Below are positions 1 through 64,000 of a stretch of DNA of 64,000 nucleotides, one piece after another; positions within the stretch are counted from its first letter, which is position 1, and the number at the start of each line of letters is the position of its first letter. Location of the stretch: assembly GCA_017514025.1 (NCBI GenBank), contig JAFWLB010000002.1, forward strand, positions 62,346 through 126,345, in the 5' to 3' direction. The position numbers were made by a program, and so were the translations under genes. Below the pieces are notes generated by a model. The model did not search any database. It saw only the letters and a program-made list of their open reading frames with translations, and was not told where the DNA came from. The stretch is from Candidatus Saccharimonadota bacterium. Its GTDB lineage: Bacteria > Patescibacteriota > Saccharimonadia > Saccharimonadales > Saccharimonadaceae.

Positions 1-171
1 CGCGAAGCGACGGAAAAGGATGGGCCGGGAATGGCTAGAAAGGTTGATAGCAAAAATCGGGTCAGTCTGCCGAGAGAATTCTTGGATGACTTAGGCCAAG
101 AATATTATATCTGCACAGAAAGTGCAGACGAACATTTTGTTCTGCCAGTTAAGTTCTTATTTATAGGCTAG
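1..171 (+). CDS. 3' part of an AbrB/MraZ-like swapped-hairpin DNA-binding protein (truncated by the window start)
   Basis: Frame 1 is open from base 1 to TAG at 169-171 and reads ...MARKVDSKNRVSLPREFLDDLG..., matching the 'vD.kgRv.lP.e.r' AbrB/MraZ motif. Not in the supplied ORF track; translated by hand. Confidence 0.55.
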   Translation, partial: REATEKDGPGMARKVDSKNRVSLPREFLDDLGQEYYICTESADEHFVLPVKFLFIG

Positions 172-184
172 TAGCCGACAATCT

Positions 185-218
185 AAAAGCGCCGAGTTTG
201 TCTCGGCGCTAGGTTTTT
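185..218. terminator. Probable bidirectional intrinsic terminator
   Basis: Perfect 9-bp stem AGCGCCGAG-tttgt-CTCGGCGCT (188-210) with A-run before and T-run after; lies between the convergent AbrB-like gene and tRNA. Confidence 0.7.
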
Positions 219-232
219 CTGGAATAAAAAAA

Positions 233-309
233 TGGTGGTACTGGGTGGGATTGAACCACCGACCTCGGGCTTATGAGTCCCACGCTCTAACCAGCTGAGC
301 TACAGTACC
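233..309 (-). tRNA. tRNA with CAT anticodon (Met, or Ile2 if lysidine-modified)
   Basis: Reverse complement GGTACTG-TAGCTCAGCTGGTTAGAGC-GTGGGA-CTCATAA-GCCCG-AGGTC-GGTGGTTCAATCCCACC-CAGTACC-A-CCA folds as a cloverleaf with encoded CCA. Confidence 0.93.
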
Positions 310-352
310 ACGTTTTAGTCATTATAGCATATTTTATGCTATAATGAAAGGT

Positions 353-742
353 ATGAAGATGAGAAGCGGTTTTACTGTTTTAGAAATTGTGATTGTGGGG
401 GTGTTTGCGGGGTTGCTGCTGATTTTGTTTTTTGTGCAAAAAGCGAATATTGATGCAATGGAGCGAGACGAGGATAGAAAAATCGCAATCAATGCGATGT
501 ATTATGCTCTGGAAGAAAGCTATTATAAAGACCACGGGTATTATCCGGAGTCAATTTCAGAAGAAAATATCAAGGTGATTGATCCGGCGCTGTGGACAGA
601 CCCAATGGGTAATAATTTGGGGGAGCCGGGGAGTTCGTATTCGTATCAGCCGGCAAATTGCGAAAATGGCAAATGTAAGGAATACATCTTGAAGGCGGAC
701 CTCGAAAAAGAGGATGCGTATATTAAATATAACAGAAACTAA
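353..742 (+). CDS. Type IV pilin-like / GspG-like protein
   Basis: Class III signal G|FTVLE then hydrophobic helix; 'DP' motif and C-terminal Cys pair. Start moved to the ATG at 353 because the ATG at 344 overlaps the TGCTATAAT -10 box (337-345). Confidence 0.8.
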   Translation: MKMRSGFTVLEIVIVGVFAGLLLILFFVQKANIDAMERDEDRKIAINAMYYALEESYYKDHGYYPESISEENIKVIDPALWTDPMGNNLGEPGSSYSYQPANCENGKCKEYILKADLEKEDAYIKYNRN

Positions 743-1323
743 TCTTTGGTTTCCTTTTTCTTGCCCCTCTTTTTGGCGTTGGTGATGAGTTTGGAGACAG
801 CTTTCAAATCTTCCGAGGAGATATCGGAATATTTAAAAGTATAAGTGGTCTCGTCACCGACAGTAGCGAGGCGGAGGGTGCCGTAGTGGAAGAAAGTTTG
901 CAAGACACCATTTTGATGGAAACTGGCGTCTTCGACGGAAGATAGATCAATCATATTGACTGAATTAGAGACAGGTGAAGTCATAATCATCTGAATAACA
1001 TGTTTGTTGGTGATGAAAAGCTTGTTGCCGTGATAAATCATGATGGCGACAATGCCAATCAGGACGGCGGCAGCAAGAAGAGAGAAAAGAATGATATACA
1101 TGAAATTAACCCCCATCTCATCAAGCATAGATTGGCCAAGAAGAGCAAGAAGAAAAGCGAGTAAAATAATGATGATAGACACGGTAAGGGCGCCTAAGAT
1201 TATAAAAAGACAGACGCGAGCGCGTTTAAAAGCAAACTCGATATATTCGTCATCTTCGAGATGAAGATAGGGGAAATCTTTTTTGCTGCGCTCATGGCGG
1301 ATTTGAGTTAAAGATTCATCCAT
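739..1323 (-). CDS. Membrane protein with bacterial PH (bPH_2-like) domain
   Basis: Two TM segments then 'KLFITNKHVI...I.LSSVEDASFHQNGVLQTFFHYGTLRLATVG'. Confidence 0.7.
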   Translation of the reverse strand: MDESLTQIRHERSKKDFPYLHLEDDEYIEFAFKRARVCLFIILGALTVSIIIILLAFLLALLGQSMLDEMGVNFMYIILFSLLAAAVLIGIVAIMIYHGNKLFITNKHVIQMIMTSPVSNSVNMIDLSSVEDASFHQNGVLQTFFHYGTLRLATVGDETTYTFKYSDISSEDLKAVSKLITNAKKRGKKKETKD

Positions 1324-1344
1324 GTTTGAGGTCCTTTTGACATA

Positions 1345-2364
1345 TTATACCTTATTTTTGGAGTTTTGTAAATGTTTCCTTCCCTTTTCGGTGACGACAC
1401 GACCTTTGGGGGTGCGAGCCAGTAAGCCAAGTTGGAGGAGATAAGGTTCGTAAAAATCTTCAATGGTGGTGGCTTCGTCGCCGGTCAAAGCGGCGATAGT
1501 AGTGAGGCCGACGGGGCGGTCGCCATAATTTTCGTGCATGAGTTTTAGCATGTTACGGTCAGCAGGATCGAGACCGAGGTGGTCAATTTCCATGAGTTCT
1601 AGGGCTTTGATAGCGGTAGGCTGGTCGATGATGCCGTCACCGTTAACGTCGGCGTAGTCGCGGACGCGTTTGAATAGCCTGTTGGCGATGCGGGGTGTGA
1701 GCCTAGATCTAGTAGCGAGGAGCGTGGTAGCTTCGGGATGGATTTCGGTGTTGAGGATTTTGGAAGTGCGAGTGATGATTTGCTCGATTTCGGGCTCTTT
1801 GTAATATTCTAGGCGATGGATGATGCCGAAGCGGTCTCTTAATGGGCCGGCGAGGGAGCCGGTGCGAGTGGTGGCACCGATGACGGTGAATTTCGGTAAG
1901 TCCAGGCGGACCGAGCGAGCGGCAGGGCCTTTGCCGATGACGATGTCGAGTTTGTAATCTTCCATGGCGGAATAAAGGACTTCTTCCACGGCGCGGCGGA
2001 GGCGGTGGATTTCGTCGATGAAGAGGACGTCGCCATCTTTGAGGTTGGTAAGGATGCTGGCGAGGTCGCCGGCGCGCTCAATGGCAGGGCCGCTCGTCAC
2101 TCGCAAGTTGGTACCAAGTTCGTGGGCGATGACGCCGGCCATGGTGGTTTTGCCGAGGCCAGGGGGGCCATACAGAAGGACGTGATCAAGAGTGCTGCCG
2201 TCGCTACGTTTTTTAACGGCGTCAATAGCAAGTTTGATATTGTTTTTGAGGTGTTGCTGGCCGATGTATTCTTTGAACGTGGTGGGCCTTAAGGAAATCT
2301 CGATTTTTTCCTCTTCCCTATCATTTTCTGCCATGGTCGGCTCGACTAACCTCTCAATTGCCAT
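1345..2364 (-). CDS. ruvB: Holliday junction branch migration ATPase RuvB
   Basis: [43 protein letters not shown] motifs. Confidence 0.98.
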
Positions 2365-2389
2365 ATCTTATATTATAGCATAGGTGACG

Positions 2390-2418
2390 TTGACAAAAAA
2401 GTTGAATAAATATATAAT
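2390..2418 (+). promoter_or_regulatory. Perfect sigma70 promoter with no downstream annotated gene
   Basis: TTGACA (2390-2395), 17 bp, TATAAT (2413-2418). Confidence 0.8.
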
Positions 2419-2424
2419 TATAAG

Positions 2425-2502
2425 CATGAAGAGCAATAGTTCTAGGGACTACTGCTCAAAGGGTTGTTGAAGAGTTAGCTGAGACTAGCTCTTCTTATTT
2501 TT
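2425..2502 (+). ncRNA. Candidate ~80-nt small RNA
   Basis: Starts just after the consensus promoter; contains hairpin GAGCA-a-TAGTTC/GGACTA-c-TGCTC (2431-2457) and a terminator hairpin (2469-2494, G-U pair on this strand) with a T-rich tail. Only a 14-codon ORF inside. Confidence 0.5.
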
Positions 2503-2559
2503 CTTCGGTTCATCGCTTTGCGAATTACGATTGATGATAATCAATGCAAACTGTACCAT
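2485..2559 (-). CDS. Candidate 24-aa micro-protein MVQFALIIINRNSQSDEPKKNKKS
   Basis: AAGGAG Shine-Dalgarno 6 nt before the ATG; hydrophobic N-terminus and Lys-rich tail. No homology evidence. Confidence 0.35.
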   Translation of the reverse strand: MVQFALIIINRNSQSDEPKKNKKS

Positions 2560-2760
2560 CTTTTCTCCTTCCTGGAGCAACTTTAACTACCCTAGAAAAG
2601 CCGTTTAGTGAGCCCCGCACCGCCCATGAACCCCGCACCTGGAGATTCCTGGATTTTTAACCCGCTAATCCCACCCGCCCGAAGCCAGCCCGCCGCTATT
2701 ATATGCATACCACAAAAATAAAAACAACCTTTCAACCTTTGAATTCTAGGCATGAGTGTT

Positions 2761-3996
2761 TTACTTTTTGACTTGAGCGTTTTGGAAGAGTTGGATGAGG
2801 ATTTTGATGCGGTGGGAAGCGAGGATATCGTCGCGGTGGGCGAGTATGATTTCGGACATTTGTTTGATGCGTTTTGGATGAGCTAGTAAGTTATTGAGGG
2901 CGGCGGCCATGTCGGCGGGGGTTTCGGATTTGCTCATGATATAACTGCCGACGGGAACGATTTCTCGCATGTCTGGGTCACAGAAAAATACTGGCACTCC
3001 GCAGGCCCTAGCTTCGATCAAGGTCATGCCGAAAGTGTCGTAATTATATGAGGCCATGACGTCCAGATGTGAGTTTAAAATCGCTTTTTGTACTGCGCTG
3101 AATTTGACATCGCCGTGGAATTTGATTGGCAATTTGTGTCGTTTGGCGTAACGTTTAGCTTTGCTGAGTTCGGTGCCACCGCCATAAACATCCATTTGCC
3201 ATTTGCCGTCTACCATAGTGAGTGCTTTGAGAAACGGCATGATGCGCTTTTCGCCTTGGACGCGGGAATGCCAAATCATTCGTAAGGTTTCTCCGAGTGC
3301 CAATTCTTTAACTTGTACTTTTCTTAAAAACTTTTCGTCTGGATATCCGTTAGGCACTACTTTGATGAGTTTGGAGACGCCGTATTTTCTCAACTTTTTC
3401 TTAAAATGTGCGGAGGGCGTAATTACTACATCTGCGTAGTTCGCGTGATTGACCATGAGAGTCCACATTTTGGCTTTGGCTATTGTATTTGTTAAGTAAT
3501 TGTCCGGCGAAATTTTTATCGTGTGTGGGATATACCAGGAATGGAACCAGTTTAAAAGTGTCGCTGCTATCGTGCGGAAGCCATACGGAATGACGGTAGA
3601 TACCCCCATGTCTTCGCGTCCGTGCATCATTTGGACCGAAGGTATTTTTAACTTTCGGGCTAGGCGCAGACCCGCAATGGAACAGCCGCTTTCGTAATGG
3701 ATGTAAAAAATATCAAAATCTTTGATTTCCGGGTGATTTTTTAAGAGCCAGTTTTCAATGATTTTGGGCCGGCGCGATACGGGTGTGAGGCCTTTAAAAA
3801 ATAGGCGGCAGCTTGGTACCACAAAAATATTTTGTGTCGCTAGTTTTTTTAGTTCTGTTTCAGAGCGCCGAAACCCGGTGCTAAAAATATAAACTGTGTG
3901 ACCTAATTTTTCTAGCTCGGCTTTTTGTGAATTGATTACCTGGATAATTCCGCCGGTTAAATCTAAATAACAGTCTGAGAAAATGGCGATTTTCAT
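2761..3996 (-). CDS. GT4-family glycosyltransferase (diacylglycerol glycosyltransferase-like)
   Basis: N-terminal MKIAIFSDCY...GG; C-terminal 'DTFGMTLIEARACGVPV' (EX7E-like) motif. Confidence 0.88.
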   Translation of the reverse strand: MKIAIFSDCYLDLTGGIIQVINSQKAELEKLGHTVYIFSTGFRRSETELKKLATQNIFVVPSCRLFFKGLTPVSRRPKIIENWLLKNHPEIKDFDIFYIHYESGCSIAGLRLARKLKIPSVQMMHGREDMGVSTVIPYGFRTIAATLLNWFHSWYIPHTIKISPDNYLTNTIAKAKMWTLMVNHANYADVVITPSAHFKKKLRKYGVSKLIKVVPNGYPDEKFLRKVQVKELALGETLRMIWHSRVQGEKRIMPFLKALTMVDGKWQMDVYGGGTELSKAKRYAKRHKLPIKFHGDVKFSAVQKAILNSHLDVMASYNYDTFGMTLIEARACGVPVFFCDPDMREIVPVGSYIMSKSETPADMAAALNNLLAHPKRIKQMSEIILAHRDDILASHRIKILIQLFQNAQVKK

Positions 3997-4036
3997 ATTT
4001 TAATTTTAGCATATTTCATTGTGATATAATGGGGGT

Positions 4037-4669
4037 ATGAGATATTTGGCGGATATTTTGACTGGGAGCCGTTTTGTACTGGCGTTGGTGCTGCTGGTAC
4101 TGGCGTTCGTGGGGAGCCCGGCGGAAAATGCGTTTATTATTTTTCTAGTGGCGGAGCTGACGGACACTTTTGACGGGACGTGTGCGCGGAAGTGGCCGTT
4201 TCCGAAAAATAAAGTGCCGAAATATCGTAAATATGCGGCGCAGTTTGATATGGTTTCGGACGCATTACTGGCGGCGGCGCAGGTATTGTTCTGTACTTTG
4301 CAGGTCAATTGGATTGCGGGGCTAGTGGTGATTATATATTATACAGTGGTTTGCGGGACATTGGAGTTAGTGTTATATGGCAAATTGTTTGGACATCCGG
4401 ATAATTGCACCAAAAATTCTTTGACGCGACGGAACTTTCCGCTGGCGAAAAAGATCGTTTTGGCGAGACGATATTTGTATACGATTTGCTTGGGGGTAGT
4501 GAATGCATTTATTTTGTTTGCGACGAGCTGGCCAGACCCAGTGAAATACGGGCTGTTTGTGTTTGGGTGTTCGATCTTTGTGTTTATTTGGTTCTTTTTG
4601 CGACAAAGGCGCAAAAATGTGTCGCGAGATGCAGTGGAGATTGAGAAGAAACTAGCTAAGAAAAAATAG
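4037..4669 (+). CDS. CDP-alcohol phosphatidyltransferase family membrane protein
   Basis: 'ADILTGSR' and DxxDGxxAR...FDxxxD motif (DTFDGTCARK...FDMVSD); multiple TM helices. Confidence 0.8.
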   Translation: MRYLADILTGSRFVLALVLLVLAFVGSPAENAFIIFLVAELTDTFDGTCARKWPFPKNKVPKYRKYAAQFDMVSDALLAAAQVLFCTLQVNWIAGLVVIIYYTVVCGTLELVLYGKLFGHPDNCTKNSLTRRNFPLAKKIVLARRYLYTICLGVVNAFILFATSWPDPVKYGLFVFGCSIFVFIWFFLRQRRKNVSRDAVEIEKKLAKKK

Positions 4670-5444
4670 CCGTCAATGTGGCGTCTGTAAAGTTATTGGG
4701 GTTGAAAAGATTAAGGACGGTAATTTTGGCGGCGAGTTCGCCATTCCAAAAATTAAGAGGAACGTAGCCAGATTTTTCTAGAGAGACGGCTTTTACTTCC
4801 CCGTCTTTGGCGATGAGGATTTGTTCGTTGTGGAGGGTGATGATTTTACAAGGATAGCTTAAGGTAAATTTGTGGAGAGCGTCGGCGACCTGGACGAGTG
4901 ATTGGCTGAGGAGAAGCATTTTGGGATAATAAACGGCGCGGAAAAGTTTTTGCAGTCCTGGCATGGAGGAGAAGAAAATGATTTGAGGATTTTGTAGAAT
5001 TGGTTCGGGATGATAATCGGCGATGACGTCTACGGCATCGCGGGTGACGAGAGTGGGGCAGCCGGGAGTATCTAAACAATAATGAATTGCCTCGGCTGTA
5101 ATGGAATTTTTGGAAAGGTCGCCGAGAAGGAGATTATAATCGGTGGCTGCCATGATGGCATCTAAATCGTTTTTGTTGCCAAAAGAACCAGATTCGGTGG
5201 AGGCAATATAAACAACCTTGGGTAAATCTGGGAGTTTGGTTTTGAGACTATCGGGGAGGACGAGGACGGGCGTTTCTACTGGGTAATTAGCGGCGAGAAA
5301 TTCGGCGGTTTTGATTTCGGCGCGAAAACTTTGGCTGTTGCCGCCGATGATTTTGATAGTGCCACGTTTTTGCTCGGGCAAGTTCCAAGTGAGGTCAGGA
5401 GTGGGCTTTTGGTCTATTTTTTGAAAATAATCCATTCTGTCCAT
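4656..5444 (-). CDS. YjeF C-terminal / NAD(P)HX dehydratase-like (degenerate carbohydrate kinase fold) protein
   Basis: 'KRGTIKIIGGN', 'PTLVTRDA', 'GELAAKI'. Start placed at 5444 (or 5435) downstream of the xth stop, not the track's 5612. Confidence 0.65.
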   Translation of the reverse strand: MDRMDYFQKIDQKPTPDLTWNLPEQKRGTIKIIGGNSQSFRAEIKTAEFLAANYPVETPVLVLPDSLKTKLPDLPKVVYIASTESGSFGNKNDLDAIMAATDYNLLLGDLSKNSITAEAIHYCLDTPGCPTLVTRDAVDVIADYHPEPILQNPQIIFFSSMPGLQKLFRAVYYPKMLLLSQSLVQVADALHKFTLSYPCKIITLHNEQILIAKDGEVKAVSLEKSGYVPLNFWNGELAAKITVLNLFNPNNFTDATLTAIFS

Positions 5445-5449
5445 TTTGG

Positions 5450-6232
5450 CTAAAACTCCAAGTCGATACTGATAGGGCAGTGATCTGAGCCCATGTAGTG
5501 CTCGTAGATTTCGGCAGATTTGAGATTTTTCTTTAAAGATTTGGAAATGAAGAAATAGTCGATACGCCAGCCGACGTTGTTTTCTCTGGCATGCCCCCAA
5601 TGACTCCACCAAGTGTAACGCTGAATATCTGGATGGAGAGTACGGAAGGTATCGATGAAACCAGCATTTAATAAGTTCGTAATTCCCCGTCGTTCTTCGT
5701 CGGTGAAGCCGGCGTTGCGACGATTAGATTTGGGGCGGGCGAGATCGATTTCTTCGTGCGCCGCGTTGAAATCTCCACATACTACCACTGGTTTAGTTTT
5801 TTCCAAAGATTTGAGATATTTTAAAAATGTAGGGTCCCAAAGGGTCTCGCGCAATTTTAGTCTTTCAAGGGCGCGTTTGGAATTCGGAGTATAGACGTCA
5901 ACTAAATAGAATTGTTCGTATTCGGCCGTCAATACTCTTCCTTCATCGCATGGATTGCCAAAATCATCTTGAAAATTACAATCTACTGGTAAAATATTTT
6001 GAGTCGACAGGGGTTTTAGTTTAGTAAATATGGCTGTGCCAGAATAACCGGGGCGTTCGGCAGAATTCCAGATTTCTTCGTATTCCGGTAAATCTATTTC
6101 GGCTTGACCTTGTTTGGCTTTAGTTTCTTGAATGCATAAAATGTCTGGATTTTCTTGCTGGATGAATTCTTGTAGGGCGCCTTTATTGATGACGGCGCGG
6201 AGGCCGTTGACGTTCCAGGAATAGATTTTCAT
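5450..6232 (-). CDS. xth: Exodeoxyribonuclease III (AP endonuclease)
   Basis: SWNVNGLRA, LCIQETK, GYSGTA, CGDFNAAH, WRIDYF, GSDHCP motifs. Confidence 0.97.
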   Translation of the reverse strand: MKIYSWNVNGLRAVINKGALQEFIQQENPDILCIQETKAKQGQAEIDLPEYEEIWNSAERPGYSGTAIFTKLKPLSTQNILPVDCNFQDDFGNPCDEGRVLTAEYEQFYLVDVYTPNSKRALERLKLRETLWDPTFLKYLKSLEKTKPVVVCGDFNAAHEEIDLARPKSNRRNAGFTDEERRGITNLLNAGFIDTFRTLHPDIQRYTWWSHWGHARENNVGWRIDYFFISKSLKKNLKSAEIYEHYMGSDHCPISIDLEF

Positions 6233-6645
6233 TAGAAGCGGCCCCTTTCTATATCGCGTTTTTTAATGGTTTCGCGTTTGTCGTATTTTTTCTTGCCTTT
6301 GCCGACGGCGATGACTAGTTTGATAAAGCGCGAGCCGCCGAGGAGTTTGACTGGGACAATAGTGGAGCCGGCGACTTTTTCCCTTTCCAGGCTAGCGATT
6401 TGTTTTTTGGTGGCGAGGAGTTTGATGTTTCTCGCGGTATCGGCGCCGAGAGTTAAGTTATTGAGCCAAAGCTCATTATTTCGGATAGTGACAAAAGAAC
6501 CTTTGAGCTGAACGTGGTGGTCGCGGATAGAGCGGACTTCGGGACCGGATAATTGCATGCCAACAACAAGCTCATCGCTAAGCGTATAATCATAGCGCGC
6601 ACGACGGTTAACTGTAACCATGTCTCCCGGTTTACTCTTTTTCAT
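6232..6645 (-). CDS. smpB: SsrA-binding protein SmpB (short variant)
   Basis: NRRARYDY, G..L.G.EV.SIR, GKGKK.YDKRETIK; TAATG overlap with xth. Confidence 0.93.
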   Translation of the reverse strand: MKKSKPGDMVTVNRRARYDYTLSDELVVGMQLSGPEVRSIRDHHVQLKGSFVTIRNNELWLNNLTLGADTARNIKLLATKKQIASLEREKVAGSTIVPVKLLGGSRFIKLVIAVGKGKKKYDKRETIKKRDIERGRF

Positions 6646-6662
6646 ATCTATTATTATAGCAT

Positions 6663-9600
6663 CTATTTAGTTTTTACGCATTCTTCGCCGAGGAGATCTT
6701 TGAGCTTAGTAAGAAGATCGGCGCTGGCTTCGACGCGAAAAGGCATTTTGAGAGCGCGTTTTTCTTCACCTTCCTTAATGACGAGGACAACGTCTTGAAC
6801 ACCGAGGTAGATATCGGCGAGACGGCGAATGGCGGCAAGGGTCTCGGTGTCATTGGGATTTTTGATTAGGAGGTAAAGACGTTCTTTGCGGGGATCTTTG
6901 GGGGGATCTTTGATAACGCGGTGTTCTTCGGCAACGGAAGCACTAGCGCCGGCATTGCTGCTGGGAGCATAGACCCGTTCAGCGGAAGATTTACCGTAAC
7001 GACGACGATTACTGCTGGGGGCGGTGGCAGGAGCGGCGAGTTTGGTGCCGGTAGGCTGGTAATTTTCCAGAATGTCGTCCGAGATGAGCTCGATGGATTC
7101 GGCAAGAATTTTGACATCGGATGTGATGTGGCCATTTTTGTCAGTAGCATTAACTTTGCCCTTGACGCGGACGACGTTATCTACTTCTAATTTGGCGCCG
7201 TGTTCGGCGAAAACTGATGGAAAGACGATAAATTCGGTTTCGTCGGTTTTGTTTTCGATTTTGACGAAAGCCATTTTATCACCTTTTTTAGTGAGGATTT
7301 CGCGTTTGGAAGTGATGATGCCACCGACGGTAATTAGCTTATTATTATATTCGGCCTTAACGTAAGATATGGGGTGGGTTTGTTCTTCAAAGTAGGTATC
7401 GTATTTGTCCAGAGGATGGGCGGAAAGATAAAGCCCCATGAGATCACGTTCCCATAATAATTGTTCTTTTTCGGGATATTGCGCAGGGGCGGGTTTAATT
7501 TCTACTTCTGGCACGGCGCCGGCTTCGCCCATGAGACCGAATAGGTCGGTTTGGCCAGAACCAACGTCTTTTTGAATTTTGGTGCCATAGGCCTGGACGG
7601 CTTCGAGATTGAAGAGGAGGTCGGAGCGGGTGTTACCAAAACGGTCAAAAGCGCCGGTTTTGATAGCGGATTCCCAAGATTTTTTATTGAATTTGGTGGA
7701 ATCAACACGTTTGGCGAAATCACAGACGGATTTGAAGGGGCCGTTTTTGTCACGTTCGGGAATGACGATGTCTTCGACCAAAGATTTACCCATGTTTTTG
7801 ATGCCGGAAAGACCGAAGCGAATGGTGTTTTCGCCGCCGACGATACCAAAATCGCCGTAGGATTCGTTGACATCGGGTCCAAGAACTTTGAGGCCCATTT
7901 TTTTGCATTCAGCAATTTCAATCGCGAGACGATCAGTCCAGCGCATATCGGCGGTCATGAGGGCGGCCATGAAGGCATCTGGGTAGTGGGCCTTGAGATA
8001 GGCAGTCCAATAAGCAATGAGAGCGTAGCACGCGGCGTGAGATTTGTTGAAACAGTAGTTGGCAAAGTCCAGCAATTGGTCCCAGAAAGTTTCGGCAATT
8101 TCTTTGGTGGCACCGCCGACTTTGATGGCGCCTTCGATGAACTCGGGCTTGACTTTGTTCATGAGGTCAATCTTCTTCTTCCCTACGGCTTTTCTGAGTG
8201 TATCGGCCTGACCGCCGGTGAACCCACACCAAGAACGGGAAATCTGCATGAACTGCTCTTGATAAATTAAGATACCGTAAGTATTGCTGAGGGCTTGTTC
8301 GAGGCCAGGATGAAGGTAGGTGATTTTTTCCTGGCCGTGTTTACGACGAATGAAGCTGTCGATAAACTGCATGGGACCGGGACGATAGAGGGCGACCATA
8401 GCGATGATATCTTCAAAAGTGGAAGCTTTGAGGTCGCGGAGGTAGCGTTTCATGCCGGCGGATTCTAGCTGGAAGACACCGGTGGTTTCGGCACGCTGGA
8501 GAAGCTCGTAAGTCTTTTTATCATCTAGCGGGAGATTGGAGAGGTCAATATCGTCGTGATAAACTTTACGAATCATTCTGAGGGCATTATTGATAACGGA
8601 CAAGTTGGAAAGGCCGAGAAAATCCATTTTGAGAAGACCGAGTTCTTCAACTTGGCCCATGGGAAATTGAGCGGCAATGGGGCCTTTGGCAGAAACTTCG
8701 AGGGGCAAAAATTTAACGAGGTCGTCCGGAGCAATGATGACACCGCAAGCGTGGACACCGTGGTTTCTGATGGTGCCTTCGAGACGGGAGGCAAAATCAA
8801 TGACCTCTTTCGCTGTGGGGTTGGTTTCGTATTCCTGTTTAAGGTCGGGGACTTCTTTGATGGCATCTTTCAAATGAACATGACGGCCCATAACAGGATC
8901 TGGTACCATTTTGGCTAGCCTATCGGCTTCAGCATAAGGGACTTCAAGCACACGGGCGACGTCGCGGACGGCGTTTTTAGCCATCATTTTACCAAAAGTA
9001 GTAATATTGGAAACGCGCTCAATACCATATTTTTGAGTACAGTATTCGATAACTTCGTCGCGACGGGTGTCTTGGATGTCGGTGTCAATATCCGGCATAG
9101 AGATACGGTCGGGATTTAAGAAGCGCTCGAAAAGAAGGTCGTATTTCAATGGATCTAGCTCAGTGATTCTGAGCGCATAAGCAAGAATGGAGCCGGCGGC
9201 AGAACCACGGCCGGGGCCATAAACAATACGATTTGATTTGCCCCAGTTGATGAAATCCTGGACGATGAGAAAGTAACCGTTGTAGCCCATTTTGTCTACG
9301 ACAGAGAGCTCGTAATCAATACGAGGGAGGACTTTGTGGTCGTCATCGCGATCTTTGTCAACCTTTTCTAGGAGTTTGCGACAATCTTTGATAGAGAGAT
9401 CTGTGACCTCCTCAAGCTTTTTGTTGGCATAACGATGAACAAGGCCTTGGAAGACAAGTTTGTCGAGATAGGTTTTTTCGTCTTCCCCGTCGGGAACTGG
9501 GAATTTAGGAATGAGGATGCGACCGAGTTGTAAGTCGACATGGCAACGGTCGGCAAGTTTTTTGGTATTTAAAACTGCCTCAGGGCAAGTTTCTTGCCAG

Positions 9601-10391
9601 TGATCAATAATCTCTTCGGCGGGAATAACATGGAGATCGTAATCTTTCAAAGTCATGCGTTTGGTATCGGAAAGGTTAGCGGCAGTGCCGATACATAGCA
9701 GGACTTCGTGAGCGTCTTGATCTTCCTTTTTGAGATAGTGAGCATCGCAGGTGACGACGATAGGCAAATTTAATTCTTTGGCGTGGGCCATGTGCCAATC
9801 GTTGACCTTTTTTTGCTCTTCTGAGTGAGTAGAAGATTTAGGGTGGCCGTGGTCTTGCATTTCTAAATAAAAACGATCCTTGAACACGTTGCGATACCAA
9901 TCGATTAATTCAAGGGCCCTGGCATCGTCGCCAGCGCGGATGGCTTCGGAAATTTCGGAACCCATACAACCAGAGAGACAGATGATGCCTTCGTTGTATT
10001 TTTTGAGTTCATCGTGGTCGGTACGAGGTTTGTAATATTTGCCGTGCTCTTCGGAGTTGCTCATGATGCGGCAAAGATTTTCGTAGCCTTGATTGTTCAT
10101 GGCAATTAAGGTGATATGGAAACGTTGTTTGTCGTGAGCAGGGTCTTTGTCGGTCATTTTGCGGGCAGCAACATAAGCCTCTAAGCCGAGTAGAGGCTTA
10201 ATGCCGTTCGCGTTGCACTCCTTGTAGAGCTCGACAAGGCCAGACATGGTGCCGTGGTCAGTGATAGCGACAGCTTCCATGCCGTCTTGTTTGACGAATT
10301 GGACGAGTTCGGGGATTTTAGTGAGGCCGTCAAGAAGCGAGTAGTGAGTATGGTTGTGCAAGTGCACAAAATCACTAGGCTTTAATTTCAT
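6663..10391 (-). CDS. dnaE: DNA polymerase III alpha subunit
   Basis: PHP HLHNHTHYSLLDG, GPGRGSAAGS, PDIDTD, LKMDFLGL, FNKSHAA, C-terminal OB fold. Confidence 0.99.
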   Translation of the reverse strand: MKLKPSDFVHLHNHTHYSLLDGLTKIPELVQFVKQDGMEAVAITDHGTMSGLVELYKECNANGIKPLLGLEAYVAARKMTDKDPAHDKQRFHITLIAMNNQGYENLCRIMSNSEEHGKYYKPRTDHDELKKYNEGIICLSGCMGSEISEAIRAGDDARALELIDWYRNVFKDRFYLEMQDHGHPKSSTHSEEQKKVNDWHMAHAKELNLPIVVTCDAHYLKKEDQDAHEVLLCIGTAANLSDTKRMTLKDYDLHVIPAEEIIDHWQETCPEAVLNTKKLADRCHVDLQLGRILIPKFPVPDGEDEKTYLDKLVFQGLVHRYANKKLEEVTDLSIKDCRKLLEKVDKDRDDDHKVLPRIDYELSVVDKMGYNGYFLIVQDFINWGKSNRIVYGPGRGSAAGSILAYALRITELDPLKYDLLFERFLNPDRISMPDIDTDIQDTRRDEVIEYCTQKYGIERVSNITTFGKMMAKNAVRDVARVLEVPYAEADRLAKMVPDPVMGRHVHLKDAIKEVPDLKQEYETNPTAKEVIDFASRLEGTIRNHGVHACGVIIAPDDLVKFLPLEVSAKGPIAAQFPMGQVEELGLLKMDFLGLSNLSVINNALRMIRKVYHDDIDLSNLPLDDKKTYELLQRAETTGVFQLESAGMKRYLRDLKASTFEDIIAMVALYRPGPMQFIDSFIRRKHGQEKITYLHPGLEQALSNTYGILIYQEQFMQISRSWCGFTGGQADTLRKAVGKKKIDLMNKVKPEFIEGAIKVGGATKEIAETFWDQLLDFANYCFNKSHAACYALIAYWTAYLKAHYPDAFMAALMTADMRWTDRLAIEIAECKKMGLKVLGPDVNESYGDFGIVGGENTIRFGLSGIKNMGKSLVEDIVIPERDKNGPFKSVCDFAKRVDSTKFNKKSWESAIKTGAFDRFGNTRSDLLFNLEAVQAYGTKIQKDVGSGQTDLFGLMGEAGAVPEVEIKPAPAQYPEKEQLLWERDLMGLYLSAHPLDKYDTYFEEQTHPISYVKAEYNNKLITVGGIITSKREILTKKGDKMAFVKIENKTDETEFIVFPSVFAEHGAKLEVDNVVRVKGKVNATDKNGHITSDVKILAESIELISDDILENYQPTGTKLAAPATAPSSNRRRYGKSSAERVYAPSSNAGASASVAEEHRVIKDPPKDPRKERLYLLIKNPNDTETLAAIRRLADIYLGVQDVVLVIKEGEEKRALKMPFRVEASADLLTKLKDLLGEECVKTK

Positions 10392-10609
10392 TTTTTCTCG
10401 CTAGTTTTCTTTGGGGTGGATTTCTTTTCTGTTTTTGGTTCAGCTTTAGGCGTGGTCTTTTCGACCTCGACTTCTAGTTCCTCTTTGTCTTCTTCTGCGT
10501 CGCCAAATTTGATAAATTTGCTGGCGATGGCGCCAACTGCTGCACCTAGGGCGGCGCCGAGGAAGAATTTGCCTACACCGCTTTTATTTTTTTCCGCTTT
10601 TTCCGTCAT
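10388..10609 (-). CDS. Small YtxH-like membrane-anchored protein
   Basis: 'GKFFLGAALGAAVGAIAS' then charged low-complexity tail; start at MTEKAE. Confidence 0.65.
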   Translation of the reverse strand: MTEKAEKNKSGVGKFFLGAALGAAVGAIASKFIKFGDAEEDKEELEVEVEKTTPKAEPKTEKKSTPKKTSEKK

Positions 10610-10883
10610 CTGCTTTCTCCTTTGTTTCTTTAAGTTTACTTTTGAGTTTGGGATTAACATATTTATCCACAAACATCTCTACCGTCCCACCGATCGAAGT
10701 CATGCCCCTGACATTATTGACGATGCCGTTGGCGTTTTTGGCAATATCTTGGCTTTCGACAATAACTTTTTCGGCTTCATTTGACAGATTGATAAGTTTG
10801 ATAATTAAGATTATGCCTACGATTAAAAACACCAGTAGCGTGATGCTAAGAATCGCTACGATAATCCATTCTGCTACGTTCAT
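10584..10883 (-). CDS. Small single-TM coiled-coil protein (DUF948-like)
   Basis: N-terminal TM plus amphipathic helix; AGGAGG SD upstream; adjacent to YtxH-like gene as in Firmicutes. Confidence 0.6.
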   Translation of the reverse strand: MNVAEWIIVAILSITLLVFLIVGIILIIKLINLSNEAEKVIVESQDIAKNANGIVNNVRGMTSIGGTVEMFVDKYVNPKLKSKLKETKEKADDGKSGKK

Positions 10884-10901
10884 ATGATTTCCTCCTTTGT
10901 T

Positions 10902-11771
10902 TTATTGTATCATTTTTTTAATCTCATCGCCATAGTCGGTCTCGCGTAGGACGTATTCGAGGTGAGCCATGAAGTAATTTTTGGGGTCACCGGTGGTAAT
11001 CCATTTGCCTTGGCTTTTGGCAATGTAAACTTCGCCACGTTCAGCAAGTTTGGTAATGGCGTCAACAGTCCAGAGTTCACCATCGAGACCAGTGTTTTTG
11101 GGAATGAGATGATCGAAAACTTCAGGAGTAAGCAGATAGCGGCCATAGCTGGTAAGATTGCTGGGAGAAAGTTCGGGGGCTTGAGGCTTTTCGACGATAT
11201 GGCTCAAGGTGCCATCGTCTTTTAAAGCAATCATGCCGTATTTGTGCCAAGTTTCTTCGGGCATTTCTTGAGCAGTAATGACGGCTTTAGCGTCAGGGTG
11301 TTTTTGGTATTCGTCGATAAGGGTTTTAACATCGCTAGAGCCGAGGATAAGATCGTCGCTATATAATACTACAAAAGCCGTCTCGTCTTGAACAAAATTT
11401 TTAGCCGAGACAATGGGCGAGCCGTTGCCATAAGGCAAAGCTGGGTCTTGTTCGATGACGGTAATTTTAGGAAAGTCTAAAACCTCTTGTACTGGTTCGA
11501 AACGTTGGCTTTTGCCTTGTTGATCGAGAAGTTTTTTAACATTTTCAGCCGGATTGTGGAAGTAGTCATCGTAGATTTCTTTGGATTTGGTGTTGGGAGT
11601 GGCAACGATGATGATTTCTTCGATGCCAGCCTTAACACATTCCTCGACGCAAAGTTGCATAACGGGCTTAGCGCCGATGGGAATCATGGCTTTGGGGATA
11701 GTTTTAGTGATAGGTAAATACCGGCTAGCAAAACCAGCGTCGGTGATAATGGCTTTTTTGACTGGTGTCAT
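10902..11771 (-). CDS. galU: UTP-glucose-1-phosphate uridylyltransferase-like nucleotidyltransferase
   Basis: KKAII..AG..SRYLPITK.IPKAM, YGNG, VEKP, GRYLL, TDA-like motifs. Confidence 0.85.
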   Translation of the reverse strand: MTPVKKAIITDAGFASRYLPITKTIPKAMIPIGAKPVMQLCVEECVKAGIEEIIIVATPNTKSKEIYDDYFHNPAENVKKLLDQQGKSQRFEPVQEVLDFPKITVIEQDPALPYGNGSPIVSAKNFVQDETAFVVLYSDDLILGSSDVKTLIDEYQKHPDAKAVITAQEMPEETWHKYGMIALKDDGTLSHIVEKPQAPELSPSNLTSYGRYLLTPEVFDHLIPKNTGLDGELWTVDAITKLAERGEVYIAKSQGKWITTGDPKNYFMAHLEYVLRETDYGDEIKKMIQ

Positions 11772-11804
11772 AATAAGATCTCCTTGAGATTTAATTATAG
11801 CATA

Positions 11805-13442
11805 TTAAGACGCGGATGTCTGCAATTCTTGGATTTCGTGGAGGAGAGCGTCGTAGTTTTCGTCGTCTTCATCCAGATCGGCGAGTTGTTCGGAAAGAGT
11901 GCGGATTTGGTGTTGATTTAATTCCCTGTTGTAGCGAGTAAGAAGTTCGGCGGCTTCACGTTCTAGGTTGGTATTGTCTACTTCGTGTTCGCGGTTGAAA
12001 ATAAGTTCGAGTTCGGCAAGGCGGGTGTCGTCGTCGGGAATTTCGAGAGGAATTTTGGTAGTAGTGACTCCGCCGAAAATTTTGAGAGCTAAGAGACTGT
12101 TTTCGAGTTGGGTTAATTTGTCGGGTTTAGTGGCGGTGGTTTTGGGTTTTTTGAGGTAGCGCTTGGGTCTAACGGCGAGTTTTTGGTCGAGGCGATCACC
12201 TTTTTCGCGGAGGACTTTAACATCAACACCTAATTTACGGGCAACTTTTTCTTCATAGGTAGCGCGTTCGACTTCGTCTTTAATATAGCTGAGAAGTTTG
12301 AGGGCAATATCGGAATATTTGCGCTTGTCGGGAGCGGAGTTTAGATTTAGATTTTCTTCGTATTTTTGAAGAAGCCATTCGACGGCCGGAATGGACTTTT
12401 CGACGGCTTTTTGCCAGAGAGCAGGGTCTTTCTGGATGAGTTCATCTGGGTCTTTGGCGCCGTGATAGTCGGAGATGACGGTGAGATCAATGCCGAGATC
12501 ACCGGCCATCATGATGGCGCGCTCGGTGGCTTTGACGCCAGCTGCGTCGCCGTCATAGGCGAGACGGATGTCAGAAGTGAGGTTGCTGAGAGCTTTGAGA
12601 TGATACCCAGTCATGGCGGTACCAGAAGTAGCAACGGCTTCCTGCACGCCAGCTTGGTGGGAAGAAATTACATCCATGTTGCCTTCAACGATGACTACGT
12701 AACCACTGCGACGAATAGCTGCTTTGGCTTGATAGAGGCCAAAAATAAATTTGGATTTGTTAAAGAGGATAGTCTCGGGGGTGTTGAGATATTTTGGTTC
12801 GGATTTATCGAGGACGCGGGCGGTGAAACCGATAACGTTGCCAGTGGTGTCGATGAAGGGGACGGTCATGCGGTTGCGGAACAGGTCGCCTTTGAAACGA
12901 TTAAGGAGACCGGCGGCGTCGAGCTCCGCCTCAGTAAAACCACGCCTGGTCAGAGCTTTGACCATGTCTTTGCCGCTGGGAGGAGCGTAGCCGATTTGGA
13001 AAGTTTTGACGGTGTTGCGATTGAGATTTCGATTGTAAAAAACGTATTCACAAACTTTTTTGCTATGAGCGAGGCAAGCCTGATAATAGCGAGCGGCGAG
13101 AGTGAGAGCCTCGCGGGCACGAATTTTGCGCTCGGCAACTTTTTTATCTCCGCCCTGATATTTGGTGAGCTCAACGCCGGCTTGAGCGGCTAATTTTTCT
13201 AGAGCTTCTTTGAAACCAATGCCTTCGACTTCCATGATAAAAGTAAAGATATCGCCGCCTTTGTTGGCAGAAAAGTCGTGCCAGATGCCTTTTTCGGGTG
13301 AAACCATGAAACTGGGGGTTTTATCAACTCCCCAAGGAGAGCGCCCTTTAAGATTGCGGCCGGCACGTTTTAATTCTATGTATTGTCCTACCACATCTTC
13401 CACCGCCAGACGGGATTTTATTTCGTCTTTAGCGTCTTGCAT
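11805..13442 (-). CDS. dnaG: DNA primase
   Basis: N-terminal zinc-finger-like region lacking canonical Cys (GRSPW..DKTPSF...WHDFS), KYLNTPET, TOPRIM VEGNMDV / YDGDAAG, KDPDE. Confidence 0.97.
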   Translation of the reverse strand: MQDAKDEIKSRLAVEDVVGQYIELKRAGRNLKGRSPWGVDKTPSFMVSPEKGIWHDFSANKGGDIFTFIMEVEGIGFKEALEKLAAQAGVELTKYQGGDKKVAERKIRAREALTLAARYYQACLAHSKKVCEYVFYNRNLNRNTVKTFQIGYAPPSGKDMVKALTRRGFTEAELDAAGLLNRFKGDLFRNRMTVPFIDTTGNVIGFTARVLDKSEPKYLNTPETILFNKSKFIFGLYQAKAAIRRSGYVVIVEGNMDVISSHQAGVQEAVATSGTAMTGYHLKALSNLTSDIRLAYDGDAAGVKATERAIMMAGDLGIDLTVISDYHGAKDPDELIQKDPALWQKAVEKSIPAVEWLLQKYEENLNLNSAPDKRKYSDIALKLLSYIKDEVERATYEEKVARKLGVDVKVLREKGDRLDQKLAVRPKRYLKKPKTTATKPDKLTQLENSLLALKIFGGVTTTKIPLEIPDDDTRLAELELIFNREHEVDNTNLEREAAELLTRYNRELNQHQIRTLSEQLADLDEDDENYDALLHEIQELQTSAS

Positions 13443-13463
13443 ATGATATAATTATATCATATG
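13440..13463. promoter_or_regulatory. Perfect 24-bp palindrome forming two overlapping divergent extended -10 promoters
   Basis: CATATGATATAATTATATCATATG is self-complementary and ends in the start codons of dnaG (-) and the 13461 gene (+); each strand reads TGATATAAT-N8-ATG. Confidence 0.8.
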
Positions 13464-14090
13464 GACGGGCAACAATATTTGGATCAGATTTCAAATGCAA
13501 ATGCACCTAAAAAAGCCAAACCGGCCAATAAACGGGGCATTTTGCATAATAAATTCTTTATTGTGGGGATGATTGGAGTGGGGCTTTTGCTTTTGATTGT
13601 GATTTTGGGGGCGATATTGGGTGGTGGTAAGGATGGCGAAAAAAGTTTGAGCAGTAAGCTATATCTACATCTGGATGGCACGGCAGCGGCAATTCAAGAA
13701 TATCAGAATTATGTGCGGTCTTCGGATTTGCGTTCGAGTAGTGCTTCGTTGTACGGGGTGTTGACGGATACGTCTAGTGGGTTGGAGAAATATTTGACCG
13801 AAAAGTATGATATCAAAAAGGTGAAAGATACTGATAAAAAATTACAGGAAAAGGCCACTGCGGCAAAAGATGAGCTGACTGGCGAATTATTTGAGGCGAA
13901 GATAAATGGGATTTTGGACAGGACGTTTGCGCATAAGATGGCTTATGAGATTTCGATTATCAAGGCGGAAGAATCTGAGCTTTATAATAAAACAAATAGC
14001 GAGGTTTTGAAGGAAGTACTAAATAAATCGCATGAGAGTCTGACGAATTTGTATGATAAGTTTAATGATTTTTCGGAAACTAAAAATTAA
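13461..14090 (+). CDS. Hypothetical membrane-anchored helical protein
   Basis: 209 aa, one N-terminal TM, natural codon pattern, promoter directly upstream. Confidence 0.75.
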   Translation: MDGQQYLDQISNANAPKKAKPANKRGILHNKFFIVGMIGVGLLLLIVILGAILGGGKDGEKSLSSKLYLHLDGTAAAIQEYQNYVRSSDLRSSSASLYGVLTDTSSGLEKYLTEKYDIKKVKDTDKKLQEKATAAKDELTGELFEAKINGILDRTFAHKMAYEISIIKAEESELYNKTNSEVLKEVLNKSHESLTNLYDKFNDFSETKN

Positions 14091-14119
14091 TTTACGGCGG
14101 TGAGCCAGAAAGGAGCCAA

Positions 14120-14527
14120 ATGGCAAAATCAGAAGAGGTGGAAAAACTTAAAAACAAGCAAGGGCTGAAGGAAGAGTTTATCGAATTCATCAACCGAGGG
14201 TCGATGATTGACCTCGCGGTAGGTGTGGCCGTAGGTGGAGCGTTTACGGCAATTGTTAATTCCCTGGTGAATGACATTGTGATGCCGATTGTAGGGCTAC
14301 TACTGGGTGGTGTGGACTTTACGAGTCTCGCGATCCGGATACCGAATTTCTTTGGGACTGGTGATGAAGCGGTAATTGCATATGGCAACTTTATCCAGAC
14401 AGCAGTAGAGTTCTTGGTGATTGCGTGGGTAATCTTTATGGTGATCAAGGCAATGAACCGGATGAACCGGCGACGTGATAAGCTGGCGGCAAAAAAGGCC
14501 GAAAAAAAGCCCGAAAAGAAAAAGTAA
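14120..14527 (+). CDS. mscL: Large-conductance mechanosensitive channel
   Basis: EF.EFINRGSMIDLAVGV..G.AF..IV.SLV.DI.MP; YG.FI...V.FL.IA. Confidence 0.96.
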   Translation: MAKSEEVEKLKNKQGLKEEFIEFINRGSMIDLAVGVAVGGAFTAIVNSLVNDIVMPIVGLLLGGVDFTSLAIRIPNFFGTGDEAVIAYGNFIQTAVEFLVIAWVIFMVIKAMNRMNRRRDKLAAKKAEKKPEKKK

Positions 14528-14528
14528 T

Positions 14529-14816
14529 TTAGCTGGTAAGATTGTAGCTTAAGCGAACTAGGTCGGCTAGTTCGCTTTGGTTTAGTTGTCCGGCTAGGAC
14601 AATTTCGATACCGCCGCGGCCGAAGTAACGAGATTCCATGATGGACTCGTATTTTTCTTTAAGATGGGCTGCGAGTTTAGTGTCGCAGCGGATTTCGATG
14701 GTGTTTTTATGGGCGACAAGAAAGACTTTTTCGTTTTTGAAATACAGGGTGCGGTCTTGGGCGGTTTTTAAAGTGTAGTTGCCAAGACCAGTTATTTTAG
14801 AAAGGTCAAATACCAT
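14529..14816 (-). CDS. MmcQ/YjbR-like small protein
   Basis: 'KVFL...IEIRCD..LA..LKEKYESI..SRY...IEIVL...L...ELADLVRLSYNL' pattern. Confidence 0.65.
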   Translation of the reverse strand: MVFDLSKITGLGNYTLKTAQDRTLYFKNEKVFLVAHKNTIEIRCDTKLAAHLKEKYESIMESRYFGRGGIEIVLAGQLNQSELADLVRLSYNLTS

Positions 14817-15316
14817 TTGAACTCCTCTATGCTGCCGTTGATGTCATCTAGGGCGCGATGGTTTTCGGGTTTGGTGAACTTTTTGCTTTTGGCGTTTTCG
14901 AAATAAATTTTCCAGGCGGAGACATCGAGCATGCGGTAATGAAGTTTGCTGTTTAGCTTCGGCATTTCGCGTTCGATGAATTTGCGATCTTGATGGATGG
15001 AGTTGCCAGCGAGATAAATTTCTTTGCCGAAATGCTGGTCGATGAATTGGAGTAGTTCCCTTTCGACTTGTTCTAGGGGTTGGCCGTTTTGATTCTGAGC
15101 AATGAGAGCGTCGCGAGTTTTTTGGTTTTGCTCCCAGAATTTGCCGACCATGCGGTCTTTGATGGTTTGGTCGTCGACTTTAATGATTGCTTGGTATTCG
15201 GCGATTTGGTTTAAGTTCATGTCGGTGGCGATGGCGGCGACTTCGAGGATTTTGTCTTTGGCGGGATCGAGGCCGGTCATTTCGAGGTCAATCCAGAGTA
15301 ATTTGGCTTTTTTCAT
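14792..15316 (-). CDS. orn: Oligoribonuclease (DEDDh)
   Basis: LLWIDLEMTGLD, AGNSIHQDRKF, LHYRMLDVS, HRALDDI. Confidence 0.96.
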   Translation of the reverse strand: MKKAKLLWIDLEMTGLDPAKDKILEVAAIATDMNLNQIAEYQAIIKVDDQTIKDRMVGKFWEQNQKTRDALIAQNQNGQPLEQVERELLQFIDQHFGKEIYLAGNSIHQDRKFIEREMPKLNSKLHYRMLDVSAWKIYFENAKSKKFTKPENHRALDDINGSIEEFKWYLTFLK

Positions 15317-15317
15317 A

Positions 15318-16952
15318 TTACATTTCCTCCGGGATGCCGATGTTTAAGATTTTTAAGCCGTGAGTTATGACGTCTAGATAAACCTGAACAAGTTTTTTAC
15401 GTTCGGACTCTTCGGGCGAGCCAGCAACAGGGCAATGTTCGTAAAAGCGGCTGAATTCTTGCGCCAGTTCGTAGAGGTAATTTGCAAGTTTATGCGGCGC
15501 CATCTCGGTGACAGCTTCTGATAATATGCTCTTATATTCAATGATTTTCTTAGATAATAATTTTTCGTAATTATTATATGTGTAATTTTTTATTCCTTGA
15601 TTATTTTTAATTTTAGATAAGATTTTTTTGGCGCGGACGGCGGAATAGAGGAGATACGGGCCGGAATTGCCGGTCATTTTGACAGATTCCTTAGGATCGA
15701 AAATGATATTGCCACCCATTTTATATTTGAGGAAAGCGTATTTAGTAGCGGCGAGGGAGACGGTTTCGTCGGTGGAATTATATTGTTCCTTTAGTTCGGC
15801 TTTGACCATGTCGAGAACGTCGACGGCTTTAAGGAAATTGCCCTTCCGGGAGGACATTTTGACGTTGCCGGGAAGTTTGACGAGTCCGTGAGTAAGGTGG
15901 GCAGTCCTTTCGACCAGCTCTGGGGCGTATTGTTCGATGGATTTGAGCACGACTTTCATATATTCAAGCTGCTCGCTGCCCGTGATGACAATGGATTTGT
16001 CGAAGTGATAATCTTGCCACTTAGTGAAAATCAAACCGACGTCTTTGGTTTCGTAGGTGGGGACGCCTTCGCGGTTGATGAAGACGCGAGTGTGGAGGCC
16101 GAATTTTTCGCCATCAAAGATGACGGCGCCGTCGGACATTTGATAAACACCGTTTTCTAGCTGTTCCTTGACCGTCTTGAGACCGAGAGCGGCGACGGTA
16201 GATTCGGGATAAAACTTATCAAATTTGAGGCCGATGCTGGCGTAAAAGGCTTTGAAATAATCATAAGATAGTTCCCTGCCGCGCCAATATAAGTCGGCAA
16301 TTTTAGTGCCATGGATATCGGCGGCATTGATTTTATAAATCTCCTTGTTGAGTTTGGTGATTTCTTCGTGGGCTTTTTTATCGTCTTCGTAGGCGGCGGT
16401 GCCTTCGACGTAGCACTGAGCGATATCTTCGATGGTGAGAGTATCGGGGTCTTTTCGCCCTAAAATATACATGGTTTTGGCGACGTGAAGACCGACATCG
16501 CCACCAAAATTAGCACGAATGACTTTGGCGCTAGCGTATTCATACAGTCGGCTGATGGCGTCACCAACAACGGAGGTGTAGAGGTGGCCGACGTGGAGAA
16601 CTTTGAAAGGGTTAGGATCGGAAAATTCACAGATTACTGTTTTGCCTTTGTATTCGTCTGATGATATGTTTTTTTCAAAATCGTTATTCAATTTTGCAAT
16701 TTGTTCGTTTAGATATTCGTCTGGAAGAATAAAATTCAGAAAGCCAGGTGCGCTTGCGAAAGCTTCCAATTGCGCACTAAGCTCCTCGGCTATTTCTATA
16801 GGGGGCTTATGCAATTCTTTGGCGAGTTTTAAGGGGGCGTTGGTGGAGTAGTCGGCAGCGATGTTGGCGGGAGAAGGGGTAATTTCGGGGTCAAAATCAA
16901 GGTCGTAGAGATTTTGAATAACTTTTTTAAGATTGGCCTGGATTTCTTGCAT
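15318..16952 (-). CDS. argS: Arginine--tRNA ligase
   Basis: EFSDPNPFK.LHVGH (HIGH), KMSSRKG, GNSGPYLLY, L..LAQEFSRFYE. Start at 16952, 6 nt below TGGTATAAT. Confidence 0.97.
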   Translation of the reverse strand: MQEIQANLKKVIQNLYDLDFDPEITPSPANIAADYSTNAPLKLAKELHKPPIEIAEELSAQLEAFASAPGFLNFILPDEYLNEQIAKLNNDFEKNISSDEYKGKTVICEFSDPNPFKVLHVGHLYTSVVGDAISRLYEYASAKVIRANFGGDVGLHVAKTMYILGRKDPDTLTIEDIAQCYVEGTAAYEDDKKAHEEITKLNKEIYKINAADIHGTKIADLYWRGRELSYDYFKAFYASIGLKFDKFYPESTVAALGLKTVKEQLENGVYQMSDGAVIFDGEKFGLHTRVFINREGVPTYETKDVGLIFTKWQDYHFDKSIVITGSEQLEYMKVVLKSIEQYAPELVERTAHLTHGLVKLPGNVKMSSRKGNFLKAVDVLDMVKAELKEQYNSTDETVSLAATKYAFLKYKMGGNIIFDPKESVKMTGNSGPYLLYSAVRAKKILSKIKNNQGIKNYTYNNYEKLLSKKIIEYKSILSEAVTEMAPHKLANYLYELAQEFSRFYEHCPVAGSPEESERKKLVQVYLDVITHGLKILNIGIPEEM

Positions 16953-17001
16953 AAAATTATTATACCACAAAAATATCCCCTGTTAAAGGGGTTGGTGTGA
17001 G

Positions 17002-17114
17002 TTACTTTCTCTGGTGCGGGTACAGGGAGATTGCTCTCCCTGGGCCCCACTCCATAGAAACTAAAAACAACCACAAGTGGCTGTTTTTACTTTCTCTGGT
17101 GCGGGTACAGGGAG
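17002..17114 (-). repeat. 28-bp direct repeat (17002-17029 and 17087-17114) duplicating the tRNA-Gly 3' end and flank
   Basis: TTACTTTCTCTGGTGCGGGTACAGGGAG occurs twice 85 bp apart, separated by a terminator hairpin (17062-17089). Confidence 0.9.
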
Positions 17115-17171
17115 TCGGACCCTGGTCTCATCCTTGGGAAGGATACATAATAGCCGTTATACGATACCCGC
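17097..17171 (-). tRNA. tRNA-Gly (CCC)
   Basis: GCGGGTA...TATCC-TTCCCAA-GGATG...CAGGG-TCCGACT-CCCTG-TACCCGC-A-CCA; atypical T-loop TCCGACT. Confidence 0.92.
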
Positions 17172-17201
17172 AGGTTCTTTTGATGATTATATCACACTTT
17201 G

Positions 17202-17708
17202 TTAAACTTCGCTACCTTCCCCGTCAGTTTGAGCGTCTGACTGCATGGGATCGTTGGTGCCGGGGTCATCTATGCCGCTGGCGGTGTAGCCATCGTCGCG
17301 GCCAGAATTGTCGTCTACGGTGGTGCGATGGACGGGTTCGCTTGGGGCGGCAGCTGTTTGGGCTACTGGTTGGCTGGCGGAGGCAGGGGTGCTACGGGAG
17401 TAAGTAGCGTAGGCAGCTGTTTCGGCTGGTTCGGTGGAGGTGGGCTCTGGGGTAGATTCGGCGTTGGAGTCTGGGCTGGATTCGGCCTTGGTGGTGGCTT
17501 CTTCTGATGAAGAGGCCGGTTCAGAGTCTGCTTCGGCGATGATTTCGGTGTAATCTGGCAAATCTGCACCAACGTTAGTTTCGTGGTGGCTGAGGACGTT
17601 AATGAGATATGGGATAGCGATTAGAGCAACTACACCGATTAGCACACCAATGAAAATGATTCGTGCCTTGGCCTCTTTATCCATGAACTCCCAGAGATCT
17701 TTAACCAT
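17202..17708 (-). CDS. Hypothetical TM-anchored protein with Ser/Thr/Glu/Pro-rich disordered tail
   Basis: 168 aa, TM near the N-terminus; TGGTATAAT-N6-ATG promoter. Confidence 0.7.
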   Translation of the reverse strand: MVKDLWEFMDKEAKARIIFIGVLIGVVALIAIPYLINVLSHHETNVGADLPDYTEIIAEADSEPASSSEEATTKAESSPDSNAESTPEPTSTEPAETAAYATYSRSTPASASQPVAQTAAAPSEPVHRTTVDDNSGRDDGYTASGIDDPGTNDPMQSDAQTDGEGSEV

Positions 17709-17744
17709 AACTATATTATACCACGAATTGTGATTTTTTGCAAG

Positions 17745-18776
17745 TTATTGTTGCTCCGGGGACGGGGCCTGTTCTTCGGGGGCGATAGTGATGTATTCGA
17801 TGATTTTGTTATCTTGCTTTAAGGTGTCGAAACGTTTGGCGAACTCGGTAAAGGGAACGCGAATGGAAACAAAATTGACTTGGGAATCGGTTTTGTTGAT
17901 GAGTTTGACAAAGTAATAACCATCGCCGCTCATGGAGATGAACTTACCGCTAGATTCGCCGGGTTCTAGTTTCATGGCTTCAGAGGCGCGGCCGCCGTCG
18001 ATGTTTTTGCTATCTACGAGTCCGCCAGTTTCTTGGTAGCTAATTTTATCGCCAAGCTGTTCGGCGACGGCTTTATAATCGTTGCCGTTTTCGGAGAGGA
18101 GCTTTTCGACTTGGTTAGCGATTTGGTTGGCGGTAGAGTCGATGTCGATCTCAACTTTGGATTTTAAAAGCGAGAGGTAGAGCATGCGCTCGTATTCGCT
18201 TTTACTGAGGCCAAAATTGTCGGAAACGATTTTGATAAAACTTTCTTCGCTGCGCTCAATGCCGCCGAGATTGAGGTGGCGCTGAAATTCGTTTTGGACT
18301 TCTTCGTCAGAGACGGTGATGCCCGATTCTCTGGCAAGTTTAGCGGCATAACTGTATTTTTCGGCTTCGGAAATGGCGGATTTTTTATATTCAGTGCGAA
18401 GCTGATCTAAGGACTCCTCATCGAACTGGCTGCCAGATTGACGCTCGATAGAGGTCATGCTGCTGCGATAGAGCATCAGATAATCGGAAAAGAGAACATT
18501 TTCGGAATCAACGGTGGCGACAGGCACAGGAACTATGCGGGTAATACGGAAAAGGAGCTCATCGGTCATGTTTAAGCGATAGAGAGCAAGCCAAATGCCA
18601 ATAACTACCATGGCGACGATGATAACAGTAATAAGAATGGTGTTGATGACGATGCGGTGGCGAGTCCACTGCAAAGGGTATTTGAACTTGCGACCTTTGC
18701 TAAGGACTTCGTCGCGACGCTCGTCGACCTTTTCGCGTTCGGTTTTCTTGGTGTCTTTTTTCTTGACTAAAGCCAT
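17745..18776 (-). CDS. SurA N-terminal / PrsA-like extracytoplasmic foldase
   Basis: TM, then 'VPVATVDSENV', 'GITVSDEEVQNE' and a parvulin-like C-terminal region. The track start at 18827 lies inside tRNA-Arg; real start is MALVKKK at 18776. Confidence 0.75.
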   Translation of the reverse strand: MALVKKKDTKKTEREKVDERRDEVLSKGRKFKYPLQWTRHRIVINTILITVIIVAMVVIGIWLALYRLNMTDELLFRITRIVPVPVATVDSENVLFSDYLMLYRSSMTSIERQSGSQFDEESLDQLRTEYKKSAISEAEKYSYAAKLARESGITVSDEEVQNEFQRHLNLGGIERSEESFIKIVSDNFGLSKSEYERMLYLSLLKSKVEIDIDSTANQIANQVEKLLSENGNDYKAVAEQLGDKISYQETGGLVDSKNIDGGRASEAMKLEPGESSGKFISMSGDGYYFVKLINKTDSQVNFVSIRVPFTEFAKRFDTLKQDNKIIEYITIAPEEQAPSPEQQ

Positions 18777-18800
18777 GATATAATATATTATACACGATTT

Positions 18801-18876
18801 GGCCCGGTAGCTCAATGGATAGAGCAATTCCGTCCTAAGGAAGAGGTTGCGCGTTCGACTCGCGCCCGGGCTACCA
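18801..18876 (+). tRNA. tRNA-Arg (CCT)
   Basis: GGCCCGG-TAGCTCAATGGATAGAGC-ATTCC-GTCCTAA-GGAAG-AGGTT-GCGCG-TTCGACT-CGCGC-CCGGGCT-A-CCA. Confidence 0.93.
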
Positions 18877-19030
18877 AAATGCTTTGCGCTTCCAGAGGCG
18901 TTTTTTTAGTTGGGAGTCGTACCTAAAGGTGCGACTCGCGCCCGGGCTACCAAAATGCTTTGCGCTTCCAGAGGCGTTTTTTTAGTTGGGAGTCGTACCT
19001 AAAGGTGCGACTCGCGCCCGGGCTACCAAA
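18856..19030 (+). repeat. Exact 76-bp tandem repeat (about 2.3 copies) containing the tRNA-Arg 3' end
   Basis: Unit CGACTCGCGCCCGGGCTACCA-AAATGCTTTGCGCTTCCAGAGGCGTTTTTTTAGTTGGGAGTCGTACCTAAAGGTG starts at 18856, 18932 and 19008. Confidence 0.92.
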
Positions 19031-19047
19031 CGTGGTATAATTAGGTT

Positions 19048-19902
19048 ATGGTTAGGAGAAATTTGAAGGGGTGGATTTGGGGGATTGGGGTAATGCTGGT
19101 GATTGGGGTGAGCACGTTTTTCTTTGTGCGAGACGTTAAGGTTTATGATTATATCGTAGAAACAAATGCGTTTTTTGCGCCGTTTGAATATTATGATAAT
19201 CGAGAAATCGTGGGGGTGGATGTAGAAATTATCCACCGAGTAGCAGAAAAATTGAATGCGACGATAGATATCAAAAATGTGGAATTTGATATGATTATCG
19301 ACAACGTGGCGAGCGGCGTGATTGCCGATGCAGGGGCGGCAGGAATTACTATCACGCCCGCGCGGTTGGAAAAAGTAGATTTTAGCATTCCTTATTATAC
19401 TTCGGTGCAATATGTGATTTTTGATTCAGAACGAGCGCCGGAAACGCGTGGTGAATATGTGACGTGGGACGCTTTGGCTGGCAGAACAATTGGTTCACAG
19501 ATGGGTGGAACGGGATATTTGTTTGTGAACGACGAAATAAAGGAGGGAGTGCTAAAGGATACAGGTGCAGTGATAAAAGGATTGGATTCGCACCAGATAG
19601 CAGCGGACGCGATCGATGCGCATATTATAGATTATGCAGTAGCGGACGAGCTGGCGGCGAAATTTATTGTGGAGAAAAACCCGGGTCTGACGGCATTACC
19701 CCTGTATTATGCGGATGCGGGTGGAGATTATCCGGCGGAGGAGTCCTATGCAATTGCGGTGAATAAACAGCGACCAGAGCTTTTGGCGGCATTCGACGAA
19801 GTATTAACGGAAATGTTGAAAGTGGGAGAGGATGGACAATCCGAAATGGATAAGCTAATATTAAAGTATATGGGTTTAAGTGAGGAGGCAACAAATGGAT
19901 GA
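19048..19902 (+). CDS. Polar amino-acid ABC transporter substrate-binding protein
   Basis: FAPFEY, VGVDVEI, GITITPAR.EKVDFSIPYY; N-terminal TM anchor. Confidence 0.93.
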   Translation: MVRRNLKGWIWGIGVMLVIGVSTFFFVRDVKVYDYIVETNAFFAPFEYYDNREIVGVDVEIIHRVAEKLNATIDIKNVEFDMIIDNVASGVIADAGAAGITITPARLEKVDFSIPYYTSVQYVIFDSERAPETRGEYVTWDALAGRTIGSQMGGTGYLFVNDEIKEGVLKDTGAVIKGLDSHQIAADAIDAHIIDYAVADELAAKFIVEKNPGLTALPLYYADAGGDYPAEESYAIAVNKQRPELLAAFDEVLTEMLKVGEDGQSEMDKLILKYMGLSEEATNG

Positions 19903-20593
19903 ATTCGGTAGTAAGGTGGTAGAGCTGTTTACGACGCCAGAATATATTGATTCCCTGTTGCATGGATTTTTGTTGACACTACAGATTTCGTTTTTTGCAA
20001 TACTACTGGGACTTCTGATCGGTCTGATTGTGGCGTTAGTAGATACTTCGGAACGGTCTAAATGGACGATTTTACCAAAGGCGATCTGTAAAATCTATAC
20101 GACGATTATCCGAGGGACGCCGATGGCGTTGCAGCTGTTTATTATGTTCTTTGTGATCTTTGCAATCAGAGGATTTCCGCAGATTATCATTGCAATTTTG
20201 GCATTTGGGTTTAACTCTGGTGCGTATGTGGGAGAGGTGATTCGAAGCGGGATACAATCGGTGGATAGAGGTCAACGTGAGGCAGGGTTGGCCCTAGGGC
20301 TGTCAAAATTTACAGTTTTTCGGCGAATTGTGGCGCCACAGGCGATCAAAAATATTATCCCGGCGCTAGGCAATGAAATAATTACAGTGATAAAGGAAAC
20401 AGCGATCGTAAGCATGGTGGGCATGTATGACCTGAACATGGCGGCGAAGGACATTGGTTCAGGGCAAAATATGGCAAGCTACATTGTGCCGATGTTTGTG
20501 GCAGCGCTGTTCTATTTGGTGACGATATATTTGATCACTTTTGCGATTAAACGAATTGAAAAGCATTTACAAAAAAGTGAAGCGAGGGGATAG
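19895..20593 (+). CDS. Polar amino-acid ABC transporter permease
   Basis: IRGTP.ALQ, NSGAYVGEVIRSGIQSVDRGQREAG.ALG (EAA loop); start MDEFG. Confidence 0.93.
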   Translation: MDEFGSKVVELFTTPEYIDSLLHGFLLTLQISFFAILLGLLIGLIVALVDTSERSKWTILPKAICKIYTTIIRGTPMALQLFIMFFVIFAIRGFPQIIIAILAFGFNSGAYVGEVIRSGIQSVDRGQREAGLALGLSKFTVFRRIVAPQAIKNIIPALGNEIITVIKETAIVSMVGMYDLNMAAKDIGSGQNMASYIVPMFVAALFYLVTIYLITFAIKRIEKHLQKSEARG

Positions 20594-20601
20594 GAGACGA
20601 A

Positions 20602-21330
20602 ATGGAAGAGAATATTTTGGAGATAAAGAAACTAAAAAAGGAATATGGCAGGAATAAGGTGATAAGGGGGATAGATTTTGAACTGGGTGTGGGCGAAAAA
20701 GTAGTGGTACTAGGGCCTTCGGGGTCTGGGAAATCTACGTTTCTGAGGTGTATTAACCGGATGGAAGAGCCGACAAGCGGCGAAATAAGGCTAAATGGTG
20801 AGTTAATTACGGATAAAAACATCCAAAGGATGCGGCAACAGATTGGGATGGTGTTTCAGCACTTTAATCTGATCCGGAATTTGACGGTAATGGAGAATTT
20901 GACATTGGCACCAGTAAAATTGAAACTAATGGATGCGGTGGCGGCTGAAAAGAAGGCGCGGGGATTTTTGAGACATATTGGGCTTTTGAACAAGGCAAAT
21001 TCTTTCCCTGCTGCGCTTTCGGGTGGGCAACAACAGAGAGTGGCGATTGTGCGAGCAATGATGATGAACCCGAAGGTGTTACTGTTTGATGAGCCGACCT
21101 CGGCGTTGGATCCGGAGTCAATCGGCGATGTATTGGCGCTAATTCGCGAAGTGGCAAATACGGGGGTAACGATGATGATTGTAACGCATGAAATGGGTTT
21201 TGCACGGGAAATTGCTTCGAGGATTGTATTTATAGACGAGGGGCATATTATCGAAGAAGGGGCGCCGGGAGAGTTCTTTTCTCACCCCAAGACGCCCAGA
21301 GTACAAGAATTCTTGCAAAAAGTGCTATAA
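20602..21330 (+). CDS. glnQ: Polar amino-acid ABC transporter ATP-binding protein (GlnQ-like)
   Basis: GPSGSGKST, LSGGQQQRVAI, LLFDEPTSALDPE, VTHEMGFA. Confidence 0.92.
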   Translation: MEENILEIKKLKKEYGRNKVIRGIDFELGVGEKVVVLGPSGSGKSTFLRCINRMEEPTSGEIRLNGELITDKNIQRMRQQIGMVFQHFNLIRNLTVMENLTLAPVKLKLMDAVAAEKKARGFLRHIGLLNKANSFPAALSGGQQQRVAIVRAMMMNPKVLLFDEPTSALDPESIGDVLALIREVANTGVTMMIVTHEMGFAREIASRIVFIDEGHIIEEGAPGEFFSHPKTPRVQEFLQKVL

Positions 21331-21343
21331 ACTGGGGTAGGTA

Positions 21344-21372
21344 TTGACAAAAAGCTTAAGGTGTGCTATAAT
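21344..21372 (+). promoter_or_regulatory. Perfect sigma70 promoter of the SLH-domain gene
   Basis: TTGACA (21344-21349), 17 bp, TATAAT (21367-21372); AGGAGGTG SD upstream of the ATG at 21445. Confidence 0.85.
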
Positions 21373-21444
21373 CAAGTCAGAGCCTATTGGTTAGCACTCT
21401 CTTACGTGGGGTAGGGGAGATTTACAGAGAAGGAGGTGTCTTCG

Positions 21445-22053
21445 ATGGAGAAGACGAAAAAGTGTGCGTACTGGATGGCAGTGGTGATGGCGTTTGCGCT
21501 GGTGATGGGAATTTGTGTCCTGACGCCGACGCAGGCACACGCAGCGGATCTCACGGCAGGCAAGCTGTCGCTGACGACGCAAGCGAGCACGGCAACGTCA
21601 ACGACGACTGGGAAGGCGAAAAATCCTTACCCGGACGTGACGGCCAAAACTGTGGGCAAATACGCCTACAATTCGATCAAGTTCGTGAAAGCGCACGGCG
21701 GATATAAGGGCGTGATTGCTGGCACTAGGTATGTAAGACAACCGAATGGGCTTTACAAAAAGGTGACCGGCAAATTCTACCCGAAAAAGACCGTGACTAA
21801 GCGCGAGTTCATCTATGTGTTGAGCAACCTGTACGGGAGCAAAAAGGTTTCCGTATCGGCCGACGACATGAAGAACGCGAACAAGCCCGCGACCGAAAAG
21901 TGGGCAAAGGTCAAGATGGTAGCGACTGCCAAAAAGCTGGGCTATCCCATCAAATGGGGTGGAGGCAGCAGCACGAAGCTGACCCGCGCGAGCGCGGCGA
22001 ACTATCTGTATGTTTTCGCAACATGCAACGCAAAGCTGATGCCAAAGCAGTAG
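21445..22053 (+). CDS. Secreted, highly basic S-layer homology (SLH)-like domain protein
   Basis: Sec signal ending AHA|; 'YPDV....YAYNSI.FV...G...GKFYPKKTVTKREF...L' matches the SLH pattern, with a second degenerate repeat 'KLTRASAANYL'. Confidence 0.65.
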   Translation: MEKTKKCAYWMAVVMAFALVMGICVLTPTQAHAADLTAGKLSLTTQASTATSTTTGKAKNPYPDVTAKTVGKYAYNSIKFVKAHGGYKGVIAGTRYVRQPNGLYKKVTGKFYPKKTVTKREFIYVLSNLYGSKKVSVSADDMKNANKPATEKWAKVKMVATAKKLGYPIKWGGGSSTKLTRASAANYLYVFATCNAKLMPKQ

Positions 22054-22065
22054 CACACCACCTTC

Positions 22066-22098
22066 AAAAAGGCCGGGTTTAACGCCCGGCCTTTTTCC
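22066..22098 (+). terminator. Intrinsic terminator
   Basis: AAAAGGCCGGG-tttaacg-CCCGGCCTTTTT. Confidence 0.85.
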
Positions 22099-22145
22099 TG
22101 TATTAGTCCTAACCGGTTTCTGGTGGTATTTGATATAATATAGAT

Positions 22146-23084
22146 ATGGAAGTGAACGATTTGATAAATGATTTTTTGGAGCATTTGGAAATTGAAGCGG
22201 GGCGAAGCCAGAAGACGTCGGAAAATTACCGACTATATTTGGAAAGATTTTACGAAATTGCATTGGAGATTTTAAATAAGAACGAACTGAAGCCAAACGA
22301 AATTACGAAAGAGCTGCTGAGAAAATATAGACTGAAGTTAAACCGATACGGAACGGAAAACGGTGACGAAAATTTGAAGGTGATTACGCAGGCGTATCAT
22401 TTGATAGCGCTCCGGGGGTTTTTGAAATATTTGGCGAGGCGAGATATAAAATCACTAGATCCGTCGCTGGTGGATTTACCGAAAGTGGTGCGGAAACAGG
22501 TAACTTTTTTACATTATGACGAAGTAGAGGATATGCTGAACCAGATAGATTTGTCGACGGAGTCGGGCTTAAGGGACAGGGCGATTATTGAGCTGTTGTA
22601 TTCGGGGGGGCTACGGGTATCGGAGCTAGTGGGGCTAAACCGAGATTCGATTAATTTGGAGCGGCGGGAGTTTATGGTGCGAGGGAAAGGCTCAAAGGAT
22701 CGGCCGATTTTTATCAGCAAGTCGGCGGCGGACCGAGTGCAAGATTATTTAGACGCGAGGACTGATTCCCTGCCGGCGCTTTTCTTAAATAATTCGCGGA
22801 ATTTGCAGGCGGTGGATACGAGCGGAAATTACCGGCGGATTACGACGCGATCGGTGGAACGAATTGTGGAGAAATATGCACGGCTAGCGGGAATTACGAA
22901 GCACGTATCACCACATACTTTGCGCCATTCATTTGCGACAGATTTACTGATGAACGGAGCGGATATTCGCTCAGTACAATCGATGCTGGGGCATGCGGAT
23001 ATTTCGACTACGCAGATCTATACGCATGTGACAGATGCACATCTGAAAGAAATTCACGATAAGTTTCATTCGGAGACGCAGTAG
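22146..23084 (+). CDS. XerC/XerD-family tyrosine recombinase
   Basis: SAM-like N-domain; catalytic R (GLRVSE), K (RGKG), HxxR (PHTLRHSFAT), LGH, Y (TTQIYT). Confidence 0.95.
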   Translation: MEVNDLINDFLEHLEIEAGRSQKTSENYRLYLERFYEIALEILNKNELKPNEITKELLRKYRLKLNRYGTENGDENLKVITQAYHLIALRGFLKYLARRDIKSLDPSLVDLPKVVRKQVTFLHYDEVEDMLNQIDLSTESGLRDRAIIELLYSGGLRVSELVGLNRDSINLERREFMVRGKGSKDRPIFISKSAADRVQDYLDARTDSLPALFLNNSRNLQAVDTSGNYRRITTRSVERIVEKYARLAGITKHVSPHTLRHSFATDLLMNGADIRSVQSMLGHADISTTQIYTHVTDAHLKEIHDKFHSETQ

Positions 23085-23085
23085 G

Positions 23086-24819
23086 CTAGTAGCTGGTTTG
23101 AGGGGAGCCGTTGCTGCAGGTGTTGCGGTCTACGAGGGCGCCGTTTTTATAGGCAAAGACGTTCCAATATTCGCAGGAGGATTTGGCGGTGGAACGATAG
23201 GTTTTGGTGCCGAGGTAAGGGCCGGAAACAGTGATGGTGATGTCGCCACCGATAGTACCGGGGTTAGTCCAGTTGCGAATGTAATAATAGTAATCGCGAC
23301 CGCCGAGAGTGTTGATAGTAAAGGTTTCGTTATACCAGTTACCACTACTGTAAGAAGCGCGGCCATCGTGGTCTAGCTGGGCAAGAATACGGGTAACGCC
23401 GTTAACGGTTTCACTGGGAGCGAGGGCACCGTAGTAAGCCTGGAAGCTGCTGCCATTAGATTTTTTACCGGAAATATAGGTATCGTAGTCGGTGTTGGAG
23501 GTCCAGGTGGCTTTGATAGTGATAGTTTCGTTACGTTCGCCCCAGTTGGTGTAAAGTTTAAGGGTGCGGTTAGCGCCAGAGAATGCACTGGTCGGGAAAC
23601 TGATGCCAGTTGGGAAAGTATAATCGGGAGCATAAGAGGTGCCACTACAAGTGCCGTTGTTGGCGCTAGAGTAAACGGTGCACCAGTTACGAAAGACGTA
23701 GCCGGAAGCGGTAAGAGTGACGGGGTTGATTTTGCAGGTCTCGTCTTGGTAGCAAGTTTGGGTGGTTTTGTAGCCAGTGCGGCCGTCTGGATAAGAAATG
23801 TTGTATTCGATGGTGTAGGGGATATGAGTCCATTTGGCGCGGAGATTGTAGACCTTAACGGTATTATCTTCGTCATTAGTGAGAACGGCACCACCTTCGT
23901 AAGTTTGGTGAGTGACTTTGTCTTCCCAGGCGAAGGTCCAACCAAGGCGAGGAGCAACTTCGGGAAGAACAACTTTACGAGCGGGAGGTTTGGAACCATA
24001 GTCGCCGGCGATTGGATCGCTATCAAAGACGGCTCTGACGAGGCCACCGCCGTTTAGGACATCAGGGTCGTAGAGGCGGATGACGGTGGAAATAGTGGAG
24101 GGCTGATCGGCGTCGGTGCCATACCAGCAGGTGCGAATATAGAAGTCATAGAAAGCGGATTCATTGGAAGTGATGCCGTCAGCAACATCGACAACTTTGG
24201 TAGAATTAGCATCTTTGACGGCGATGACGTAGATGCCTTCAGCTCGGAATAGGTTAGTGTTGGCATTGTCATCGATAATAGCATCTTGTTGGGTAGTATT
24301 ACTAGCAGAAGTAGAACCTTTGTAAATGAGACGGGGGTTGATGGTAGCACGCTGAAGAATTTTTTGACCGCTAGTGGTGGCGGTACTATTGATATAAACA
24401 GAATTGATATTGCTGGTAGTGAAGGTGCCGAGGGCGCGAGGGTTTAAAACAAACATGTTGCCGCTGGTGGCGAAACTAGATGTATAGAGACTGTCGCAAG
24501 AAGTTGGGGCATAGTTGAGAACCTCATTTTGCTGGTCGGAACTGAGTTTGCTGAGGTCAATGGCTCTACTGGTAATGGATTTCCAGAGATCGTAGAATTT
24601 GTTGTCTTTGGTGTCGTTTTTGCTGATGGCGTAGGCGGTTTGGACGAAGCGGAGAGCTTCGGCCTGAGTGTCTATCTCTTCGCGAGCGATGGTGGTTTCG
24701 AGGGCGGTTTGCGCACCGGAAGTGCTACCGCTCAAAACTGCGGCGACAGCAATGGCGACCATAGAAAAAATCCCGACTGCAAGAGCCACCTCAACCAATG
24801 TATCACCCTTTTTAAACAT
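23086..24819 (-). CDS. Large minor pilin / putative pilus-tip adhesin
   Basis: Class III signal KG|DTLVEV plus hydrophobic helix; InlB B-repeat-like segments (GWTFAW, GYVFRNWCT) and a C-terminal 'W.SNTDYD...LDHDG...ETF' domain. Confidence 0.75.
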   Translation of the reverse strand: MFKKGDTLVEVALAVGIFSMVAIAVAAVLSGSTSGAQTALETTIAREEIDTQAEALRFVQTAYAISKNDTKDNKFYDLWKSITSRAIDLSKLSSDQQNEVLNYAPTSCDSLYTSSFATSGNMFVLNPRALGTFTTSNINSVYINSTATTSGQKILQRATINPRLIYKGSTSASNTTQQDAIIDDNANTNLFRAEGIYVIAVKDANSTKVVDVADGITSNESAFYDFYIRTCWYGTDADQPSTISTVIRLYDPDVLNGGGLVRAVFDSDPIAGDYGSKPPARKVVLPEVAPRLGWTFAWEDKVTHQTYEGGAVLTNDEDNTVKVYNLRAKWTHIPYTIEYNISYPDGRTGYKTTQTCYQDETCKINPVTLTASGYVFRNWCTVYSSANNGTCSGTSYAPDYTFPTGISFPTSAFSGANRTLKLYTNWGERNETITIKATWTSNTDYDTYISGKKSNGSSFQAYYGALAPSETVNGVTRILAQLDHDGRASYSSGNWYNETFTINTLGGRDYYYYIRNWTNPGTIGGDITITVSGPYLGTKTYRSTAKSSCEYWNVFAYKNGALVDRNTCSNGSPQTSY

Positions 24820-24826
24820 AAGTTTA

Positions 24827-25657
24827 TTATAACATACTTTGGAAGAAATTGGCGAAAGTTAGCACGATTACGAAAGCGGTGATTAGAAAAGGGCCGAGGT
24901 GGATCTTGGGGGCTTTTTTGGGATTTTGGAAAGATTTGAGAGAAAAAAGGCAGGCAAGGAAGTTGGCAAGAAAGAGAGTGAGGAGAGCGAGCCAAGCTTG
25001 CCCGAGAGCGACGGCGAGGGCAAGGGCGAGAAGCCAGTCGCCGTCTCCGACCCATTTGCCTTTGGAAACGAGGTAGAGAGCGAGATAAGTGCCGGCGAGA
25101 ATAAGAACGGCGAGGACTGGTTGCCAAATAAGCTCGGGGGCAAAACCGGTAGTGATGATAGTGGAGGCGGTTTTGAAGGCGAGAAGAAGAAGGGCGAGGG
25201 CGAGGGCGAGGAAGAGAAAGGCAGTGGGGAGTTCGCCATAGAGACCGTCGTAGATGGCGCAGAAAATGAGGGGGAGAGTGAGGAGGAGAGTGGTGAGAAG
25301 GATGGGCCAATCGAGAGGGGAGGCGGTATCTAAATTGACAGTGGTCCCGAGGGCGAGAAAAGCAGCACCAGTGCCAAGCTCGGAAAGGAATTCAGCGAGG
25401 CCGATTTTTTGGTGGCAATAGCGGCAGTGCCCCCTAAGGGCGAGCCAAGAGATGATGGGGAGGTTGTCATACCATTTTAGAGGTTTTTTGCAATGGAGAC
25501 AGACAGAGCGGGAAGGGAGCTTGGTGCGCTTGGCCTTGGGGTGGGCTCTATTTCCCCGCTCTTTTTCGCGAAGGTGGAGGCGACGAGCTTGGCAACATAA
25601 AAAGGAGCCGAGACAGGCGCCAAGGACGAACAAGAAGATTAAAAATACAGCTTGCAT
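24827..25657 (-). CDS. pilD: Prepilin peptidase (A24)
   Basis: GSFL, RSVC..C...L.WYDNLPIISWL.LRG.CRYC, 'AIYD' and 'G.GD' catalytic aspartates, 'LGPFL'. Confidence 0.95.
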   Translation of the reverse strand: MQAVFLIFLFVLGACLGSFLCCQARRLHLREKERGNRAHPKAKRTKLPSRSVCLHCKKPLKWYDNLPIISWLALRGHCRYCHQKIGLAEFLSELGTGAAFLALGTTVNLDTASPLDWPILLTTLLLTLPLIFCAIYDGLYGELPTAFLFLALALALLLLAFKTASTIITTGFAPELIWQPVLAVLILAGTYLALYLVSKGKWVGDGDWLLALALAVALGQAWLALLTLFLANFLACLFSLKSFQNPKKAPKIHLGPFLITAFVIVLTFANFFQSML

Positions 25658-25693
25658 ATTGTTATTTTAGCATAAATAATTTATAATTAGGGT

Positions 25694-26230
25694 ATGAAAA
25701 AGGGTGATTTTAGGGGCAAGAGGGGGTTTACGTTTGTGGAGGTGGCTTTGGTACTGGCGATTGCGGGTTTGATTTTCTTGATGGTGTTTATCGCTTTGCC
25801 AGCAGTACAGCGGGTGCAAAAGGATTCAGAACGACAAGAGAATGTCTCGAATTTATTAGCGGCAATTAAAAAATATCAAACGAATAACCGGGGGGCGTTG
25901 CCAGTGGGAACGGGAACGGCAACGTATACTACGGGCTCGGTGACAAAAAATTCTTGGGCGGGCTTTTACAAGGAATATCTAGGGGCCGATTTTACGGATC
26001 CGACGGGAAATAATTATACATTGAACGTAGTAAACTGTGGAAACACTACTGGCGGCGTGTGTGAACCTACGAAAGATGTGGAGAATAAGACTTTTCCGAA
26101 TGGATACACGATTTATTTGGTAATTGGGGCAAGTTGCGATGGATCGACGGTGATAGGCACAGAAAATCCGCGCAAGGTTGCTGCGACTTATAAGCTCGAA
26201 GGGGCTGGAGCGTTTTGTAATCATACATAA
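25694..26230 (+). CDS. Type IV pilin (paralog 1)
   Basis: RG|FTFVEVALVLAIAGLIFLMVFIALP; conserved Cys residues; leaderless-type promoter. Confidence 0.92.
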   Translation: MKKGDFRGKRGFTFVEVALVLAIAGLIFLMVFIALPAVQRVQKDSERQENVSNLLAAIKKYQTNNRGALPVGTGTATYTTGSVTKNSWAGFYKEYLGADFTDPTGNNYTLNVVNCGNTTGGVCEPTKDVENKTFPNGYTIYLVIGASCDGSTVIGTENPRKVAATYKLEGAGAFCNHT

Positions 26231-26232
26231 CT

Positions 26233-26315
26233 TGAACTTTTCTTTGGACAAAGAAAAGTTCAGCAAAAGAAACCAGCTCTAAAAATAAACCGGGAATGAA
26301 TCCCGGTTTATTTTT
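26233..26315. terminator. Two consecutive hairpins between convergent pilins
   Basis: TGAACTTTTCTTT-ggac-AAAGAAAAGTTCA, then AAAAATAAACCGGGA-atga-ATCCCGGTTTATTTTT (bidirectional terminator form). Confidence 0.75.
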
Positions 26316-26352
26316 CGTCTTCGGTTGTATGACTCCGTTGGAGCCATACAAA

Positions 26353-26868
26353 TTACTGGCTGGCGGTACAGTAGGCGTGATTGCCACTTTCTACGTAACC
26401 GTAAACTGCAAATGCGCGTTTGGAGGGGTTTTCTTTGGGGAAAGCGTCGCCCGTTGATGAGTTGGCGCCGTCGCAGTCTGCCCCGATGACGACGTACACG
26501 TCAGTCTTATTTAGCTTATCGGCTGCATTTAAATTGGCAGATTCAAATTGGTCCCAGGTACATGCATACAATTTGTAGCTGTCTCCGTCTGGAGTGGTCC
26601 CATCTTTATTTATATATGCGCTGGCAGACAAGTTGCCTTTACAATTATCGCCATCGGAAAGGCGACTCAATTTGCCGCCGTTGTTGGTGGAATAGTTGGT
26701 GATTGCCGTGGAGAGCATTGAATAATCATTACGGCGCTGGGTGTCACGCTGATTTCTTTGCATCGCGGGGAGGGCGATGAAGACCATCAAGAAAATGAGG
26801 CCGGCGATGGCAAGTACCAAGACCACCTCAATGATGGTAAACCCTTTACGTTGATTGGTTGTTTTCAT
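26353..26868 (-). CDS. Type IV pilin (paralog 2, major-pilin-like)
   Basis: KG|FTIIEVVLVLAIAGLIFLMVFIALPAMQRNQRDTQRRND; AGAAAGG SD. Confidence 0.93.
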   Translation of the reverse strand: MKTTNQRKGFTIIEVVLVLAIAGLIFLMVFIALPAMQRNQRDTQRRNDYSMLSTAITNYSTNNGGKLSRLSDGDNCKGNLSASAYINKDGTTPDGDSYKLYACTWDQFESANLNAADKLNKTDVYVVIGADCDGANSSTGDAFPKENPSKRAFAVYGYVESGNHAYCTASQ

Positions 26869-26894
26869 GTTTTTACCTTTCTATTAATTTTTAT

Positions 26895-26922
26895 ATGTCG
26901 CACAAGTACGATTATGCGACAT
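26895..26922. repeat. 28-bp 11-6-11 palindromic site A (dif-like, or 5'-UTR hairpin of pilin 2)
   Basis: ATGTCGCACAA-GTACGA-TTATGCGACAT. Confidence 0.75.
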
Positions 26923-27024
26923 TAAAAAGTCATTTTATTAGAGAAAAACTGTGCAAAAACTCTTATAAAAAATTCTAAAAAGCTATTGCTTTTTTAAAAG
27001 TTTCTGATATGATGAAATAAAGAG

Positions 27025-27052
27025 ATGTCGTCAAGTCGTACTTGTACGGCAT
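27025..27052. repeat. 28-bp site B, inverted copy of site A (22/28 identical, same 6-bp spacer)
   Basis: ATGTCGTCAAG-TCGTAC-TTGTACGGCAT; reverse complement ATGCCGTACAA-GTACGA-CTTGACGACAT. Confidence 0.75.
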
Positions 27053-27082
27053 TAGCGTAAAAATCTAGAAAGGATCTAAAAT

Positions 27083-27622
27083 ATGGCAAAAGAAAATATC
27101 AACTCTAAAAAAGGTTTCACGATCATTGAGGTGGTGTTGGTGCTCGCGATTGCGGGTTTGATCTTCCTGATGGTATTTATCGCCCTCCCCGCCATGCAAC
27201 GGAACCAACGGGATACCCAGCGCCGTAATGATTACTCTATGCTTTCTAGCGCAATTACTAGTTACTCTTCCAGCAACCAGGGCAAACTCTATCGGTTGGC
27301 TGGCGCGACTTCGGCGGTGACCGAATCGAAGAACAAGGTTTTGGATGCGAAAACGTATATTAATAAGGAAGGCCAAGATCCAAATGGTAAGGATTATGTT
27401 TTGACTGCTTACACTTGGAAGGGTTGGACGGCAAAGGGTAACTCTGCGACTAGTGCGAATAAGCCGGCAGAATCTACGGTAAACGTGATTGTTGGCGCAG
27501 ATTGTACAGGCTATGATTCACGTGGTTATTCAATACCAAAAGATAATGCTTCTTCGCGAGCGTTTGCTATCTTTGGTTATATTGAATCTGGTAGTAATAC
27601 CTATTGTGCTGATAGCCAATAA
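27083..27622 (+). CDS. Type IV pilin (paralog 3, major-pilin-like)
   Basis: 46-aa N-terminal block identical to paralog 2; AGAAAGG SD; promoter TTGCTT-16-TATGAT at 26986-27013. Confidence 0.93.
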   Translation: MAKENINSKKGFTIIEVVLVLAIAGLIFLMVFIALPAMQRNQRDTQRRNDYSMLSSAITSYSSSNQGKLYRLAGATSAVTESKNKVLDAKTYINKEGQDPNGKDYVLTAYTWKGWTAKGNSATSANKPAESTVNVIVGADCTGYDSRGYSIPKDNASSRAFAIFGYIESGSNTYCADSQ

Positions 27623-27632
27623 AACAAGCTAG

Positions 27633-27662
27633 AAAAACCACTCCTTACGGAGTGGTTTTTTG
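27633..27662. terminator. Bidirectional intrinsic terminator
   Basis: AAAAACCACTCC-ttac-GGAGTGGTTTTTT. Confidence 0.88.
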
Positions 27663-27740
27663 ATGGCGGCGATTCTAGCGAGAGATGATAGCGAGGAAAT
27701 GGGGGTGGACGACGAGTGGAAGTTTTGTTTCCCTGCTGAC

Positions 27741-28946
27741 TCAAGCGGAGACGGAGTTGACGAGAGAGTAAATCGGGAGCAACGTGCCGCCGACGACGAC
27801 GCCGATGAGGCCGGCCATGATGACCATAAGGATGGGCTCAATCATGGTGGAGATGTTGTTGATTTGTTCGTCTAGTTCGTTTTCGTAGACTTGGGCGGCT
27901 TTACCGAGCATTTCGTCGATTTTACCAGATTCCTCACCGATTGAAGCCATCTGGGGGACGAGCGGGAGCATATATTCCCTGTCCTTCAAGGCTTCGGAGA
28001 GAGGTTTGCCACCTTTAATGATTTCGAGAGATTTAGAATATTCTTCCTCGACGACAGTGTTGGTGACGGAACTGATAGCGATTTTGACGGAATCAAGCAT
28101 GGGAACGCCGGTAGCAAGCATCATTTCGGCAGTACGAGCGAAACGAGAAACATAGAGTTTGCGGAAGAGGCCGCCAAAGAGAGGGACATTGAGCTTAAAG
28201 GTATCGGCAACTTTGCGACCGGCAGGAGTCTTTTTGACGGCATACCAACAACCGATGATGATGCCGGCGACGATTAAGATGACAAGCCACCAGAAATTGC
28301 CAAAGAAGCTGGAAATATCAACGAGAACTTGGGTGAGGGCGGGGAGAGTTTCACCCATGTCTTCATAGAGGCCTTGGACTTGAGGTACGACCATGATCAT
28401 CATGAAGGCAAGCACGGCGATAATAACGACGAGAATGATAGCCGGATAAACGAGGGCGCCTTTGATTTTGCTCATCATGGCGGCGTCTTTTTCTTCTTGG
28501 TCGGCGAGGCGTTTCAAAGCGAGGTCTAGAGTACCAGAAGTTTCACCAGCCTTGATAAGAGCGAGATAAACACCGTTGAAAACGTCAGGATATTCCGAAA
28601 AAGCCTCGAAAAGAGATTTACCAGATTCAACTTTGCCGAGAATTTCCTCAATAATAGTCTTCATGGCCTTGGCTTGAGTCTGTTCGGCGACAGTGCGTAA
28701 CGAAGCAGCGAGCGGAAGACCAGCGCCAATCAAAGTGGCAAGCTGGCGAGTGAACATGACACGATCTTTGGACGTAACGTGGCCTTTTTTGCCAAAGAGG
28801 CCGTTACCTTCTTCAACTACAGATTCGGGGATATATCCCTGCTCAATCAAAAGATGTCCAGCGATTTGTTCGGTTTCGGCAGAAATACTGCCTTTGATGG
28901 TTTTGCCGGTTTCTTTCTCTTTAGCTTTGTAGTTGAAACGGCGCAT
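27741..28946 (-). CDS. pilC: Type IV pilus platform protein PilC (GspF family)
   Basis: FTRQLATLIGAGLPL, AGETSG.LD, KIKGAL.YP, IGEESG.ID.ML, IEP. Confidence 0.95.
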   Translation of the reverse strand: MRRFNYKAKEKETGKTIKGSISAETEQIAGHLLIEQGYIPESVVEEGNGLFGKKGHVTSKDRVMFTRQLATLIGAGLPLAASLRTVAEQTQAKAMKTIIEEILGKVESGKSLFEAFSEYPDVFNGVYLALIKAGETSGTLDLALKRLADQEEKDAAMMSKIKGALVYPAIILVVIIAVLAFMMIMVVPQVQGLYEDMGETLPALTQVLVDISSFFGNFWWLVILIVAGIIIGCWYAVKKTPAGRKVADTFKLNVPLFGGLFRKLYVSRFARTAEMMLATGVPMLDSVKIAISSVTNTVVEEEYSKSLEIIKGGKPLSEALKDREYMLPLVPQMASIGEESGKIDEMLGKAAQVYENELDEQINNISTMIEPILMVIMAGLIGVVVGGTLLPIYSLVNSVSA

Positions 28947-28947
28947 T

Positions 28948-30033
28948 TTAGCCCTTTACTAACCTGTTTAGTTCGTTGATATCGACGGCATATTCGCGAG
29001 CGGAGTCGTAGGTAATAACACCGGTTTGGACAAGTTTGGCGAGGGTGCGATCCATAGTCTGCATGCCTTGGTCGGCGCCAGTTTGGATGGCGTTGTCTAG
29101 CTGATGAGTTTTGCCATCGCGGATAAGAGCACGGATGGCAGAATTAGCAACCATGATTTCGGCGGCAACGACACGACCGCCACCGATAGCTGGAACGAGG
29201 CGCTGTGCACAAATGGCCATAAGCATATTGGAAAGCTGAGTGCGAACCTGAGGCTGTTGGTGTGATGGGAAAACGTCGATCATACGGTCAATAGACTGGG
29301 CAGCGGAGTTGGTGTGCAAAGTTGCAAAAACAAGGTGGCCAGTTTCAGCGATAGTGATGGCGGCCTGAATGGTCTCAAGATCGCGCATCTCGCCGATGAG
29401 AACGACATCAGGGTCTTCACGGAGGACGCTACGCAAGGCGGCGGCGAAGCTAAAGGTGTCATAGTGAACTTCGCGTTGAGCGATGACAGAGCGCTGAGAG
29501 CGATGGGTAAACTCAATCGGGTCTTCGATGGTAATAATGTGGGTAGACTTTTCGCGATTGATTTTGTCAACGAGAGCGGCGAGAGTGGTGGATTTACCGG
29601 AACCGGTAGGACCGGTGACGAGAACGAGGCCACGAGGAAAGTCAGCAAAAGTCTCGACGATGGCGGGCATGCCGAGGTCGTTGATGTTTTTAATTTGGTT
29701 GGGGATGAGACGGAAAGCTGCAGCGAGCTTGCCACGTTCGTGAAAGGCGTTAACTCGGAAACGAGCAATATCACCGAAGGCAAAGGAGTAATCAAACTCT
29801 TTGTCTTTCATGAGGATTTTTTGCTGCTCTTCGTCTAGGGTGGCAAAAACCAGGTTTCTGATGGCGTCTTCGTTTAGAGCGGAAGTGCCGGCGATGGGCG
29901 TAAGAACACCATCGACGCGGAGAATCGGCGGGAGACCATATTGAATATGTAGGTCCGAAGCGTTACGACGGACGCACTCTTCAAGTAGAGTTTCGATTTT
30001 TAGTGTTTGAGTTTGTTGCCCACTGTTTTCCAT
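28948..30033 (-). CDS. pilT: Type IV pilus retraction ATPase PilT
   Basis: GPTGSGKSTT, TIEDPIE, LREDPDVVLIGEMRD, AETGHLVFATLHTNSA, AIR.LIRDGK. Confidence 0.96.
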   Translation of the reverse strand: MENSGQQTQTLKIETLLEECVRRNASDLHIQYGLPPILRVDGVLTPIAGTSALNEDAIRNLVFATLDEEQQKILMKDKEFDYSFAFGDIARFRVNAFHERGKLAAAFRLIPNQIKNINDLGMPAIVETFADFPRGLVLVTGPTGSGKSTTLAALVDKINREKSTHIITIEDPIEFTHRSQRSVIAQREVHYDTFSFAAALRSVLREDPDVVLIGEMRDLETIQAAITIAETGHLVFATLHTNSAAQSIDRMIDVFPSHQQPQVRTQLSNMLMAICAQRLVPAIGGGRVVAAEIMVANSAIRALIRDGKTHQLDNAIQTGADQGMQTMDRTLAKLVQTGVITYDSAREYAVDINELNRLVKG

Positions 30034-30054
30034 AATATTATTTTACCACAATCA

Positions 30055-31821
30055 CTATGACAAGTCACTAGCGACACGGTTGACCTCCTCCATTGATGTT
30101 ATGCCTGATAGAACTTTGAGTACACCGTCCTGGCGCATAGTGACGGTGCCTTTCTCTTTGGCGAGACGCATGATTTCATTGGCAGTAGAATGATCGATGA
30201 TTTTTTTCTGGATATCTTCGTCGACGGTGATGGTTTCGTAAAGACCGGCACGACCTTTGTAGCCACCGGGAGTTTCTTTAGATTCTATACCTTTGGCGAG
30301 CATATAATAATTGTCGTTTTTAATGGGGAGACCGGGATAACCAAGGTCTTGGCTAACGGAGGCAGCTTCTTCCTTGTTTTTAGGGAGAAGGTTGCCGACG
30401 ATACTGTTGATGCCTTTGGTTTCGACTTCGGAAGATTTGTACATTTCGCGTTTTTCGGTAATACGGCGAACGAGACGCTGGCCGATGACAACGTTCAAAG
30501 TGGAGGCGAGGAGGAAGGGTTCAATACCCATATCCAGAAGACGCGGAAGGATACCGGCAGCGGAGTTGGTGTGGAGAGTGGAAAACACGAGGTGGCCGGT
30601 GAGAGCGGCCTGCACAGCGAGGCCGGCAGTTTCGGAGTCACGAATCTCCCCGACCATGACAACGTCAGGGTCTTGGCGGAGAATTGACCTCAGGCCGCTG
30701 GCGAAAGTGAGGCCGGCGTCGACATTGACCTGGATTTGATTGATGCCGTCCATTTTGTATTCAACCGGATCTTCTAGGGTGACAATGTTGATTTGTTCGG
30801 ATTTGATTTGCTGAATGAGGGCATAGAGAGTGGTAGATTTACCGGAGCCAGTAGGACCAGAAGTCAAAATCATGCCGTTGGGTTTTTTAATGCCTTCGAG
30901 AACGTCACGAAGGGCACGACCGGACATACCCATTTTTTCGATATCCATGGAGACGCCTTTTTTGTCAAGAAGACGAATAACAACCTGTTCGCCCCAAGTG
31001 ACGGGAGAAATAGCGATACGGAGGTCTATTTCCTGACCGTCAACCAGCACGGTAAACTGACCGTCCTGGGGAATGCGGTGTTCATCGATTTTAAGGGCAG
31101 CGAGGATTTTAATACGAGAAACGAGGGCGGGGGCGACGGTTTTGGGAAGCTCCATGATTTTGCGAAGGACGCCGTCGATGCGGCAGCGGATGATAAGGGA
31201 GTTTTCGAGAGGCTCAATGTGAATATCAGAGGCTTTGGTTTTGGCAGAATAGCTGAGGATAGTGGTAAGAGCCTTAGAAATAGGAGAATCCTCGACGATA
31301 GTTTTGGCATTAGACTTGGGAGTATCGTCGACTGCTTCCCCGCTGCCCTCTTTAACAACGTCTTTAACGCTAGAAATATCGCCGTGGTATTGGTTGAGGA
31401 TTTCCTGGATGCCTTGTTCGGAAGACATCCAAACCCGAATAGGCTGGTTGATAAGGTTGGAAAGGTAGTCGGTGGCCTGGACGTTGGTGACGTCGACCAT
31501 GGCAACGTTGAGCATGCCGTCTTTTTCGCCGAGAGCAACGGCGTGGACGCGGTTAGAGGCGTCGCCGGGAATTTTGGCGAGAGTGTCTTGATCGATAGTG
31601 ATGTTTTTTAGCTCAACATACGGGACGCCAATAATGGCGGCGGTGGCGCGAGCAACCATTTCTTCGTTGATGATTTTGCGATTAATAAGTTCAGAAAGAA
31701 GTGGTTTGTCCTCGGCGTCGACTTGTTGCCAGATGGTGTTGACTAGATTGCGGTCGGCTAAACCCTCGTTTAAGAGGAGCTCGGTAATCCTTCTTTCGGC
31801 GTCTTTAGTAAGGAGTGCCAT
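30055..31821 (-). CDS. pilB: Type IV pilus assembly ATPase PilB (GspE/PulE family)
   Basis: ASDIHIEP, PQDG, GPTGSGKSTT, LRQDPDVVMVGEIRD, GYKGRAGLYE. Confidence 0.96.
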   Translation of the reverse strand: MALLTKDAERRITELLLNEGLADRNLVNTIWQQVDAEDKPLLSELINRKIINEEMVARATAAIIGVPYVELKNITIDQDTLAKIPGDASNRVHAVALGEKDGMLNVAMVDVTNVQATDYLSNLINQPIRVWMSSEQGIQEILNQYHGDISSVKDVVKEGSGEAVDDTPKSNAKTIVEDSPISKALTTILSYSAKTKASDIHIEPLENSLIIRCRIDGVLRKIMELPKTVAPALVSRIKILAALKIDEHRIPQDGQFTVLVDGQEIDLRIAISPVTWGEQVVIRLLDKKGVSMDIEKMGMSGRALRDVLEGIKKPNGMILTSGPTGSGKSTTLYALIQQIKSEQINIVTLEDPVEYKMDGINQIQVNVDAGLTFASGLRSILRQDPDVVMVGEIRDSETAGLAVQAALTGHLVFSTLHTNSAAGILPRLLDMGIEPFLLASTLNVVIGQRLVRRITEKREMYKSSEVETKGINSIVGNLLPKNKEEAASVSQDLGYPGLPIKNDNYYMLAKGIESKETPGGYKGRAGLYETITVDEDIQKKIIDHSTANEIMRLAKEKGTVTMRQDGVLKVLSGITSMEEVNRVASDLS

Positions 31822-32129
31822 TACTGGGTCTCCTGATTAGCTTCGCTAGGTTGCTCTCCCTCTGTAGATTCGTTGTTGGTGGTGCCGTCTATGCAGGCGC
31901 CAGAAGCATCATATTCGGTACAATCGCCAATGAAAATTTCGACGGTGGGGTTAAGAGCTTTGTAGTTGAAAACTTCAGGGTTAGGATCGGGGAGTTCGGC
32001 GCTGACTTCGTTCTCGATGGTCGTGATAGCTACTGGCTCGATTTCGCCGATAAAGAGATTGCAGACGAAATAAGAAATCAGGACACCGGCGACGGCGGCG
32101 ATGATGGCGGTGAATAATTCAGATTTCAT
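31821..32129 (-). CDS. Small TM protein in the pil operon
   Basis: 102 aa, N-terminal TM, translationally coupled to pilB. Confidence 0.7.
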   Translation of the reverse strand: MKSELFTAIIAAVAGVLISYFVCNLFIGEIEPVAITTIENEVSAELPDPNPEVFNYKALNPTVEIFIGDCTEYDASGACIDGTTNNESTEGEQPSEANQETQ

Positions 32130-32131
32130 GT

Positions 32132-33064
32132 TTATTCTTCCTCCTCTGTTGTGGTGTTAGTTGTGTCGGTAGCGGAAGAGTCTGTAGTAGTGGCGGTGTC
32201 GTTGCCGGGCTTGATAGTCTTGGTGGTTTCAACAATGCTGGATTCGTTCATATAGTAAGCGTTGGCCTGGAACTGAAGACTAATGGTGTTGGCGGCTTGC
32301 CATTCGATATTGGCGCGGAGAATATTGAATTCGCGGATAGAGCGCTCGATGTTGGTGAGAGCTCTCATAGTGGTGCCGAAGTCGGCTTCGATTTTGGAAC
32401 TAACGGAAATTTCATTCAAGTTTTCAGCAATTTCGGAAGCTTCAGATGTGCCGCTAGAGCTGATGGACTCTGGCTCCCAGTTAGCAGTGAGGTAGAGTTT
32501 GTTGAGGCTAGCGAGCAGGGCTTCTTCGTTTTTGAAGGCCGGAAGGGCGTCCGGAATGACACGAAGGGCGGAACAGCTTTTGATTAGGCTACTCGCGGCT
32601 TGGAGTTCGGAAGCGCCTCGAGCGTCGCTGTATAGTTTGCTGAGTTCTTTGTAGGTGTAATTTTTTTGAGTGCTGGGATTGATGCAGTTGGAATTATCTT
32701 CTTTGGGGACGGAGCCGAGGGCGGAGTTGGCGGCAAGGTTTTCGAGGATGTTGGCGCGAAGAGTGCCGGGGACTTCGGAAACTTCGATGCTATCTGGTGA
32801 ACATTTTTCGAGCTCGCCATCGGAGTAAACTTGGCCGGAAGGAGATTTACAGACACCGGTAGATTTGATGACGTTAGAATAAGCGGCAATAGATTCGTCG
32901 GCAGCCATGATAACTTTGGTGTTAAAAGAAATTTGTTGCGTAAAATGTGAGACGAGAGAAATGGCAACACCGAGGAAGATGGAGGCACCAAGCACTGCTA
33001 GCAACATGTGTTGCTGGGCTTCTGAGATTTTGGCACGTTTGCCGATTGCGATTTCTTTAGCCAT
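32132..33064 (-). CDS. PilO-like alignment protein
   Basis: TM after a basic N-terminus; 'R.LPDALP', 'NIERSIREFNI' ferredoxin-like region; position after the PilN-like gene. Confidence 0.6.
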   Translation of the reverse strand: MAKEIAIGKRAKISEAQQHMLLAVLGASIFLGVAISLVSHFTQQISFNTKVIMAADESIAAYSNVIKSTGVCKSPSGQVYSDGELEKCSPDSIEVSEVPGTLRANILENLAANSALGSVPKEDNSNCINPSTQKNYTYKELSKLYSDARGASELQAASSLIKSCSALRVIPDALPAFKNEEALLASLNKLYLTANWEPESISSSGTSEASEIAENLNEISVSSKIEADFGTTMRALTNIERSIREFNILRANIEWQAANTISLQFQANAYYMNESSIVETTKTIKPGNDTATTTDSSATDTTNTTTEEEE

Positions 33065-33065
33065 T

Positions 33066-34331
33066 TTAGCCTTCTCCGTTTACGTTTTTAGTATTATCGC
33101 TACAGGTAGTGTCGTTGGCGTCACAGTCAGTAGCACGTTGGCTGAACATGGCCTGGACTTGGAGATAGGAATCGGTGACATTATGGCGACCAGAAGGTGC
33201 AACGGCGAGCATATGAGTGTTGGAAAATTGGTAAGCTTCTGGGGCAATAAGGATGGTGGCAGAAAATCTCAAAACGAGTTGTTCGTCAGCGTCGCGACCG
33301 TTGGTGGCTTCGGAAATGCTGATACCTTCGGTGCTGCCGCCGGGTACAAGCTGACATTCATCATTGGTCTTGGTCCAAGTAGGATTGTCTTCGTCACCTT
33401 CGCCGGTGTAAGTGGTGCAGGCGCTTTCGAAGTGGGCGACGTTGGTGATAGTGCCATCAAGGCTGATGGAGGGCTGGTTGCCAGTGGGGTTTTTGTGATA
33501 CCAATCTTTTTGAGGTGTGCGCCAGATACGGACGACTTGTTGGCCTTCGTATTCTTCGAGGTCATAGCCTTCGGTGGGATTAGTAGTGTCTTCATCGGCG
33601 GCGGGGTTGCAGCCTTCGCCGTTGATAGTCCAGAGAGCATAAATGCTGTTATTATCTTGACTGGAAAGGCCGCGACGACCGGTGTCAGTGAAAATCGCAC
33701 CATCGGAACCGGATTCAATCATGCAGTAAGCAGGGATAGTGTTGCCGTCCTTGTCGACGTAACTACCATAATCGTAGCGCATTTCATCCATACTCTTGCG
33801 GAAAGCTTCGAGTACGGCGAAGTCAATGTAGGGTTCGTTACCAGAGTTCGCCTGAGCGTCAAAGGTAAAAGTAGGTTGCTCCTCGGCGAGGTCGACGTCC
33901 ATCTCGGAAATGGTGATGGTGTCACCGCCGGTCGGCAAGAAAGCGGAGAGGATATTAAAAGTACGAGAGAGGACTTTTTTGTTGTCGGTCAAAGTAGAGA
34001 CGTCGCCGAGCTGATCTTTAATAGTAAGAAAATCATTGAGATCACTGTAAGAAGCGAGTTTGGCAGAAAGATTATCGATGGTGCCTTTTTTGCTGTTGAT
34101 GGCGATTTGCTGGCCACCAGCGGTAATACCAAAAATCAAGGTGATGCCGATGCTGGCAGAAGCGACAACGATACAGATGAAGAAGATGAAATTGCGAAGT
34201 TTCAGGGTTTTAATCATTTCGTTCTTGATATCGGGAACGAGGTTGATTTCGCGATGATATCTGCGAAGAGCACTACCTTTTTTGGGGGTAAGCTTGCTGA
34301 TGATATCGGAAATTTTGAACTCTTTAGCCAT
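33066..34331 (-). CDS. PilN-like alignment protein with large Cys-containing insertions
   Basis: 'EINLVP' PilM-binding motif, TM, coiled coil; directly after pilM. Confidence 0.65.
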   Translation of the reverse strand: MAKEFKISDIISKLTPKKGSALRRYHREINLVPDIKNEMIKTLKLRNFIFFICIVVASASIGITLIFGITAGGQQIAINSKKGTIDNLSAKLASYSDLNDFLTIKDQLGDVSTLTDNKKVLSRTFNILSAFLPTGGDTITISEMDVDLAEEQPTFTFDAQANSGNEPYIDFAVLEAFRKSMDEMRYDYGSYVDKDGNTIPAYCMIESGSDGAIFTDTGRRGLSSQDNNSIYALWTINGEGCNPAADEDTTNPTEGYDLEEYEGQQVVRIWRTPQKDWYHKNPTGNQPSISLDGTITNVAHFESACTTYTGEGDEDNPTWTKTNDECQLVPGGSTEGISISEATNGRDADEQLVLRFSATILIAPEAYQFSNTHMLAVAPSGRHNVTDSYLQVQAMFSQRATDCDANDTTCSDNTKNVNGEG

Positions 34332-35377
34332 TAGTCATTGCTCCTTTCTGATAGGCCAATAGCGACAGCGAATTCGCTGGCGACAGGCGCAAGAACACGT
34401 TGCTGTTCGGGAGTAGTCCGGACGAGCTGCCAAGGGTTACCTTTGACCGTGGGGACGTTGGTTTTGGCTTCAATAAATTCGGGGAAAAGCGGAATCATGC
34501 TAGCATAACCAGAGAGAACGATGCCGCCAACTTTGCCACTGAGATATTTGGTCTGGAAGAAACGGACGGATTTGGTAAGCTCGGAAGCGAAATTATCAAG
34601 ATGAGTGTTGAGGATTTTGAAGACTTGACCTTCGACTTGGTTTTGATCGAGACCAAATTTGAGGATAAATTGACGGGCTTGATCTTCGCGAACGCTAAGA
34701 CCGTTAGCGACGGCCTTGACCAAAACGCCGATACCACCGGGGATGGAGCGAACGAGACGAGGTTGGTCTTTGTAGTTGATAGCAATATCGGTAGATTTTT
34801 CACCAAAGTCGACCACCATGGTAGCATCCATGGCGCCAGGAATATTGAGAGAGCGGGCCATGGCGAGAGGCTCTGGTTCCATGGCGACGATGTTGAGGCC
34901 AGTTTTTTCAATCATTTCCATAGTGGACTCGGCGTAATCTTTAGCGATGGAAGAAACGAGGATTTCGGTTTTGGCCGGGTCGTTAGGGCTGGGGCCGAGG
35001 ATGATATAATCGGCTTTAGCATCGCTAAGGGACATAGGGACGTATTTGTCGAGCTCGTATTTGAAAGATTTAGCGAGTTCTTTTTCGGGGAGAGTTTCAG
35101 TTTCGACAACGGAAGTGAAAGTTTTAGTAGCGGGAAGACCGAGTGCGACGTTTTTAGTCTTAATACCGGCTTGATTGACGGCACCCATGACCGCTTCACC
35201 TAAGCGCTTTTTACCCAAATCAGAAGAGTCCATTGTGAGTTTTTGATCGATGGGGACGTAAGCAAATTTTTGGAGAACCCAACCGTGCTGGATGTTACCA
35301 GAAAGCTGGATAATCCGCATCGAGTTCGTCCCTATGTCTAGCGAGAAGAAGTCGCCCACACCATGCAATAAGTTCAT
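34331..35377 (-). CDS. pilM: Type IV pilus assembly protein PilM
   Basis: LDIGTNSMR, VDFGEKST, L.R.IP.G, IVLSG actin-like fold motifs. Confidence 0.93.
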   Translation of the reverse strand: MNLLHGVGDFFSLDIGTNSMRIIQLSGNIQHGWVLQKFAYVPIDQKLTMDSSDLGKKRLGEAVMGAVNQAGIKTKNVALGLPATKTFTSVVETETLPEKELAKSFKYELDKYVPMSLSDAKADYIILGPSPNDPAKTEILVSSIAKDYAESTMEMIEKTGLNIVAMEPEPLAMARSLNIPGAMDATMVVDFGEKSTDIAINYKDQPRLVRSIPGGIGVLVKAVANGLSVREDQARQFILKFGLDQNQVEGQVFKILNTHLDNFASELTKSVRFFQTKYLSGKVGGIVLSGYASMIPLFPEFIEAKTNVPTVKGNPWQLVRTTPEQQRVLAPVASEFAVAIGLSERSND

Positions 35378-35402
35378 ATATATTATTATAAGCGTTTATG
35401 CT

Positions 35403-35963
35403 TTATTTTGCAAGCTTCAAATGATAAAATCTTTCGCGATTGCCGGTTTTGCCCTTGAGTTCATTGTCGCGTTTACTGATGATGATGAAATTGTTTTGTT
35501 TGAGCCATTGTTCAAAATTTTTAATAATTTCGCGGCGAAGCTTTTCATTTTTGACGACGCCTCTGTTTAACTGGTCGGGGTTGGCTTCGAATTGAGGTTT
35601 GAGCATAACGAGGAAGTCGGGGTGGGCGTCGCTTAGATTCAATTTGGCGTATTTTAAGATTTTTGTTAGGCTGATGAACGAGACATCTGCCATGATAATG
35701 TTCGGACTGGCGGCAAAATCAAAGATATCGGTTTTTTCGTGAAGTTCGACGCGGGGGTCAAAACGAAGGGGTTTTGTCATTTGGTTAGTTCCCTTCTCTA
35801 CGGCGATGACTTTGGTGGCGCCGTGGTCGAGAGCATATTCCGTAAAGCCGCCAGTAGAAGAACCGATGTCGAGAACAATTTTGCCGCGGAAATCAAAATT
35901 AAAGGCGCGAGCGGCGCCTTCAATTTTTTGATAACCTCTACTTTTTGCGTTCACGATACGCAC
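35403..35963 (-). CDS. tlyA: TlyA-family rRNA 2'-O-methyltransferase lacking the S4 domain
   Basis: SRG..K, LDIGSSTGGFT, DVSFISL, KPQFEA, G..GN.E; GTG start overlaps the efp end. Confidence 0.82.
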   Translation of the reverse strand: MRIVNAKSRGYQKIEGAARAFNFDFRGKIVLDIGSSTGGFTEYALDHGATKVIAVEKGTNQMTKPLRFDPRVELHEKTDIFDFAASPNIIMADVSFISLTKILKYAKLNLSDAHPDFLVMLKPQFEANPDQLNRGVVKNEKLRREIIKNFEQWLKQNNFIIISKRDNELKGKTGNRERFYHLKLAK

Positions 35964-36498
35964 CAGTTTCCGTGTCGACCGAGACGACGTCGCCTTCCTT
36001 GATGAACGCGGGGACTTTGATCACTACGCCAGTTTCGAGGGTTGCATCCTTCATGACAGAGCTAGTGGTGTCGCCCTTGACGGCGTTTTCGGTATAAGTG
36101 ACTTTGAGCCAAAGGTTCTTAGGTAGTTGCAAGTTGATCGGGGTGCCGTTATAGAACTGGATTTCCATTTCGTCGCCCTCTTTCATGAAATCTTGAGAAT
36201 CGCTGACCATATCACTGGCTATTTCATACTGTTCAAATGAATCTGGATCCATGAAATAGAACTTTTCGTCGTCTTTGTAGAGATATTGAACCTTGCGCGT
36301 GGTTACTTCGGCGGGTTCAATTTTTTCTTGACCTTTGAAAGTCTTGGGCAGTAGCGCACCGGTAATCAAATTTTTGACTTTAACGTTGACGATGGAGCCA
36401 CCGCGGCCCATAACTTTTTGAGAATATTCTACCACCTTATACGGTTGGCCGTCCAAAGTGATAAGGGTATTTTTCTTGAGATCGGTTGGTCCGTACAT
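35938..36498 (-). CDS. efp: Elongation factor P
   Basis: DGQPY.VV, MGRGG loop, YLYKD, FMD...FEQ, ETG..IKVP.FI..GD...DTETG.Y..R. Confidence 0.96.
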   Translation of the reverse strand: MYGPTDLKKNTLITLDGQPYKVVEYSQKVMGRGGSIVNVKVKNLITGALLPKTFKGQEKIEPAEVTTRKVQYLYKDDEKFYFMDPDSFEQYEIASDMVSDSQDFMKEGDEMEIQFYNGTPINLQLPKNLWLKVTYTENAVKGDTTSSVMKDATLETGVVIKVPAFIKEGDVVSVDTETGAYRERKK

Positions 36499-36520
36499 TT
36501 AAAATCTCCTTTTTTTAATT

Positions 36521-36715
36521 TTAGTTAGCAACAAATGGCAAAAGTGCCAAGTGGCGGGCACGCTTGACAGCGACAGCTAGTTGGCGTTGCTGCTTGGCAG
36601 ACAAACCAGTCTTGCTGATAGGCTCAATGCGGCCGTAGATATCGAGATAGCGTTGCAAGGTTTTAACATCGCGATAATCGAAATAGAGGTTGGGGTCACT
36701 TTTAATTTTTTTCAT
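36521..36715 (-). CDS. rpsR: 30S ribosomal protein S18 (Cys-free form)
   Basis: DYRDV..L, G.I.P...TG.SAK.QRQL..AVKRAR.LALLPF. Confidence 0.96.
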
Positions 36716-36739
36716 AGATTCTCCTTCGTTTGATAATGA

Positions 36740-37228
36740 TTAAAATGGGACTTCGCTGAGATCGATTTGACCTTCGGCATCAGCGGGGATGTCACCACCG
36801 GCAGGGGCGTCAGCGGGGTCGCTGGAGCCCTCGGCGGAATCGGCTGAAGTCACAGTGTCAGAAGCACCAAAGCTACTGGTGCCGTTGCTGGATGGGGCAC
36901 TACCGGTGAAATTGAAGTCTTCGACAACGATTTCGGTGCGAGAACGTTTTTGACCGGTGTTTTTGTCTTCCCAGCTGCGTTGGTCAAGACGACCGGAGAC
37001 AAGCACGCCAGAACCTTTTTTGGCGTATTGGTTGATCATCTCGCCGAGTTTGCCCCAAGCGGAACAGTCGATGAAAGACACGTCCTCTCTTTGGGCGCCA
37101 TTGGCATCTTTATAGACACGATTGACGGCAACGGAAAAGCTACAGACACTAGCGCCGTTAGGTGTAGTGCGAAGCTCCGGGTCGCGAGTTAAGTTACCAG
37201 TAATAATTGCTTTTGAAAAACCGCGCAT
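36740..37228 (-). CDS. ssb: Single-stranded DNA-binding protein
   Basis: GNLTRDPELR, KG..VLVSGRL..RSWE, acidic tail ending VPF. Confidence 0.97.
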   Translation of the reverse strand: MRGFSKAIITGNLTRDPELRTTPNGASVCSFSVAVNRVYKDANGAQREDVSFIDCSAWGKLGEMINQYAKKGSGVLVSGRLDQRSWEDKNTGQKRSRTEIVVEDFNFTGSAPSSNGTSSFGASDTVTSADSAEGSSDPADAPAGGDIPADAEGQIDLSEVPF

Positions 37229-37231
37229 AAG

Positions 37232-37654
37232 TTATGCCTCCTCTTTATTATCATTAGTGTCAGTTTCGCTAGCTTCTTCAGAATCTTTGGGCTCCTCAGC
37301 TTCTTCGATTCCTTCGGATTCGGCGACTTTTTCGGCCTTTTCGGCTCGCTTGACGGCGAGTTTAGCCTTGCGAGGGTCAGCCTTGACAAGTAGGTAGCGC
37401 AAAATCTCGTCAGAGATGTTGAAAACGCTAGAGATCTTGGCTGGGGCCTCGGCAGGAAGCTGAAGCTCGAAATAATAAAAGATGCCAAATTCTTGCTTCC
37501 CTATCTTGTAGGCAAGGCGTTTTTTGCCGTCGACTTCTTCGGCTTTGATAATGGCTTTGCTACTCTCGAGAGTCTTTTTGACCTTGTCGAGAGCTGGGTC
37601 GATATTCATCTCGAGATCGGGATGAAATACGACGGTGAGTTCGTAATCTTTCAT
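37232..37654 (-). CDS. rpsF: 30S ribosomal protein S6
   Basis: MKDYEL...HP, G.KRLAY.I, ILRYL; GGAG SD; start at 37654. Confidence 0.95.
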   Translation of the reverse strand: MKDYELTVVFHPDLEMNIDPALDKVKKTLESSKAIIKAEEVDGKKRLAYKIGKQEFGIFYYFELQLPAEAPAKISSVFNISDEILRYLLVKADPRKAKLAVKRAEKAEKVAESEGIEEAEEPKDSEEASETDTNDNKEEA

Positions 37655-37766
37655 AAAACTCCTTTGGTTAAAGCAAACGCCGTTCTCCGCTTTTGACTTT
37701 TGCGGGTTGACGCATTTGCTGAGCTGATATTGGTGCAATTGTATCATATGCTTCCTTCCCTGTCAA
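37655..37766 (-). promoter_or_regulatory. rpsF promoter and structured leader (candidate S6:S18 autoregulatory element)
   Basis: TTGACA-17-TACAAT (37766-37738); leader hairpin AGCAAATGC...CCCGC...GCGG...GCGTTTGCT (37720-37672) next to the SD. Confidence 0.55.
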
Positions 37767-37804
37767 CTGGTTGCAAAGTTCTCTAGAATTGTTATAATAA
37801 GTTT

Positions 37805-38443
37805 ATGGTTAAAGATTATTTATTGGCGCACAAAAAACTGGTAGCTTGGGTGGCGATCTCAGTAATAGTGATTATTGTGGTGATACTAGTGATTTTGGAT
37901 ATTTTGAGGAGTACTACGGTGAGTATTTTAGTGACCCCAAGGGAAGCGACGGTGTCAATCAATGGAGATAATTACACAAACGGAACTTATCGAATTTTCC
38001 CGACCGAAAGGGCTACTGTGACGATTAAAGCGCCGGGGTTTGAGGAGAAGAGTTTTGAATTGGATTTTCCGGCAAACACGACGGTGGCAATACAAGACTA
38101 TTTAGTGAATTTAGAGGAAGGGATGAGCTATTACGAGAGTGATGCGGAGGATTATGCGATATTGAAATTGGTAGCAAAAGACGAAACGGCGCTAGATTTT
38201 ATTGCTGATTTTGAACAGAAGTTGAGTATTAAAGATTATTTACCATTAGTGCATTATGGGGAAGGAATTGGGGGCGGAGCGATAGAAATTACTGATGCAA
38301 GTGACGCGGAGAACTGTAATAGGATTGTCTGTTTGCAGGTGTCCAGTAATATAGGAGAAGACGCAGTAAAGCAAGTACTGCGCGACAAAGGTTTTAATTA
38401 TGACGATTATCTGGTGTTTTATCAGACTTATAATGGGGTCTAG
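37805..38443 (+). CDS. TM-anchored PEGA-like domain protein
   Basis: TM then 'VSILVTPREATVSING...VTIKAPGF'. Confidence 0.65.
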   Translation: MVKDYLLAHKKLVAWVAISVIVIIVVILVILDILRSTTVSILVTPREATVSINGDNYTNGTYRIFPTERATVTIKAPGFEEKSFELDFPANTTVAIQDYLVNLEEGMSYYESDAEDYAILKLVAKDETALDFIADFEQKLSIKDYLPLVHYGEGIGGGAIEITDASDAENCNRIVCLQVSSNIGEDAVKQVLRDKGFNYDDYLVFYQTYNGV

Positions 38444-38467
38444 ATTGAAGATTTGAAACGGTTAAAA

Positions 38468-39220
38468 TTAAGCGCCGTCGCAGTAGTCGGGGATTTCGAA
38501 GTTGAAATCGCTGGGATTAAAGCCTTTTTGCTTTAGCCACTGGTTAGTGAGTTCGAGGGCGCGGGTTTTGATGGATTGGTCACCGCAAGAATTGACGGAG
38601 ATTTCATAACGAGTAAGAGAACCTCTTTCCCTACCGACCCTGGAAACAGTGACGGTGGGGATTTCGGATTGATTAATAGTGTGGGGGAGATAGTTAACGA
38701 GATCAAGGGGATTTTTGGTAGGTGTAATGATTTTAAGCGCATCATAAGATAAGACGGTGCCGCCCTTATAGCTGAGAGTGAGTTGGTAGTTGTTTTTGGT
38801 GGTGCCGGTGAGTTGAGCGATGAATTCTTTGCCATCGCTAGCAACGAGGGTAAAAATATAAGTGTCGCCCTCGGTAGCGAGGCTATCTTTTTTGTAGCTG
38901 ATTTTTTCGACCTGGGGGAGAGTGTTATGGAAGAAGACTTGGAGTTGGTTTTTGACGGCAGAGGCAAGATCGGAATCCATTTGGCTGGCTACTTGTTCGT
39001 AGCCGACAAAAACGGGACCATCGGAGCTGATGGCGCCAGTGTTGAGGGTGTTGATGGTTTCACCAGAGACGGAATCGACATAGGTGTGGGAATCCTGGCG
39101 ATTGGCGAGCCAGAAAGAAACAACGACAATGGCGAAAACGGCGATGCCAATGAAGATATAAGATATAACTTTGGTAAGTTCTTGGTTGTTGGTGAAAAAG
39201 TTGTGGAGTTTGTTTTGCAT
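38468..39220 (-). CDS. Hypothetical TM-anchored extracytoplasmic protein
   Basis: 250 aa, single TM, C-terminal Cys pair; 4 nt downstream of the large hydrolase gene. Confidence 0.7.
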   Translation of the reverse strand: MQNKLHNFFTNNQELTKVISYIFIGIAVFAIVVVSFWLANRQDSHTYVDSVSGETINTLNTGAISSDGPVFVGYEQVASQMDSDLASAVKNQLQVFFHNTLPQVEKISYKKDSLATEGDTYIFTLVASDGKEFIAQLTGTTKNNYQLTLSYKGGTVLSYDALKIITPTKNPLDLVNYLPHTINQSEIPTVTVSRVGRERGSLTRYEISVNSCGDQSIKTRALELTNQWLKQKGFNPSDFNFEIPDYCDGA

Positions 39221-39224
39221 ATTA

Positions 39225-42200
39225 TTATTTCCTCTTTATTGCTTGAAATGTATTCATGGTAGGATAAATTGTACTAGGATCCCATTCTTTATTGAGGGTG
39301 TTATCTTCGCCATTGCCTTTACTGTCGGCGACAAGCCATTTGCCGCTACCGGTGATACCACGGATACCGATGCAGTGACCACCGCTAGTAAAGGGTTCGC
39401 CGCCGTTGCCGCAAGTCCAAATCATCCAGCCATCTTTGAGCTTGGCGCTGACTTCTTCCATGGAAGGACTGCCCATGTCTTCGTGTTTGAGGCCGAAGTG
39501 ATCGGCAATAATGGCAGGCAAAGAATGACTGGAACCGGCGCCACAAACATGCCCACCACGATCGCCAGCATACTTACCGACTTCGTCTGGCAAAATCTCC
39601 TTGCCAGTGAGAGCGGTAGCCATCATGGCAAAAGATGCTACGCCGCAGCCACCTTCGCAAACATTATTACCTCCTCCAGGGCATGGTGGGCCGAATTCAG
39701 CATTAGCCCACCTGTCGTCGCATTGATTATACCACGGAAAGTCACCAGTCCAAGTATTATTATCACATGGGTCGTCATTTTGACCTTGAAGAGATTTAGA
39801 TACCATGTTCCAAATGTTGCCGGGGTCGGTATGGTCATTATCGGGAACGTGCATGTGGCCGAGAATGCCCTTGTAATTTTTGAAGTCATTGACACTGAGG
39901 CGGCTGGGGCTTTCCCAGTCTACATTGGTGGTGAGGGGAATGCTGGTCTCGGAACTGATGGCGGCAAGAAGCTTGCCGAGGTAAGCCCAGCTGTCATCGC
40001 TGAAGTTATCACTATTTAGTAAATACCAGTCGCTATCTTTATGGTCATCGGAGAAACCAATGATTTCGATTTGGACGCCAGCGGCATCATCGTGAGATGC
40101 GACGGCGTCAGCAGGTTTAGTGATGGGAAGATGTTGGAAGACTTTTTTAGTTTTCATGTTGATAGTGAAGTGTGCTGGAAAAATACCGTGGCCGTGATCA
40201 TTGCCATAAAGGGCAAGGCCGCTGTTGCCATCGCCGGCATCTCCGTCAGTGCTGTGGAGAGTGATTTTGTTGGGGCCGGAACTGCCGTCTTTAGGAGAGA
40301 CGGTGGAATAATCACCATTGTGAGCGCTGTCGCCGAGTTTATAGCTAGAACCGACGGCGGGTTCTTTGACATAGCCTTCCATGCCACCAGTGATCCAGCC
40401 GTCCGCCCATTGCACGGTGGAGCTGGCGACGCCGTCACTATTGGAGTTGTAGGAAGTGGAGACGCTTTCACCGAGGATTTCGGAAAGCTTGTCGGTGTTT
40501 ATGTGGCCATTGAGGTCGGCGTAGAGGATGCCAGATTCTGGCATAGAATAGCGCCAAACGTAGGCGAGACCATCACTTTTGCCTCTCCAGCCACCCCAAG
40601 CGGCTTCGATGGTGATGACTTCGTCGCCTTCTACACCGACAACGATGCCGGTGTGATTATCGCTACCGTGAACGACGGTGCCACCGGGGTTGGAAAAGAC
40701 GGAAAAGGCAATGGGTTTATCACTAGTTTCCAGATGATAATCGGCGGCAAGGTTGCCGGCGGTGTCGAGACCGTCACCCCTGGTAGGATTGTCGGTGTTA
40801 CCGCCCGTTAAATCAGTTAGGTTTGCGACGAACCAGCCACTAAAGGCTACACAGTTTTCTTTGGTGCCTTGATAATAGCCTGAACCTAGAGGAGTGGAGT
40901 CGGCATTGTAGTAGTCGGCGATTTTTTGGGCTTGAGCTTCGGTGAGACCACCGGAGATTGTAGTGGCTTGGTCAGGCTTCTCACAACAGGGGTCGTCTTG
41001 CTTGTTAGTATTACTACTGGTGCCAAGCCCCTGCATGATGAGATCGACGAAGAGTTGACCGCCTTCGGCGTTGGGGTGGACGGCATCTTGCATGTATTTA
41101 CCGGGGTCTTGACTGGCTTCAGTTTTCCAGTCGACGAGGATAACTTTATCATTAGCCTCGGCGAATTTTTTGAAGTTTTCGTTGTTGATGTTATATTCTT
41201 TGTCGGAGTCGCGGTAGTAATTAGTGAGAATGACAATTTTTTCACAGCTACTAGCTAGGTCTAGAAGTTCATTGAGTTTGTCTTCAGAGACGGCCCTACC
41301 GCTTTTGTTGCCATTATTTGATCCAAGGGCAAAAACGAGGTTTTGACGAAGTTTGCCTTCATCCTTGAGTTTCTTGAGAATAGTGAGACCATCTTCGCCA
41401 CCTTGCGCATCATAGCCGCTAGGATCCCAGAAAGGTTTGGAAGATTGAACGTAGAGGTCGGCGTTGGGGAGTTTTTCATTGTAGATAGACTGGGCGCCGT
41501 AGCTGATGGAGTCGCCAATGACGGTGACGTCGGAGCCGTCGCCGGTGTAGGTGCCATTGGTTTTGCCGCCACCAGCGCTAGTGCGGCCAGTGGACATACT
41601 AGAGCAGTCGGCGTGGAGAGAGTGTGGCTCGGCGTTAATCTGATTTTTGATGTCGCCGTTCACCGGCCAGTTGCCGCCTTTGGGGATGTCTTTTTGTTTT
41701 TGGAGTTCAGTGGAAGTGGGATAGCCCATAGATTTGGCGACTTCGTGGATTTTGTCGATATCCTGATCATAAACTGAGAGATAGTAGGAGCCGCAGCCGG
41801 CAGTACAGTAGATGCCATCGGTTTCAGCTAAGAGGAATTGGCGCGGGTCAAAGTTGCTAGGCTGGGCGTATTCAAAGGCGGCGTCATAGGCGCCATTACG
41901 AAGATAGTCGGCAGCGAAAGACATAAACATGTCGGCAAGGTTTTCATACATGGAGCCGAAGCCACCATCGGAGTGCCAGGCGCGACAGGAACCCATTTCG
42001 TCAGCGGAGATGCCGTAAAGTGAGCTGTTGCCGTATTTGTAGCCCATCCAGTTGTAATAGCCGCATAATTCGGTAGTGTGAGCGACTGATGGGTCGGCGA
42101 GGCCAAAGTGCGATTCGGCGTGGGCGTGAATGATAGGGATTTCCCAGGGAATGCCGTATTCTATCTGCATATTCATAAGCATGGAGCCGTATTTTTCGAC

Positions 42201-42485
42201 TACTTCGACAAGACGCTCTTCCCAGGTAGAACCGGTAATTTCACCACCGCAAGGACCGCTGATATTGCTAGCGTTGCAAGGCATCCAGTTGGTGATATTA
42301 TTCTGGGAGAATAAATTGCGATCTGCTTGAAGAAGAGTAGTGGAGTCTCCCTTTTGCGTATTGGCGGCAGAAGCAGGTGTTCCTCCTATCAAGAACACTA
42401 GGAACAAAAAGAAAAACAAAAAAATTGTTTTAAGTTTTCGCTGACAAACTATTGAATACTGAAAACCATTGCTCCCACTAAGCAT
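39225..42485 (-). CDS. Secreted 1086-aa multidomain cell-wall hydrolase (lysozyme-like, SGNH, CHAP, amidase_2, C39-like)
   Basis: Signal peptide; 'HAESHFG' glycosidase-like; GDS/GSNN/DAVH; NCVAF...HTGIV; TLHST...GHMHVP.NDHTDPG; YNQ...GCG...GHC...ADS. Confidence 0.8.
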   Translation of the reverse strand: MLSGSNGFQYSIVCQRKLKTIFLFFFLFLVFLIGGTPASAANTQKGDSTTLLQADRNLFSQNNITNWMPCNASNISGPCGGEITGSTWEERLVEVVEKYGSMLMNMQIEYGIPWEIPIIHAHAESHFGLADPSVAHTTELCGYYNWMGYKYGNSSLYGISADEMGSCRAWHSDGGFGSMYENLADMFMSFAADYLRNGAYDAAFEYAQPSNFDPRQFLLAETDGIYCTAGCGSYYLSVYDQDIDKIHEVAKSMGYPTSTELQKQKDIPKGGNWPVNGDIKNQINAEPHSLHADCSSMSTGRTSAGGGKTNGTYTGDGSDVTVIGDSISYGAQSIYNEKLPNADLYVQSSKPFWDPSGYDAQGGEDGLTILKKLKDEGKLRQNLVFALGSNNGNKSGRAVSEDKLNELLDLASSCEKIVILTNYYRDSDKEYNINNENFKKFAEANDKVILVDWKTEASQDPGKYMQDAVHPNAEGGQLFVDLIMQGLGTSSNTNKQDDPCCEKPDQATTISGGLTEAQAQKIADYYNADSTPLGSGYYQGTKENCVAFSGWFVANLTDLTGGNTDNPTRGDGLDTAGNLAADYHLETSDKPIAFSVFSNPGGTVVHGSDNHTGIVVGVEGDEVITIEAAWGGWRGKSDGLAYVWRYSMPESGILYADLNGHINTDKLSEILGESVSTSYNSNSDGVASSTVQWADGWITGGMEGYVKEPAVGSSYKLGDSAHNGDYSTVSPKDGSSGPNKITLHSTDGDAGDGNSGLALYGNDHGHGIFPAHFTINMKTKKVFQHLPITKPADAVASHDDAAGVQIEIIGFSDDHKDSDWYLLNSDNFSDDSWAYLGKLLAAISSETSIPLTTNVDWESPSRLSVNDFKNYKGILGHMHVPDNDHTDPGNIWNMVSKSLQGQNDDPCDNNTWTGDFPWYNQCDDRWANAEFGPPCPGGGNNVCEGGCGVASFAMMATALTGKEILPDEVGKYAGDRGGHVCGAGSSHSLPAIIADHFGLKHEDMGSPSMEEVSAKLKDGWMIWTCGNGGEPFTSGGHCIGIRGITGSGKWLVADSKGNGEDNTLNKEWDPSTIYPTMNTFQAIKRK

Positions 42486-42511
42486 ATGGTTATATTATAG
42501 CACATGGTGAT

Positions 42512-42612
42512 GCTAGGCGGAAGCCAAACTATCGACTTTTGCGAAGCAAAAGTCGTCCAGCGTCGCTCGCTCAATAAAACAAAAGCTTTTGTTTTATGTT
42601 TGCTCCGCTAGC
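42512..42612. repeat. ~100-bp branched palindromic (REP/MITE-like) element
   Basis: Outer arms GCTAG(G)CGGA / TCCGCTAGC enclose hairpins CGACTTTTGC-gaa-GCAAAAGTCG (42533-42555) and ATAAAACAAAAGCTTTTGTTTTAT (42574-42597). Confidence 0.7.
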
Positions 42613-44795
42613 TGGTCAAATTCTTCCATGGAATTGATGAGGAGTTCGCGGGGCTTGGTGCCACGAGTGGGGCCGACGACACCGATGTCTTCGAGCCAAT
42701 AGCCGAGGCCGGAAACCCAACCGTGGCCCTTGGAAAGGCGAGATTGGAGGGCACCAGTAGAAAACTTACCGTTAGCGAGGGAAATTTCGATGGCTTTACG
42801 AACTAGCGGGTCGTTAGGATCAAAAGTACGACCAAGACCGCCCATGTCGCCACCGCCACCTTTGAGCGAGACAGCCTGAGCAATGACTTCGTCGTTGTAT
42901 TGAGGTGGTCGCTGATCTTTGAGGAATTTGGTGACTTTGTCGATATCTTCATCGGGGGTCCAGGCACCCTGGATGCGCTCGGGGCCGTTTTGAGTACCTT
43001 CGGTGGAGAGAAGCATGTCACCCTTGCCGAGGAGCTTCTCGGCACCAGAAAGGTCGAGGATGATGCGAGATTCCATAGAAGTGAGGACGCGGAAAGCGAT
43101 ACGAGAAGGGATGTTGCCCTTAATAAGGCCGGTGATAACTTTGACGATTGGTTTCTGAGTAGCGAGAACGAGATGCATACCGGCGGCACGACCGAGCTGA
43201 GCGATACGAACAATAAGTGGTTCGAGCTCTTTGCTGGCCTGCATCATGAGGTCGGACATTTCGTCAATAACAATGACGATGTAGGGCATTTTGCCGTTTT
43301 TGTCTTCTTCCCCGTCCTTCGAGGCAGGTTTTTTGGACATCTTTTTATTGTAATCGGAGATGGTTTTAACGCCTTCGTCGGCCATGAGGTCGTAGCGGCG
43401 ATCCATTTCGCCGGCGGCCCATTTCATAGCGGAGAGGGCTTTTTCAGTATTAGTAATGATAGGGGTTAGAAGGTGAGGGATGTCGTTGTAGGCGCGCATT
43501 TCGACTTTTTTAGGGTCAACGATAATCATGCGCATATCGGAAGGGGCGTTGCGATAGAGGAGAGACATAATGAGAGTGTTGGTCATGACGGATTTACCAG
43601 AACCGGTAGTACCGGCGATGAGAAGGTGGCGCATATCAGCTAGATCGGCGACGACGGGTTTACCGGAGATGTCCTTACCGATAGCGAAAGTGAGAGGACC
43701 ATGGGATTTTTTCCATTCTTCAGACTCGATAAGACCACGGAGAGAGACACCGGCGGCGCGAGTGTTGGGAACTTCGACACCAATAAGCTGAGTGCCGGGG
43801 ATAGGAGCTTCGATACGAATAGTAGTGGCGGAAAGTTTGTAGGCGAGCTCCTTGTCGCGGGCAGCGATTTTGGCGAGGTTGACACCGCCGGGAGCTTTGA
43901 GTGTATACTGAGTGACGCGGGGACCGACGTTGGCACCTTCCATTTCGACGTCAATGCCAAATTCGGCGAAGGTGTTTTTGATGATAAAGGCGTTTTGCTG
44001 GATGTTGCCGGCGTCAGCGGGGGATTGTTTTTTAGTCAGTAAGTTCGGTGAAGGCATTTTCCAATCTGGATCGGTGGTGGCGACGAGAGCAGTGGGTTCT
44101 TGAGGCTTAACGGCCTCGGCAACAGCTTTGCGGGAACTGGTTTTAGCGGGAGCAGGGGCTTCGTCCAAAGCGCCGACGCCAGAATTGACTTTGATTTCGA
44201 GCTGGCCGAGTTTTTTGTTTTTCTTGTCTTTGATCTCTTCGGCGGATTCGGGTTTTTCACGGTTTTTTAGATTTTTGGTGCCTTTGAAGAGTGTAACTGG
44301 AGAAAGCTGGAAAATGAAGAGAGCGGTGATGAAAATGAGAACGAGATAGATGAAGATGACGACGCCTTCGCTGAGGACGTTAAGCATCAAGGAATTGAGC
44401 CAGTCGCCGATAATGCCGCCGTTTTTAAAGATGGCGGCGATGCCGGAAATCCAGAAAATCATAAGAATGCTGGCGATGTAAACGGGAATGGCAACGCGGT
44501 TGTCTTCGGAGCGGAAGATTTTGACGGCGAGATAGACCAAGAGAGCCGGGATAAAATAGGTGGCAAAACCGAGACCTTTTAAGATGAATTGGTGGACATT
44601 GTTGGTGATAGTGCCACCCTGGCCAAACCAAGTGACAACGAAAAAGAGAGCTAGAGCCATCATGAGGACAGCACTAATTTGACGCCAAAAACCGCCCGGT
44701 AACTCGTGCTCAACGGGGGCTTCTTTGGCGCGCGATTTGGACTTGTTGGGGGTTTTGCGCTTTTTGGTTGATGTTTTTCTCTTTGTCGCAGGCAT
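42594..44795 (-). CDS. ftsK: DNA translocase FtsK/SpoIIIE
   Basis: N-terminal TMs; HLLIAGTTGSGKS, IVDPKKVE, IVIDEMSDLM, GMHLVLATQ, AEKLLGKGDML, gamma domain. Confidence 0.97.
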   Translation of the reverse strand: MPATKRKTSTKKRKTPNKSKSRAKEAPVEHELPGGFWRQISAVLMMALALFFVVTWFGQGGTITNNVHQFILKGLGFATYFIPALLVYLAVKIFRSEDNRVAIPVYIASILMIFWISGIAAIFKNGGIIGDWLNSLMLNVLSEGVVIFIYLVLIFITALFIFQLSPVTLFKGTKNLKNREKPESAEEIKDKKNKKLGQLEIKVNSGVGALDEAPAPAKTSSRKAVAEAVKPQEPTALVATTDPDWKMPSPNLLTKKQSPADAGNIQQNAFIIKNTFAEFGIDVEMEGANVGPRVTQYTLKAPGGVNLAKIAARDKELAYKLSATTIRIEAPIPGTQLIGVEVPNTRAAGVSLRGLIESEEWKKSHGPLTFAIGKDISGKPVVADLADMRHLLIAGTTGSGKSVMTNTLIMSLLYRNAPSDMRMIIVDPKKVEMRAYNDIPHLLTPIITNTEKALSAMKWAAGEMDRRYDLMADEGVKTISDYNKKMSKKPASKDGEEDKNGKMPYIVIVIDEMSDLMMQASKELEPLIVRIAQLGRAAGMHLVLATQKPIVKVITGLIKGNIPSRIAFRVLTSMESRIILDLSGAEKLLGKGDMLLSTEGTQNGPERIQGAWTPDEDIDKVTKFLKDQRPPQYNDEVIAQAVSLKGGGGDMGGLGRTFDPNDPLVRKAIEISLANGKFSTGALQSRLSKGHGWVSGLGYWLEDIGVVGPTRGTKPRELLINSMEEFDQLAEQT

Positions 44796-44903
44796 ATTTC
44801 AATTATAGCACACTTTAGGGAAAAACGCAAGCGGAATGGGGGTTGCAAGATGGTAGTCGGAGCTCTCTGGAGCATGGAAAAAAGGCGAGCTAGCAGTAAC
44901 CAT

Positions 44904-45803
44904 TTATGCTTCTTCCTGTTCTTTAGAGGATTTCCTAGAGGTGGACATCGCATCGGAGATGAGTTCGGTTTCGTCAAGTTCAAAGCGACGAGGATGGTGA
45001 CGGCCGTCGATTTTACCTTCGCGGTATTCATTGATGACGGCGACGTATTCAGCAGTGATGACACTGGTTGGCAGAGCAAAAACGACGATACCAACTAGAG
45101 TAGACAGGGTAGTGATAATGCGACCGAGAGGAGTGACGGGGACAATGTCGCCAAAACCGATGGTGGCCATTGAGGTGACAGCCCAGTAAACAGCATCAAG
45201 GAAATTCGGGAAAAGTTCCGGTTCTTCGTTGAACATGATGACGGCAACGGTGAAAATGTAGATCAAGAGAAGGGCAGCGGCAAAATAGAGGGGTTTAGCG
45301 GCACGTTTGAAAACAATTTTGATGATTTGGAGAGAACGGGAGTGGCGAAAGATACGCGCAACCTGAAGGAGACGAGCTACCCTAAGGAGGCGGAAGCCGC
45401 TGTTAATGCTGCTAGTGACAGAGAGGATGACGATAAGATCAATGATGGACATGGGGGCAAAGAAGTGGCGAATAAAGCTACGGGGGGAAGGGTCTTTGTA
45501 GCGGTAGTCGGCGGTAATGAATTGAAAGACATAATCAACAATGAAGACGAGGGCACAGATGATGTTGATGAGATGGAGGGGCCAGAGGCTTTCATCGTGG
45601 AAAATTAGGGGGATGAAGCTAGCCAAAGTGACAACAACCATAAAGCGATCGTAGATGCGAGAAGCGGAATGACCCTTGGAAAAAGGCTCGACGATATCAA
45701 AAATGTGGCGACGCCAATCTTTAGGAAGGCGAGAAGATTGCCTGGGTGAGCTTCCCTTTCCAGAGGCGCTTCCCTGTTTAGGTTTTTCCTCCTTTGTAAC
45801 CAT
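44904..45803 (-). CDS. Voltage-gated-type potassium channel (6TM)
   Basis: S4 'RLLRVARLLQVARIFR'; pore 'YWAVTSMATIGFGDIVP'. Confidence 0.9.
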   Translation of the reverse strand: MVTKEEKPKQGSASGKGSSPRQSSRLPKDWRRHIFDIVEPFSKGHSASRIYDRFMVVVTLASFIPLIFHDESLWPLHLINIICALVFIVDYVFQFITADYRYKDPSPRSFIRHFFAPMSIIDLIVILSVTSSINSGFRLLRVARLLQVARIFRHSRSLQIIKIVFKRAAKPLYFAAALLLIYIFTVAVIMFNEEPELFPNFLDAVYWAVTSMATIGFGDIVPVTPLGRIITTLSTLVGIVVFALPTSVITAEYVAVINEYREGKIDGRHHPRRFELDETELISDAMSTSRKSSKEQEEA

Positions 45804-45886
45804 AACTGTTTTTATTTTCGCTTATTTTCGGCGGAAAGTCAAGGTGTTGGAGTTTTTGAGGGTTTATGGTAGAATAGAGTTTACGT

Positions 45887-45961
45887 TGGGTCGTCGCCAA
45901 GTGGTAAGGCAACGGGTTTTGGTCCCGTCATTCGCAGGTTCGATCCCTGCCGACCCAGCCA
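45887..45961 (+). tRNA. tRNA-Gln (TTG)
   Basis: TGGGTCG-TCGCCAAGTGGTAAGGC-AACGGG-TTTTGGT-CCCGT-CATTC-GCAGG-TTCGATC-CCTGC-CGACCCA-G-CCA. Confidence 0.93.
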
Positions 45962-45965
45962 TTTT

Positions 45966-46607
45966 TTATTCGATGGTGATGGTAGAAGCGGGGGTGAGAG
46001 GGGCGAATTTGATACCTAATGGATCGCAAGTGTATTTAAGCCAGCTCAAGCTGTAAGTTTTGCCGAGATTAGAGAGGACGGCATCGTGGACTGGGATGAC
46101 TATTTCGGGGTGGACATCTTTGATATATTTGGCGGCGTCGGAAATTTTGGCCCAAGGAGCGGAAACTGGTACACAGAGGACTTTGGGGTGCTCTAATGGG
46201 GGAGTATCGAAAGAATCGCCGGGATTGGCAAAGAGATCGTCTATAATCACGCCGAGGTTGTCGCAAGGGATTTGCCCTTCGACGATAGAGGCGTGGGATT
46301 TGCCAAAGAACTGGATTTTGAAACTACCGACTTGGCGAGTTTCATCAGGGCGAACGACGATGGAACCGCTGATGAGGGGCGAGGCATCTGGGGTGGTAAA
46401 AATCGTGGCTGCGGAGTTACTGGCCAAAATATTGCTAATTACCCCTGGTTGGCAGTGATCGTCGTGTTTGTGAGTAATGATGATAGCAATAACCTCGCTA
46501 AAAAGGTGGGTGGGGAGTTTTTCGGTGAATTCAACAGGATCAATAAGGATAGTTTCGTGATTTTTGGTGAGGGCGAACCCAGAATGTTCTAGTTTAGTAA
46601 TTTCCAT
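45966..46607 (-). CDS. Metallo-beta-lactamase fold hydrolase
   Basis: LEHSGF, ILIDP, THKHDDH, 'SHA', PGDS, IPVHD. Confidence 0.88.
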   Translation of the reverse strand: MEITKLEHSGFALTKNHETILIDPVEFTEKLPTHLFSEVIAIIITHKHDDHCQPGVISNILASNSAATIFTTPDASPLISGSIVVRPDETRQVGSFKIQFFGKSHASIVEGQIPCDNLGVIIDDLFANPGDSFDTPPLEHPKVLCVPVSAPWAKISDAAKYIKDVHPEIVIPVHDAVLSNLGKTYSLSWLKYTCDPLGIKFAPLTPASTITIE

Positions 46608-46698
46608 AGTCTTATTGTAGCATACCGAAGCGACGAGGCGAAGTTGATTTTTGAGGAAAAAGTGATATAATTAGAGTACCGTTCGACGTGGGCGTACA

Positions 46699-47541
46699 TT
46701 GAAAATTAGAGCAAAATCTCCAAAAACGCAGAAGGTGGTGAGGAAATTGGAGAGGACGATTGAAGTTGTAAAAACAATGTTGGCGTTTGATATCGACCAT
46801 ACGCTAGGACCGTCCAAGGTGCCAATTCCCAAGGAAGTAGCGATGCTGTTGATGGAGTTGATGAAGAAGTTTGAGATTTGCGTGATTTCGGGAAGGAGTT
46901 TTGAGCAGTTTTTGGCTCAGGTAATCGGACAGCTGCCGATACCAGATGCGGAGTTGTTGAAGCATCTGCATTGTCTGCCGGCACAGGGGACACAGTACTA
47001 CCGGTTTACGGATGAAGAAGGCTGGGAAAAGGTTTATGCGTTTTATCTACGCGACGAAGAAGTAAAGAAAATTTTTGCAATAGTGAAGCAAGTAGCAAAG
47101 GAAATGGGATATTGGCGAAAGGAAAACCGGGAAAACGGCGATGTAATATTGGAAAATCGAAAGTCGCAGGTAACTTTCGCGGCGATAGACACCGGAGCTG
47201 ATATAGAAGTGAAGCGGGCTTTTGACCCGGACTGCTCCAAACGAGAAGCAATGATTGTGCGAATGCGAGAGCTGGCACCGGAATTTGAATACAAGTTAGG
47301 AGGAAATACTTCGATCGATATCACTCTGCCGGGCATGGATAAGAGTTTTGGGATGAAACGACTAATTGAAGAATTGGGAATTTCAAAATCCGAAATTCTT
47401 TATTTTGGAGACATGACCCAACCTGGAGGCAATGATTATCCTATCGTTCAGATGGGAATAGACACTGTCACAGTGGGCGAGTGGTACGATACGATTTTTG
47501 CGATGAAAGCGATGCTGGGAATGTTAGGGATGTTGGAGTAG
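46699..47541 (+). CDS. HAD-IIB family phosphatase / phosphomannomutase-like
   Basis: FDIDHT (DxDxT), ISG, 'SIDITLPGMDK', YFGD...GGND; start codon uncertain. Confidence 0.82.
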   Translation: MKIRAKSPKTQKVVRKLERTIEVVKTMLAFDIDHTLGPSKVPIPKEVAMLLMELMKKFEICVISGRSFEQFLAQVIGQLPIPDAELLKHLHCLPAQGTQYYRFTDEEGWEKVYAFYLRDEEVKKIFAIVKQVAKEMGYWRKENRENGDVILENRKSQVTFAAIDTGADIEVKRAFDPDCSKREAMIVRMRELAPEFEYKLGGNTSIDITLPGMDKSFGMKRLIEELGISKSEILYFGDMTQPGGNDYPIVQMGIDTVTVGEWYDTIFAMKAMLGMLGMLE

Positions 47542-47565
47542 GTTTTGCTCTGATTTAGTGTCCAT

Positions 47566-47595
47566 GGGGCTACTCGTTTGAGTAGCCCCAAAAAG
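47566..47595. terminator. Hairpin after the HAD gene
   Basis: GGGGCTACTC-gttt-GAGTAGCCCC followed by an A-run. Confidence 0.55.
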
Positions 47596-47612
47596 TTTGG
47601 TAAAATACGGGT

Positions 47613-48044
47613 ATGATTAGGATTATTGCCGGGGGAAAGAAAAATACGGGGGAATTTGCCTCCCTGATTGCTGAGTACGAAAAGCGGCTGAGGAAGCCGT
47701 TTGAAATCTCTTGGCAGTTTATGCCGGAGGAGAAGCTCTCGGCGTATTTGGCGGGCTGGCCGTTTACGGGTTCTGAATTTGTGATTTGCTGTGACGAGCG
47801 CGGAAAAAATATATCATCAGATGAATTTTCTGCCTGTTTGTCGGGGGCGTTTTTGGCGTCGCGAGAAGTGGTGATTTTAATTGGTGGGGCGTATGGGTTC
47901 TCTGATTTTGTGAGGTCTAAGGCGGATTTAGTGTGGAGCTTTTCGCGATTGGTATTCCCTCACCGGTTGTTTAGAGTAATGGTAGTGGAACAGATATACC
48001 GGGCACAAGAAATCATCAGGGGCGGCAAATATCATCACGAATAA
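47613..48044 (+). CDS. rlmH: 23S rRNA (pseudouridine1915-N3) methyltransferase
   Basis: EYEKRL, DERGK..SS.EF, IGGAYG, SFS.L.FPH.L.R..V.EQIYRA..I..G..YH. Confidence 0.95.
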   Translation: MIRIIAGGKKNTGEFASLIAEYEKRLRKPFEISWQFMPEEKLSAYLAGWPFTGSEFVICCDERGKNISSDEFSACLSGAFLASREVVILIGGAYGFSDFVRSKADLVWSFSRLVFPHRLFRVMVVEQIYRAQEIIRGGKYHHE

Positions 48045-48045
48045 T

Positions 48046-49125
48046 TTACCATTTAGTACGACGAAAGACAGTATATCTGCTGTCGTTGTTGAGAAGATTT
48101 TGGATGTTCCGGTGGCCAGATTTGGCGGCCATGGCAGTATAGTGTCCAAAACTTGCTTCAACGACTTTATGTGAGAAGCCATCGACATCCGCAAAGAGCA
48201 TTACGTGACCGCGTACTTTGGTGACAATAACGTCGCCAGGCTCGAGGTACTTATTGCCTAGAGTTTTGACTTTGTTTGTGATTTCTTGCCAATCAGATGA
48301 ATTTTTGAGATATTTGTATTGACAGTCGGTTTGACATTTTTTGTAGTTGGTATCCCATCCGCTGTGGCGTATGGTTGCTACGACAAAAACTCCGCAATCC
48401 CGATCGCCGCAACGACTCGAGTGAGCGTATTTAGCATAATCACCCCTGGCCTTAGTGTAAACGGTAGTTCTAGCATTCCCGTCGCCGCCCCAACAAGTTT
48501 TAGTGGCGCCTTTTTGCCTGGGGTCGTATGTCTTGGGCCAAGCGAAGGCTTTGACGGTTTCTTTTAGCTTTTTGACTCTTTTAGCTTTTTCGGCTTCAGC
48601 AGTAAGCTCGTTACTAGCTGGTGTTGTTTTGTTTTTGGTGCCACTAGAGGTAGAGGTAGTAGTTGACGTACTGTTGGAGGTGCGAGTTTGGCCACCTTGG
48701 TATTCTACGTTGCCGGGGTCAGTTGGTGCATCTGGGATAAGGAAGAATAGCGCGCTACCAAAACCGACAAAGGCTACTAGGCCTATAACAATTTCCGTCA
48801 TTCTGCGTTTAGCTTTACGAGTTTGCTCTTCGTTGCCACCGGCGGTAAGATATTGAATGCCTACGATAGTGATGCCTAATATAGCTAGTAAGCCAACTCC
48901 GATAGTCATAATTTCAATGATTGTTTTGAAGATGTGACTGATGGTGGCGCCGTTGTCGGTGCCGACTAGGCAACGTTCCCCGTTGGTGCCCCCTACGATC
49001 ATGCCGTCACCACCAAGAATAGCAGTAGGAACGGAACCTTCGGGGCACTCGGCAAAAACTGGTGCACTTATGATGATAGTACCGATAAAAATGAGCAGTA
49101 GGCTAAAGGCGATTTTTTTCATCAT
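48046..49125 (-). CDS. VirB2/TrbC-type pilin domain fused to an NlpC/P60- or CHAP-like amidase
   Basis: Signal peptide; 'IGVGLLAILGITIVGIQYLTAGGNEEQTRKAKRRMTEIVIGL' pilin hairpin; Ser/Thr linker; 'DCGVFV...PGDVIV...GHVML...VEAS'. Confidence 0.72.
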   Translation of the reverse strand: MMKKIAFSLLLIFIGTIIISAPVFAECPEGSVPTAILGGDGMIVGGTNGERCLVGTDNGATISHIFKTIIEIMTIGVGLLAILGITIVGIQYLTAGGNEEQTRKAKRRMTEIVIGLVAFVGFGSALFFLIPDAPTDPGNVEYQGGQTRTSNSTSTTTSTSSGTKNKTTPASNELTAEAEKAKRVKKLKETVKAFAWPKTYDPRQKGATKTCWGGDGNARTTVYTKARGDYAKYAHSSRCGDRDCGVFVVATIRHSGWDTNYKKCQTDCQYKYLKNSSDWQEITNKVKTLGNKYLEPGDVIVTKVRGHVMLFADVDGFSHKVVEASFGHYTAMAAKSGHRNIQNLLNNDSRYTVFRRTKW

Positions 49126-49191
49126 TATGATTTTAACATAATTTTTGAAAAATGTGGTAGAATGGTGATAAATTTAACAAATGGTGGAAAA

Positions 49192-49824
49192 ATGTACGAT
49201 AACAATGCTTTAAATAATGGTTTTGGGGGTCAAATGGTTGTGCCTAGTACCCCAGAAAAACCTCTTAGTTCTAAAGGTTTGATGATAGCGGTCGTTGTTT
49301 GTGTAATTTGCGCAGTCGTGGCAGTGGGATTAGGGGTATTTAATAGTATCAGGCTTGGTCAGATTGGTCAGAATCTGGATAAGATAAATGCGGATTTTTA
49401 TGGGAGTGATGACGTAAGTTTAGAAGGGGATGCGGATGGAAAATCATCTTGTGTTTTACCTGAAAACGCTGGCGATATTGATTACCTAATGATTGGCTAC
49501 AACGAGGGTGATAACCAGATGTTTGTAGACGCGGAGAATGAAATTAGTTATTACGCCTTTGGGATAAATGTAGATGGAGAAAAGTCTTCGACAGAGCAAA
49601 AGGTGCAGGCTGATACCTCGGCAATTATGCAGCAGGCGTTCGACGAAGGGCTTGAAAATTATTCTGAGCAAAGTGCTGATATCTACGATGAGAATGGCGA
49701 GCTGACTTGGAGCTATATAGTAGAATTAGGGACTAAGAGTGGTAATATTTGTCAGGCTAGAGGAGAGGGTACGCCGCCGATTTGGTTTAACAATTTGGTA
49801 GAGACGGTTAATAGCAAGAGATAA
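49192..49824 (+). CDS. Hypothetical TM-anchored acidic protein
   Basis: Single TM, acidic ectodomain; the upstream ATG at 49162 overlaps the -10 box, so 49192 is preferred. Confidence 0.7.
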   Translation: MYDNNALNNGFGGQMVVPSTPEKPLSSKGLMIAVVVCVICAVVAVGLGVFNSIRLGQIGQNLDKINADFYGSDDVSLEGDADGKSSCVLPENAGDIDYLMIGYNEGDNQMFVDAENEISYYAFGINVDGEKSSTEQKVQADTSAIMQQAFDEGLENYSEQSADIYDENGELTWSYIVELGTKSGNICQARGEGTPPIWFNNLVETVNSKR

Positions 49825-49849
49825 GTTAGTTTCATGATATAATTAGGGG

Positions 49850-50872
49850 GTGATAATTTTGGGGATTGAGACGAGTTGTGATGAGACAGCAGCGGCCGTG
49901 GTGCGCGACGGGCGAGAGATTTTGTCGAATGTAGTGGTTTCGCAGATTGATATTTTTGCGGAGTATGGGGGAGTAATACCAGAGGTGGCGGCGAGGTCGC
50001 ATCTTGAGGCGATGATGCCTGTGGTATCGAAAGCGCTTTCTGATGCTTCGTGTACGTGGGATGAGATTGATGCGATTGCGGTGACACATGCGCCGGGGCT
50101 TTTGGGATCGCTACTGATTGGGACGCTGACGGCCCGGACTTTGGCGATTTTGCATTCGAAGCCTCTGTATGCTGTGCATCATTTAAAGTCGCATGTGTAT
50201 GCGAATTGGCTAAGTGATGATGTCCCGTCATTTCCGTTGCTAGCACTGGTGATATCTGGGGGGCATACGCAGATTTTATGGATACAAAAGCACAATCAGT
50301 TTGAGATAATTGGGACGACGAGAGATGATGCAGTGGGAGAGTGTTTTGATAAAGTGGCGAAGATACTGGGGTTGCCGTACCCGGGTGGACCGTCGATTGC
50401 GAAGGCGGCTTTAAAGGGTGATTCTTCGAAATATAAATTGCCACATCCGAAAATTGACGGGCTGGATTTTTCGTTTTCGGGGCTAAAGACGGCGGTTTTA
50501 CGTACAGTGCAGAAGGAGGTGGGAGTGCCGATTTCATATCCGTCACATAAGTTGAAAGAATTATTGTCGGGGCAGCAGGTTTGTGATTTTGCGGCGTCGT
50601 TTCAGAAGACAGCGGTGGAGATTTTGTGCGAAAAGTTAGAGAAAGCGCTGGAGATGTATCCGGAGACACAGTCGGTGGTGGTAGCCGGAGGAGTGAGCGC
50701 AAATAGTGAGCTAAGAAAAGCATTGCCGGAGGCTTATTTCCCTGCTGCTTCCCTGTCGGGTGACAACGGGGCGATGGTGGCGGCAGCGGCGTATTTTGAA
50801 ATTATTTCGGGGGCGGAACCGGCAGATCCGTATGCTTTGAATATCTACCCGAGGATATCGATCGAAAAGTAA
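49850..50872 (+). CDS. tsaD: tRNA t6A synthesis protein TsaD
   Basis: LGIETSCDETAAA, GGVIPEVAARSH, HHLKSH, SGGHT, DDAVGE.FDK, FSFSGLKT, AGGVSAN, DNGAM. Confidence 0.98.
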   Translation: MIILGIETSCDETAAAVVRDGREILSNVVVSQIDIFAEYGGVIPEVAARSHLEAMMPVVSKALSDASCTWDEIDAIAVTHAPGLLGSLLIGTLTARTLAILHSKPLYAVHHLKSHVYANWLSDDVPSFPLLALVISGGHTQILWIQKHNQFEIIGTTRDDAVGECFDKVAKILGLPYPGGPSIAKAALKGDSSKYKLPHPKIDGLDFSFSGLKTAVLRTVQKEVGVPISYPSHKLKELLSGQQVCDFAASFQKTAVEILCEKLEKALEMYPETQSVVVAGGVSANSELRKALPEAYFPAASLSGDNGAMVAAAAYFEIISGAEPADPYALNIYPRISIEK

Positions 50873-51042
50873 AGCCCGCGATGCGGGCTGCCGAGAAAGG
50901 AAGGATGCATATCTACGATTTGCTGCGGGTAAACTATGATAACCGTAGAATTAGATGAACACAATCGTCTGCTATGCCTTGAAATGAGTGCGTGAAGCGC
51001 AGTGCCTCAACAGATACACATCCTTTGACTTTCTTGCAGCTG

Positions 51043-51366
51043 CTAGAGCAGGCGCATCGGGATTGGCTCGGGGTCATCGCAATAGTTGTCTATAGCTTTG
51101 CTATAGCAATTATCAAGGTGTTGACCGTCAGCCAGCATGTTGCTGAAGAACTCGTCGGCTTCGTCCCCGAACAGGCCGAAATAGGCCCGCGGGAAAGCAT
51201 CACACTTGTAGTAGGCGATGCGAGCACAATGCACGGCGTCGGGGAAGATTTTGTAGCGAATCTGGTATTCAGATTCGTCGTCGGAGGCTGCCTGATACAA
51301 ATAGATGCAGGACAAGGCGTTGACGACCGTTCCCCAATAATCCCGATAGTAGAATGTGTTTGGCAT
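51043..51366 (-). CDS. Hypothetical Tyr/Asp/Cys-rich protein
   Basis: 107-aa ORF with its own TGCTATAAT promoter and hairpin-containing leader; no recognised family. Confidence 0.55.
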   Translation of the reverse strand: MPNTFYYRDYWGTVVNALSCIYLYQAASDDESEYQIRYKIFPDAVHCARIAYYKCDAFPRAYFGLFGDEADEFFSNMLADGQHLDNCYSKAIDNYCDDPEPIPMRLL

Positions 51367-51503
51367 AGGATCACCAAACCTTTCTGGTCTTTTAAAGGAC
51401 CACTCTTGCTGGGGCGGATTCCCCAGGCAATGTAATGATTTAATTATAGCATAGTTTGGCTATTTTGTCTAGCTTGGCTGTGTTTAGATTTTGTGAGTTT
51501 AAG

Positions 51504-52463
51504 TTAGAAATTAGAGAAGTACTGCGACCAGTGGGTCTTATACTGAGTATCAGGGTCGAAATAAAATCCTACGGATAATTTCGTATAGTTTGGGTTTAAG
51601 ATGTTGGCGCGGTGGGCTTCGGAATTCATCCAGGCGGCGACGGTGGTTTCAGGTGAAACTGCGGAGCTACCGATGACTAGATTTTCGCCCTTAATATAAG
51701 AGCGGTTTTCGTCGGGGGCTGCGCAGGCAGTGTTCCAAGAGCTGCCATCTGGACGAGTATGGGAATAAAGTTGAACTAACTCTTTGGCGCGAGTTTCAGC
51801 GGCATCGGCACAAGTATCTCCCCAGGTTAATTTTTCTAGACCATTGCGGATACGCTCTTGATTAACGAGCGAAAGAACTTCGTATTCCCAACGGACTTTA
51901 GGGGCTTCAACTACAACTACGTTGATAGAATCTCGCCTGGTGCCATCGTAAGTACCGGCGGTAATAGTGGTGGTACCAGGATGAGAAATTATGGGGTACC
52001 GGCAAACGTCTGAGGAATAGCCAAGCCAGGTGCGAGCGCCAGAATAAAATCCCGAGATAACATTAGTATCGCTGGTTTGCCAATACATATCGCCTAGATC
52101 AGAAAGGCCACCACCGACGCAAATATCATAATCGGCAGTTTCATAAATAGTGATAGAATCTTCACTCCATAATTCACCATCTGGGACTGGGGCGGAGTCT
52201 ACGCCGGAAACGGTATGGACTGAAGTTTGGTAGTTTTTTTGAGCCTCGGTGAGCTGATCACTGGCATCGCCTTCGGCGTCAATAAGTTCGGGAGCTTGAA
52301 CTGCGCCACCATTATCGTCACTACGCTCATCTACTACCCTAAAATTTAACCCTCCGTTGAGCATTATTGCACCAGCTATTAGCACTCCGGCTAGCAAAAT
52401 AGCTGCCGCATTAAACGATAGAAGTATGGTTATTCTGGTTTGTTTGAGGGCCGCAGCTGCCAT
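51504..52463 (-). CDS. TM-anchored Ig-like plus CAP (SCP) domain protein
   Basis: 'VLSLVNQER..NGL', 'SHTRPDG', 'GENL', 'WMNSEAHRANIL', 'WSQYF'. Confidence 0.88.
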   Translation of the reverse strand: MAAAALKQTRITILLSFNAAAILLAGVLIAGAIMLNGGLNFRVVDERSDDNGGAVQAPELIDAEGDASDQLTEAQKNYQTSVHTVSGVDSAPVPDGELWSEDSITIYETADYDICVGGGLSDLGDMYWQTSDTNVISGFYSGARTWLGYSSDVCRYPIISHPGTTTITAGTYDGTRRDSINVVVVEAPKVRWEYEVLSLVNQERIRNGLEKLTWGDTCADAAETRAKELVQLYSHTRPDGSSWNTACAAPDENRSYIKGENLVIGSSAVSPETTVAAWMNSEAHRANILNPNYTKLSVGFYFDPDTQYKTHWSQYFSNF

Positions 52464-52466
52464 TAA

Positions 52467-53795
52467 TTAAACCTTGTGACTTTCCTCGACGATGGCTGAC
52501 ACCATATTGACAACGGCTTCAACCTTGACGAATTCTTTTCTTGGGAAGGCTTTGCCGTTGGTCCTTTTGCCAAATACAAGCCTGCCTATTTCTTTACCTT
52601 TACTATCCCTGAGAGTTGCAACCTCGGAGACACAGAAGCCATTTTTTAAAATCTTTTCAGGAGACTTAACCCAAATGAGGCCGTCGGTGGGTTTCAAACG
52701 TAAAATTTCTTCGGCTTCATCTGCTGGGAAACGCATATTGTTAGTAACATAAGTATGCTTAGCCAAAATTAAAGCACAATCCTCATAATGTAAAGTTTCA
52801 GCGAGAAATTGGACTAATTCTTTGGGGTTGAAATCTTTCGACTGAATATTGTCTAGTTTTTTAATAATATAACCAAGCTGGATATGGTCGGACAGGAAGC
52901 TGGCTTTCATAAAATTGGTTAATTCTGAGAGAGCAGGCATCATGGCAAGCAGAAAAATCGCCAGGACGCCGTTTAGAATCAGTACCTCTACGGATGGATT
53001 AGGCGTCCTAAACAGGGCGGCAAAGACGACGTAAAAGACGAGTAGATAGATAATCACGGCAGTGGCGGTGAGGATAACATAGGACATAAGATTCACCCAT
53101 CTGGTGGAGATATTTAGGGTACGGAATTTGACGACAGAATAGTAGAAAGACATGATAGAAATGATGGTAGCCATAGGGCCGATCCAGATAAGGTTTGGCA
53201 GAGAGGTGATTAAGATTAAATCGAAAACTAAGGCCAAAATCCCACCAATAGAGAGCCCCACATAAAAGACTTTGAGACCAGTTTTGAGGCTAGGGTTAGT
53301 GGTCTCTTTGATACGTTTTAAAAGAAAACTGGAAAAAGTAATTGAGATTAGGAAGAAATAGGCAATCAAAGCGAAATAATACCAACCGTAATTAATAAAA
53401 ATCTGAACATATTCTTGGGACAAGTCATAAGAACTATAAAACAGAGAGGAGTCGTAGGCGAGCAAGCCAACGAGCAGAGCGCCAAAAAGCGTAAAAATAA
53501 ATGTTAGAGGTTTGCCACCTTTATATTTCCAGCTGAGGAAGGCTAAAAGTCCTACATCGCAAAGTGTAACGCCGGCAATGATGCATGTTACGGTGCTATG
53601 AACAAATTCAGGGGAGGCACCGGGCATTTTTAAAGCAATGGCAATAGCGATAGTCCAGAGAGCGGCGCCGAGAGTAGCTAGCAGAAAATAGATTGAGCTT
53701 CTTTTTTCTTGCTTTCGACTGCCAAAGAAAATGGAGATACCGGACAATATAACCACAACGATGGCCGCTATTAATAATACACGAATAAGTTGCAT
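52467..53795 (-). CDS. 7TM sensor-like membrane protein (HisKA_7TM-like) with cytoplasmic GAF-like region and no kinase domain
   Basis: Repeated TM helices with '..YF...L...LW...' and 'G..YY....YF' patterns; C-terminal 'G.LVFGKR.NGKAF...E'. Confidence 0.6.
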   Translation of the reverse strand: MQLIRVLLIAAIVVVILSGISIFFGSRKQEKRSSIYFLLATLGAALWTIAIAIALKMPGASPEFVHSTVTCIIAGVTLCDVGLLAFLSWKYKGGKPLTFIFTLFGALLVGLLAYDSSLFYSSYDLSQEYVQIFINYGWYYFALIAYFFLISITFSSFLLKRIKETTNPSLKTGLKVFYVGLSIGGILALVFDLILITSLPNLIWIGPMATIISIMSFYYSVVKFRTLNISTRWVNLMSYVILTATAVIIYLLVFYVVFAALFRTPNPSVEVLILNGVLAIFLLAMMPALSELTNFMKASFLSDHIQLGYIIKKLDNIQSKDFNPKELVQFLAETLHYEDCALILAKHTYVTNNMRFPADEAEEILRLKPTDGLIWVKSPEKILKNGFCVSEVATLRDSKGKEIGRLVFGKRTNGKAFPRKEFVKVEAVVNMVSAIVEESHKV

Positions 53796-53844
53796 AGGCC
53801 TCCTTCAATTACTTGTTTCGATTATAGCATAGACGGAAAAAAAT

Positions 53845-53871
53845 ACCACCCGATAATTCGGGTGGTATAGG
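53845..53871. terminator. Intrinsic terminator of the AMP-ligase gene
   Basis: ATACCACCCG-ataatt-CGGGTGGTAT with an A-run on the plus strand (U-tail on minus). Confidence 0.75.
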
Positions 53872-53887
53872 GAAGCTGATTTTTCTT

Positions 53888-55534
53888 TTAGATCGTCTCG
53901 AGTAATTTGTAATTTACTTTTCCGCTGCTCATCATAGGAATTTGATCAACAAAGATGATTTGACTCGGCATCTGATAGTCGATCAGAAATTCTGATAAAT
54001 CTTTGCGGAGTTTGTCTTCGCCGAAATCCTCGGCCGAGAAATCGGGCTCTAAAGCTACGAAAGCTTTGGCGCCCGCTTCGTCTGGCGTGACGATGACGGC
54101 ATTTTGGTAGACATAATCTAGCTTAGAGATGGCTTCTTCGATGGTTTCGCAGTTGACCTTCTCAAAGACTCCATTGGCGATAAAGAAACGACGCTCCCTG
54201 CCGACGAAGCTAACGTAACCGTTTTCGCATAGCTTGAGGAGATCTCCGGTTTTGAAGAAGATTTTACCATCTCTGCTTACAAAATGCTTTTTGGTGAGCT
54301 CCTCGTCGCCAAAGTAACCCTGACAGAGTGAGGCGGCGGAGACAATAGCTTCACCGGTCTCGCCATACTTGACTTCACTATCGTTTTCGTCAACCAATAA
54401 CCACTCTGGGCCGATGTAAAACTTACCAGCGGTGCCAGGGATGTGAGGGATGTGGTCGTTGAAAGTACCCACACACAGAGCTTCGGAGATACCGTAGTTG
54501 TTGCGGATTTCCGCTTGGCAACCACGCTCTCTGAAGTACTGGATGCCCTCCTCGTAATCTCTCTCGTGGAGTGCGGCACCAGCACAGAAAAAAGCGACCA
54601 GCATAGAGATGTCAGCGTCTTGCGGGGTCAAATCCATGAATTGCCTCAAAGTCAAAGGTGAACCATAGATATAGCTTGGCTTCAGCTTGTAGTAGTTTGC
54701 GACATCCTCGGGCGAAGAACCGGCCAAGACAACAGGATTACCCCCCATGATGTTGACAAACAGAGGCATCCAACCATAGCCGTGGTAATACGATGCTTGG
54801 CAGAGAGCCTTTTTGACGTGCTGATCTCTAGTGTCAGTGCCAGTAGAGTTGGCAGCGTAGATCAATGAAGCAAAGATGGCGCGATTAGAGAAAGGTAACG
54901 TCTTGGGCTTGGAGGACGAGCCGGAAGTTTTTAAGTACAACATGGGTTCGTCATCTTGAGAGACGCTATGTTTCTCTATTTCTCTCATGATTTCATCTGG
55001 TGAAATCGAGATAGAGTCTATCGCGCTCCTAAAGCCAAGATGTGACTGGGTGGTCGGCCTAGCTACTAACCAGGCTTTAGCGTACTTGACGTAAAACCGC
55101 CTCTCGTCTACAGAGTCGAACGAATCATCATAGAACAAAATCATTTCCGGATGATGTGCGTCCAATTCTTCGTAGAACAAGTCCAGCTCTTCTCTTATGA
55201 TGGGCTTGATGACGATTACTCTGGCACCGATAGCATTGGCGCCGAAAGTCGCGACTATTCCCTCATAGGAGTTAGGTGAGGTGATCATGACTTTGTCCCC
55301 AGATTTAAACCCATTCTCCAGGAGCCAGCCGGCAAATTTGACAATGTCACTACTTAGCATTTGCTTAGTGTAGACTTTGCCATCTGTCTCGATTGCGGGC
55401 TCTTCGAGATGCCCACTATTGACTTGTGTGAACGTAGCAAACATGGATACTGGTAGTATCTCTGGATGGAGCTTGGCTTCAGGAATACCCTGAAGATGTG
55501 TCTTGTCTATCGACGGAAAACCTGTTTTGGCCAT
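53888..55534 (-). CDS. ANL-superfamily adenylate-forming enzyme (acyl-CoA ligase-like)
   Basis: YLKTSGSSSKPK (A3), NYGISE (A5), FKTGDL (A7), GR (A8), SSGKV (A10). Confidence 0.88.
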   Translation of the reverse strand: MAKTGFPSIDKTHLQGIPEAKLHPEILPVSMFATFTQVNSGHLEEPAIETDGKVYTKQMLSSDIVKFAGWLLENGFKSGDKVMITSPNSYEGIVATFGANAIGARVIVIKPIIREELDLFYEELDAHHPEMILFYDDSFDSVDERRFYVKYAKAWLVARPTTQSHLGFRSAIDSISISPDEIMREIEKHSVSQDDEPMLYLKTSGSSSKPKTLPFSNRAIFASLIYAANSTGTDTRDQHVKKALCQASYYHGYGWMPLFVNIMGGNPVVLAGSSPEDVANYYKLKPSYIYGSPLTLRQFMDLTPQDADISMLVAFFCAGAALHERDYEEGIQYFRERGCQAEIRNNYGISEALCVGTFNDHIPHIPGTAGKFYIGPEWLLVDENDSEVKYGETGEAIVSAASLCQGYFGDEELTKKHFVSRDGKIFFKTGDLLKLCENGYVSFVGRERRFFIANGVFEKVNCETIEEAISKLDYVYQNAVIVTPDEAGAKAFVALEPDFSAEDFGEDKLRKDLSEFLIDYQMPSQIIFVDQIPMMSSGKVNYKLLETI

Positions 55535-55660
55535 TTAAGGCACCCCCTTTTCTAACGAAAAATCAGCTTATTAACGTACAATCTCCTTCCCTTATATGAG
55601 ATCTTATTTTTGATTATACTAGAAAATAGGGCATTTTTCAAGTTATGGAGACTGGCTAGC

Positions 55661-57952
55661 CTAGATGCGGAGCTTGGGATTTTTGAGAATTATAGGGGTA
55701 AGTTTTTTCATGAGAAGACGAAGGCCGATGAACACAGCATAGGCGGCGGCGATGAGGATGGCGACGATGAGAAGTTTACTGGGGTCCAGGAGGGTGAAAT
55801 CGAGGAAGTTGCGAGTGAGAGGGATGAGGATGGCGAGAGTGACGATGGTGGCGGAAGTGATGAGGAGGGCTGTGCGGAGAAAATTAAGTGGCTTGGATAT
55901 GCTAAAAATGAGGAGGAAGTCAATAGCAAAAGTGACGATGGCAGAAGTAGTGATGAGCTCGGGGCGAGTGTAGCCGAGGTTGCCAGCGAGGATAGCCAGG
56001 GTAAGCATGGTGATGGCGACAGTGATGCCGGTGGGGACGGAAAATTGGAGGATGTTGGTCAAAAATTGGTTTTTGACGCGAGCGGTGTTTTTTTCTAGGG
56101 CGAGAATGACGCCGGGGAGACCGATGCAGGCAAAATTGAGAAGAGACATTTCAAGAGGGGCATAGGGGTATTCGACGGGAATGAGGATGAAGAGAACGGC
56201 TAGAATGGCGGCGTAAGTGTTTTTAGAGAGAAAGAGGGTGGCGGAACGCTCTAAGTTGTTGATGGATTGGCGGCCTTCGGCGATGATTCTGGGGACGCCG
56301 GAGAAGTCGGAGCTCAAAAGGACGAGTTTGGCTGATCTTCTGGCGGCATCGCTGCCTTCGCCGATGGCGATGGAGCAGTCGGCTTCTTTCATGGCGAGAA
56401 TATCATTGACACCATCGCCGGTCATAGCGACGGTGCGGCCCTGTTTTTTGAGAGCTTCGACGAGGTGCTTTTTCTCGGTGGGGGTAACGCGAGTGAAGAT
56501 AGAATACTCTTTGACTAGCTTGGCATAATCGTGAGATTTTTCGGAGGAGAGGTCGAAGCCGTTGAGGTCTTTGAGGCCGACGCGGGCGGCGATGGTTTTG
56601 ACGGTTTGAAGATCGTCGCCGGAGATGATTTTGACGTCGATGTCGTTATCATAGAAGTAATTGATGATTTCTTTGGCGTCACGACGGATTTCGTCTTTGA
56701 GACGGATGTAGCCGAGTAGATGGCCGTTTTTGGTGACAGCTAAAGTGCGGTAGCCGTCGGAGGCGGATTTGACCTGTTTGATGATGTTCTTGTCGTCGGT
56801 GACGAATTCAACGGCACCGAGAAGGTAGGTGGCAGATTTGGTTTTAATGCCGGAGTGTTTGCGCTCAGAAGAAAAATCGATGATTTCGAGAATTGGCTCT
56901 GTGAGCTCATTTTTGGCCTTTTTCAGGAACTTTTGCTTCAAAGCGGTTATGGTTGCGTTTTCGGAAGTTTGATGCGTTAAAATGGATGCTAGGGCCCTTT
57001 CAAAGGATTTTTCTGTGGGGGTATAATCGTGGACGGTCATTTGGCCGGTAGTAAGGGTGCCGGTTTTGTCTAGACAGATGGTGTCCACGCGGGCGAGGGT
57101 CTCGACGGAATAGAGGTCCTGGACGAGGACTTTTTTGTGGGAGAGGCGGATGGTGGCGAGGGCGAGAACGGAGCTAGTTAAGAGGACGAGGCCTTCAGGG
57201 ATCATGCTGATGAGGCCAGCCACGGTGCTGGTAACGGCGACTTCGGGGGTGGTGTCAGGAACGTTGAAACGGGCCCAAAGAAGGAGAGCGCCGATGGGGA
57301 TGAGGGCGAAAGAGACGTATTTGACGATGTTGTTCACGAGCCTGAAAAGTTTGGAGCCGGCGGTTTTAATGGTGTGTGCGGAGGATTCGATTTTGGCGAG
57401 TTGGCTGTGGCTGCCGACGGCGGTGACAGTGGCTTTGCAGGTGCCGGAAACGACGAAGCTGCCAGAGATGAGCTGGTCGCCTTTTTGTTTGGTGATGTTG
57501 TCTTGCTCGCCGGTGACGTAGGATTCGTTGACTTCTATCTGGCCTTCTTCTATTTTTGCATCCACAATGATTTGATCGCCGAGAGAGAGAATCATGAGGT
57601 CGCCATCCACAATCTGGTCTTGGAGGATTTGCCGGGTTTTGCCGTCCCTGATGACGGTGGGCTTTTGCTCGGCAACGAGGCGCATTTTGTCGATAGTCCT
57701 CTTGGCGCGGATGCCGTTGATAATAGAGATGCCGGTGTTGGCGATAGCAACAAGGATGAAAAGGAGATTCTTGTAGGCGCCAACAGAGATAATCATCAGG
57801 GCGAGGATGAGGTTGACGAGGTTGAAAATCGTCAGAGTGTTAGTGAGGATGATTTTGCCAATGGTGTTTTGGTTTTTGGCGGTGGTGCGGTTGACGCGAC
57901 CATCTGCTTGACGTTTTTTGACTTGTTCTTCGGTGAGGCCAGTTAAGTTCAT
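55661..57952 (-). CDS. P-type cation-transporting ATPase (CtpE-like)
   Basis: ES..TGE, IPEGL, DKTGTLT, FSSERK, SGDD, TGDGVND. Confidence 0.95.
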   Translation of the reverse strand: MNLTGLTEEQVKKRQADGRVNRTTAKNQNTIGKIILTNTLTIFNLVNLILALMIISVGAYKNLLFILVAIANTGISIINGIRAKRTIDKMRLVAEQKPTVIRDGKTRQILQDQIVDGDLMILSLGDQIIVDAKIEEGQIEVNESYVTGEQDNITKQKGDQLISGSFVVSGTCKATVTAVGSHSQLAKIESSAHTIKTAGSKLFRLVNNIVKYVSFALIPIGALLLWARFNVPDTTPEVAVTSTVAGLISMIPEGLVLLTSSVLALATIRLSHKKVLVQDLYSVETLARVDTICLDKTGTLTTGQMTVHDYTPTEKSFERALASILTHQTSENATITALKQKFLKKAKNELTEPILEIIDFSSERKHSGIKTKSATYLLGAVEFVTDDKNIIKQVKSASDGYRTLAVTKNGHLLGYIRLKDEIRRDAKEIINYFYDNDIDVKIISGDDLQTVKTIAARVGLKDLNGFDLSSEKSHDYAKLVKEYSIFTRVTPTEKKHLVEALKKQGRTVAMTGDGVNDILAMKEADCSIAIGEGSDAARRSAKLVLLSSDFSGVPRIIAEGRQSINNLERSATLFLSKNTYAAILAVLFILIPVEYPYAPLEMSLLNFACIGLPGVILALEKNTARVKNQFLTNILQFSVPTGITVAITMLTLAILAGNLGYTRPELITTSAIVTFAIDFLLIFSISKPLNFLRTALLITSATIVTLAILIPLTRNFLDFTLLDPSKLLIVAILIAAAYAVFIGLRLLMKKLTPIILKNPKLRI

Positions 57953-59019
57953 TTTTTGAGACCTTTCAATTTGTGAAGGAGAGAGTGGAGGGCGTAGAAA
58001 GTTTGGTTGACGGGGGCTTCGTGGGCGCCGATAAGCTCGGTGACGTGGCCGCGGTCGTCAGAGGCGAAACCTTTTTTAAAAGTGTAGAGGCCGTAATTTT
58101 TCTTGGATTCGTTCGGGAGGGCTTGGAGGCCGTAAAAATTGTAGCGTTTAAACTTATGCTCGGCGGCATATTTGATCATGTACCACTGGATGAGGTATTG
58201 AGCGTTGTATTCTTTCATGTATTTTTCGTCACTACCGGAAAATAGGTAGGTGACTTCGTCGCCGTAGAGCATGAACATAGCAGCAGAGATAGGCGTGCCT
58301 TCAATCTCGGCGACGAGGAATTTGACTTCCCTTTTATGTGCAAAGAGGTCGTACATTTGCTGGTAGTAGCTGAGGGGTTTGTCCTGGAAGTGACGGCGGT
58401 CTGAGGTGGACTCGGTGATTTGTTTGAAAATGCCTAATTCTTCCTTGCTTAGCTCGCGAACAGTGACGCCCTTTTTCTCGGCGCGGTGGATGAGGTTGCG
58501 GGTGTTTTGTTTAAATTGTTTGAAAAGCTCATCGGGGGTGCGTTGGTCTAAGTCTAAAACAAAAGCATATTGAGGCTCATCAGAGGTTTCGCAAGGAGTG
58601 AAGCCGGTGTTTTTGAGGTTTTTTAGTGCCTGACGGCGATCGAAGCCGTTTTTGACTATTTCCCCGCTACGGTCACGCTGGATGAGTTCGTAGTAGGGTT
58701 CGATATGGAGGACGTAGCCGTTGTGGGTTTTGGCATAACGGCGGAGGTGCTTGAAAAAGAAATCGGTAAGGGCAGCGTCTTCGAAATCTAATAGGGGGCC
58801 GCCGGGACAGTAAAAGGTGGATTTGCCTAGGAAAGTGGGTCTAGCTACCACCATGGTGGCAGCTCTCAAAGTTTGGCCGTTTTTGACACCGAAATAGTAG
58901 GCTGTCCAGCCGTTTTGCTCGCGGAGCTGAGCGATTTCGGGGGTCTGATAGAAGGATTTGTAGGGGCTTTTGGCGGCGAATTTTTGGAAATCTGCTGAGG
59001 TGAGTTCGATAAATTGCAT
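57949..59019 (-). CDS. FemAB/FemX-family peptidoglycan bridge aminoacyltransferase
   Basis: SFYQT, GPLLD, FKQNTRNLIHRAEKKGV, YLFSGS, YNFYG, FKKGF. Confidence 0.88.
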   Translation of the reverse strand: MQFIELTSADFQKFAAKSPYKSFYQTPEIAQLREQNGWTAYYFGVKNGQTLRAATMVVARPTFLGKSTFYCPGGPLLDFEDAALTDFFFKHLRRYAKTHNGYVLHIEPYYELIQRDRSGEIVKNGFDRRQALKNLKNTGFTPCETSDEPQYAFVLDLDQRTPDELFKQFKQNTRNLIHRAEKKGVTVRELSKEELGIFKQITESTSDRRHFQDKPLSYYQQMYDLFAHKREVKFLVAEIEGTPISAAMFMLYGDEVTYLFSGSDEKYMKEYNAQYLIQWYMIKYAAEHKFKRYNFYGLQALPNESKKNYGLYTFKKGFASDDRGHVTELIGAHEAPVNQTFYALHSLLHKLKGLKK

Positions 59020-59020
59020 G

Positions 59021-60007
59021 TTATCTCCTGATTAACCTGTTTAGCTTGCGGAGGATTTTGTAGTGGCGGTATCTGGAAGGGTTGAGGACGAGGTCGTAAG
59101 TGCCAGAGTAGACTACTTCCCTGCCGGCGAAGGTTTTCTTGAAATTGGTAAAACCAGCCCAGGGGTGGTTATCTGGGGCGCCCTCGGGAGCGATGCCCCA
59201 GAAATCGAAAGTTTGCTTCCCCGCTGCGGCAGCATCTTTGATGAGTTGGATAGTAAGGATGCCGGTAGCGTGAAGCTTGCGGCCTTGTTCGTTTTGGGCA
59301 CCCTGGAGGTTGTAGCGAGTAGTGCGGTCGTCGAAAACGAGGCCAGCAGCGATGACAGTCTCGACGGGTCCTGTCGCCGCCTCCTCCCCCGTGAAGACGT
59401 CACGGGGGGCCCCCTCCGGCGGCACCACCCGTCGATGTGGATCTTCATGCTTGACTAGATACAACGTAGCGAAAGGCTGCGCTAGCTCGGTTTTTAAGTA
59501 ATCTTCGGAGAAGGTGCTGATGCCCTTTTCTTTGGCGAGTTGTTTTTGGAGGTCTAGGAGATAATGAATATCGGCGGGGTTTTGGCTAGTCTCGATGGTG
59601 ATTCCCTTTTTGGCGGCGGCTTTGTAATAACGGAGGAGGCGGGAGGGAAGTTTGGCGTCTAGGTCGTCCTGATTAAGGTCTAAGACCCAAGTCTCGGCGG
59701 GATTTAGATCGGTGGATTTTTGGGCGATGGTAGGGAGGTGGTCAACGAAAACTTTTGACTGGGGTTCGACGCGGATAAAGAAGGCCGATTCGCGTTTGGC
59801 TAGATTTTGCAAGCTTTTAAGAGAGTTTTCAAGACCTTGCTTAGTAGTGAAAACTGGGCCGTAGGGGAGATAGAGATACTTCCCTGCTGGGGTGCTTTTA
59901 AGAATAGCGAGATACTGGTAGCCGTTTCCCTGCTCAAAAAAGCTGATCTCGCCAAGATCGTCTTGGAGCTTTTTCCACTCTAAACTCTGTGTAATTGGAG
60001 CTTTCAT
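59021..60007 (-). CDS. Second FemAB/FemX-family protein carrying an in-frame palindromic insert
   Basis: TQSLEW, YLPYGP, IRVEP, FDFWGIAP, GFTNFKKTFAG. Confidence 0.85.
   Translation of the reverse strand: MKAPITQSLEWKKLQDDLGEISFFEQGNGYQYLAILKSTPAGKYLYLPYGPVFTTKQGLENSLKSLQNLAKRESAFFIRVEPQSKVFVDHLPTIAQKSTDLNPAETWVLDLNQDDLDAKLPSRLLRYYKAAAKKGITIETSQNPADIHYLLDLQKQLAKEKGISTFSEDYLKTELAQPFATLYLVKHEDPHRRVVPPEGAPRDVFTGEEAATGPVETVIAAGLVFDDRTTRYNLQGAQNEQGRKLHATGILTIQLIKDAAAAGKQTFDFWGIAPEGAPDNHPWAGFTNFKKTFAGREVVYSGTYDLVLNPSRYRHYKILRKLNRLIRR
59361..59435. repeat. 75-bp hairpin element inside the Fem gene
   Basis: Nested arms TCGACGGGT/ACCCGTCGA, TGTCGCCG/CGGCGGCA, CCCCCGTGA/TCACGGGGG. Confidence 0.8.
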
Positions 60008-60319
60008 TGCTTTCTATTATACCATATTGCCATGTGGATTTTTTTGACTGCTTAAGCTTTTCATTTTATGCTTATGCAAAATCTCCGGCTCTTGATTTGG
60101 TCGGTTGCTAAAAATCAATAATGAACGATTTTCTCCCAACTGGCACAAATGACGGATGCTAGTTGTTGGTTTTATTTTAGCGCGAGCGTTTTGGTTTGTC
60201 AAGCTCGGATGCCAGGCGGGTTGGTTGCTAGCCATACGAGGGAAGAGCCGAAAATTGCTCGCGGTTTTTGTGGAAAAGCTTGTGGTTAATTTGCGAAAAA
60301 CCTGTGGTAAAATTGGGGT

Positions 60320-60526
60320 ATGGCTTTTATACGGAAATTCAAGACGACCTCAGGGGCGACTGGGGTACAGGTGGTTTATAAGGAGGGGGAGCGAGTGGTG
60401 AAAACGGTGCATGTGGGATCGGCGGGGAACGAGAAACAGCTTTTGAAACTGGTGCGAAAGGCGCAGGGAATTATTGACGGAGATAAAACGCCACTGTTTA
60501 ATCTGGATAAATTCAATAAAAAATAG
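60320..60526 (+). CDS. 68-aa protein resembling the N-terminus of IS1634-family transposases
   Basis: MAFIRKFKTTSGATGVQVV...HVGSA matches my recollection of IS1634 N-termini (M.FIRKVKT.SGATAVQI...HIGSA); no DDE domain follows. Confidence 0.6.
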   Translation: MAFIRKFKTTSGATGVQVVYKEGERVVKTVHVGSAGNEKQLLKLVRKAQGIIDGDKTPLFNLDKFNKK

Positions 60527-60605
60527 CCCTTTAAAAGGGCAGGGAAGGAAAAGCCCGCGCTTTAGAGGCGCGGGCGCGGACTTTAAAGTTTACCTTTGGC
60601 TAGGG

Positions 60606-61832
60606 CTACTCTTCGGGCTCCTCAGAATCTTCGGAGTCGCGCCAACGGGCAATCCAATCCTTGGTGAGATTCAAATAGGACGAGGGATTCGGGTCCTGTT
60701 TTTCATACTCATCGAGGGGGAGTGGCACGCGGGCGTTGGACCTAGACAGGGGCCGAAGATCTTGCAGGAGCGCACCCTGACGGAAACGCATCTTGGTCTG
60801 GGCGTCCAGATCGACAAGCTTGTGATCCGGAAGCTGCTCCTCGGTAGGGTTGGTGAGGCCAAGCTCTTGCCCCTGGTAAAGGCAGATGGCTTCAGCGCCA
60901 GAATTGAACATACACCAAATCCCATCTGCGGGATCAATACCCCTGGACGGAAGGCGCGGGGAATCGTGAGACTCCAGGTCTAACATGAAATGCGGCTCCG
61001 CAGCGGCCTCTTTGACGAGATCGAAGAAATCGACTTCGTCGGCGTAACCGGCTTTGTCCTTAAGGGAAACGTCGAGGACAAAATCGACTGGGGTATTTCT
61101 GGTGTAGTAGTCGACTAGCCCGTCTGCCGGAGAGCTACATACGCACTCCATCATCAGGAACAAGTCTTTGCTACCACCACCGAAAACCGCGTTCAGAACT
61201 TTGGCGGCCTTGTCGCCGTAGAGCAAGTTTTTGATCTCCAACGTGTCGCGGGCGAAGTCCTTGTTGATGCTCTGGGGGATATCGAGACGGAAACCGTCAA
61301 CGAGGTGGTCAAGAGTCCAGAAATCGATGATTTCGCGGAAACGTTTGACCAGCTCTTGATTGATGTCGCCGTCGGACCCTTCAGGGAACCAGTTGAGGTC
61401 GGCCTGCTCCTCGTGGAAGAGGTGCAGGTAGTACTCGCCGTCTTGCTCGTAATACTGCCAGGCCGAATCACCATTGAAGAGGTTGCGCCAGCCGGGACGA
61501 TCCGTCTTGCTCCAGCAATAATACTCGGGGTGGTAGTTGAACCATTCGTGTTTGGTGGAGGTGTGGTTAAGCACCAAATCCATCAAAACGCCCATCCCGA
61601 GGTTGTGCGCGGTTTCTACGAAACAGTCGAAATCGTGCATGGAACCAAAACGGGGGTCGATATCCTGATAATCCGAGATATCGTAGCCGTGGTCGTACCC
61701 TGGGGAAGGATACAAGGGGCTAAGCCAGACGTAATCGACGTCGAGCTCGGCGATTTGGTAGAGAAAGTCTTCCATCTCAGCCAGCCCTTGCCAGCTCCTC
61801 GGGTACAACTGATAAACTAAAGTCTTTGCCAT
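60606..61832 (-). CDS. GH13 alpha-glucosidase/amylase-like glycosidase
   Basis: YQLYPRS, VWLSPLY, GYDISDY, DLVLNH, DGFRLD, MMEC, ESHD, YQGQELG. Confidence 0.9.
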   Translation of the reverse strand: MAKTLVYQLYPRSWQGLAEMEDFLYQIAELDVDYVWLSPLYPSPGYDHGYDISDYQDIDPRFGSMHDFDCFVETAHNLGMGVLMDLVLNHTSTKHEWFNYHPEYYCWSKTDRPGWRNLFNGDSAWQYYEQDGEYYLHLFHEEQADLNWFPEGSDGDINQELVKRFREIIDFWTLDHLVDGFRLDIPQSINKDFARDTLEIKNLLYGDKAAKVLNAVFGGGSKDLFLMMECVCSSPADGLVDYYTRNTPVDFVLDVSLKDKAGYADEVDFFDLVKEAAAEPHFMLDLESHDSPRLPSRGIDPADGIWCMFNSGAEAICLYQGQELGLTNPTEEQLPDHKLVDLDAQTKMRFRQGALLQDLRPLSRSNARVPLPLDEYEKQDPNPSSYLNLTKDWIARWRDSEDSEEPEE

Positions 61833-61959
61833 GTGAGATCACCTCTTTCTTCGATAAATGGCAAATTTTGATTAAAGATCTAGGTTTTTCCATTATAGCA
61901 TAATTGGGATGAAAAGTCAATGTCTCAAGGGAAAACCCCGGCGCTGGGCCGGGGTAGGG

Positions 61960-62532
61960 CTAAGAAAGCGGAGCATCTTCAATGACAACGAGACTGGGGC
62001 CGTTTTCCTCTGGAGAGGTCGCGGCAATCAGAACGTCAAGACGTTTGCGGGCATTTTTGACACGTTTTTTAGCGATATCTTCTTGCTCAAAAAGCGCTTC
62101 GAGGGCTTTTTTGTCTTGCTCGAGCGCGTGAGGAACTCTGGCATGATTGATGACGTCCTTCTGGGTTTTGACAATTTCGTGCCGAATCCGGTCGAGCATG
62201 GTTTCAGAGTAGGAAACATAGTCTTCGGCTTTTTTGAGAGCCAGAGCGTAGCTACGCTTTTCGGCCTCTTCTGCCAAAAGAGAGGTATCGATTTTATCTT
62301 CCTTTCCAAGCTCTTCGATCCATCTGGCGACACGGTCTTGTTCGGCAGTCATTTTAGCGATTTTCTTCCTTTCACGTTTGAAAGCTTCGTCGCTCATATG
62401 ACTGATAGCCTGCCCGATTACCTCTTGATAGTTTTTGTCCCGGTGATTGAAGGAGGCGCTAATCTTCGCCAGCAAGATGATGATGACGATTAGTGCAACA
62501 ATAATTACCCCTGCAATGATCTGTTCCCACAT
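61960..62532 (-). CDS. Hypothetical TM-anchored coiled-coil protein
   Basis: N-terminal TM, long heptad-like helix; GAAAGGA SD. Confidence 0.7.
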   Translation of the reverse strand: MWEQIIAGVIIVALIVIIILLAKISASFNHRDKNYQEVIGQAISHMSDEAFKRERKKIAKMTAEQDRVARWIEELGKEDKIDTSLLAEEAEKRSYALALKKAEDYVSYSETMLDRIRHEIVKTQKDVINHARVPHALEQDKKALEALFEQEDIAKKRVKNARKRLDVLIAATSPEENGPSLVVIEDAPLS

Positions 62533-62614
62533 GACAAATCCTTTCTCTAGAGCCCAAAATTTAAGGTACTCTTATAGTATAGCATGGATATGTGCTTATG
62601 TCAAATAACGGAGG

Positions 62615-64000
62615 TTAAATGATGTCTAGCTCTGTCTTGAGACGAGAGATGAGAGCTTCTTTTTCTTTGATTTGATCTCTGGTTTCTTTAACGAGGTGGG
62701 CGGGGGCTTTGTCGACATAATTGGGGTTCATCATGCGGGCATTGAGGGCGTCCAACTCACGGCCAACAGAGAGGATTTTGGCAGTAAGGTCGTCGCGATA
62801 GGCTTTGACAACTTGCTCGGGGACGTCGAGATAGAGTTCGTGATCTGCGAGAGCGAGACGGAGACCTCGGGGGGCGCCGTTTAGAGGGTTAATGGTAGGA
62901 ACCTTGGTGAGTTGTTTGATTAAGAACTCGTTTTCTTGGACGAGGCTGTCATTATCATACATGAGGGCATATTTTTTGGCGTTATTGGTGCCTGGCAGGG
63001 CCGCTAAGGTGCTTCTAACTTCAACTACGATAGTTCTTATGTTTTCAAATTCTTCGGCCGAAATCGGGTCGTATTTAAGTCTTGCAGGCCATTTAGCGGT
63101 AGCAATAAAGCCGTCTGTCCAGGAAAGGTTTTGCCAGATGGCTTCGGTGACGAAGGGAGCGAAGGGATGAAGGGCAATCAATAGGGCCTCAAGGGTGCAC
63201 TTTAAGAGTTCTTGGTTTTGGAAGATTTTTTGAGACTCGAGGAACCAGTCGGCGTATTTGTCCCAGATGGTCTGATATAAGGTCTCGACGGCCTCGGCGA
63301 AACGATAGTGCTTCATGTCGCTTTCGAGCTTTTTTAGGCAATCGTTGATCTCGCGGCAGATCCAGTCTTCGCCCATGTTGTTGGTGGTATAGGAATCGGA
63401 AGCAGTATTTCTCAACGTCCTCGGCTCGCAGTCGTCAAAATCACAACGGTCAGTCCTGCGCCTCGCGGACGACGTAACTTCCGACTCGGCTCGGTGACCG
63501 TTGTCATTTTGACTGCTGGCGCCTGCGGAATGCTTCGAAATACTGTCTTCTGATTCCTCACTGCTAGCATCTACGATAGTTTGGACGAGGCGGGAGACGT
63601 TCCAGAGTTTGTTGCAGAGGTTGCGACCGGCGATGACGCTGTTTTCGCTGAAGGCCTGGTTCATGCCAGCGGAGCGGCCCCTTAAAATCCCGAGGCGGAA
63701 AGCGTCGGAGCCATATTTGGCGACTAAATCCATAGGATTGATAACGTTGCCCTTGGACTTGGACATTTTGGCGCCGTGGGCGTCAAGAACGAGGCCATGG
63801 AGGTAGACTTCCTTAAACGGGACTTCGCCGGTGACATAGAGGCCCATCATAATCATGCGAGCGACCCAAGCAAAAAGGATGTCAGCGCCAGTTTCCATGA
63901 CGTCCAAAGGATAATACGGATTGTAGTTTTCTTCGGTCCAGTCGGTACAGACGATAGGCCAGTGGCTAGATGAGAACCAAGTGTCGAAGGTATCTTCGTC
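62615..64000 (-). CDS. valS: Valine--tRNA ligase, C-terminal part (5' end beyond the window)
   Basis: Open to the window edge: DEDTFDTWFSS, ETGADI..WVARM, KMSKSKGN, NKLWN, LHPFAPFVTE, C-terminal coiled coil. Confidence 0.97.
   Translation of the reverse strand, partial: DEDTFDTWFSSSHWPIVCTDWTEENYNPYYPLDVMETGADILFAWVARMIMMGLYVTGEVPFKEVYLHGLVLDAHGAKMSKSKGNVINPMDLVAKYGSDAFRLGILRGRSAGMNQAFSENSVIAGRNLCNKLWNVSRLVQTIVDASSEESEDSISKHSAGASSQNDNGHRAESEVTSSARRRTDRCDFDDCEPRTLRNTASDSYTTNNMGEDWICREINDCLKKLESDMKHYRFAEAVETLYQTIWDKYADWFLESQKIFQNQELLKCTLEALLIALHPFAPFVTEAIWQNLSWTDGFIATAKWPARLKYDPISAEEFENIRTIVVEVRSTLAALPGTNNAKKYALMYDNDSLVQENEFLIKQLTKVPTINPLNGAPRGLRLALADHELYLDVPEQVVKAYRDDLTAKILSVGRELDALNARMMNPNYVDKAPAHLVKETRDQIKEKEALISRLKTELDII
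63392..63557. repeat. 166-bp long hairpin element inside valS
   Basis: Outer arms GGAATCGGAAG-CAGTATTTC / GAAATACTG-T-CTTCTGATTCC; inner arms GCAGTC(GTC)AAAATCACAACGGTCA / TGACCGTTGTCATTTTGACTGC. Confidence 0.85.

Follow-up and report, generated by a model that had tools for sequence, protein, structure and literature searches.

Introduction

The question raised by this locus is whether a short piece of DNA between two divergent pilin genes turns over in natural populations, and whether its turning would decide which of the two pilins is made. The locus lies in a stretch of 64 kb (hereafter the window) from a gut member of the Saccharibacteria, an ultrasmall episymbiotic bacterium, and the closest loci in genome collections came from Nanosyncoccus MAGs and from Saccharibacteria of the ruminant gut. 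Saccharibacteria, like other Patescibacteria, spend their lives attached to bacterial hosts, and type IV pili are their best-documented tools of motility and host binding. To our knowledge, almost nothing is known about the regulation or variation of such structures in these organisms. The initial annotation proposed that the DNA between the two genes is an invertible promoter switch bounded by dif-like sites. We consider it very probable that the locus is indeed a site-specific invertible promoter toggling two alternative pilins, and the evidence is given below.

Gene content of the pilus locus

The switch is housed in the 214-bp intergenic region between pilin 2 (26353-26868, minus strand, 171 aa, SD AGAAAGGT at 26875-26882 on the minus strand) and pilin 3 (27083-27622, plus strand, 179 aa, SD AGAAAGGA at 27067-27074). 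The initial annotation had called both flanking genes pilins, and we found that both are type IV, major-pilin-like and carry the N-terminal methylation motif. The two proteins are 58% identical overall and 43% identical past residue 60, and a stretch of 46 residues in the assembly domain, from KGFT to MLS, is the same in both. Thus, both pilins should fit the same pilB-pilT-pilC machine, and since the exposed domains are 43% identical, a switch between them would alter the pilus surface. In addition, the N-terminal coding parts of the two genes form a 177-nt inverted repeat with 77% identity and a longest exact run of 20 nt, and 31 of its 40 mismatches fall on third codon positions.

On the left side, the locus contains the gene of an Xer-type tyrosine recombinase of 312 aa (22146-23084, plus strand, Pfam and NCBIfam models), a prepilin peptidase gene (24827-25657, minus strand), a minus-strand gene between these two for a pilin-like protein of 577 aa, and pilin 1 (25694-26230, plus strand). 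On the right side are pilC, pilT and pilB (27741-31821, minus strand), pilM (34331-35377, minus strand), three ORFs of 102, 310 and 421 aa between pilB and pilM, and a gene for FtsK with a gamma domain (42594-44795). One bidirectional terminator hairpin lies between the convergent pilin 1 and pilin 2 (26281-26315) and another after pilin 3 and pilC (27633-27660); pilin 2 and pilin 3 thus each have their own terminator, and each looks monocistronic. Judged by gene content, the locus matches the PilT-containing "locus one" of TM7x (PMC11623550). For TM7x, one type IV pilus is indispensable and powers twitching, and a second one supports competition and binding to the host (PMC11623550).

Two inverted 28-bp sites

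Site A (26895-26922, ATGTCGCACAAGTACGATTATGCGACAT) occupies the 5' leader region of pilin 2 and is composed of the outer arm ATGTCGCACAA, the spacer GTACGA and the inner arm TTATGCGACAT. Site B (27025-27052, ATGTCGTCAAGTCGTACTTGTACGGCAT) is composed of the inner arm ATGTCGTCAAG, the spacer TCGTAC and the outer arm TTGTACGGCAT. The two sites are an inverted pair 102 nt apart, complementary at 22 of 28 positions (79%), as had been described, and the pair is unique in the window: a degenerate pattern covering both sites had two matches in 64 kb, exactly A and B, where 0 were expected (100 shuffles). The common 6-bp core that had been pointed out is part of a longer perfectly shared run of 10 nt, which adds 4 nt of one arm (ACAA + GTACGA). 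This run gives the left crossover core (ACAAGTACGA, 26902-26911), whose reverse complement is identical to 27036-27045, the right crossover core (TCGTACTTGT). The invertible segment between the cores is 124 bp long (26912-27035; 144 bp with the cores) and contains both inner arms together with the one conserved promoter.

The sites had also been likened to dif. In comparison with E. coli dif, from which that of this phylum may differ, site A matches at 6/11 and 8/11 positions in its two arms and site B at 4/11 in its inner arm. GC skew is positive across the whole window and does not switch. The site pair is not the chromosomal dif, because there are two copies in a pilus locus and no skew switch in the window. 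The likeness holds mainly for the 11-6-11 layout, and sites A and B could be dif-like targets. A dif-like 28-mer at 13926 (TTTGCGCATAA-GATGGC-TTATGAGATTT) was also considered as dif and was rejected, since it lies within an ORF and the GC skew has no sign change in the window.

An Rfam search in and near the sites found no known RNA family; only four tRNAs reached the gathering threshold, and the rest was at chance level. Meanwhile, the metagenome pattern ATGNCGNACAAGTACGA was not long enough to be selective among 241 million records, and all of the 120 matches listed were chance matches, mostly coding, with the full dyad in none of them.

Both orientations in metagenome runs

The run data were contigs of a k=31 assembler, and depths are mean k-mer depths, so rare forms would escape. 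Sample names in ENA indicate that X1, X2 and X3 are probably from one project, and the independence of these samples is limited. The figures of X4 were exactly those of X1, and the figures of X6 were nearly those of X5; both were counted as repeats.

The results showed that the segment is present in both orientations within the same populations. When both orientations of 26923-27024 were sought in the runs, both were found, with the crossover inside the shared core. In X1-X3, the contigs over the region were 25660-26911, 26902-27045 (144 nt) and 27036-27822, and each contig stops precisely at the last k-mer before a core would be crossed. In a de Bruijn graph, such a break arises only where the sequence past the core continues in two ways. 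Thus, the contig topology of X1-X3 is the one expected where the piece between the cores occurs both ways.

The hybrid junctions were recovered too. The reference junctions are the 50-nt contigs 26882-26931 and 27016-27065. The inverted junction is another 50-nt contig, composed of 27016-27045, GCGACAT and ATAAAAATTAATA, so that 26882-26901, as reverse complement, follows the segment's right end. For the reciprocal junction, a loose end was seen ahead of 26895; it reads GATTTTTACGCTA and is 27053-27065 in reverse complement. These junctions pin the exchange inside the 10-nt core, and the exchange is reciprocal.

The depths agreed with a mixture of two forms. For instance, X1 had depths of 23.5 and 22.6 for the reference junctions and 31.5 for the inverted junction, which sum to 54, and the depth of the middle contig was 51.5. 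The corresponding values were 29 and 31.1, 48.4, 79 and 75.4 for X2, and 20.5 and 18.2, 28.8, 47 and 44.2 for X3. The 144-nt contig 26902-27045 is common to both orientations, and its depth is about that of the reference and inverted junctions together. Furthermore, the flanking contigs had depths of 47-50, 72-77 and 36-37 in X1, X2 and X3, respectively, consistent with the junction sums. The inverted share was 58-61% in each of the three runs (about 40:60 reference to inverted).

In addition, a 232-nt contig of X10 runs across the inverted joint, with 26912 and 27036 on opposite strands and 10 nt fitting both sides. Only the reference form was seen in X8, and signs of both forms were seen in X5, X6 and X7. 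Altogether, reference and inverted junctions were both present among contigs from at least five distinct runs. Independent assemblies also bear the mark of the switch, which has a bearing on where metagenome assemblies of these genomes break: in one sample, each of two ENA scaffolds, of 154 kb (scaffold_65) and 64.8 kb, stops precisely at one of the cores, scaffold_65 beginning with the right core, and another ENA scaffold has an N gap at 26820-26912.

The same switch in other lineages

With pilin 2 as protein query, Saccharibacteria pilins were found in the thousands, and the contigs of a small number of these were examined. The layout of divergent pilins, 28-bp sites and the conserved promoter between the sites recurs in L140, L142 and L144, which are three further lineages. 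Written as outer arm, spacer and inner arm, with right-hand sites as reverse complement, the left and right sites of the window are ATGTCGCACAA-GTACGA-TTATGCGACAT and ATGCCGTACAA-GTACGA-CTTGACGACAT. Those of L144 are ATGTCGCACAA-GCATGA-TTATGCGACAT and ATGTCATACAA-GCATGA-CTTGACGACAT, those of L140 are ATGTCGCACAA-GCATGA-TTGTGCGACAT and ATGTCGCACAA-GCATGA-CTTTACGACAT, and those of L142 are ACGTCGCACAA-GTGCGA-TTTTAAGACAT and ATGTCGTACAA-GTGCGA-CTGCACGACGT. All eight sites of the four lineages have the 11-6-11 layout, the arm motif ATGTCG and a spacer of the form G-NNN-GA.

The 6-bp spacer varies between lineages and is identical within every pair. Strand exchange by tyrosine recombinases requires and maintains matched spacers. 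We also checked for stems that are kept while the core is not, and this was not seen; the core is pair-matched in each lineage. The comparison of the window with L144 is a good example, since their right-hand pilins are 97% identical and the arms of site A are identical at 22/22 positions, yet two spacer positions distinguish them, and do so in both members of the pair. Between lineages with these 97% identical right pilins, the left pilins are 61% identical. Moreover, run X12 contained the L144-type spacer and a further variant (TCGCTC).

Comparison of related lineages also revealed opposite orientations in two of them. L141, which comes from a different sample, corresponds to L140 with its middle segment turned round and its sites swapped to match. 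Meanwhile, L143 is the inverted junction of the L142 locus, and its crossover is again in ACAA plus the spacer. Thus, both orientations occur in three separate lineages, within samples for the window and in different samples for L140/L141 and L142/L143.

Scanning genome collections with pilin 3 yielded six loci from Saccharibacteria. The sites are absent from all of them (0/6), and these loci serve as switch-less controls. In the single-pilin loci L002-L004, L134 and L145-L148, the promoter is present and the 28-mer is absent. The single-pilin loci L135 and L137 have an unrelated small leader hairpin. L136, also a single-pilin locus, has one solo look-alike site with compensatory pairs in its leader, and this solo site may be a remnant or a precursor.

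Promoter and expected expression

The pilin promoter (26986-27013, plus strand) consists of the -35 element TTGCTT (26986-26991), a spacing of 16 nt and the extended -10 element TGaTATGAT (27005-27013), with TG at 27005-27006 and the hexamer TATGAT at 27008-27013. It points to pilin 3, as the initial annotation had recognized, and its predicted transcription start is at about 27019-27023. A consensus scan did not report TTGCTT-16-TATGAT, because its -35 element agrees at only 3/6 positions. The promoter block (...AAAAGCTnTTGCTTTTT...TAT(G/T)AT...) is kept upstream of the orthologous pilin in 10/10 lineages, that is, in nine lineages besides the window, switch or not. The promoter alignment shows that the switch lineages have the 28-nt site inserted into their leader.

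A weak TAAAAT facing pilin 2 had been described as well. This hexamer exists in the window (26932-26937, minus strand), but it is absent in L140 and L142. In addition, conservation does not extend to the other half of the segment, at whose end there is no conserved outward promoter. Thus, the segment has one promoter. Judged by these sequence features, the promoter would drive pilin 3 in the orientation of the window, so that pilin 3 is predicted to be ON in the reference form. A flip should move transcription from pilin 3 to pilin 2, which is predicted to be ON in the inverted form, and in each case the other gene would be left promoterless.

The flip should also swap the exposed part of the filament subunit and keep the assembly domain, and changes of pilus phenotype, host choice and phage evasion would be its plausible effects. 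A programmed pilin toggle would make a clonal episymbiont population heterogeneous in its main surface filament, with a bearing on host range and on escape from pilus-specific phages or gut antibodies.

The RNA data came from one metatranscriptome run (with 6% of words). They gave one low-depth contig of 151 nt from a near-identical strain, which covers 27029-27180. This contig indicates that site B is transcribed, and it ends near the predicted start.

A probable leader hairpin

Both sites fold as hairpins and do so more stably on the sense strand, in line with the initial annotation. Site B begins 11 nt after the -10 element. Because the inner arm next to the promoter travels along with it, the expressed leader always consists of the promoter-proximal inner arm, the spacer and the outer arm of the gene in question. 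Across all combinations in four lineages, we found sense-strand folding energies of -9.9 to -13.4 kcal/mol for the promoter-proximal site, and the sense strand beats the antisense strand in 8/8 cases (four lineages, both orientations). Meanwhile, the promoter-distal site ranges from -1.6 to -15.3 kcal/mol and has no consistent strand bias. The promoter-proximal inner arm and either outer arm would form a stable 5' stem-loop in the mRNA of the ON pilin, so that the site would double as crossover site and leader hairpin. The initial annotation had offered leader hairpins as an alternative to the switch. The promoter-proximal site does fold as a 5' leader, but hairpins are not the sole explanation, since the DNA inverts; the leader hairpin is probably a second function of this site and not a competitor of the switch.

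The candidate recombinase

The mechanism that we propose is that a recombinase, most likely of the tyrosine type, would exchange strands in ACAA + GTACGA at the inverted 11-6-11 sites framing the 124-bp segment and its sole conserved pilin promoter, and the segment would flip. The initial annotation pointed to an Xer-type gene nearby, and ORF 22146-23084 was verified as an intact, full-length tyrosine recombinase. It matches Pfam Phage_integrase (4.6e-44) and a SAM-like N-domain, and the residues R...K...HxxR...H...Y are readable in it. Its closest models are XerD (260 bits) and XerC (246 bits), both under the equivalog cut-offs, and archaeal XerA (220.8, just over the cut-off of 220). The NCBIfam models for "tyrosine-type DNA invertase" scored 51 and 44 bits against cut-offs of 222 and 221, and with such scores the protein is not thereby a FimB/E homologue. 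It is the only Xer/Hin/FimB-like sequence in the 64-kb window by tblastn with Xer, Hin and FimB queries.

However, the closeness of this gene to the switch, which had been taken as evidence, is not specific. Orthologues with 89-90% identity are at the same position in L002 and L004, which have one pilin and no sites. Integrase genes of 312 aa are at the same position in L142 and L146-L147, and most of the loci with a syntenic Xer gene are without the switch. Since Xer is conserved in place without the switch and FtsK has a gamma domain, the enzyme looks like a housekeeping dimer-resolution enzyme.

Thus, one may ask whether the flip is catalyzed by a dedicated invertase elsewhere in the genome and not by the Xer of this locus. 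We regard this as a serious possibility, with somewhat less than an even chance. The conservation and synteny of Xer in relatives without sites speak for it, as does the FtsK gamma domain, which fits a housekeeping role of Xer, and the recombinase survey covered 64 kb of the genome. Invertases usually adjoin their switch, and Saccharibacteria genomes are very small; both points speak against a distant enzyme. In a Pfam search that covered 26 proteins, including 22 encoded in the neighbourhood of the switch, no second recombinase was found within about 15 kb, and tblastn found none in the whole window. Furthermore, Xer-family enzymes are the invertases of the analogous switches of Mycoplasma agalactiae and Ureaplasma parvum (PMC2268961, PMC3599477). 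Judged by this analogy, Xer 22146-23084 may be the catalyst of the flip, and we hold this enzyme and one elsewhere in the genome to be about equally good candidates.

As a tentative idea, more doubtful than not, we propose that the housekeeping Xer of these reduced genomes, with FtsK, moonlights as pilin invertase on dif-like 28-bp sites that arose within the pilin leader and double as a 5' stem-loop, that the left pilin is an exchangeable cassette, and that the programmed change of the pilus serves episymbionts in holding their hosts and in movement. If this moonlighting were true, one short element would combine three roles, in recombination, in a promoter cassette and in RNA stability. The system is compact (124 bp and two 28-bp sites), and with it one could test whether a lone Xer can act as invertase.

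Alternative explanations of the inversion

The first alternative is a flip without any site-specific recombinase, by RecA-type recombination, by microhomology or by template switching at the hairpin repeats. Each site is a near-palindrome able to extrude a hairpin or cruciform, the exchange falls within 10 nt of identity, and no dedicated invertase gene adjoins the switch. All of this would suit such a process. However, homologous recombination usually needs far more than 10 bp of identity, and the longer exact run of 20 nt in the coding repeat is not used. The use of the 10-nt core in place of this run points to site recognition, not to homology length. Moreover, the junctions are precise, reciprocal and of high frequency, and ATGTCG in 16/16 arms of the four lineages together with pair-matched spacers is the anatomy of tyrosine-recombinase core sites. 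Thus, we consider a flip of this kind unlikely.

The second alternative accepts the inversion as real and takes it as a fixed strain polymorphism or a rare past event, not an active reversible switch. The evidence is made of contigs, and two sublineages fixed in opposite orientations and stably mixed are conceivable. A single orientation was seen in some runs (reference in X8, inverted in X10), and X1-X3 are possibly related samples. However, neither variant letters nor indels reached 5% in X1-X3 over the 18.9 kb to the left of the switch, despite the 40:60 forms. Thus, the mixture is not one of two diverged strains, and the population of X1-X3 is clonal apart from the switch. In addition, the inverted share is nearly constant at three different depths, both orientations recur in three separate lineages, and the identity of the core is kept while neighbouring synonymous sites have diverged by 23%. 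A fixed polymorphism or rare past event is therefore very unlikely.

The last alternative, in which the 28-mers serve the paralogous pilin mRNAs solely as duplicated 5' leader hairpins, acting in stability or translation on static DNA, is refuted as the sole explanation by inverted junctions at about 60% of the depth and by the assembly of opposite orientations in L140/L141 and L142/L143; the better folding of both sites on the sense strand, wobble pairs valid on that strand only, the consistent sense bias of the promoter-proximal site, the place of site B inside the RNA contig and the leader hairpins of L136 (with compensatory changes), L135 and L137 (small and different) would fit it, but the loops co-vary within a pair, for which separate mRNA loops have no reason, and the distal site keeps its dyad without a conserved promoter to transcribe it.

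Comparison with known systems

DNA inversion picks the type IV pilin variant in Moraxella (Piv) and in the R64 shufflon (Rci). These systems invert coding segments behind a fixed promoter and a constant N-terminus, and Piv is not a tyrosine recombinase. In contrast, complete genes stay in place here and the promoter moves. A coding-segment inversion of the Piv or shufflon type was rejected for this locus, since the DNA crosses over in the leaders, still 26-30 nt short of the start codons.

In Campylobacter fetus, a single sapA promoter lies on an invertible element flanked by homologues that face opposite ways and have conserved 5' ends. The element there measures kilobases, uses long homology and depends on RecA, whereas the crossover here bypasses the longer coding homology and uses a 10-bp core. 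A homology-driven inversion of the C. fetus sap type was also rejected, because the contigs are unbroken through the 177-nt repeat and the exchange is in the 10-nt core.

The fimS switch of E. coli, with FimB and FimE, and the invertons of Bacteroides and C. difficile (PMC6083910) share with our locus a short promoter segment, short inverted repeats and mixed orientation. They are flipped by tyrosine recombinases and control a surface filament, as we presume here. However, fimS turns one operon ON and OFF, has dedicated adjacent recombinases and uses 9-bp repeats, whereas the switch described here would toggle two alternative subunits, no dedicated invertase was seen, and the site probably doubles as leader hairpin.

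In Ureaplasma parvum, a recombinase annotated as XerC binds short inverted repeats and inverts the phase-variable mba surface-antigen locus, and a separate recombinase, CodV, binds the putative dif (PMC3599477). In Ureaplasma, the tasks are divided among three tyrosine recombinases (PMC3599477), and the number in the genome studied here may be different. In addition, the inversions there yield chimeric genes, whereas the breakpoints here are in leaders.

Among invertible promoters, the closest class by our analysis appears to be the single-promoter, several-gene systems of Mycoplasma (PMC2268961). In vpma of Mycoplasma agalactiae, and also in vsp of M. bovis and vsa of M. pulmonis, a Xer1-type tyrosine recombinase carries out single-promoter switching (PMC2268961). 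By layout, vpma resembles our locus in several respects. Both belong to a small-genome, surface-dependent symbiont or parasite, have one promoter for several alternative surface-protein genes and set it before another gene by inversion. Furthermore, the sites lie in conserved 5' untranslated regions, and a gene for an Xer-like recombinase is at the locus. The differences are that only two back-to-back genes are served here and 124 bp flip, that the products are type IV pilins and not the lipoproteins of vpma, that each site is a 28-bp dyad sharing a 10-bp core with its partner, in place of a 21-bp identical block, and that the Xer here is a candidate invertase which looks like a housekeeping enzyme.

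Full-text literature searches found no report of invertible DNA or of phase variation by inversion in Saccharibacteria or Patescibacteria, and nothing comparable turned up in a literature search for a switch between two complete alternative major type IV pilins. The invertible-promoter switch itself is thus of a known kind. Judged by these searches, what is new is the phylum, the target, which is a pair of complete alternative major type IV pilins, the compact 28-bp dyads probably doubling as leader stem-loop and the apparent lack of a dedicated invertase.

Discussion

Comparison of the paired pilins between two lineages showed that the two members of the pair differ in conservation. The left-hand pilin (pilin 2, 26353-26868, - strand) was only 61% identical to its counterpart in L144 (22-549), another Saccharibacteria lineage with the same promoter switch, and the right-hand pilins (pilin 3 in the window, 27083-27622, + strand) of the same two lineages were 97% identical. 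In addition, the closest relative found for pilin 2 (73%) comes from a single-pilin locus, that of lineage L134. On these sequences, the left pilin appears to behave like an exchangeable cassette. Furthermore, in L142 (2246-3552), L140 (950-2314), and L144 (22-1302), all of which carry the switch, the N-terminal coding regions of the two paired pilins match exactly over runs of 41-62 nt, and in L142 the lineage-specific residue pattern IAWPALQ was present in both copies. These shared runs and residues hint at gene conversion between paired pilins.

Outside the switch, we found a solo look-alike of its sites (cTGTCATGCAA-CTATTC-TTGTATGACt) in the leader of the single pilin of L136 (2440-2467); compared with the sites of the window, it shows compensatory as well as wobble changes. 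No partner for it was found in the 5-kb locus. This solo site may be what is left of a switch, or may represent its precursor. A contig from a different organism contains 38 nt that resemble site A and its edges (26891-26928 of the window), with 5 mismatches. An SD and ATG follow 11 nt downstream, and the contig runs through this point without a break. It is 1022 nt long in three public metagenome runs (X1-X3) and 229 nt in a fourth (X7), and the ratio of its depth to that of the main genome differs from run to run.

The 577-aa protein at 23086-24819 (- strand) has a prepilin-type N-terminus (weak GspI match), and no Pfam domain was found in it; its counterparts in relatives are 580-806 aa long with faint Flg_new matches. 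A role as a large minor pilin or as a tip adhesin is possible. The 1086-aa protein at 39225-42485 (- strand) has GDSL-lipase-like, CHAP, and C39-like peptidase domains, and may be a secreted enzyme with which the episymbiont degrades cell wall or host envelope.

GC skew was positive (0.09-0.29) in every 4-kb window across 1-64000. Judged by skew, the whole stretch belongs to a single replichore, and its + strand is the leading one. A 28-mer at 13926-13953 (TTTGCGCATAA-GATGGC-TTATGAGATTT) is closer to E. coli dif than the switch sites are. It lies inside an ORF (13461-14090) and away from any skew change, and is probably a chance match.

In X1-X3, low-depth Logan contigs (depths 2-10) join position 22358, inside the Xer recombinase gene (22146-23084, + strand), to position 12484, and 8 additional letters (GACCGAGA) are present at the joint. 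This joint may reflect a chimeric contig or a sequence that another organism also has. Finally, an FtsK/SpoIIIE translocase with alpha and gamma domains (42594-44795, - strand) shares the same 64 kb with the lone Xer, which suggests a complete Xer-FtsK dimer-resolution system.

Follow-up and report, generated by a model that had tools for sequence, protein, structure and literature searches.

The hydrolase gene lies on the reverse strand of a 64-kb window, the whole stretch of DNA that was analysed, and is predicted to code for a secreted protein of a gut Saccharibacterium (Nanosyncoccus-like) with five wall-cutting or wall-editing modules (Table 1). From the N-terminus these are a GH73-like glucosaminidase, SGNH, CHAP, Amidase_2 and Peptidase_C39_2. 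The start codon is preceded by a possible extended -10 promoter. A -35 element was not found at this site, and for that reason the consensus scan had omitted it; a transcript from this putative promoter would possibly be leaderless or near-leaderless. A perfect 10-bp hairpin is located behind the ftsK stop codon, ahead of the putative -10 element. Genes for FtsK, S6, SSB, EF-P, FtsJ and PilM are found in the neighbourhood. A phage lysis module was not found around the hydrolase gene, and PHROGs gave trivial matches only.

The hydrolase gene is accompanied by two genes coding for membrane proteins. The downstream partner carries a membrane helix at its N-terminus and an extracytoplasmic domain with invariant LP, CG, W and CD positions, and did not give a match in Pfam or PDB. 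In ~50 of 52 Saccharibacteria loci a homologue of it is encoded immediately after the hydrolase, and it shares 31% identity with the homologue at locus L001, where the neighbourhood differs. Homologues of the PEGA-domain protein are located beside the hydrolase in nearly all loci, also where the hydrolase has no amidase module. Hydrolase, PEGA protein and ~250-aa partner occur together as a cassette in ~50 of 52 loci. In the window, a type IV pilus cluster is found 4-12 kb away from the cassette.

Table 1 Features of the hydrolase locus, in positions of the window
Feature	Position	Strand	Details
Possible extended -10 promoter, TGcTATAAT	42494..42503	(-)	ends 8 nt before ATG; read from sequence
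Hydrolase ORF	39225..42485	(-)	1086 aa; stop codon 39225-39227
Predicted signal peptide	42333..42485	(-)	residues 1-51: QRKLK, hydrophobic core, TPASA-AN
Module 1, GH73-like (glucosaminidase or lysozyme-like fold)	41586..42323	(-)	residues ~55-300; ends in AEPHSL..C
Module 2, compact SGNH, OatA C-terminal type	41010..41546	(-)	residues ~314-492
Module 3, CHAP amidohydrolase/peptidase (PF05257)	40521..40973	(-)	residues ~505-655; Cys545, His611
Module 4, Amidase_2 (PF01510), zinc N-acetylmuramoyl-L-alanine amidase fold	39780..40472	(-)	residues ~672-902
Module 5, Peptidase_C39_2 (PF13529, papain-like)	39228..39773	(-)	residues ~905-1086
Downstream partner gene	38468..39220	(-)	250 aa; starts 4 nt past hydrolase stop codon
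PEGA-domain membrane-anchored protein	37805..38443	(+)	212 aa; Pfam PEGA 21.7 bits, cut-off 20.8

The first-pass annotation had described a signal peptide followed by five catalytic domains joined by Cys-Cys linkers. Profiles confirmed the five modules in the order claimed, as did fold searches with two structure models and the conservation of catalytic residues, which are kept in 86-100% of 67-102 related module copies. All motifs quoted were found at the expected sites in the ORF, both in the N-terminal half (HAESHFG 122, GDS 324, GSNN 388, DAVH 467, NCVAF 544, HTGIV 611), in the C-terminal half (TLHST 742, EIIG 807, GHMH 876, DHTDP 884, YNQ 919) and further into the C39-like module (GCGV 946, GGHC 1035, ADS 1053). 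The signal peptide is of the Sec type as read by eye from the translation, and hydrolase homologues have an equivalent hydrophobic N-terminus. Linkers between the modules indeed contain cysteines (PCC 499, PCD 906), and the boundary motifs are conserved: AEPHSL..C closes module 1, CC/CxC follows module 2, and module 4 is succeeded by a single Cys. Cell-wall-binding repeats were not recognised in the hydrolase. When the modules were run singly against the Pfam gathering cut-offs (GA), Peptidase_C39_2, Amidase_2 and CHAP scored above and Lipase_GDSL_2 and Glucosaminidase below. Modules 1 and 4 were also modelled, and Foldseek matched them to GH73 and Amidase_2-type enzymes, respectively.

Module 1 scored 19.3 bits against Pfam Glucosaminidase (PF01832; GA 30.2), a family matched by 9 of 11 close family copies of this module (best E 2e-7). 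The best Foldseek match of its AF2 model (pLDDT 72, pTM 0.78) is the GH73 autolysin Auto (3fi7; E 8e-3, probability 1.0), and the further specific matches (5t1q, Tge2 4kt3, 8yxk, FlgJ 3vwo/5dn5) are all GH73/lysozyme-like enzymes; with no match at E<=1e-3 the model gives moderate support for the fold. Glu124, within the E-S/T-x-x-G motif of HAESHFG, is the candidate general acid and is kept in 99% of 67 copies, whereas the second catalytic carboxylate of GH73 enzymes varies between family members. On a sub-threshold Pfam score and a weak Foldseek E value, module 1 is predicted to be of the glucosaminidase type and not a muramidase. Of the lysozyme/glucosaminidase-like region proposed earlier, the fold and the HAESHFG motif stand, but the enzyme appears GH73-like instead of a muramidase. 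Characterised GH73 members are N-acetylglucosaminidases, and for these enzymes MurNAc O-acetylation is not a classical block. From the known protection of peptidoglycan against muramidases by O-acetylation, a synergy between modules 1 and 2 therefore does not directly follow, and the reasoning that was built on it is not directly transferable to this protein.

The key residues of module 2 are Ser326 (GDS), Gly388 and Asn390 (GSNN), and Asp467 and His470 (DAVH). Among 102 copies S326 is conserved in 94%, G388 in 98%, N390 in 94% and H470 in 86%. Pfam Lipase_GDSL_2 gave 27.9 bits (GA 32.9, E 4e-6), and phmmer matched the module to the OatA structures 6wn9/6vjp with E 1e-7. A profile of the module 2 family found 6vjp/6wn9 in PDB with E 2e-15 and 5ufy/5ug1 with 1e-12, followed by a generic SGNH protein with 1e-5. 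The profile favours OatA C-terminal domains over lipase, thioesterase and generic SGNH domains by ~7 or more orders of magnitude; its weaker matches are of the TesA-type thioesterase/lysophospholipase. Ape chains are absent from the 28 PDB matches of the profile at E<=1. Of the OatA/Ape-type assignment made earlier, the OatA half is consequently well founded and the Ape half has been dropped. In OatA itself, the C-terminal domain transfers O-acetyl groups that it receives from a fused AT3 membrane domain. An AT3 acyltransferase domain was found neither in the hydrolase nor in its two cassette neighbours, and judged from its domains the hydrolase is no OatA; solely the SGNH module is OatA-like. 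As AT3 is missing from the hydrolase, we infer esterase (de-O-acetylase) activity for module 2 and do not take it as established; such a function is likely and a reasonable reading of the sequence. Alternatively, the SGNH module might act on something other than peptidoglycan O-acetyl groups, e.g. D-alanyl esters, a wall polysaccharide or teichoic acid that carries acetyl groups, or lipids of the host membrane after breach of the wall, or it might catalyse acyl transfer. SGNH enzymes are known for chemical promiscuity, the weaker matches of the profile are of the TesA type, the best matches of the module are transferases, and phospholipases have been proposed as factors of Patescibacteria that damage the host envelope (PMC11665869). 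We nevertheless regard this alternative as unlikely, in view of the preference of the profile for the peptidoglycan-specific OatA domains, the fusion of SGNH to peptidoglycan hydrolase modules in 102 of the 160 best relatives, and the acyl donor domain that a transferase reaction would need and that is not present.

The CHAP module follows a Cys-Cys linker (residues 500-501) and passed its Pfam cut-off borderline when searched alone (26.5 bits, GA 26), with its catalytic pair conserved in 100% (C545) and 99% (H611) of 85 copies. The Amidase_2 module, which has a conserved W.DGWITGG lead-in, scored 31.3 bits (GA 26). Foldseek matched its AF2 model (pLDDT 77) best with AmpD (2y28; E 3e-4, probability 1.0), and then with LysCS, Ph2119, AmiE, AmiA, PGRPs and T7 lysozyme. 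Residues H744, E807, H877/H879 and D887 are each kept in 92-94% of 89 copies; by motif spacing His744, His877 and Asp887 are likely the zinc ligands and Glu807 the catalytic residue. The D-P-G motif agrees with the AmpD pattern, as does the distance of 10 between H877 and D887. Peptidase_C39_2 was recognised with 38.1 bits (GA 24). The residues concerned are Gln921, Cys947, His1037 and Asp1054, and the first three are retained in 95%, 100% and 98% of 96 copies, respectively. A sequence search for a solved relative of this module found none.

The presence of two peptidases next to Cys-containing linkers raises the question whether the protein is a polyprotein, in which the C39-like or CHAP peptidase cleaves the linkers and frees five enzymes after export. 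Classical C39 peptidases are processing proteases, the boundary motifs are conserved, and staphylococcal Atl is processed into an amidase and a glucosaminidase in a comparable way. We consider processing of this kind rather improbable: many family members that have no C39-like or CHAP module still keep the same linkers, and Peptidase_C39_2 is listed among the catalytic domains of phage endolysins.

It was further suggested in the first-pass annotation that the roughly balanced G and C of positions 39361-39420 hint at a different history. The low-skew stretch exists, with a GC skew of -0.06 against a window mean of +0.20, and the C39-coding part (39250-39750) has a skew of -0.09. This part is Gly-rich (15.9%) and Cys-rich, has an ordinary GC content, and its dip arises at codon positions 1-2. 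Its third-position skew is 0.44, which ranks at the 15th percentile among windows of equal size from other genes on the same strand. Because Gly/Cys-rich coding explains the dip, it lends no support to a different history. That the C39-like module was recently acquired from another genome is accordingly very improbable, even though modules demonstrably move among family members and the skew departs from the window mean, since 15% of comparable windows match or undercut the value of 0.44.

Such movement is evident from the family. Searches yielded 2693 proteins at E<=1e-3, of which 183 reach E<=1e-30, restricted to Saccharibacteria and mostly from animal-gut MAGs. Comparison of domain order, as the first-pass annotation had proposed, revealed 36 different module orders among the best 160 relatives, showing that the modules are reshuffled. 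Most genomes have one cassette locus and some have two. At the slot FtsK...S6-SSB-EF-P-FtsJ-PilM the hydrolase content is GSCAP in the window (module initials in the order given above), GSPC in L057, APC in L006 and P plus APC in L005; in L022 and L034 the amidase is the only hydrolase module recognised in the same FtsK...S6-SSB slot. As far as can be read from these homologues, this is a large and undescribed family that reshuffles five modules at one conserved chromosomal locus. Exchange of modules at a fixed locus is what one would predict for a protein whose substrate is foreign and variable.

On these grounds we lean, by a modest measure, towards a secreted peptidoglycan-degrading machine with the wall of the host bacterium as its main substrate. 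Outside the cell and without an acetyl donor, the SGNH module would strip O-acetyl groups from glycan strands, while the four other modules would cleave the glycan backbone, the amide link between MurNAc and the peptide, and bonds in the peptide stem or cross-bridge, so that a single polypeptide could dismantle a small wall patch. The two accessory membrane proteins may hold or restrain the hydrolase at the surface of the epibiont. The substrate would be the wall of the host where the epibiont attaches, and the reshuffling of modules would track differences in host wall chemistry. Relatives of the Amidase_2 module point in the same direction. The module shares 35% of its residues with Brevibacterium phage endolysins (E 2e-14), and the query was matched by Streptomyces phage records as well; almost all phage relatives of the module are endolysins from phages of Actinobacteria (Streptomyces in 61 and Brevibacterium in 32 of 99 records). 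This is the phylum to which the hosts of all cultivated Saccharibacteria belong (PMC10633639, PMC11665869). Host peptidoglycan is a plausible target. Module 2 had no genuine match among the phage records of the collection, its sole hits resembling host OatA in unannotated records. In S. epibionticum, a trio of genes coding for a 249-aa protein, a 211-aa PEGA protein and a hydrolase with GH73, lysozyme and Cys-protease domains was found to be essential in Tn-seq (PMC10633639 supplements). Annotation and gene sizes suggest that this trio is similarly arranged and comparable to the cassette. We count its essentiality in favour of a host-directed role, together with the module identities, residue conservation, the mosaic family, the conserved cassette and the in-place module swaps. 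Counted against it are that Saccharibacteria have peptidoglycan of their own, that the gene lies amid housekeeping genes next to ftsK, and that the nearest solved SGNH relatives are transferases, not esterases.

The hydrolase might instead be a self-directed autolysin or wall-remodelling enzyme, involved in budding, in daughter-cell separation or in opening the wall for the assembly of a T4SS or type IV pili much like VirB1-like hydrolases, with the two membrane proteins positioning and restraining it. A self-directed role fits the conserved, mostly single-locus cassette, a core feature of the class, equally well, and the surrounding housekeeping genes and the nearby type IV pilus cluster also agree with it. 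The comparable genes of S. epibionticum close a T4SS operon, and the hydrolase has been assigned to the T4SS (PMC10633639, PMC12102498). Furthermore, at L060 the cassette adjoins a TrbL-like gene (TrbL_3), and a T4SS cluster on a Corynebacterium plasmid harbours a hydrolase with M23, SGNH-like and NlpC/P60 parts, of which the SGNH-like part matches module 2 with E 7e-6. T4SS genes (VirB4, VirB6, pilins), however, were found neither in the scanned ORFs of the window nor among the ten flanking ORFs scanned at other loci. It is also not obvious why an enzyme for the own, invariant wall should require over 30 module combinations, which differ in place between close relatives, and five modules outnumber those of any VirB1-like helper known to us, PrgK having three. 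A role on the own wall is for these reasons possible, if doubtful.

For the passage of ultrasmall epibionts such as Saccharibacteria and other Patescibacteria through the thick walls of their hosts, on which attachment and nutrient uptake depend, reviews name just generic lytic transglycosylases and phospholipases as means (PMC11665869). The hydrolase family is a testable candidate, being restricted to Saccharibacteria, present in many genomes and subject to module exchange at a fixed locus, as expected of a host-specificity factor, with a comparably arranged gene set that is essential in the sole genetically tractable species. It may be proposed, tentatively and as the bolder claim, that Saccharibacteria carry a conserved three-gene wall-breaching cassette of two membrane proteins and one secreted enzyme, in which catalytic modules, an OatA-derived de-O-acetylase among them, are swapped like cartridges to match host wall chemistry. 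In that case the module set would be among the genetic determinants of the hosts that an epibiont attaches to and feeds on. To our knowledge, this would be the first secreted wall hydrolase to have recruited an SGNH domain of the OatA type, and esterase activity would mean that an acetyltransferase fold has turned into a de-protecting esterase. A self-directed enzyme would be the most module-rich autolysin known to us and would offer a handle on the division of Saccharibacteria.

Compared with known systems, module 2 has in common with OatA of S. aureus and S. pneumoniae, a MurNAc 6-O-acetyltransferase, the fold of ~170 residues and the motifs GDS, G.N, VDW and D..H. In OatA the SGNH domain is fused to AT3, whereas module 2 is set between the hydrolase modules of a secreted protein. 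Ape1-type O-acetylesterases of Neisseria and others are likewise SGNH serine esterases and perform the reaction proposed for module 2, but their structures did not match the OatA-like module 2 in sequence at E<=1. VirB1-like hydrolases of Gram-positive conjugation systems include PrgK of pCF10 (LytM + SLT + CHAP), TraG of pIP501 (SLT + CHAP) and CwlT of ICEBs1. Like the hydrolase of the window, they are exported or membrane-anchored strings of peptidoglycan-cutting modules with a CHAP or NlpC/P60-type peptidase. They have two or three catalytic modules instead of five and an SLT glycan cutter instead of a GH73-like one, and the window hydrolase differs from them in having no T4SS genes among its scanned neighbours and in its pairing with two membrane proteins. 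Phage endolysins and autolysins (mycobacteriophage LysA, staphylococcal LysK with CHAP + Amidase_2, Atl) draw on the same domain families, i.e. Glucosaminidase, CHAP, Amidase_2 and Peptidase_C39_2, and evolve by module shuffling of the same kind. Endolysins are reported to have as many as four catalytic domains, and phage records match single modules of the hydrolase only. Unlike endolysins, the window hydrolase is encoded on the chromosome at a conserved non-phage locus, has a predicted signal peptide and no recognised wall-binding repeats, and combines five catalytic modules, SGNH being the addition.

Translation of the hydrolase gene confirmed a single ORF, with all motifs quoted in the first-pass annotation in the places assigned to them (table below). 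The N-terminus, QRKLK followed by a hydrophobic run and TPASA/AN, reads by inspection as a Sec signal peptide, and an N-terminal signal-like feature is present in homologues too. A perfect 10-bp hairpin, CGACTTTTGC-TTC-GCAAAAGTCG, lies 3' of the ftsK stop codon, and a possible extended -10 element, TGcTATAAT, ends 8 nt 5' of the hydrolase ATG. The closeness of this element to the ATG and the absence of a Shine-Dalgarno sequence suggest that the gene is transcribed from a promoter of its own and that the mRNA is leaderless or nearly so.

Features of the hydrolase, its cassette and related loci (window positions in nt unless residues or another locus are named; motifs by residue number; Pfam scores in bits with cut-off; percentages, share of aligned module copies with the residue)
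Feature	Position	Strand	Details
Hydrolase gene	39225..42485	-	uninterrupted, 1086 codons
Partner gene	38468..39220		250 aa, 4 nt downstream of hydrolase, N-terminal membrane helix
PEGA-domain membrane protein gene	37805..38443		adjoins partner gene
Hairpin and extended -10 element	42486-42594	-	
Module 1, GH73-like (G)	HAESHFG 122		Glucosaminidase 19.3 (30.2); E124 99% of 67 copies
Module 2, SGNH (S)	GDS 324, GSNN 388, DAVH 467		Lipase_GDSL_2 27.9 (32.9); 102 copies: S326 94%, G388 98%, N390 94%, H470 86%
Module 3, CHAP (C)	NCVAF 544, HTGIV 611		CHAP 26.5 (26); 85 copies: C545 100%, H611 99%
Module 4, amidase (A)	TLHST 742, EIIG 807, GHMH 876, DHTDP 884		Amidase_2 31.3 (26); 89 copies: H744, E807, H877, D887 each 92-94%
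Module 5, C39-like (P)	YNQ 919, GCGV 946, GGHC 1035, ADS 1053		Peptidase_C39_2 38.1 (24); 96 copies: Q921 95%, C947 100%, H1037 98%
Linker cysteines	residues 294, 500-501, 907		
Module-junction cysteines	residues 285-295, 499-501, 906-907		window ~41601-41631, 40983-40991, 39765-39770
Type IV pilus gene cluster	27741-35377		4-12 kb from hydrolase
PilB-like ATPase	30055-31821		further ORFs in cluster
PilM	34331-35377		
Long ORFs without Pfam match at E<=1e-5	23086-24819, 33066-34331, 52467-53795	-	577, 421, 442 aa
FtsK...PilM slot, window			GSCAP
FtsK...PilM slot, L057			GSPC
FtsK...PilM slot, L006			APC
FtsK...PilM slot, L005			two genes: P-containing and APC
FtsK...PilM slot, L022 and L034			A module alone recognised
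Tandem hydrolase loci	L005 610-6704, L037 2-10609, L044 1697-6197		two or three hydrolases, partner/PEGA genes interleaved
Corynebacterium striatum hydrolase (NZ_CP069515.1)	L061 5377-7524		715 aa, Peptidase_M23 and NlpC/P60

A Pfam scan of the whole protein placed Peptidase_C39_2 above threshold and CHAP, Lipase_GDSL_2 and Glucosaminidase below it, while Amidase_2 went undetected; a different outcome was obtained when the modules were scanned singly. The Pfam Glucosaminidase family was matched by 9 of 11 close family copies of module 1 (best 2e-7). NCBIfam gave no match for the hydrolase, PHROGs marginal matches only, and profile searches against PDB sequences nothing meaningful for modules 1, 3, 4 and 5. 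For the two weakest modules, 1 and 4, folds were then assigned with Foldseek from AlphaFold2 models built on family alignments. The model of module 1 (pLDDT 72, pTM 0.78) has as its best PDB match the Listeria GH73 autolysin Auto (3fi7, E 8e-3, probability 1.0), and the next specific matches are GH73- or lysozyme-like: 5t1q, the T6SS effector Tge2, the glucosaminidase domain of a C. difficile endolysin and FlgJ. Since these E-values are weak, the GH73 assignment is moderately supported. Module 4 (pLDDT 77, pTM 0.83) matches AmpD (E 3e-4, probability 1.0), followed by amidase endolysins, AmiE/AmiA, PGRPs and T7 lysozyme. Conservation was assessed with module profiles from 160 relatives, all copies aligned; as the catalytic residues are kept across relatives, the five modules are real and look catalytically competent. 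Domain searches and, for modules 1 and 4, predicted structures back the proposed five-module architecture, and the protein is very probably a secreted peptidoglycan hydrolase with five catalytic modules.

The SGNH module belongs to the peptidoglycan-specific OatA-C branch. As a single sequence it matched the C-terminal domain of Staphylococcus aureus OatA in the PDB (6wn9/6vjp, E 1e-7); with a profile of 12 sequences the match improved to E 2e-15, with OatA-C of Streptococcus pneumoniae (5ufy/5ug1) at E 1e-12. These values are far better than those of the next SGNH proteins, TesA-type thioesterases and uncharacterised GDSL proteins (~1e-5), and the PDB matches of the profile included no Ape-type esterase. 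A further search for homologues of the SGNH profile gave ten short fragments only, which were uninformative as to origin. The OatA C-terminal domain is supplied with acetyl by an AT3 membrane domain to which it is fused, passes it on to MurNAc O-6, and hydrolyses activated esters in vitro. Because the hydrolase and both its cassette neighbours lack an AT3 domain, net O-acetyl hydrolysis outside the cell would be the most economical reading of module 2. The first-pass annotation had proposed that one polypeptide could remove O-acetyl groups, which protect peptidoglycan from muramidases, and then cut the glycan, amide and stem-peptide bonds. Such synergy is to be viewed with caution, the glycan cutter being GH73-like, a family whose characterised members are glucosaminidases and not muramidases.

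The same annotation had seen a hint of a different history in the balanced G and C of a 60-nt stretch of the gene. GC skew in the window is strongly positive, with a mean of +0.20 (SD 0.11), against -0.09 in the part coding for module 5 and -0.06 in the 60-nt stretch. This drop is located mainly at codon positions 1-2 (Gly 15.9 %, 8 Cys), and when windows of equal size from 28 other genes of the minus strand are ranked, the third-position skew of 0.44 falls at the 15th percentile; a separate history was therefore rejected. Over window positions 1-64000 the strands are unusually asymmetric in composition: the plus strand has a mean skew of +0.20, yet most genes lie on the minus strand, so that the coding strands are rich in C; at third codon positions the skew is ~0.6. 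Usually the leading strand is G-rich and carries most genes, the opposite of what the window shows. A similar oddity is reported for a Microgenomates genome (PMC7143001).

A word-indexed search returned 16 relatives, three of them full-length at ~50 % identity and one named Candidatus Saccharibacteria; wherever relatives carry a name, the hydrolase is labelled 'hypothetical'. An exhaustive search of 1.84 billion representatives raised the number to 2693 at E<=1e-3, of which 183 reached E<=1e-30. Comparison of domain order among homologues, as the first-pass annotation had suggested, revealed 36 different module orders in the best 160 relatives (SP 22, SPC 16, SAC 13, SA 10, GAP 9, GA 8, and others), with the window order, GSCAP, in 7 clusters. 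As classified with the five module profiles, S is present in 102 of these proteins, P in 94, A in 88, C in 84 and G in 57. Species-representative genomes were scanned with patterns from the amidase-module alignment. This yielded 52 loci, nearly all of them labelled Saccharibacteria, Nanosyncoccus or Nanosyncoccaceae and from rumen, gut and faecal MAGs, the closest from Candidatus Nanosyncoccus sp. (77 %). The gene also occurs in sequencing runs of gut, bovine, sheep and manure metagenomes, with no RNA runs among them. The cassette was also seen on contigs labelled Bulleidia, Bacillus, Nomurabacteria, Clostridiales and Methanobrevibacter (L022, L025, L035, L038, L045, L053), L022 also keeping the S6-SSB-EF-P-FtsJ-PilM synteny. 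These are probably mis-binned contigs of public MAGs, since they hold the same Saccharibacteria cassette.

Six loci share with the window the order FtsK - cassette - S6 - SSB - (S18) - EF-P - FtsJ - PilM. The hydrolase in this slot differs among them (table): orthology holds for the locus but not for its catalytic content. Conserved motifs with cysteines mark every module junction: AEPHSL..C follows G, CC or CxC follows S, a single Cys follows A and, in relatives, two follow P. The cysteines travel with the modules on reshuffling; they may be disulfide staples, processing sites or recombination joints.

The partner has no Pfam or PDB match, profile search included, and shares 31 % identity with the gene that follows orthologue P0004, whose neighbourhood is unrelated. 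This membrane-anchored family of ~250 aa has invariant LP, CG, W and CD positions. When partner and PEGA profiles were run across all retrieved loci, a partner homologue was found directly downstream of the hydrolase in ~50 of 52 loci, and a PEGA homologue directly upstream of the hydrolase and/or just after the partner, regardless of module order. Four hydrolases without an amidase module (P0005, P0008, P0010, P0011) were retrieved separately; in all four loci a PEGA homologue lies upstream (E 1e-37 to 1e-47) and a gene of ~245-263 aa downstream, and in three (L057-L059) this downstream gene is a weak match to the partner profile (E 1e-3 to 1e-4). Some partner proteins are in turn matched weakly by the PEGA profile, and both families have a similar Cys-containing element at the C-terminus; they may therefore be distant paralogues. 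A putative accessory role may be to anchor the hydrolase or to protect the producer. The cassette was seen in the window (37805-39220 region) and in loci L001 and L005-L060; the tandem hydrolase loci look like local cassette duplications.

The wall on which the hydrolase acts may be that of the host bacterium or that of the epibiont itself. Remodelling of the own wall, perhaps as a helper of secretion, is a possible though rather unlikely reading; it draws on the housekeeping neighbourhood adjoining ftsK, the conservation of the cassette as a core feature and a T4SS linkage in other lineages. Among the large genes of the window are those for DNA polymerase III alpha, primase, ArgRS, PilB, FtsK and a P-type ATPase. 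No T4SS genes were found among the scanned window ORFs, nor T4SS parts among ten large ORFs that neighbour the cassette at other loci. A type IV pilus cluster lies near the hydrolase, the PilM...S6 block and cassette are syntenic in several genomes, and one cassette (L060) has as neighbours a TrbL-like gene and a series of small ORFs.

In S. epibionticum ML1 a comparable trio ends the T4SS operon, where it directly follows VirB4 and a DD-peptidase-like protein of 1113 aa (PMC10633639, Wang et al., supplementary tables). It comprises SEML1_0006 (643 aa, GH73, phage-tail lysozyme and cysteine proteinase), SEML1_0005 (211 aa, PEGA) and SEML1_0004 (249 aa), and all three genes were scored essential (PMC10633639). 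These genes have been noted as possible VirB1 substitutes (PMC12102498). Compared on annotation alone, trio and window cassette match closely in gene sizes and order.

An attack on the wall of the host bacterium is favoured, if by no means firmly, over the self-directed or secretion-helper reading. It is consistent with combinatorial diversification at a fixed locus, with confinement of the family to an obligately epibiotic lineage and with the essentiality of the comparable S. epibionticum genes, though all growth there is epibiotic. The amidase module is, moreover, akin to actinophage endolysins: among 50,697 phage records it matches Brevibacterium phage endolysins (35 % identity, E 2e-14), and 61 of 99 matching records are from Streptomyces phages and 32 from Brevibacterium phages. 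No genuine phage lysin with module 2 was found in these records; its matches were four unannotated Staphylococcus or Listeria 'phage' records, which most likely carry host OatA.

No description of the hydrolase family was found in the literature searched, nor of a single chain with five catalytic modules, a secreted hydrolase containing an OatA-type SGNH module, a mosaic family of this size and restriction to Saccharibacteria, or a three-gene cassette of fixed make-up whose modules are exchanged in place. The family is of value chiefly as a testable way into the question of how epibionts get through the walls of their hosts. Modular wall hydrolases as such, and each of the module families, are known. 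The C. striatum hydrolase, encoded in a plasmid T4SS cluster, is annotated 'peptidoglycan DD-metalloendopeptidase', and its unannotated middle (~residues 209-366), between the Peptidase_M23 and NlpC/P60 domains, resembles module 2 (27.5 % identity, E 7e-6), a precedent in the host phylum for SGNH modules in secretion-associated wall hydrolases.
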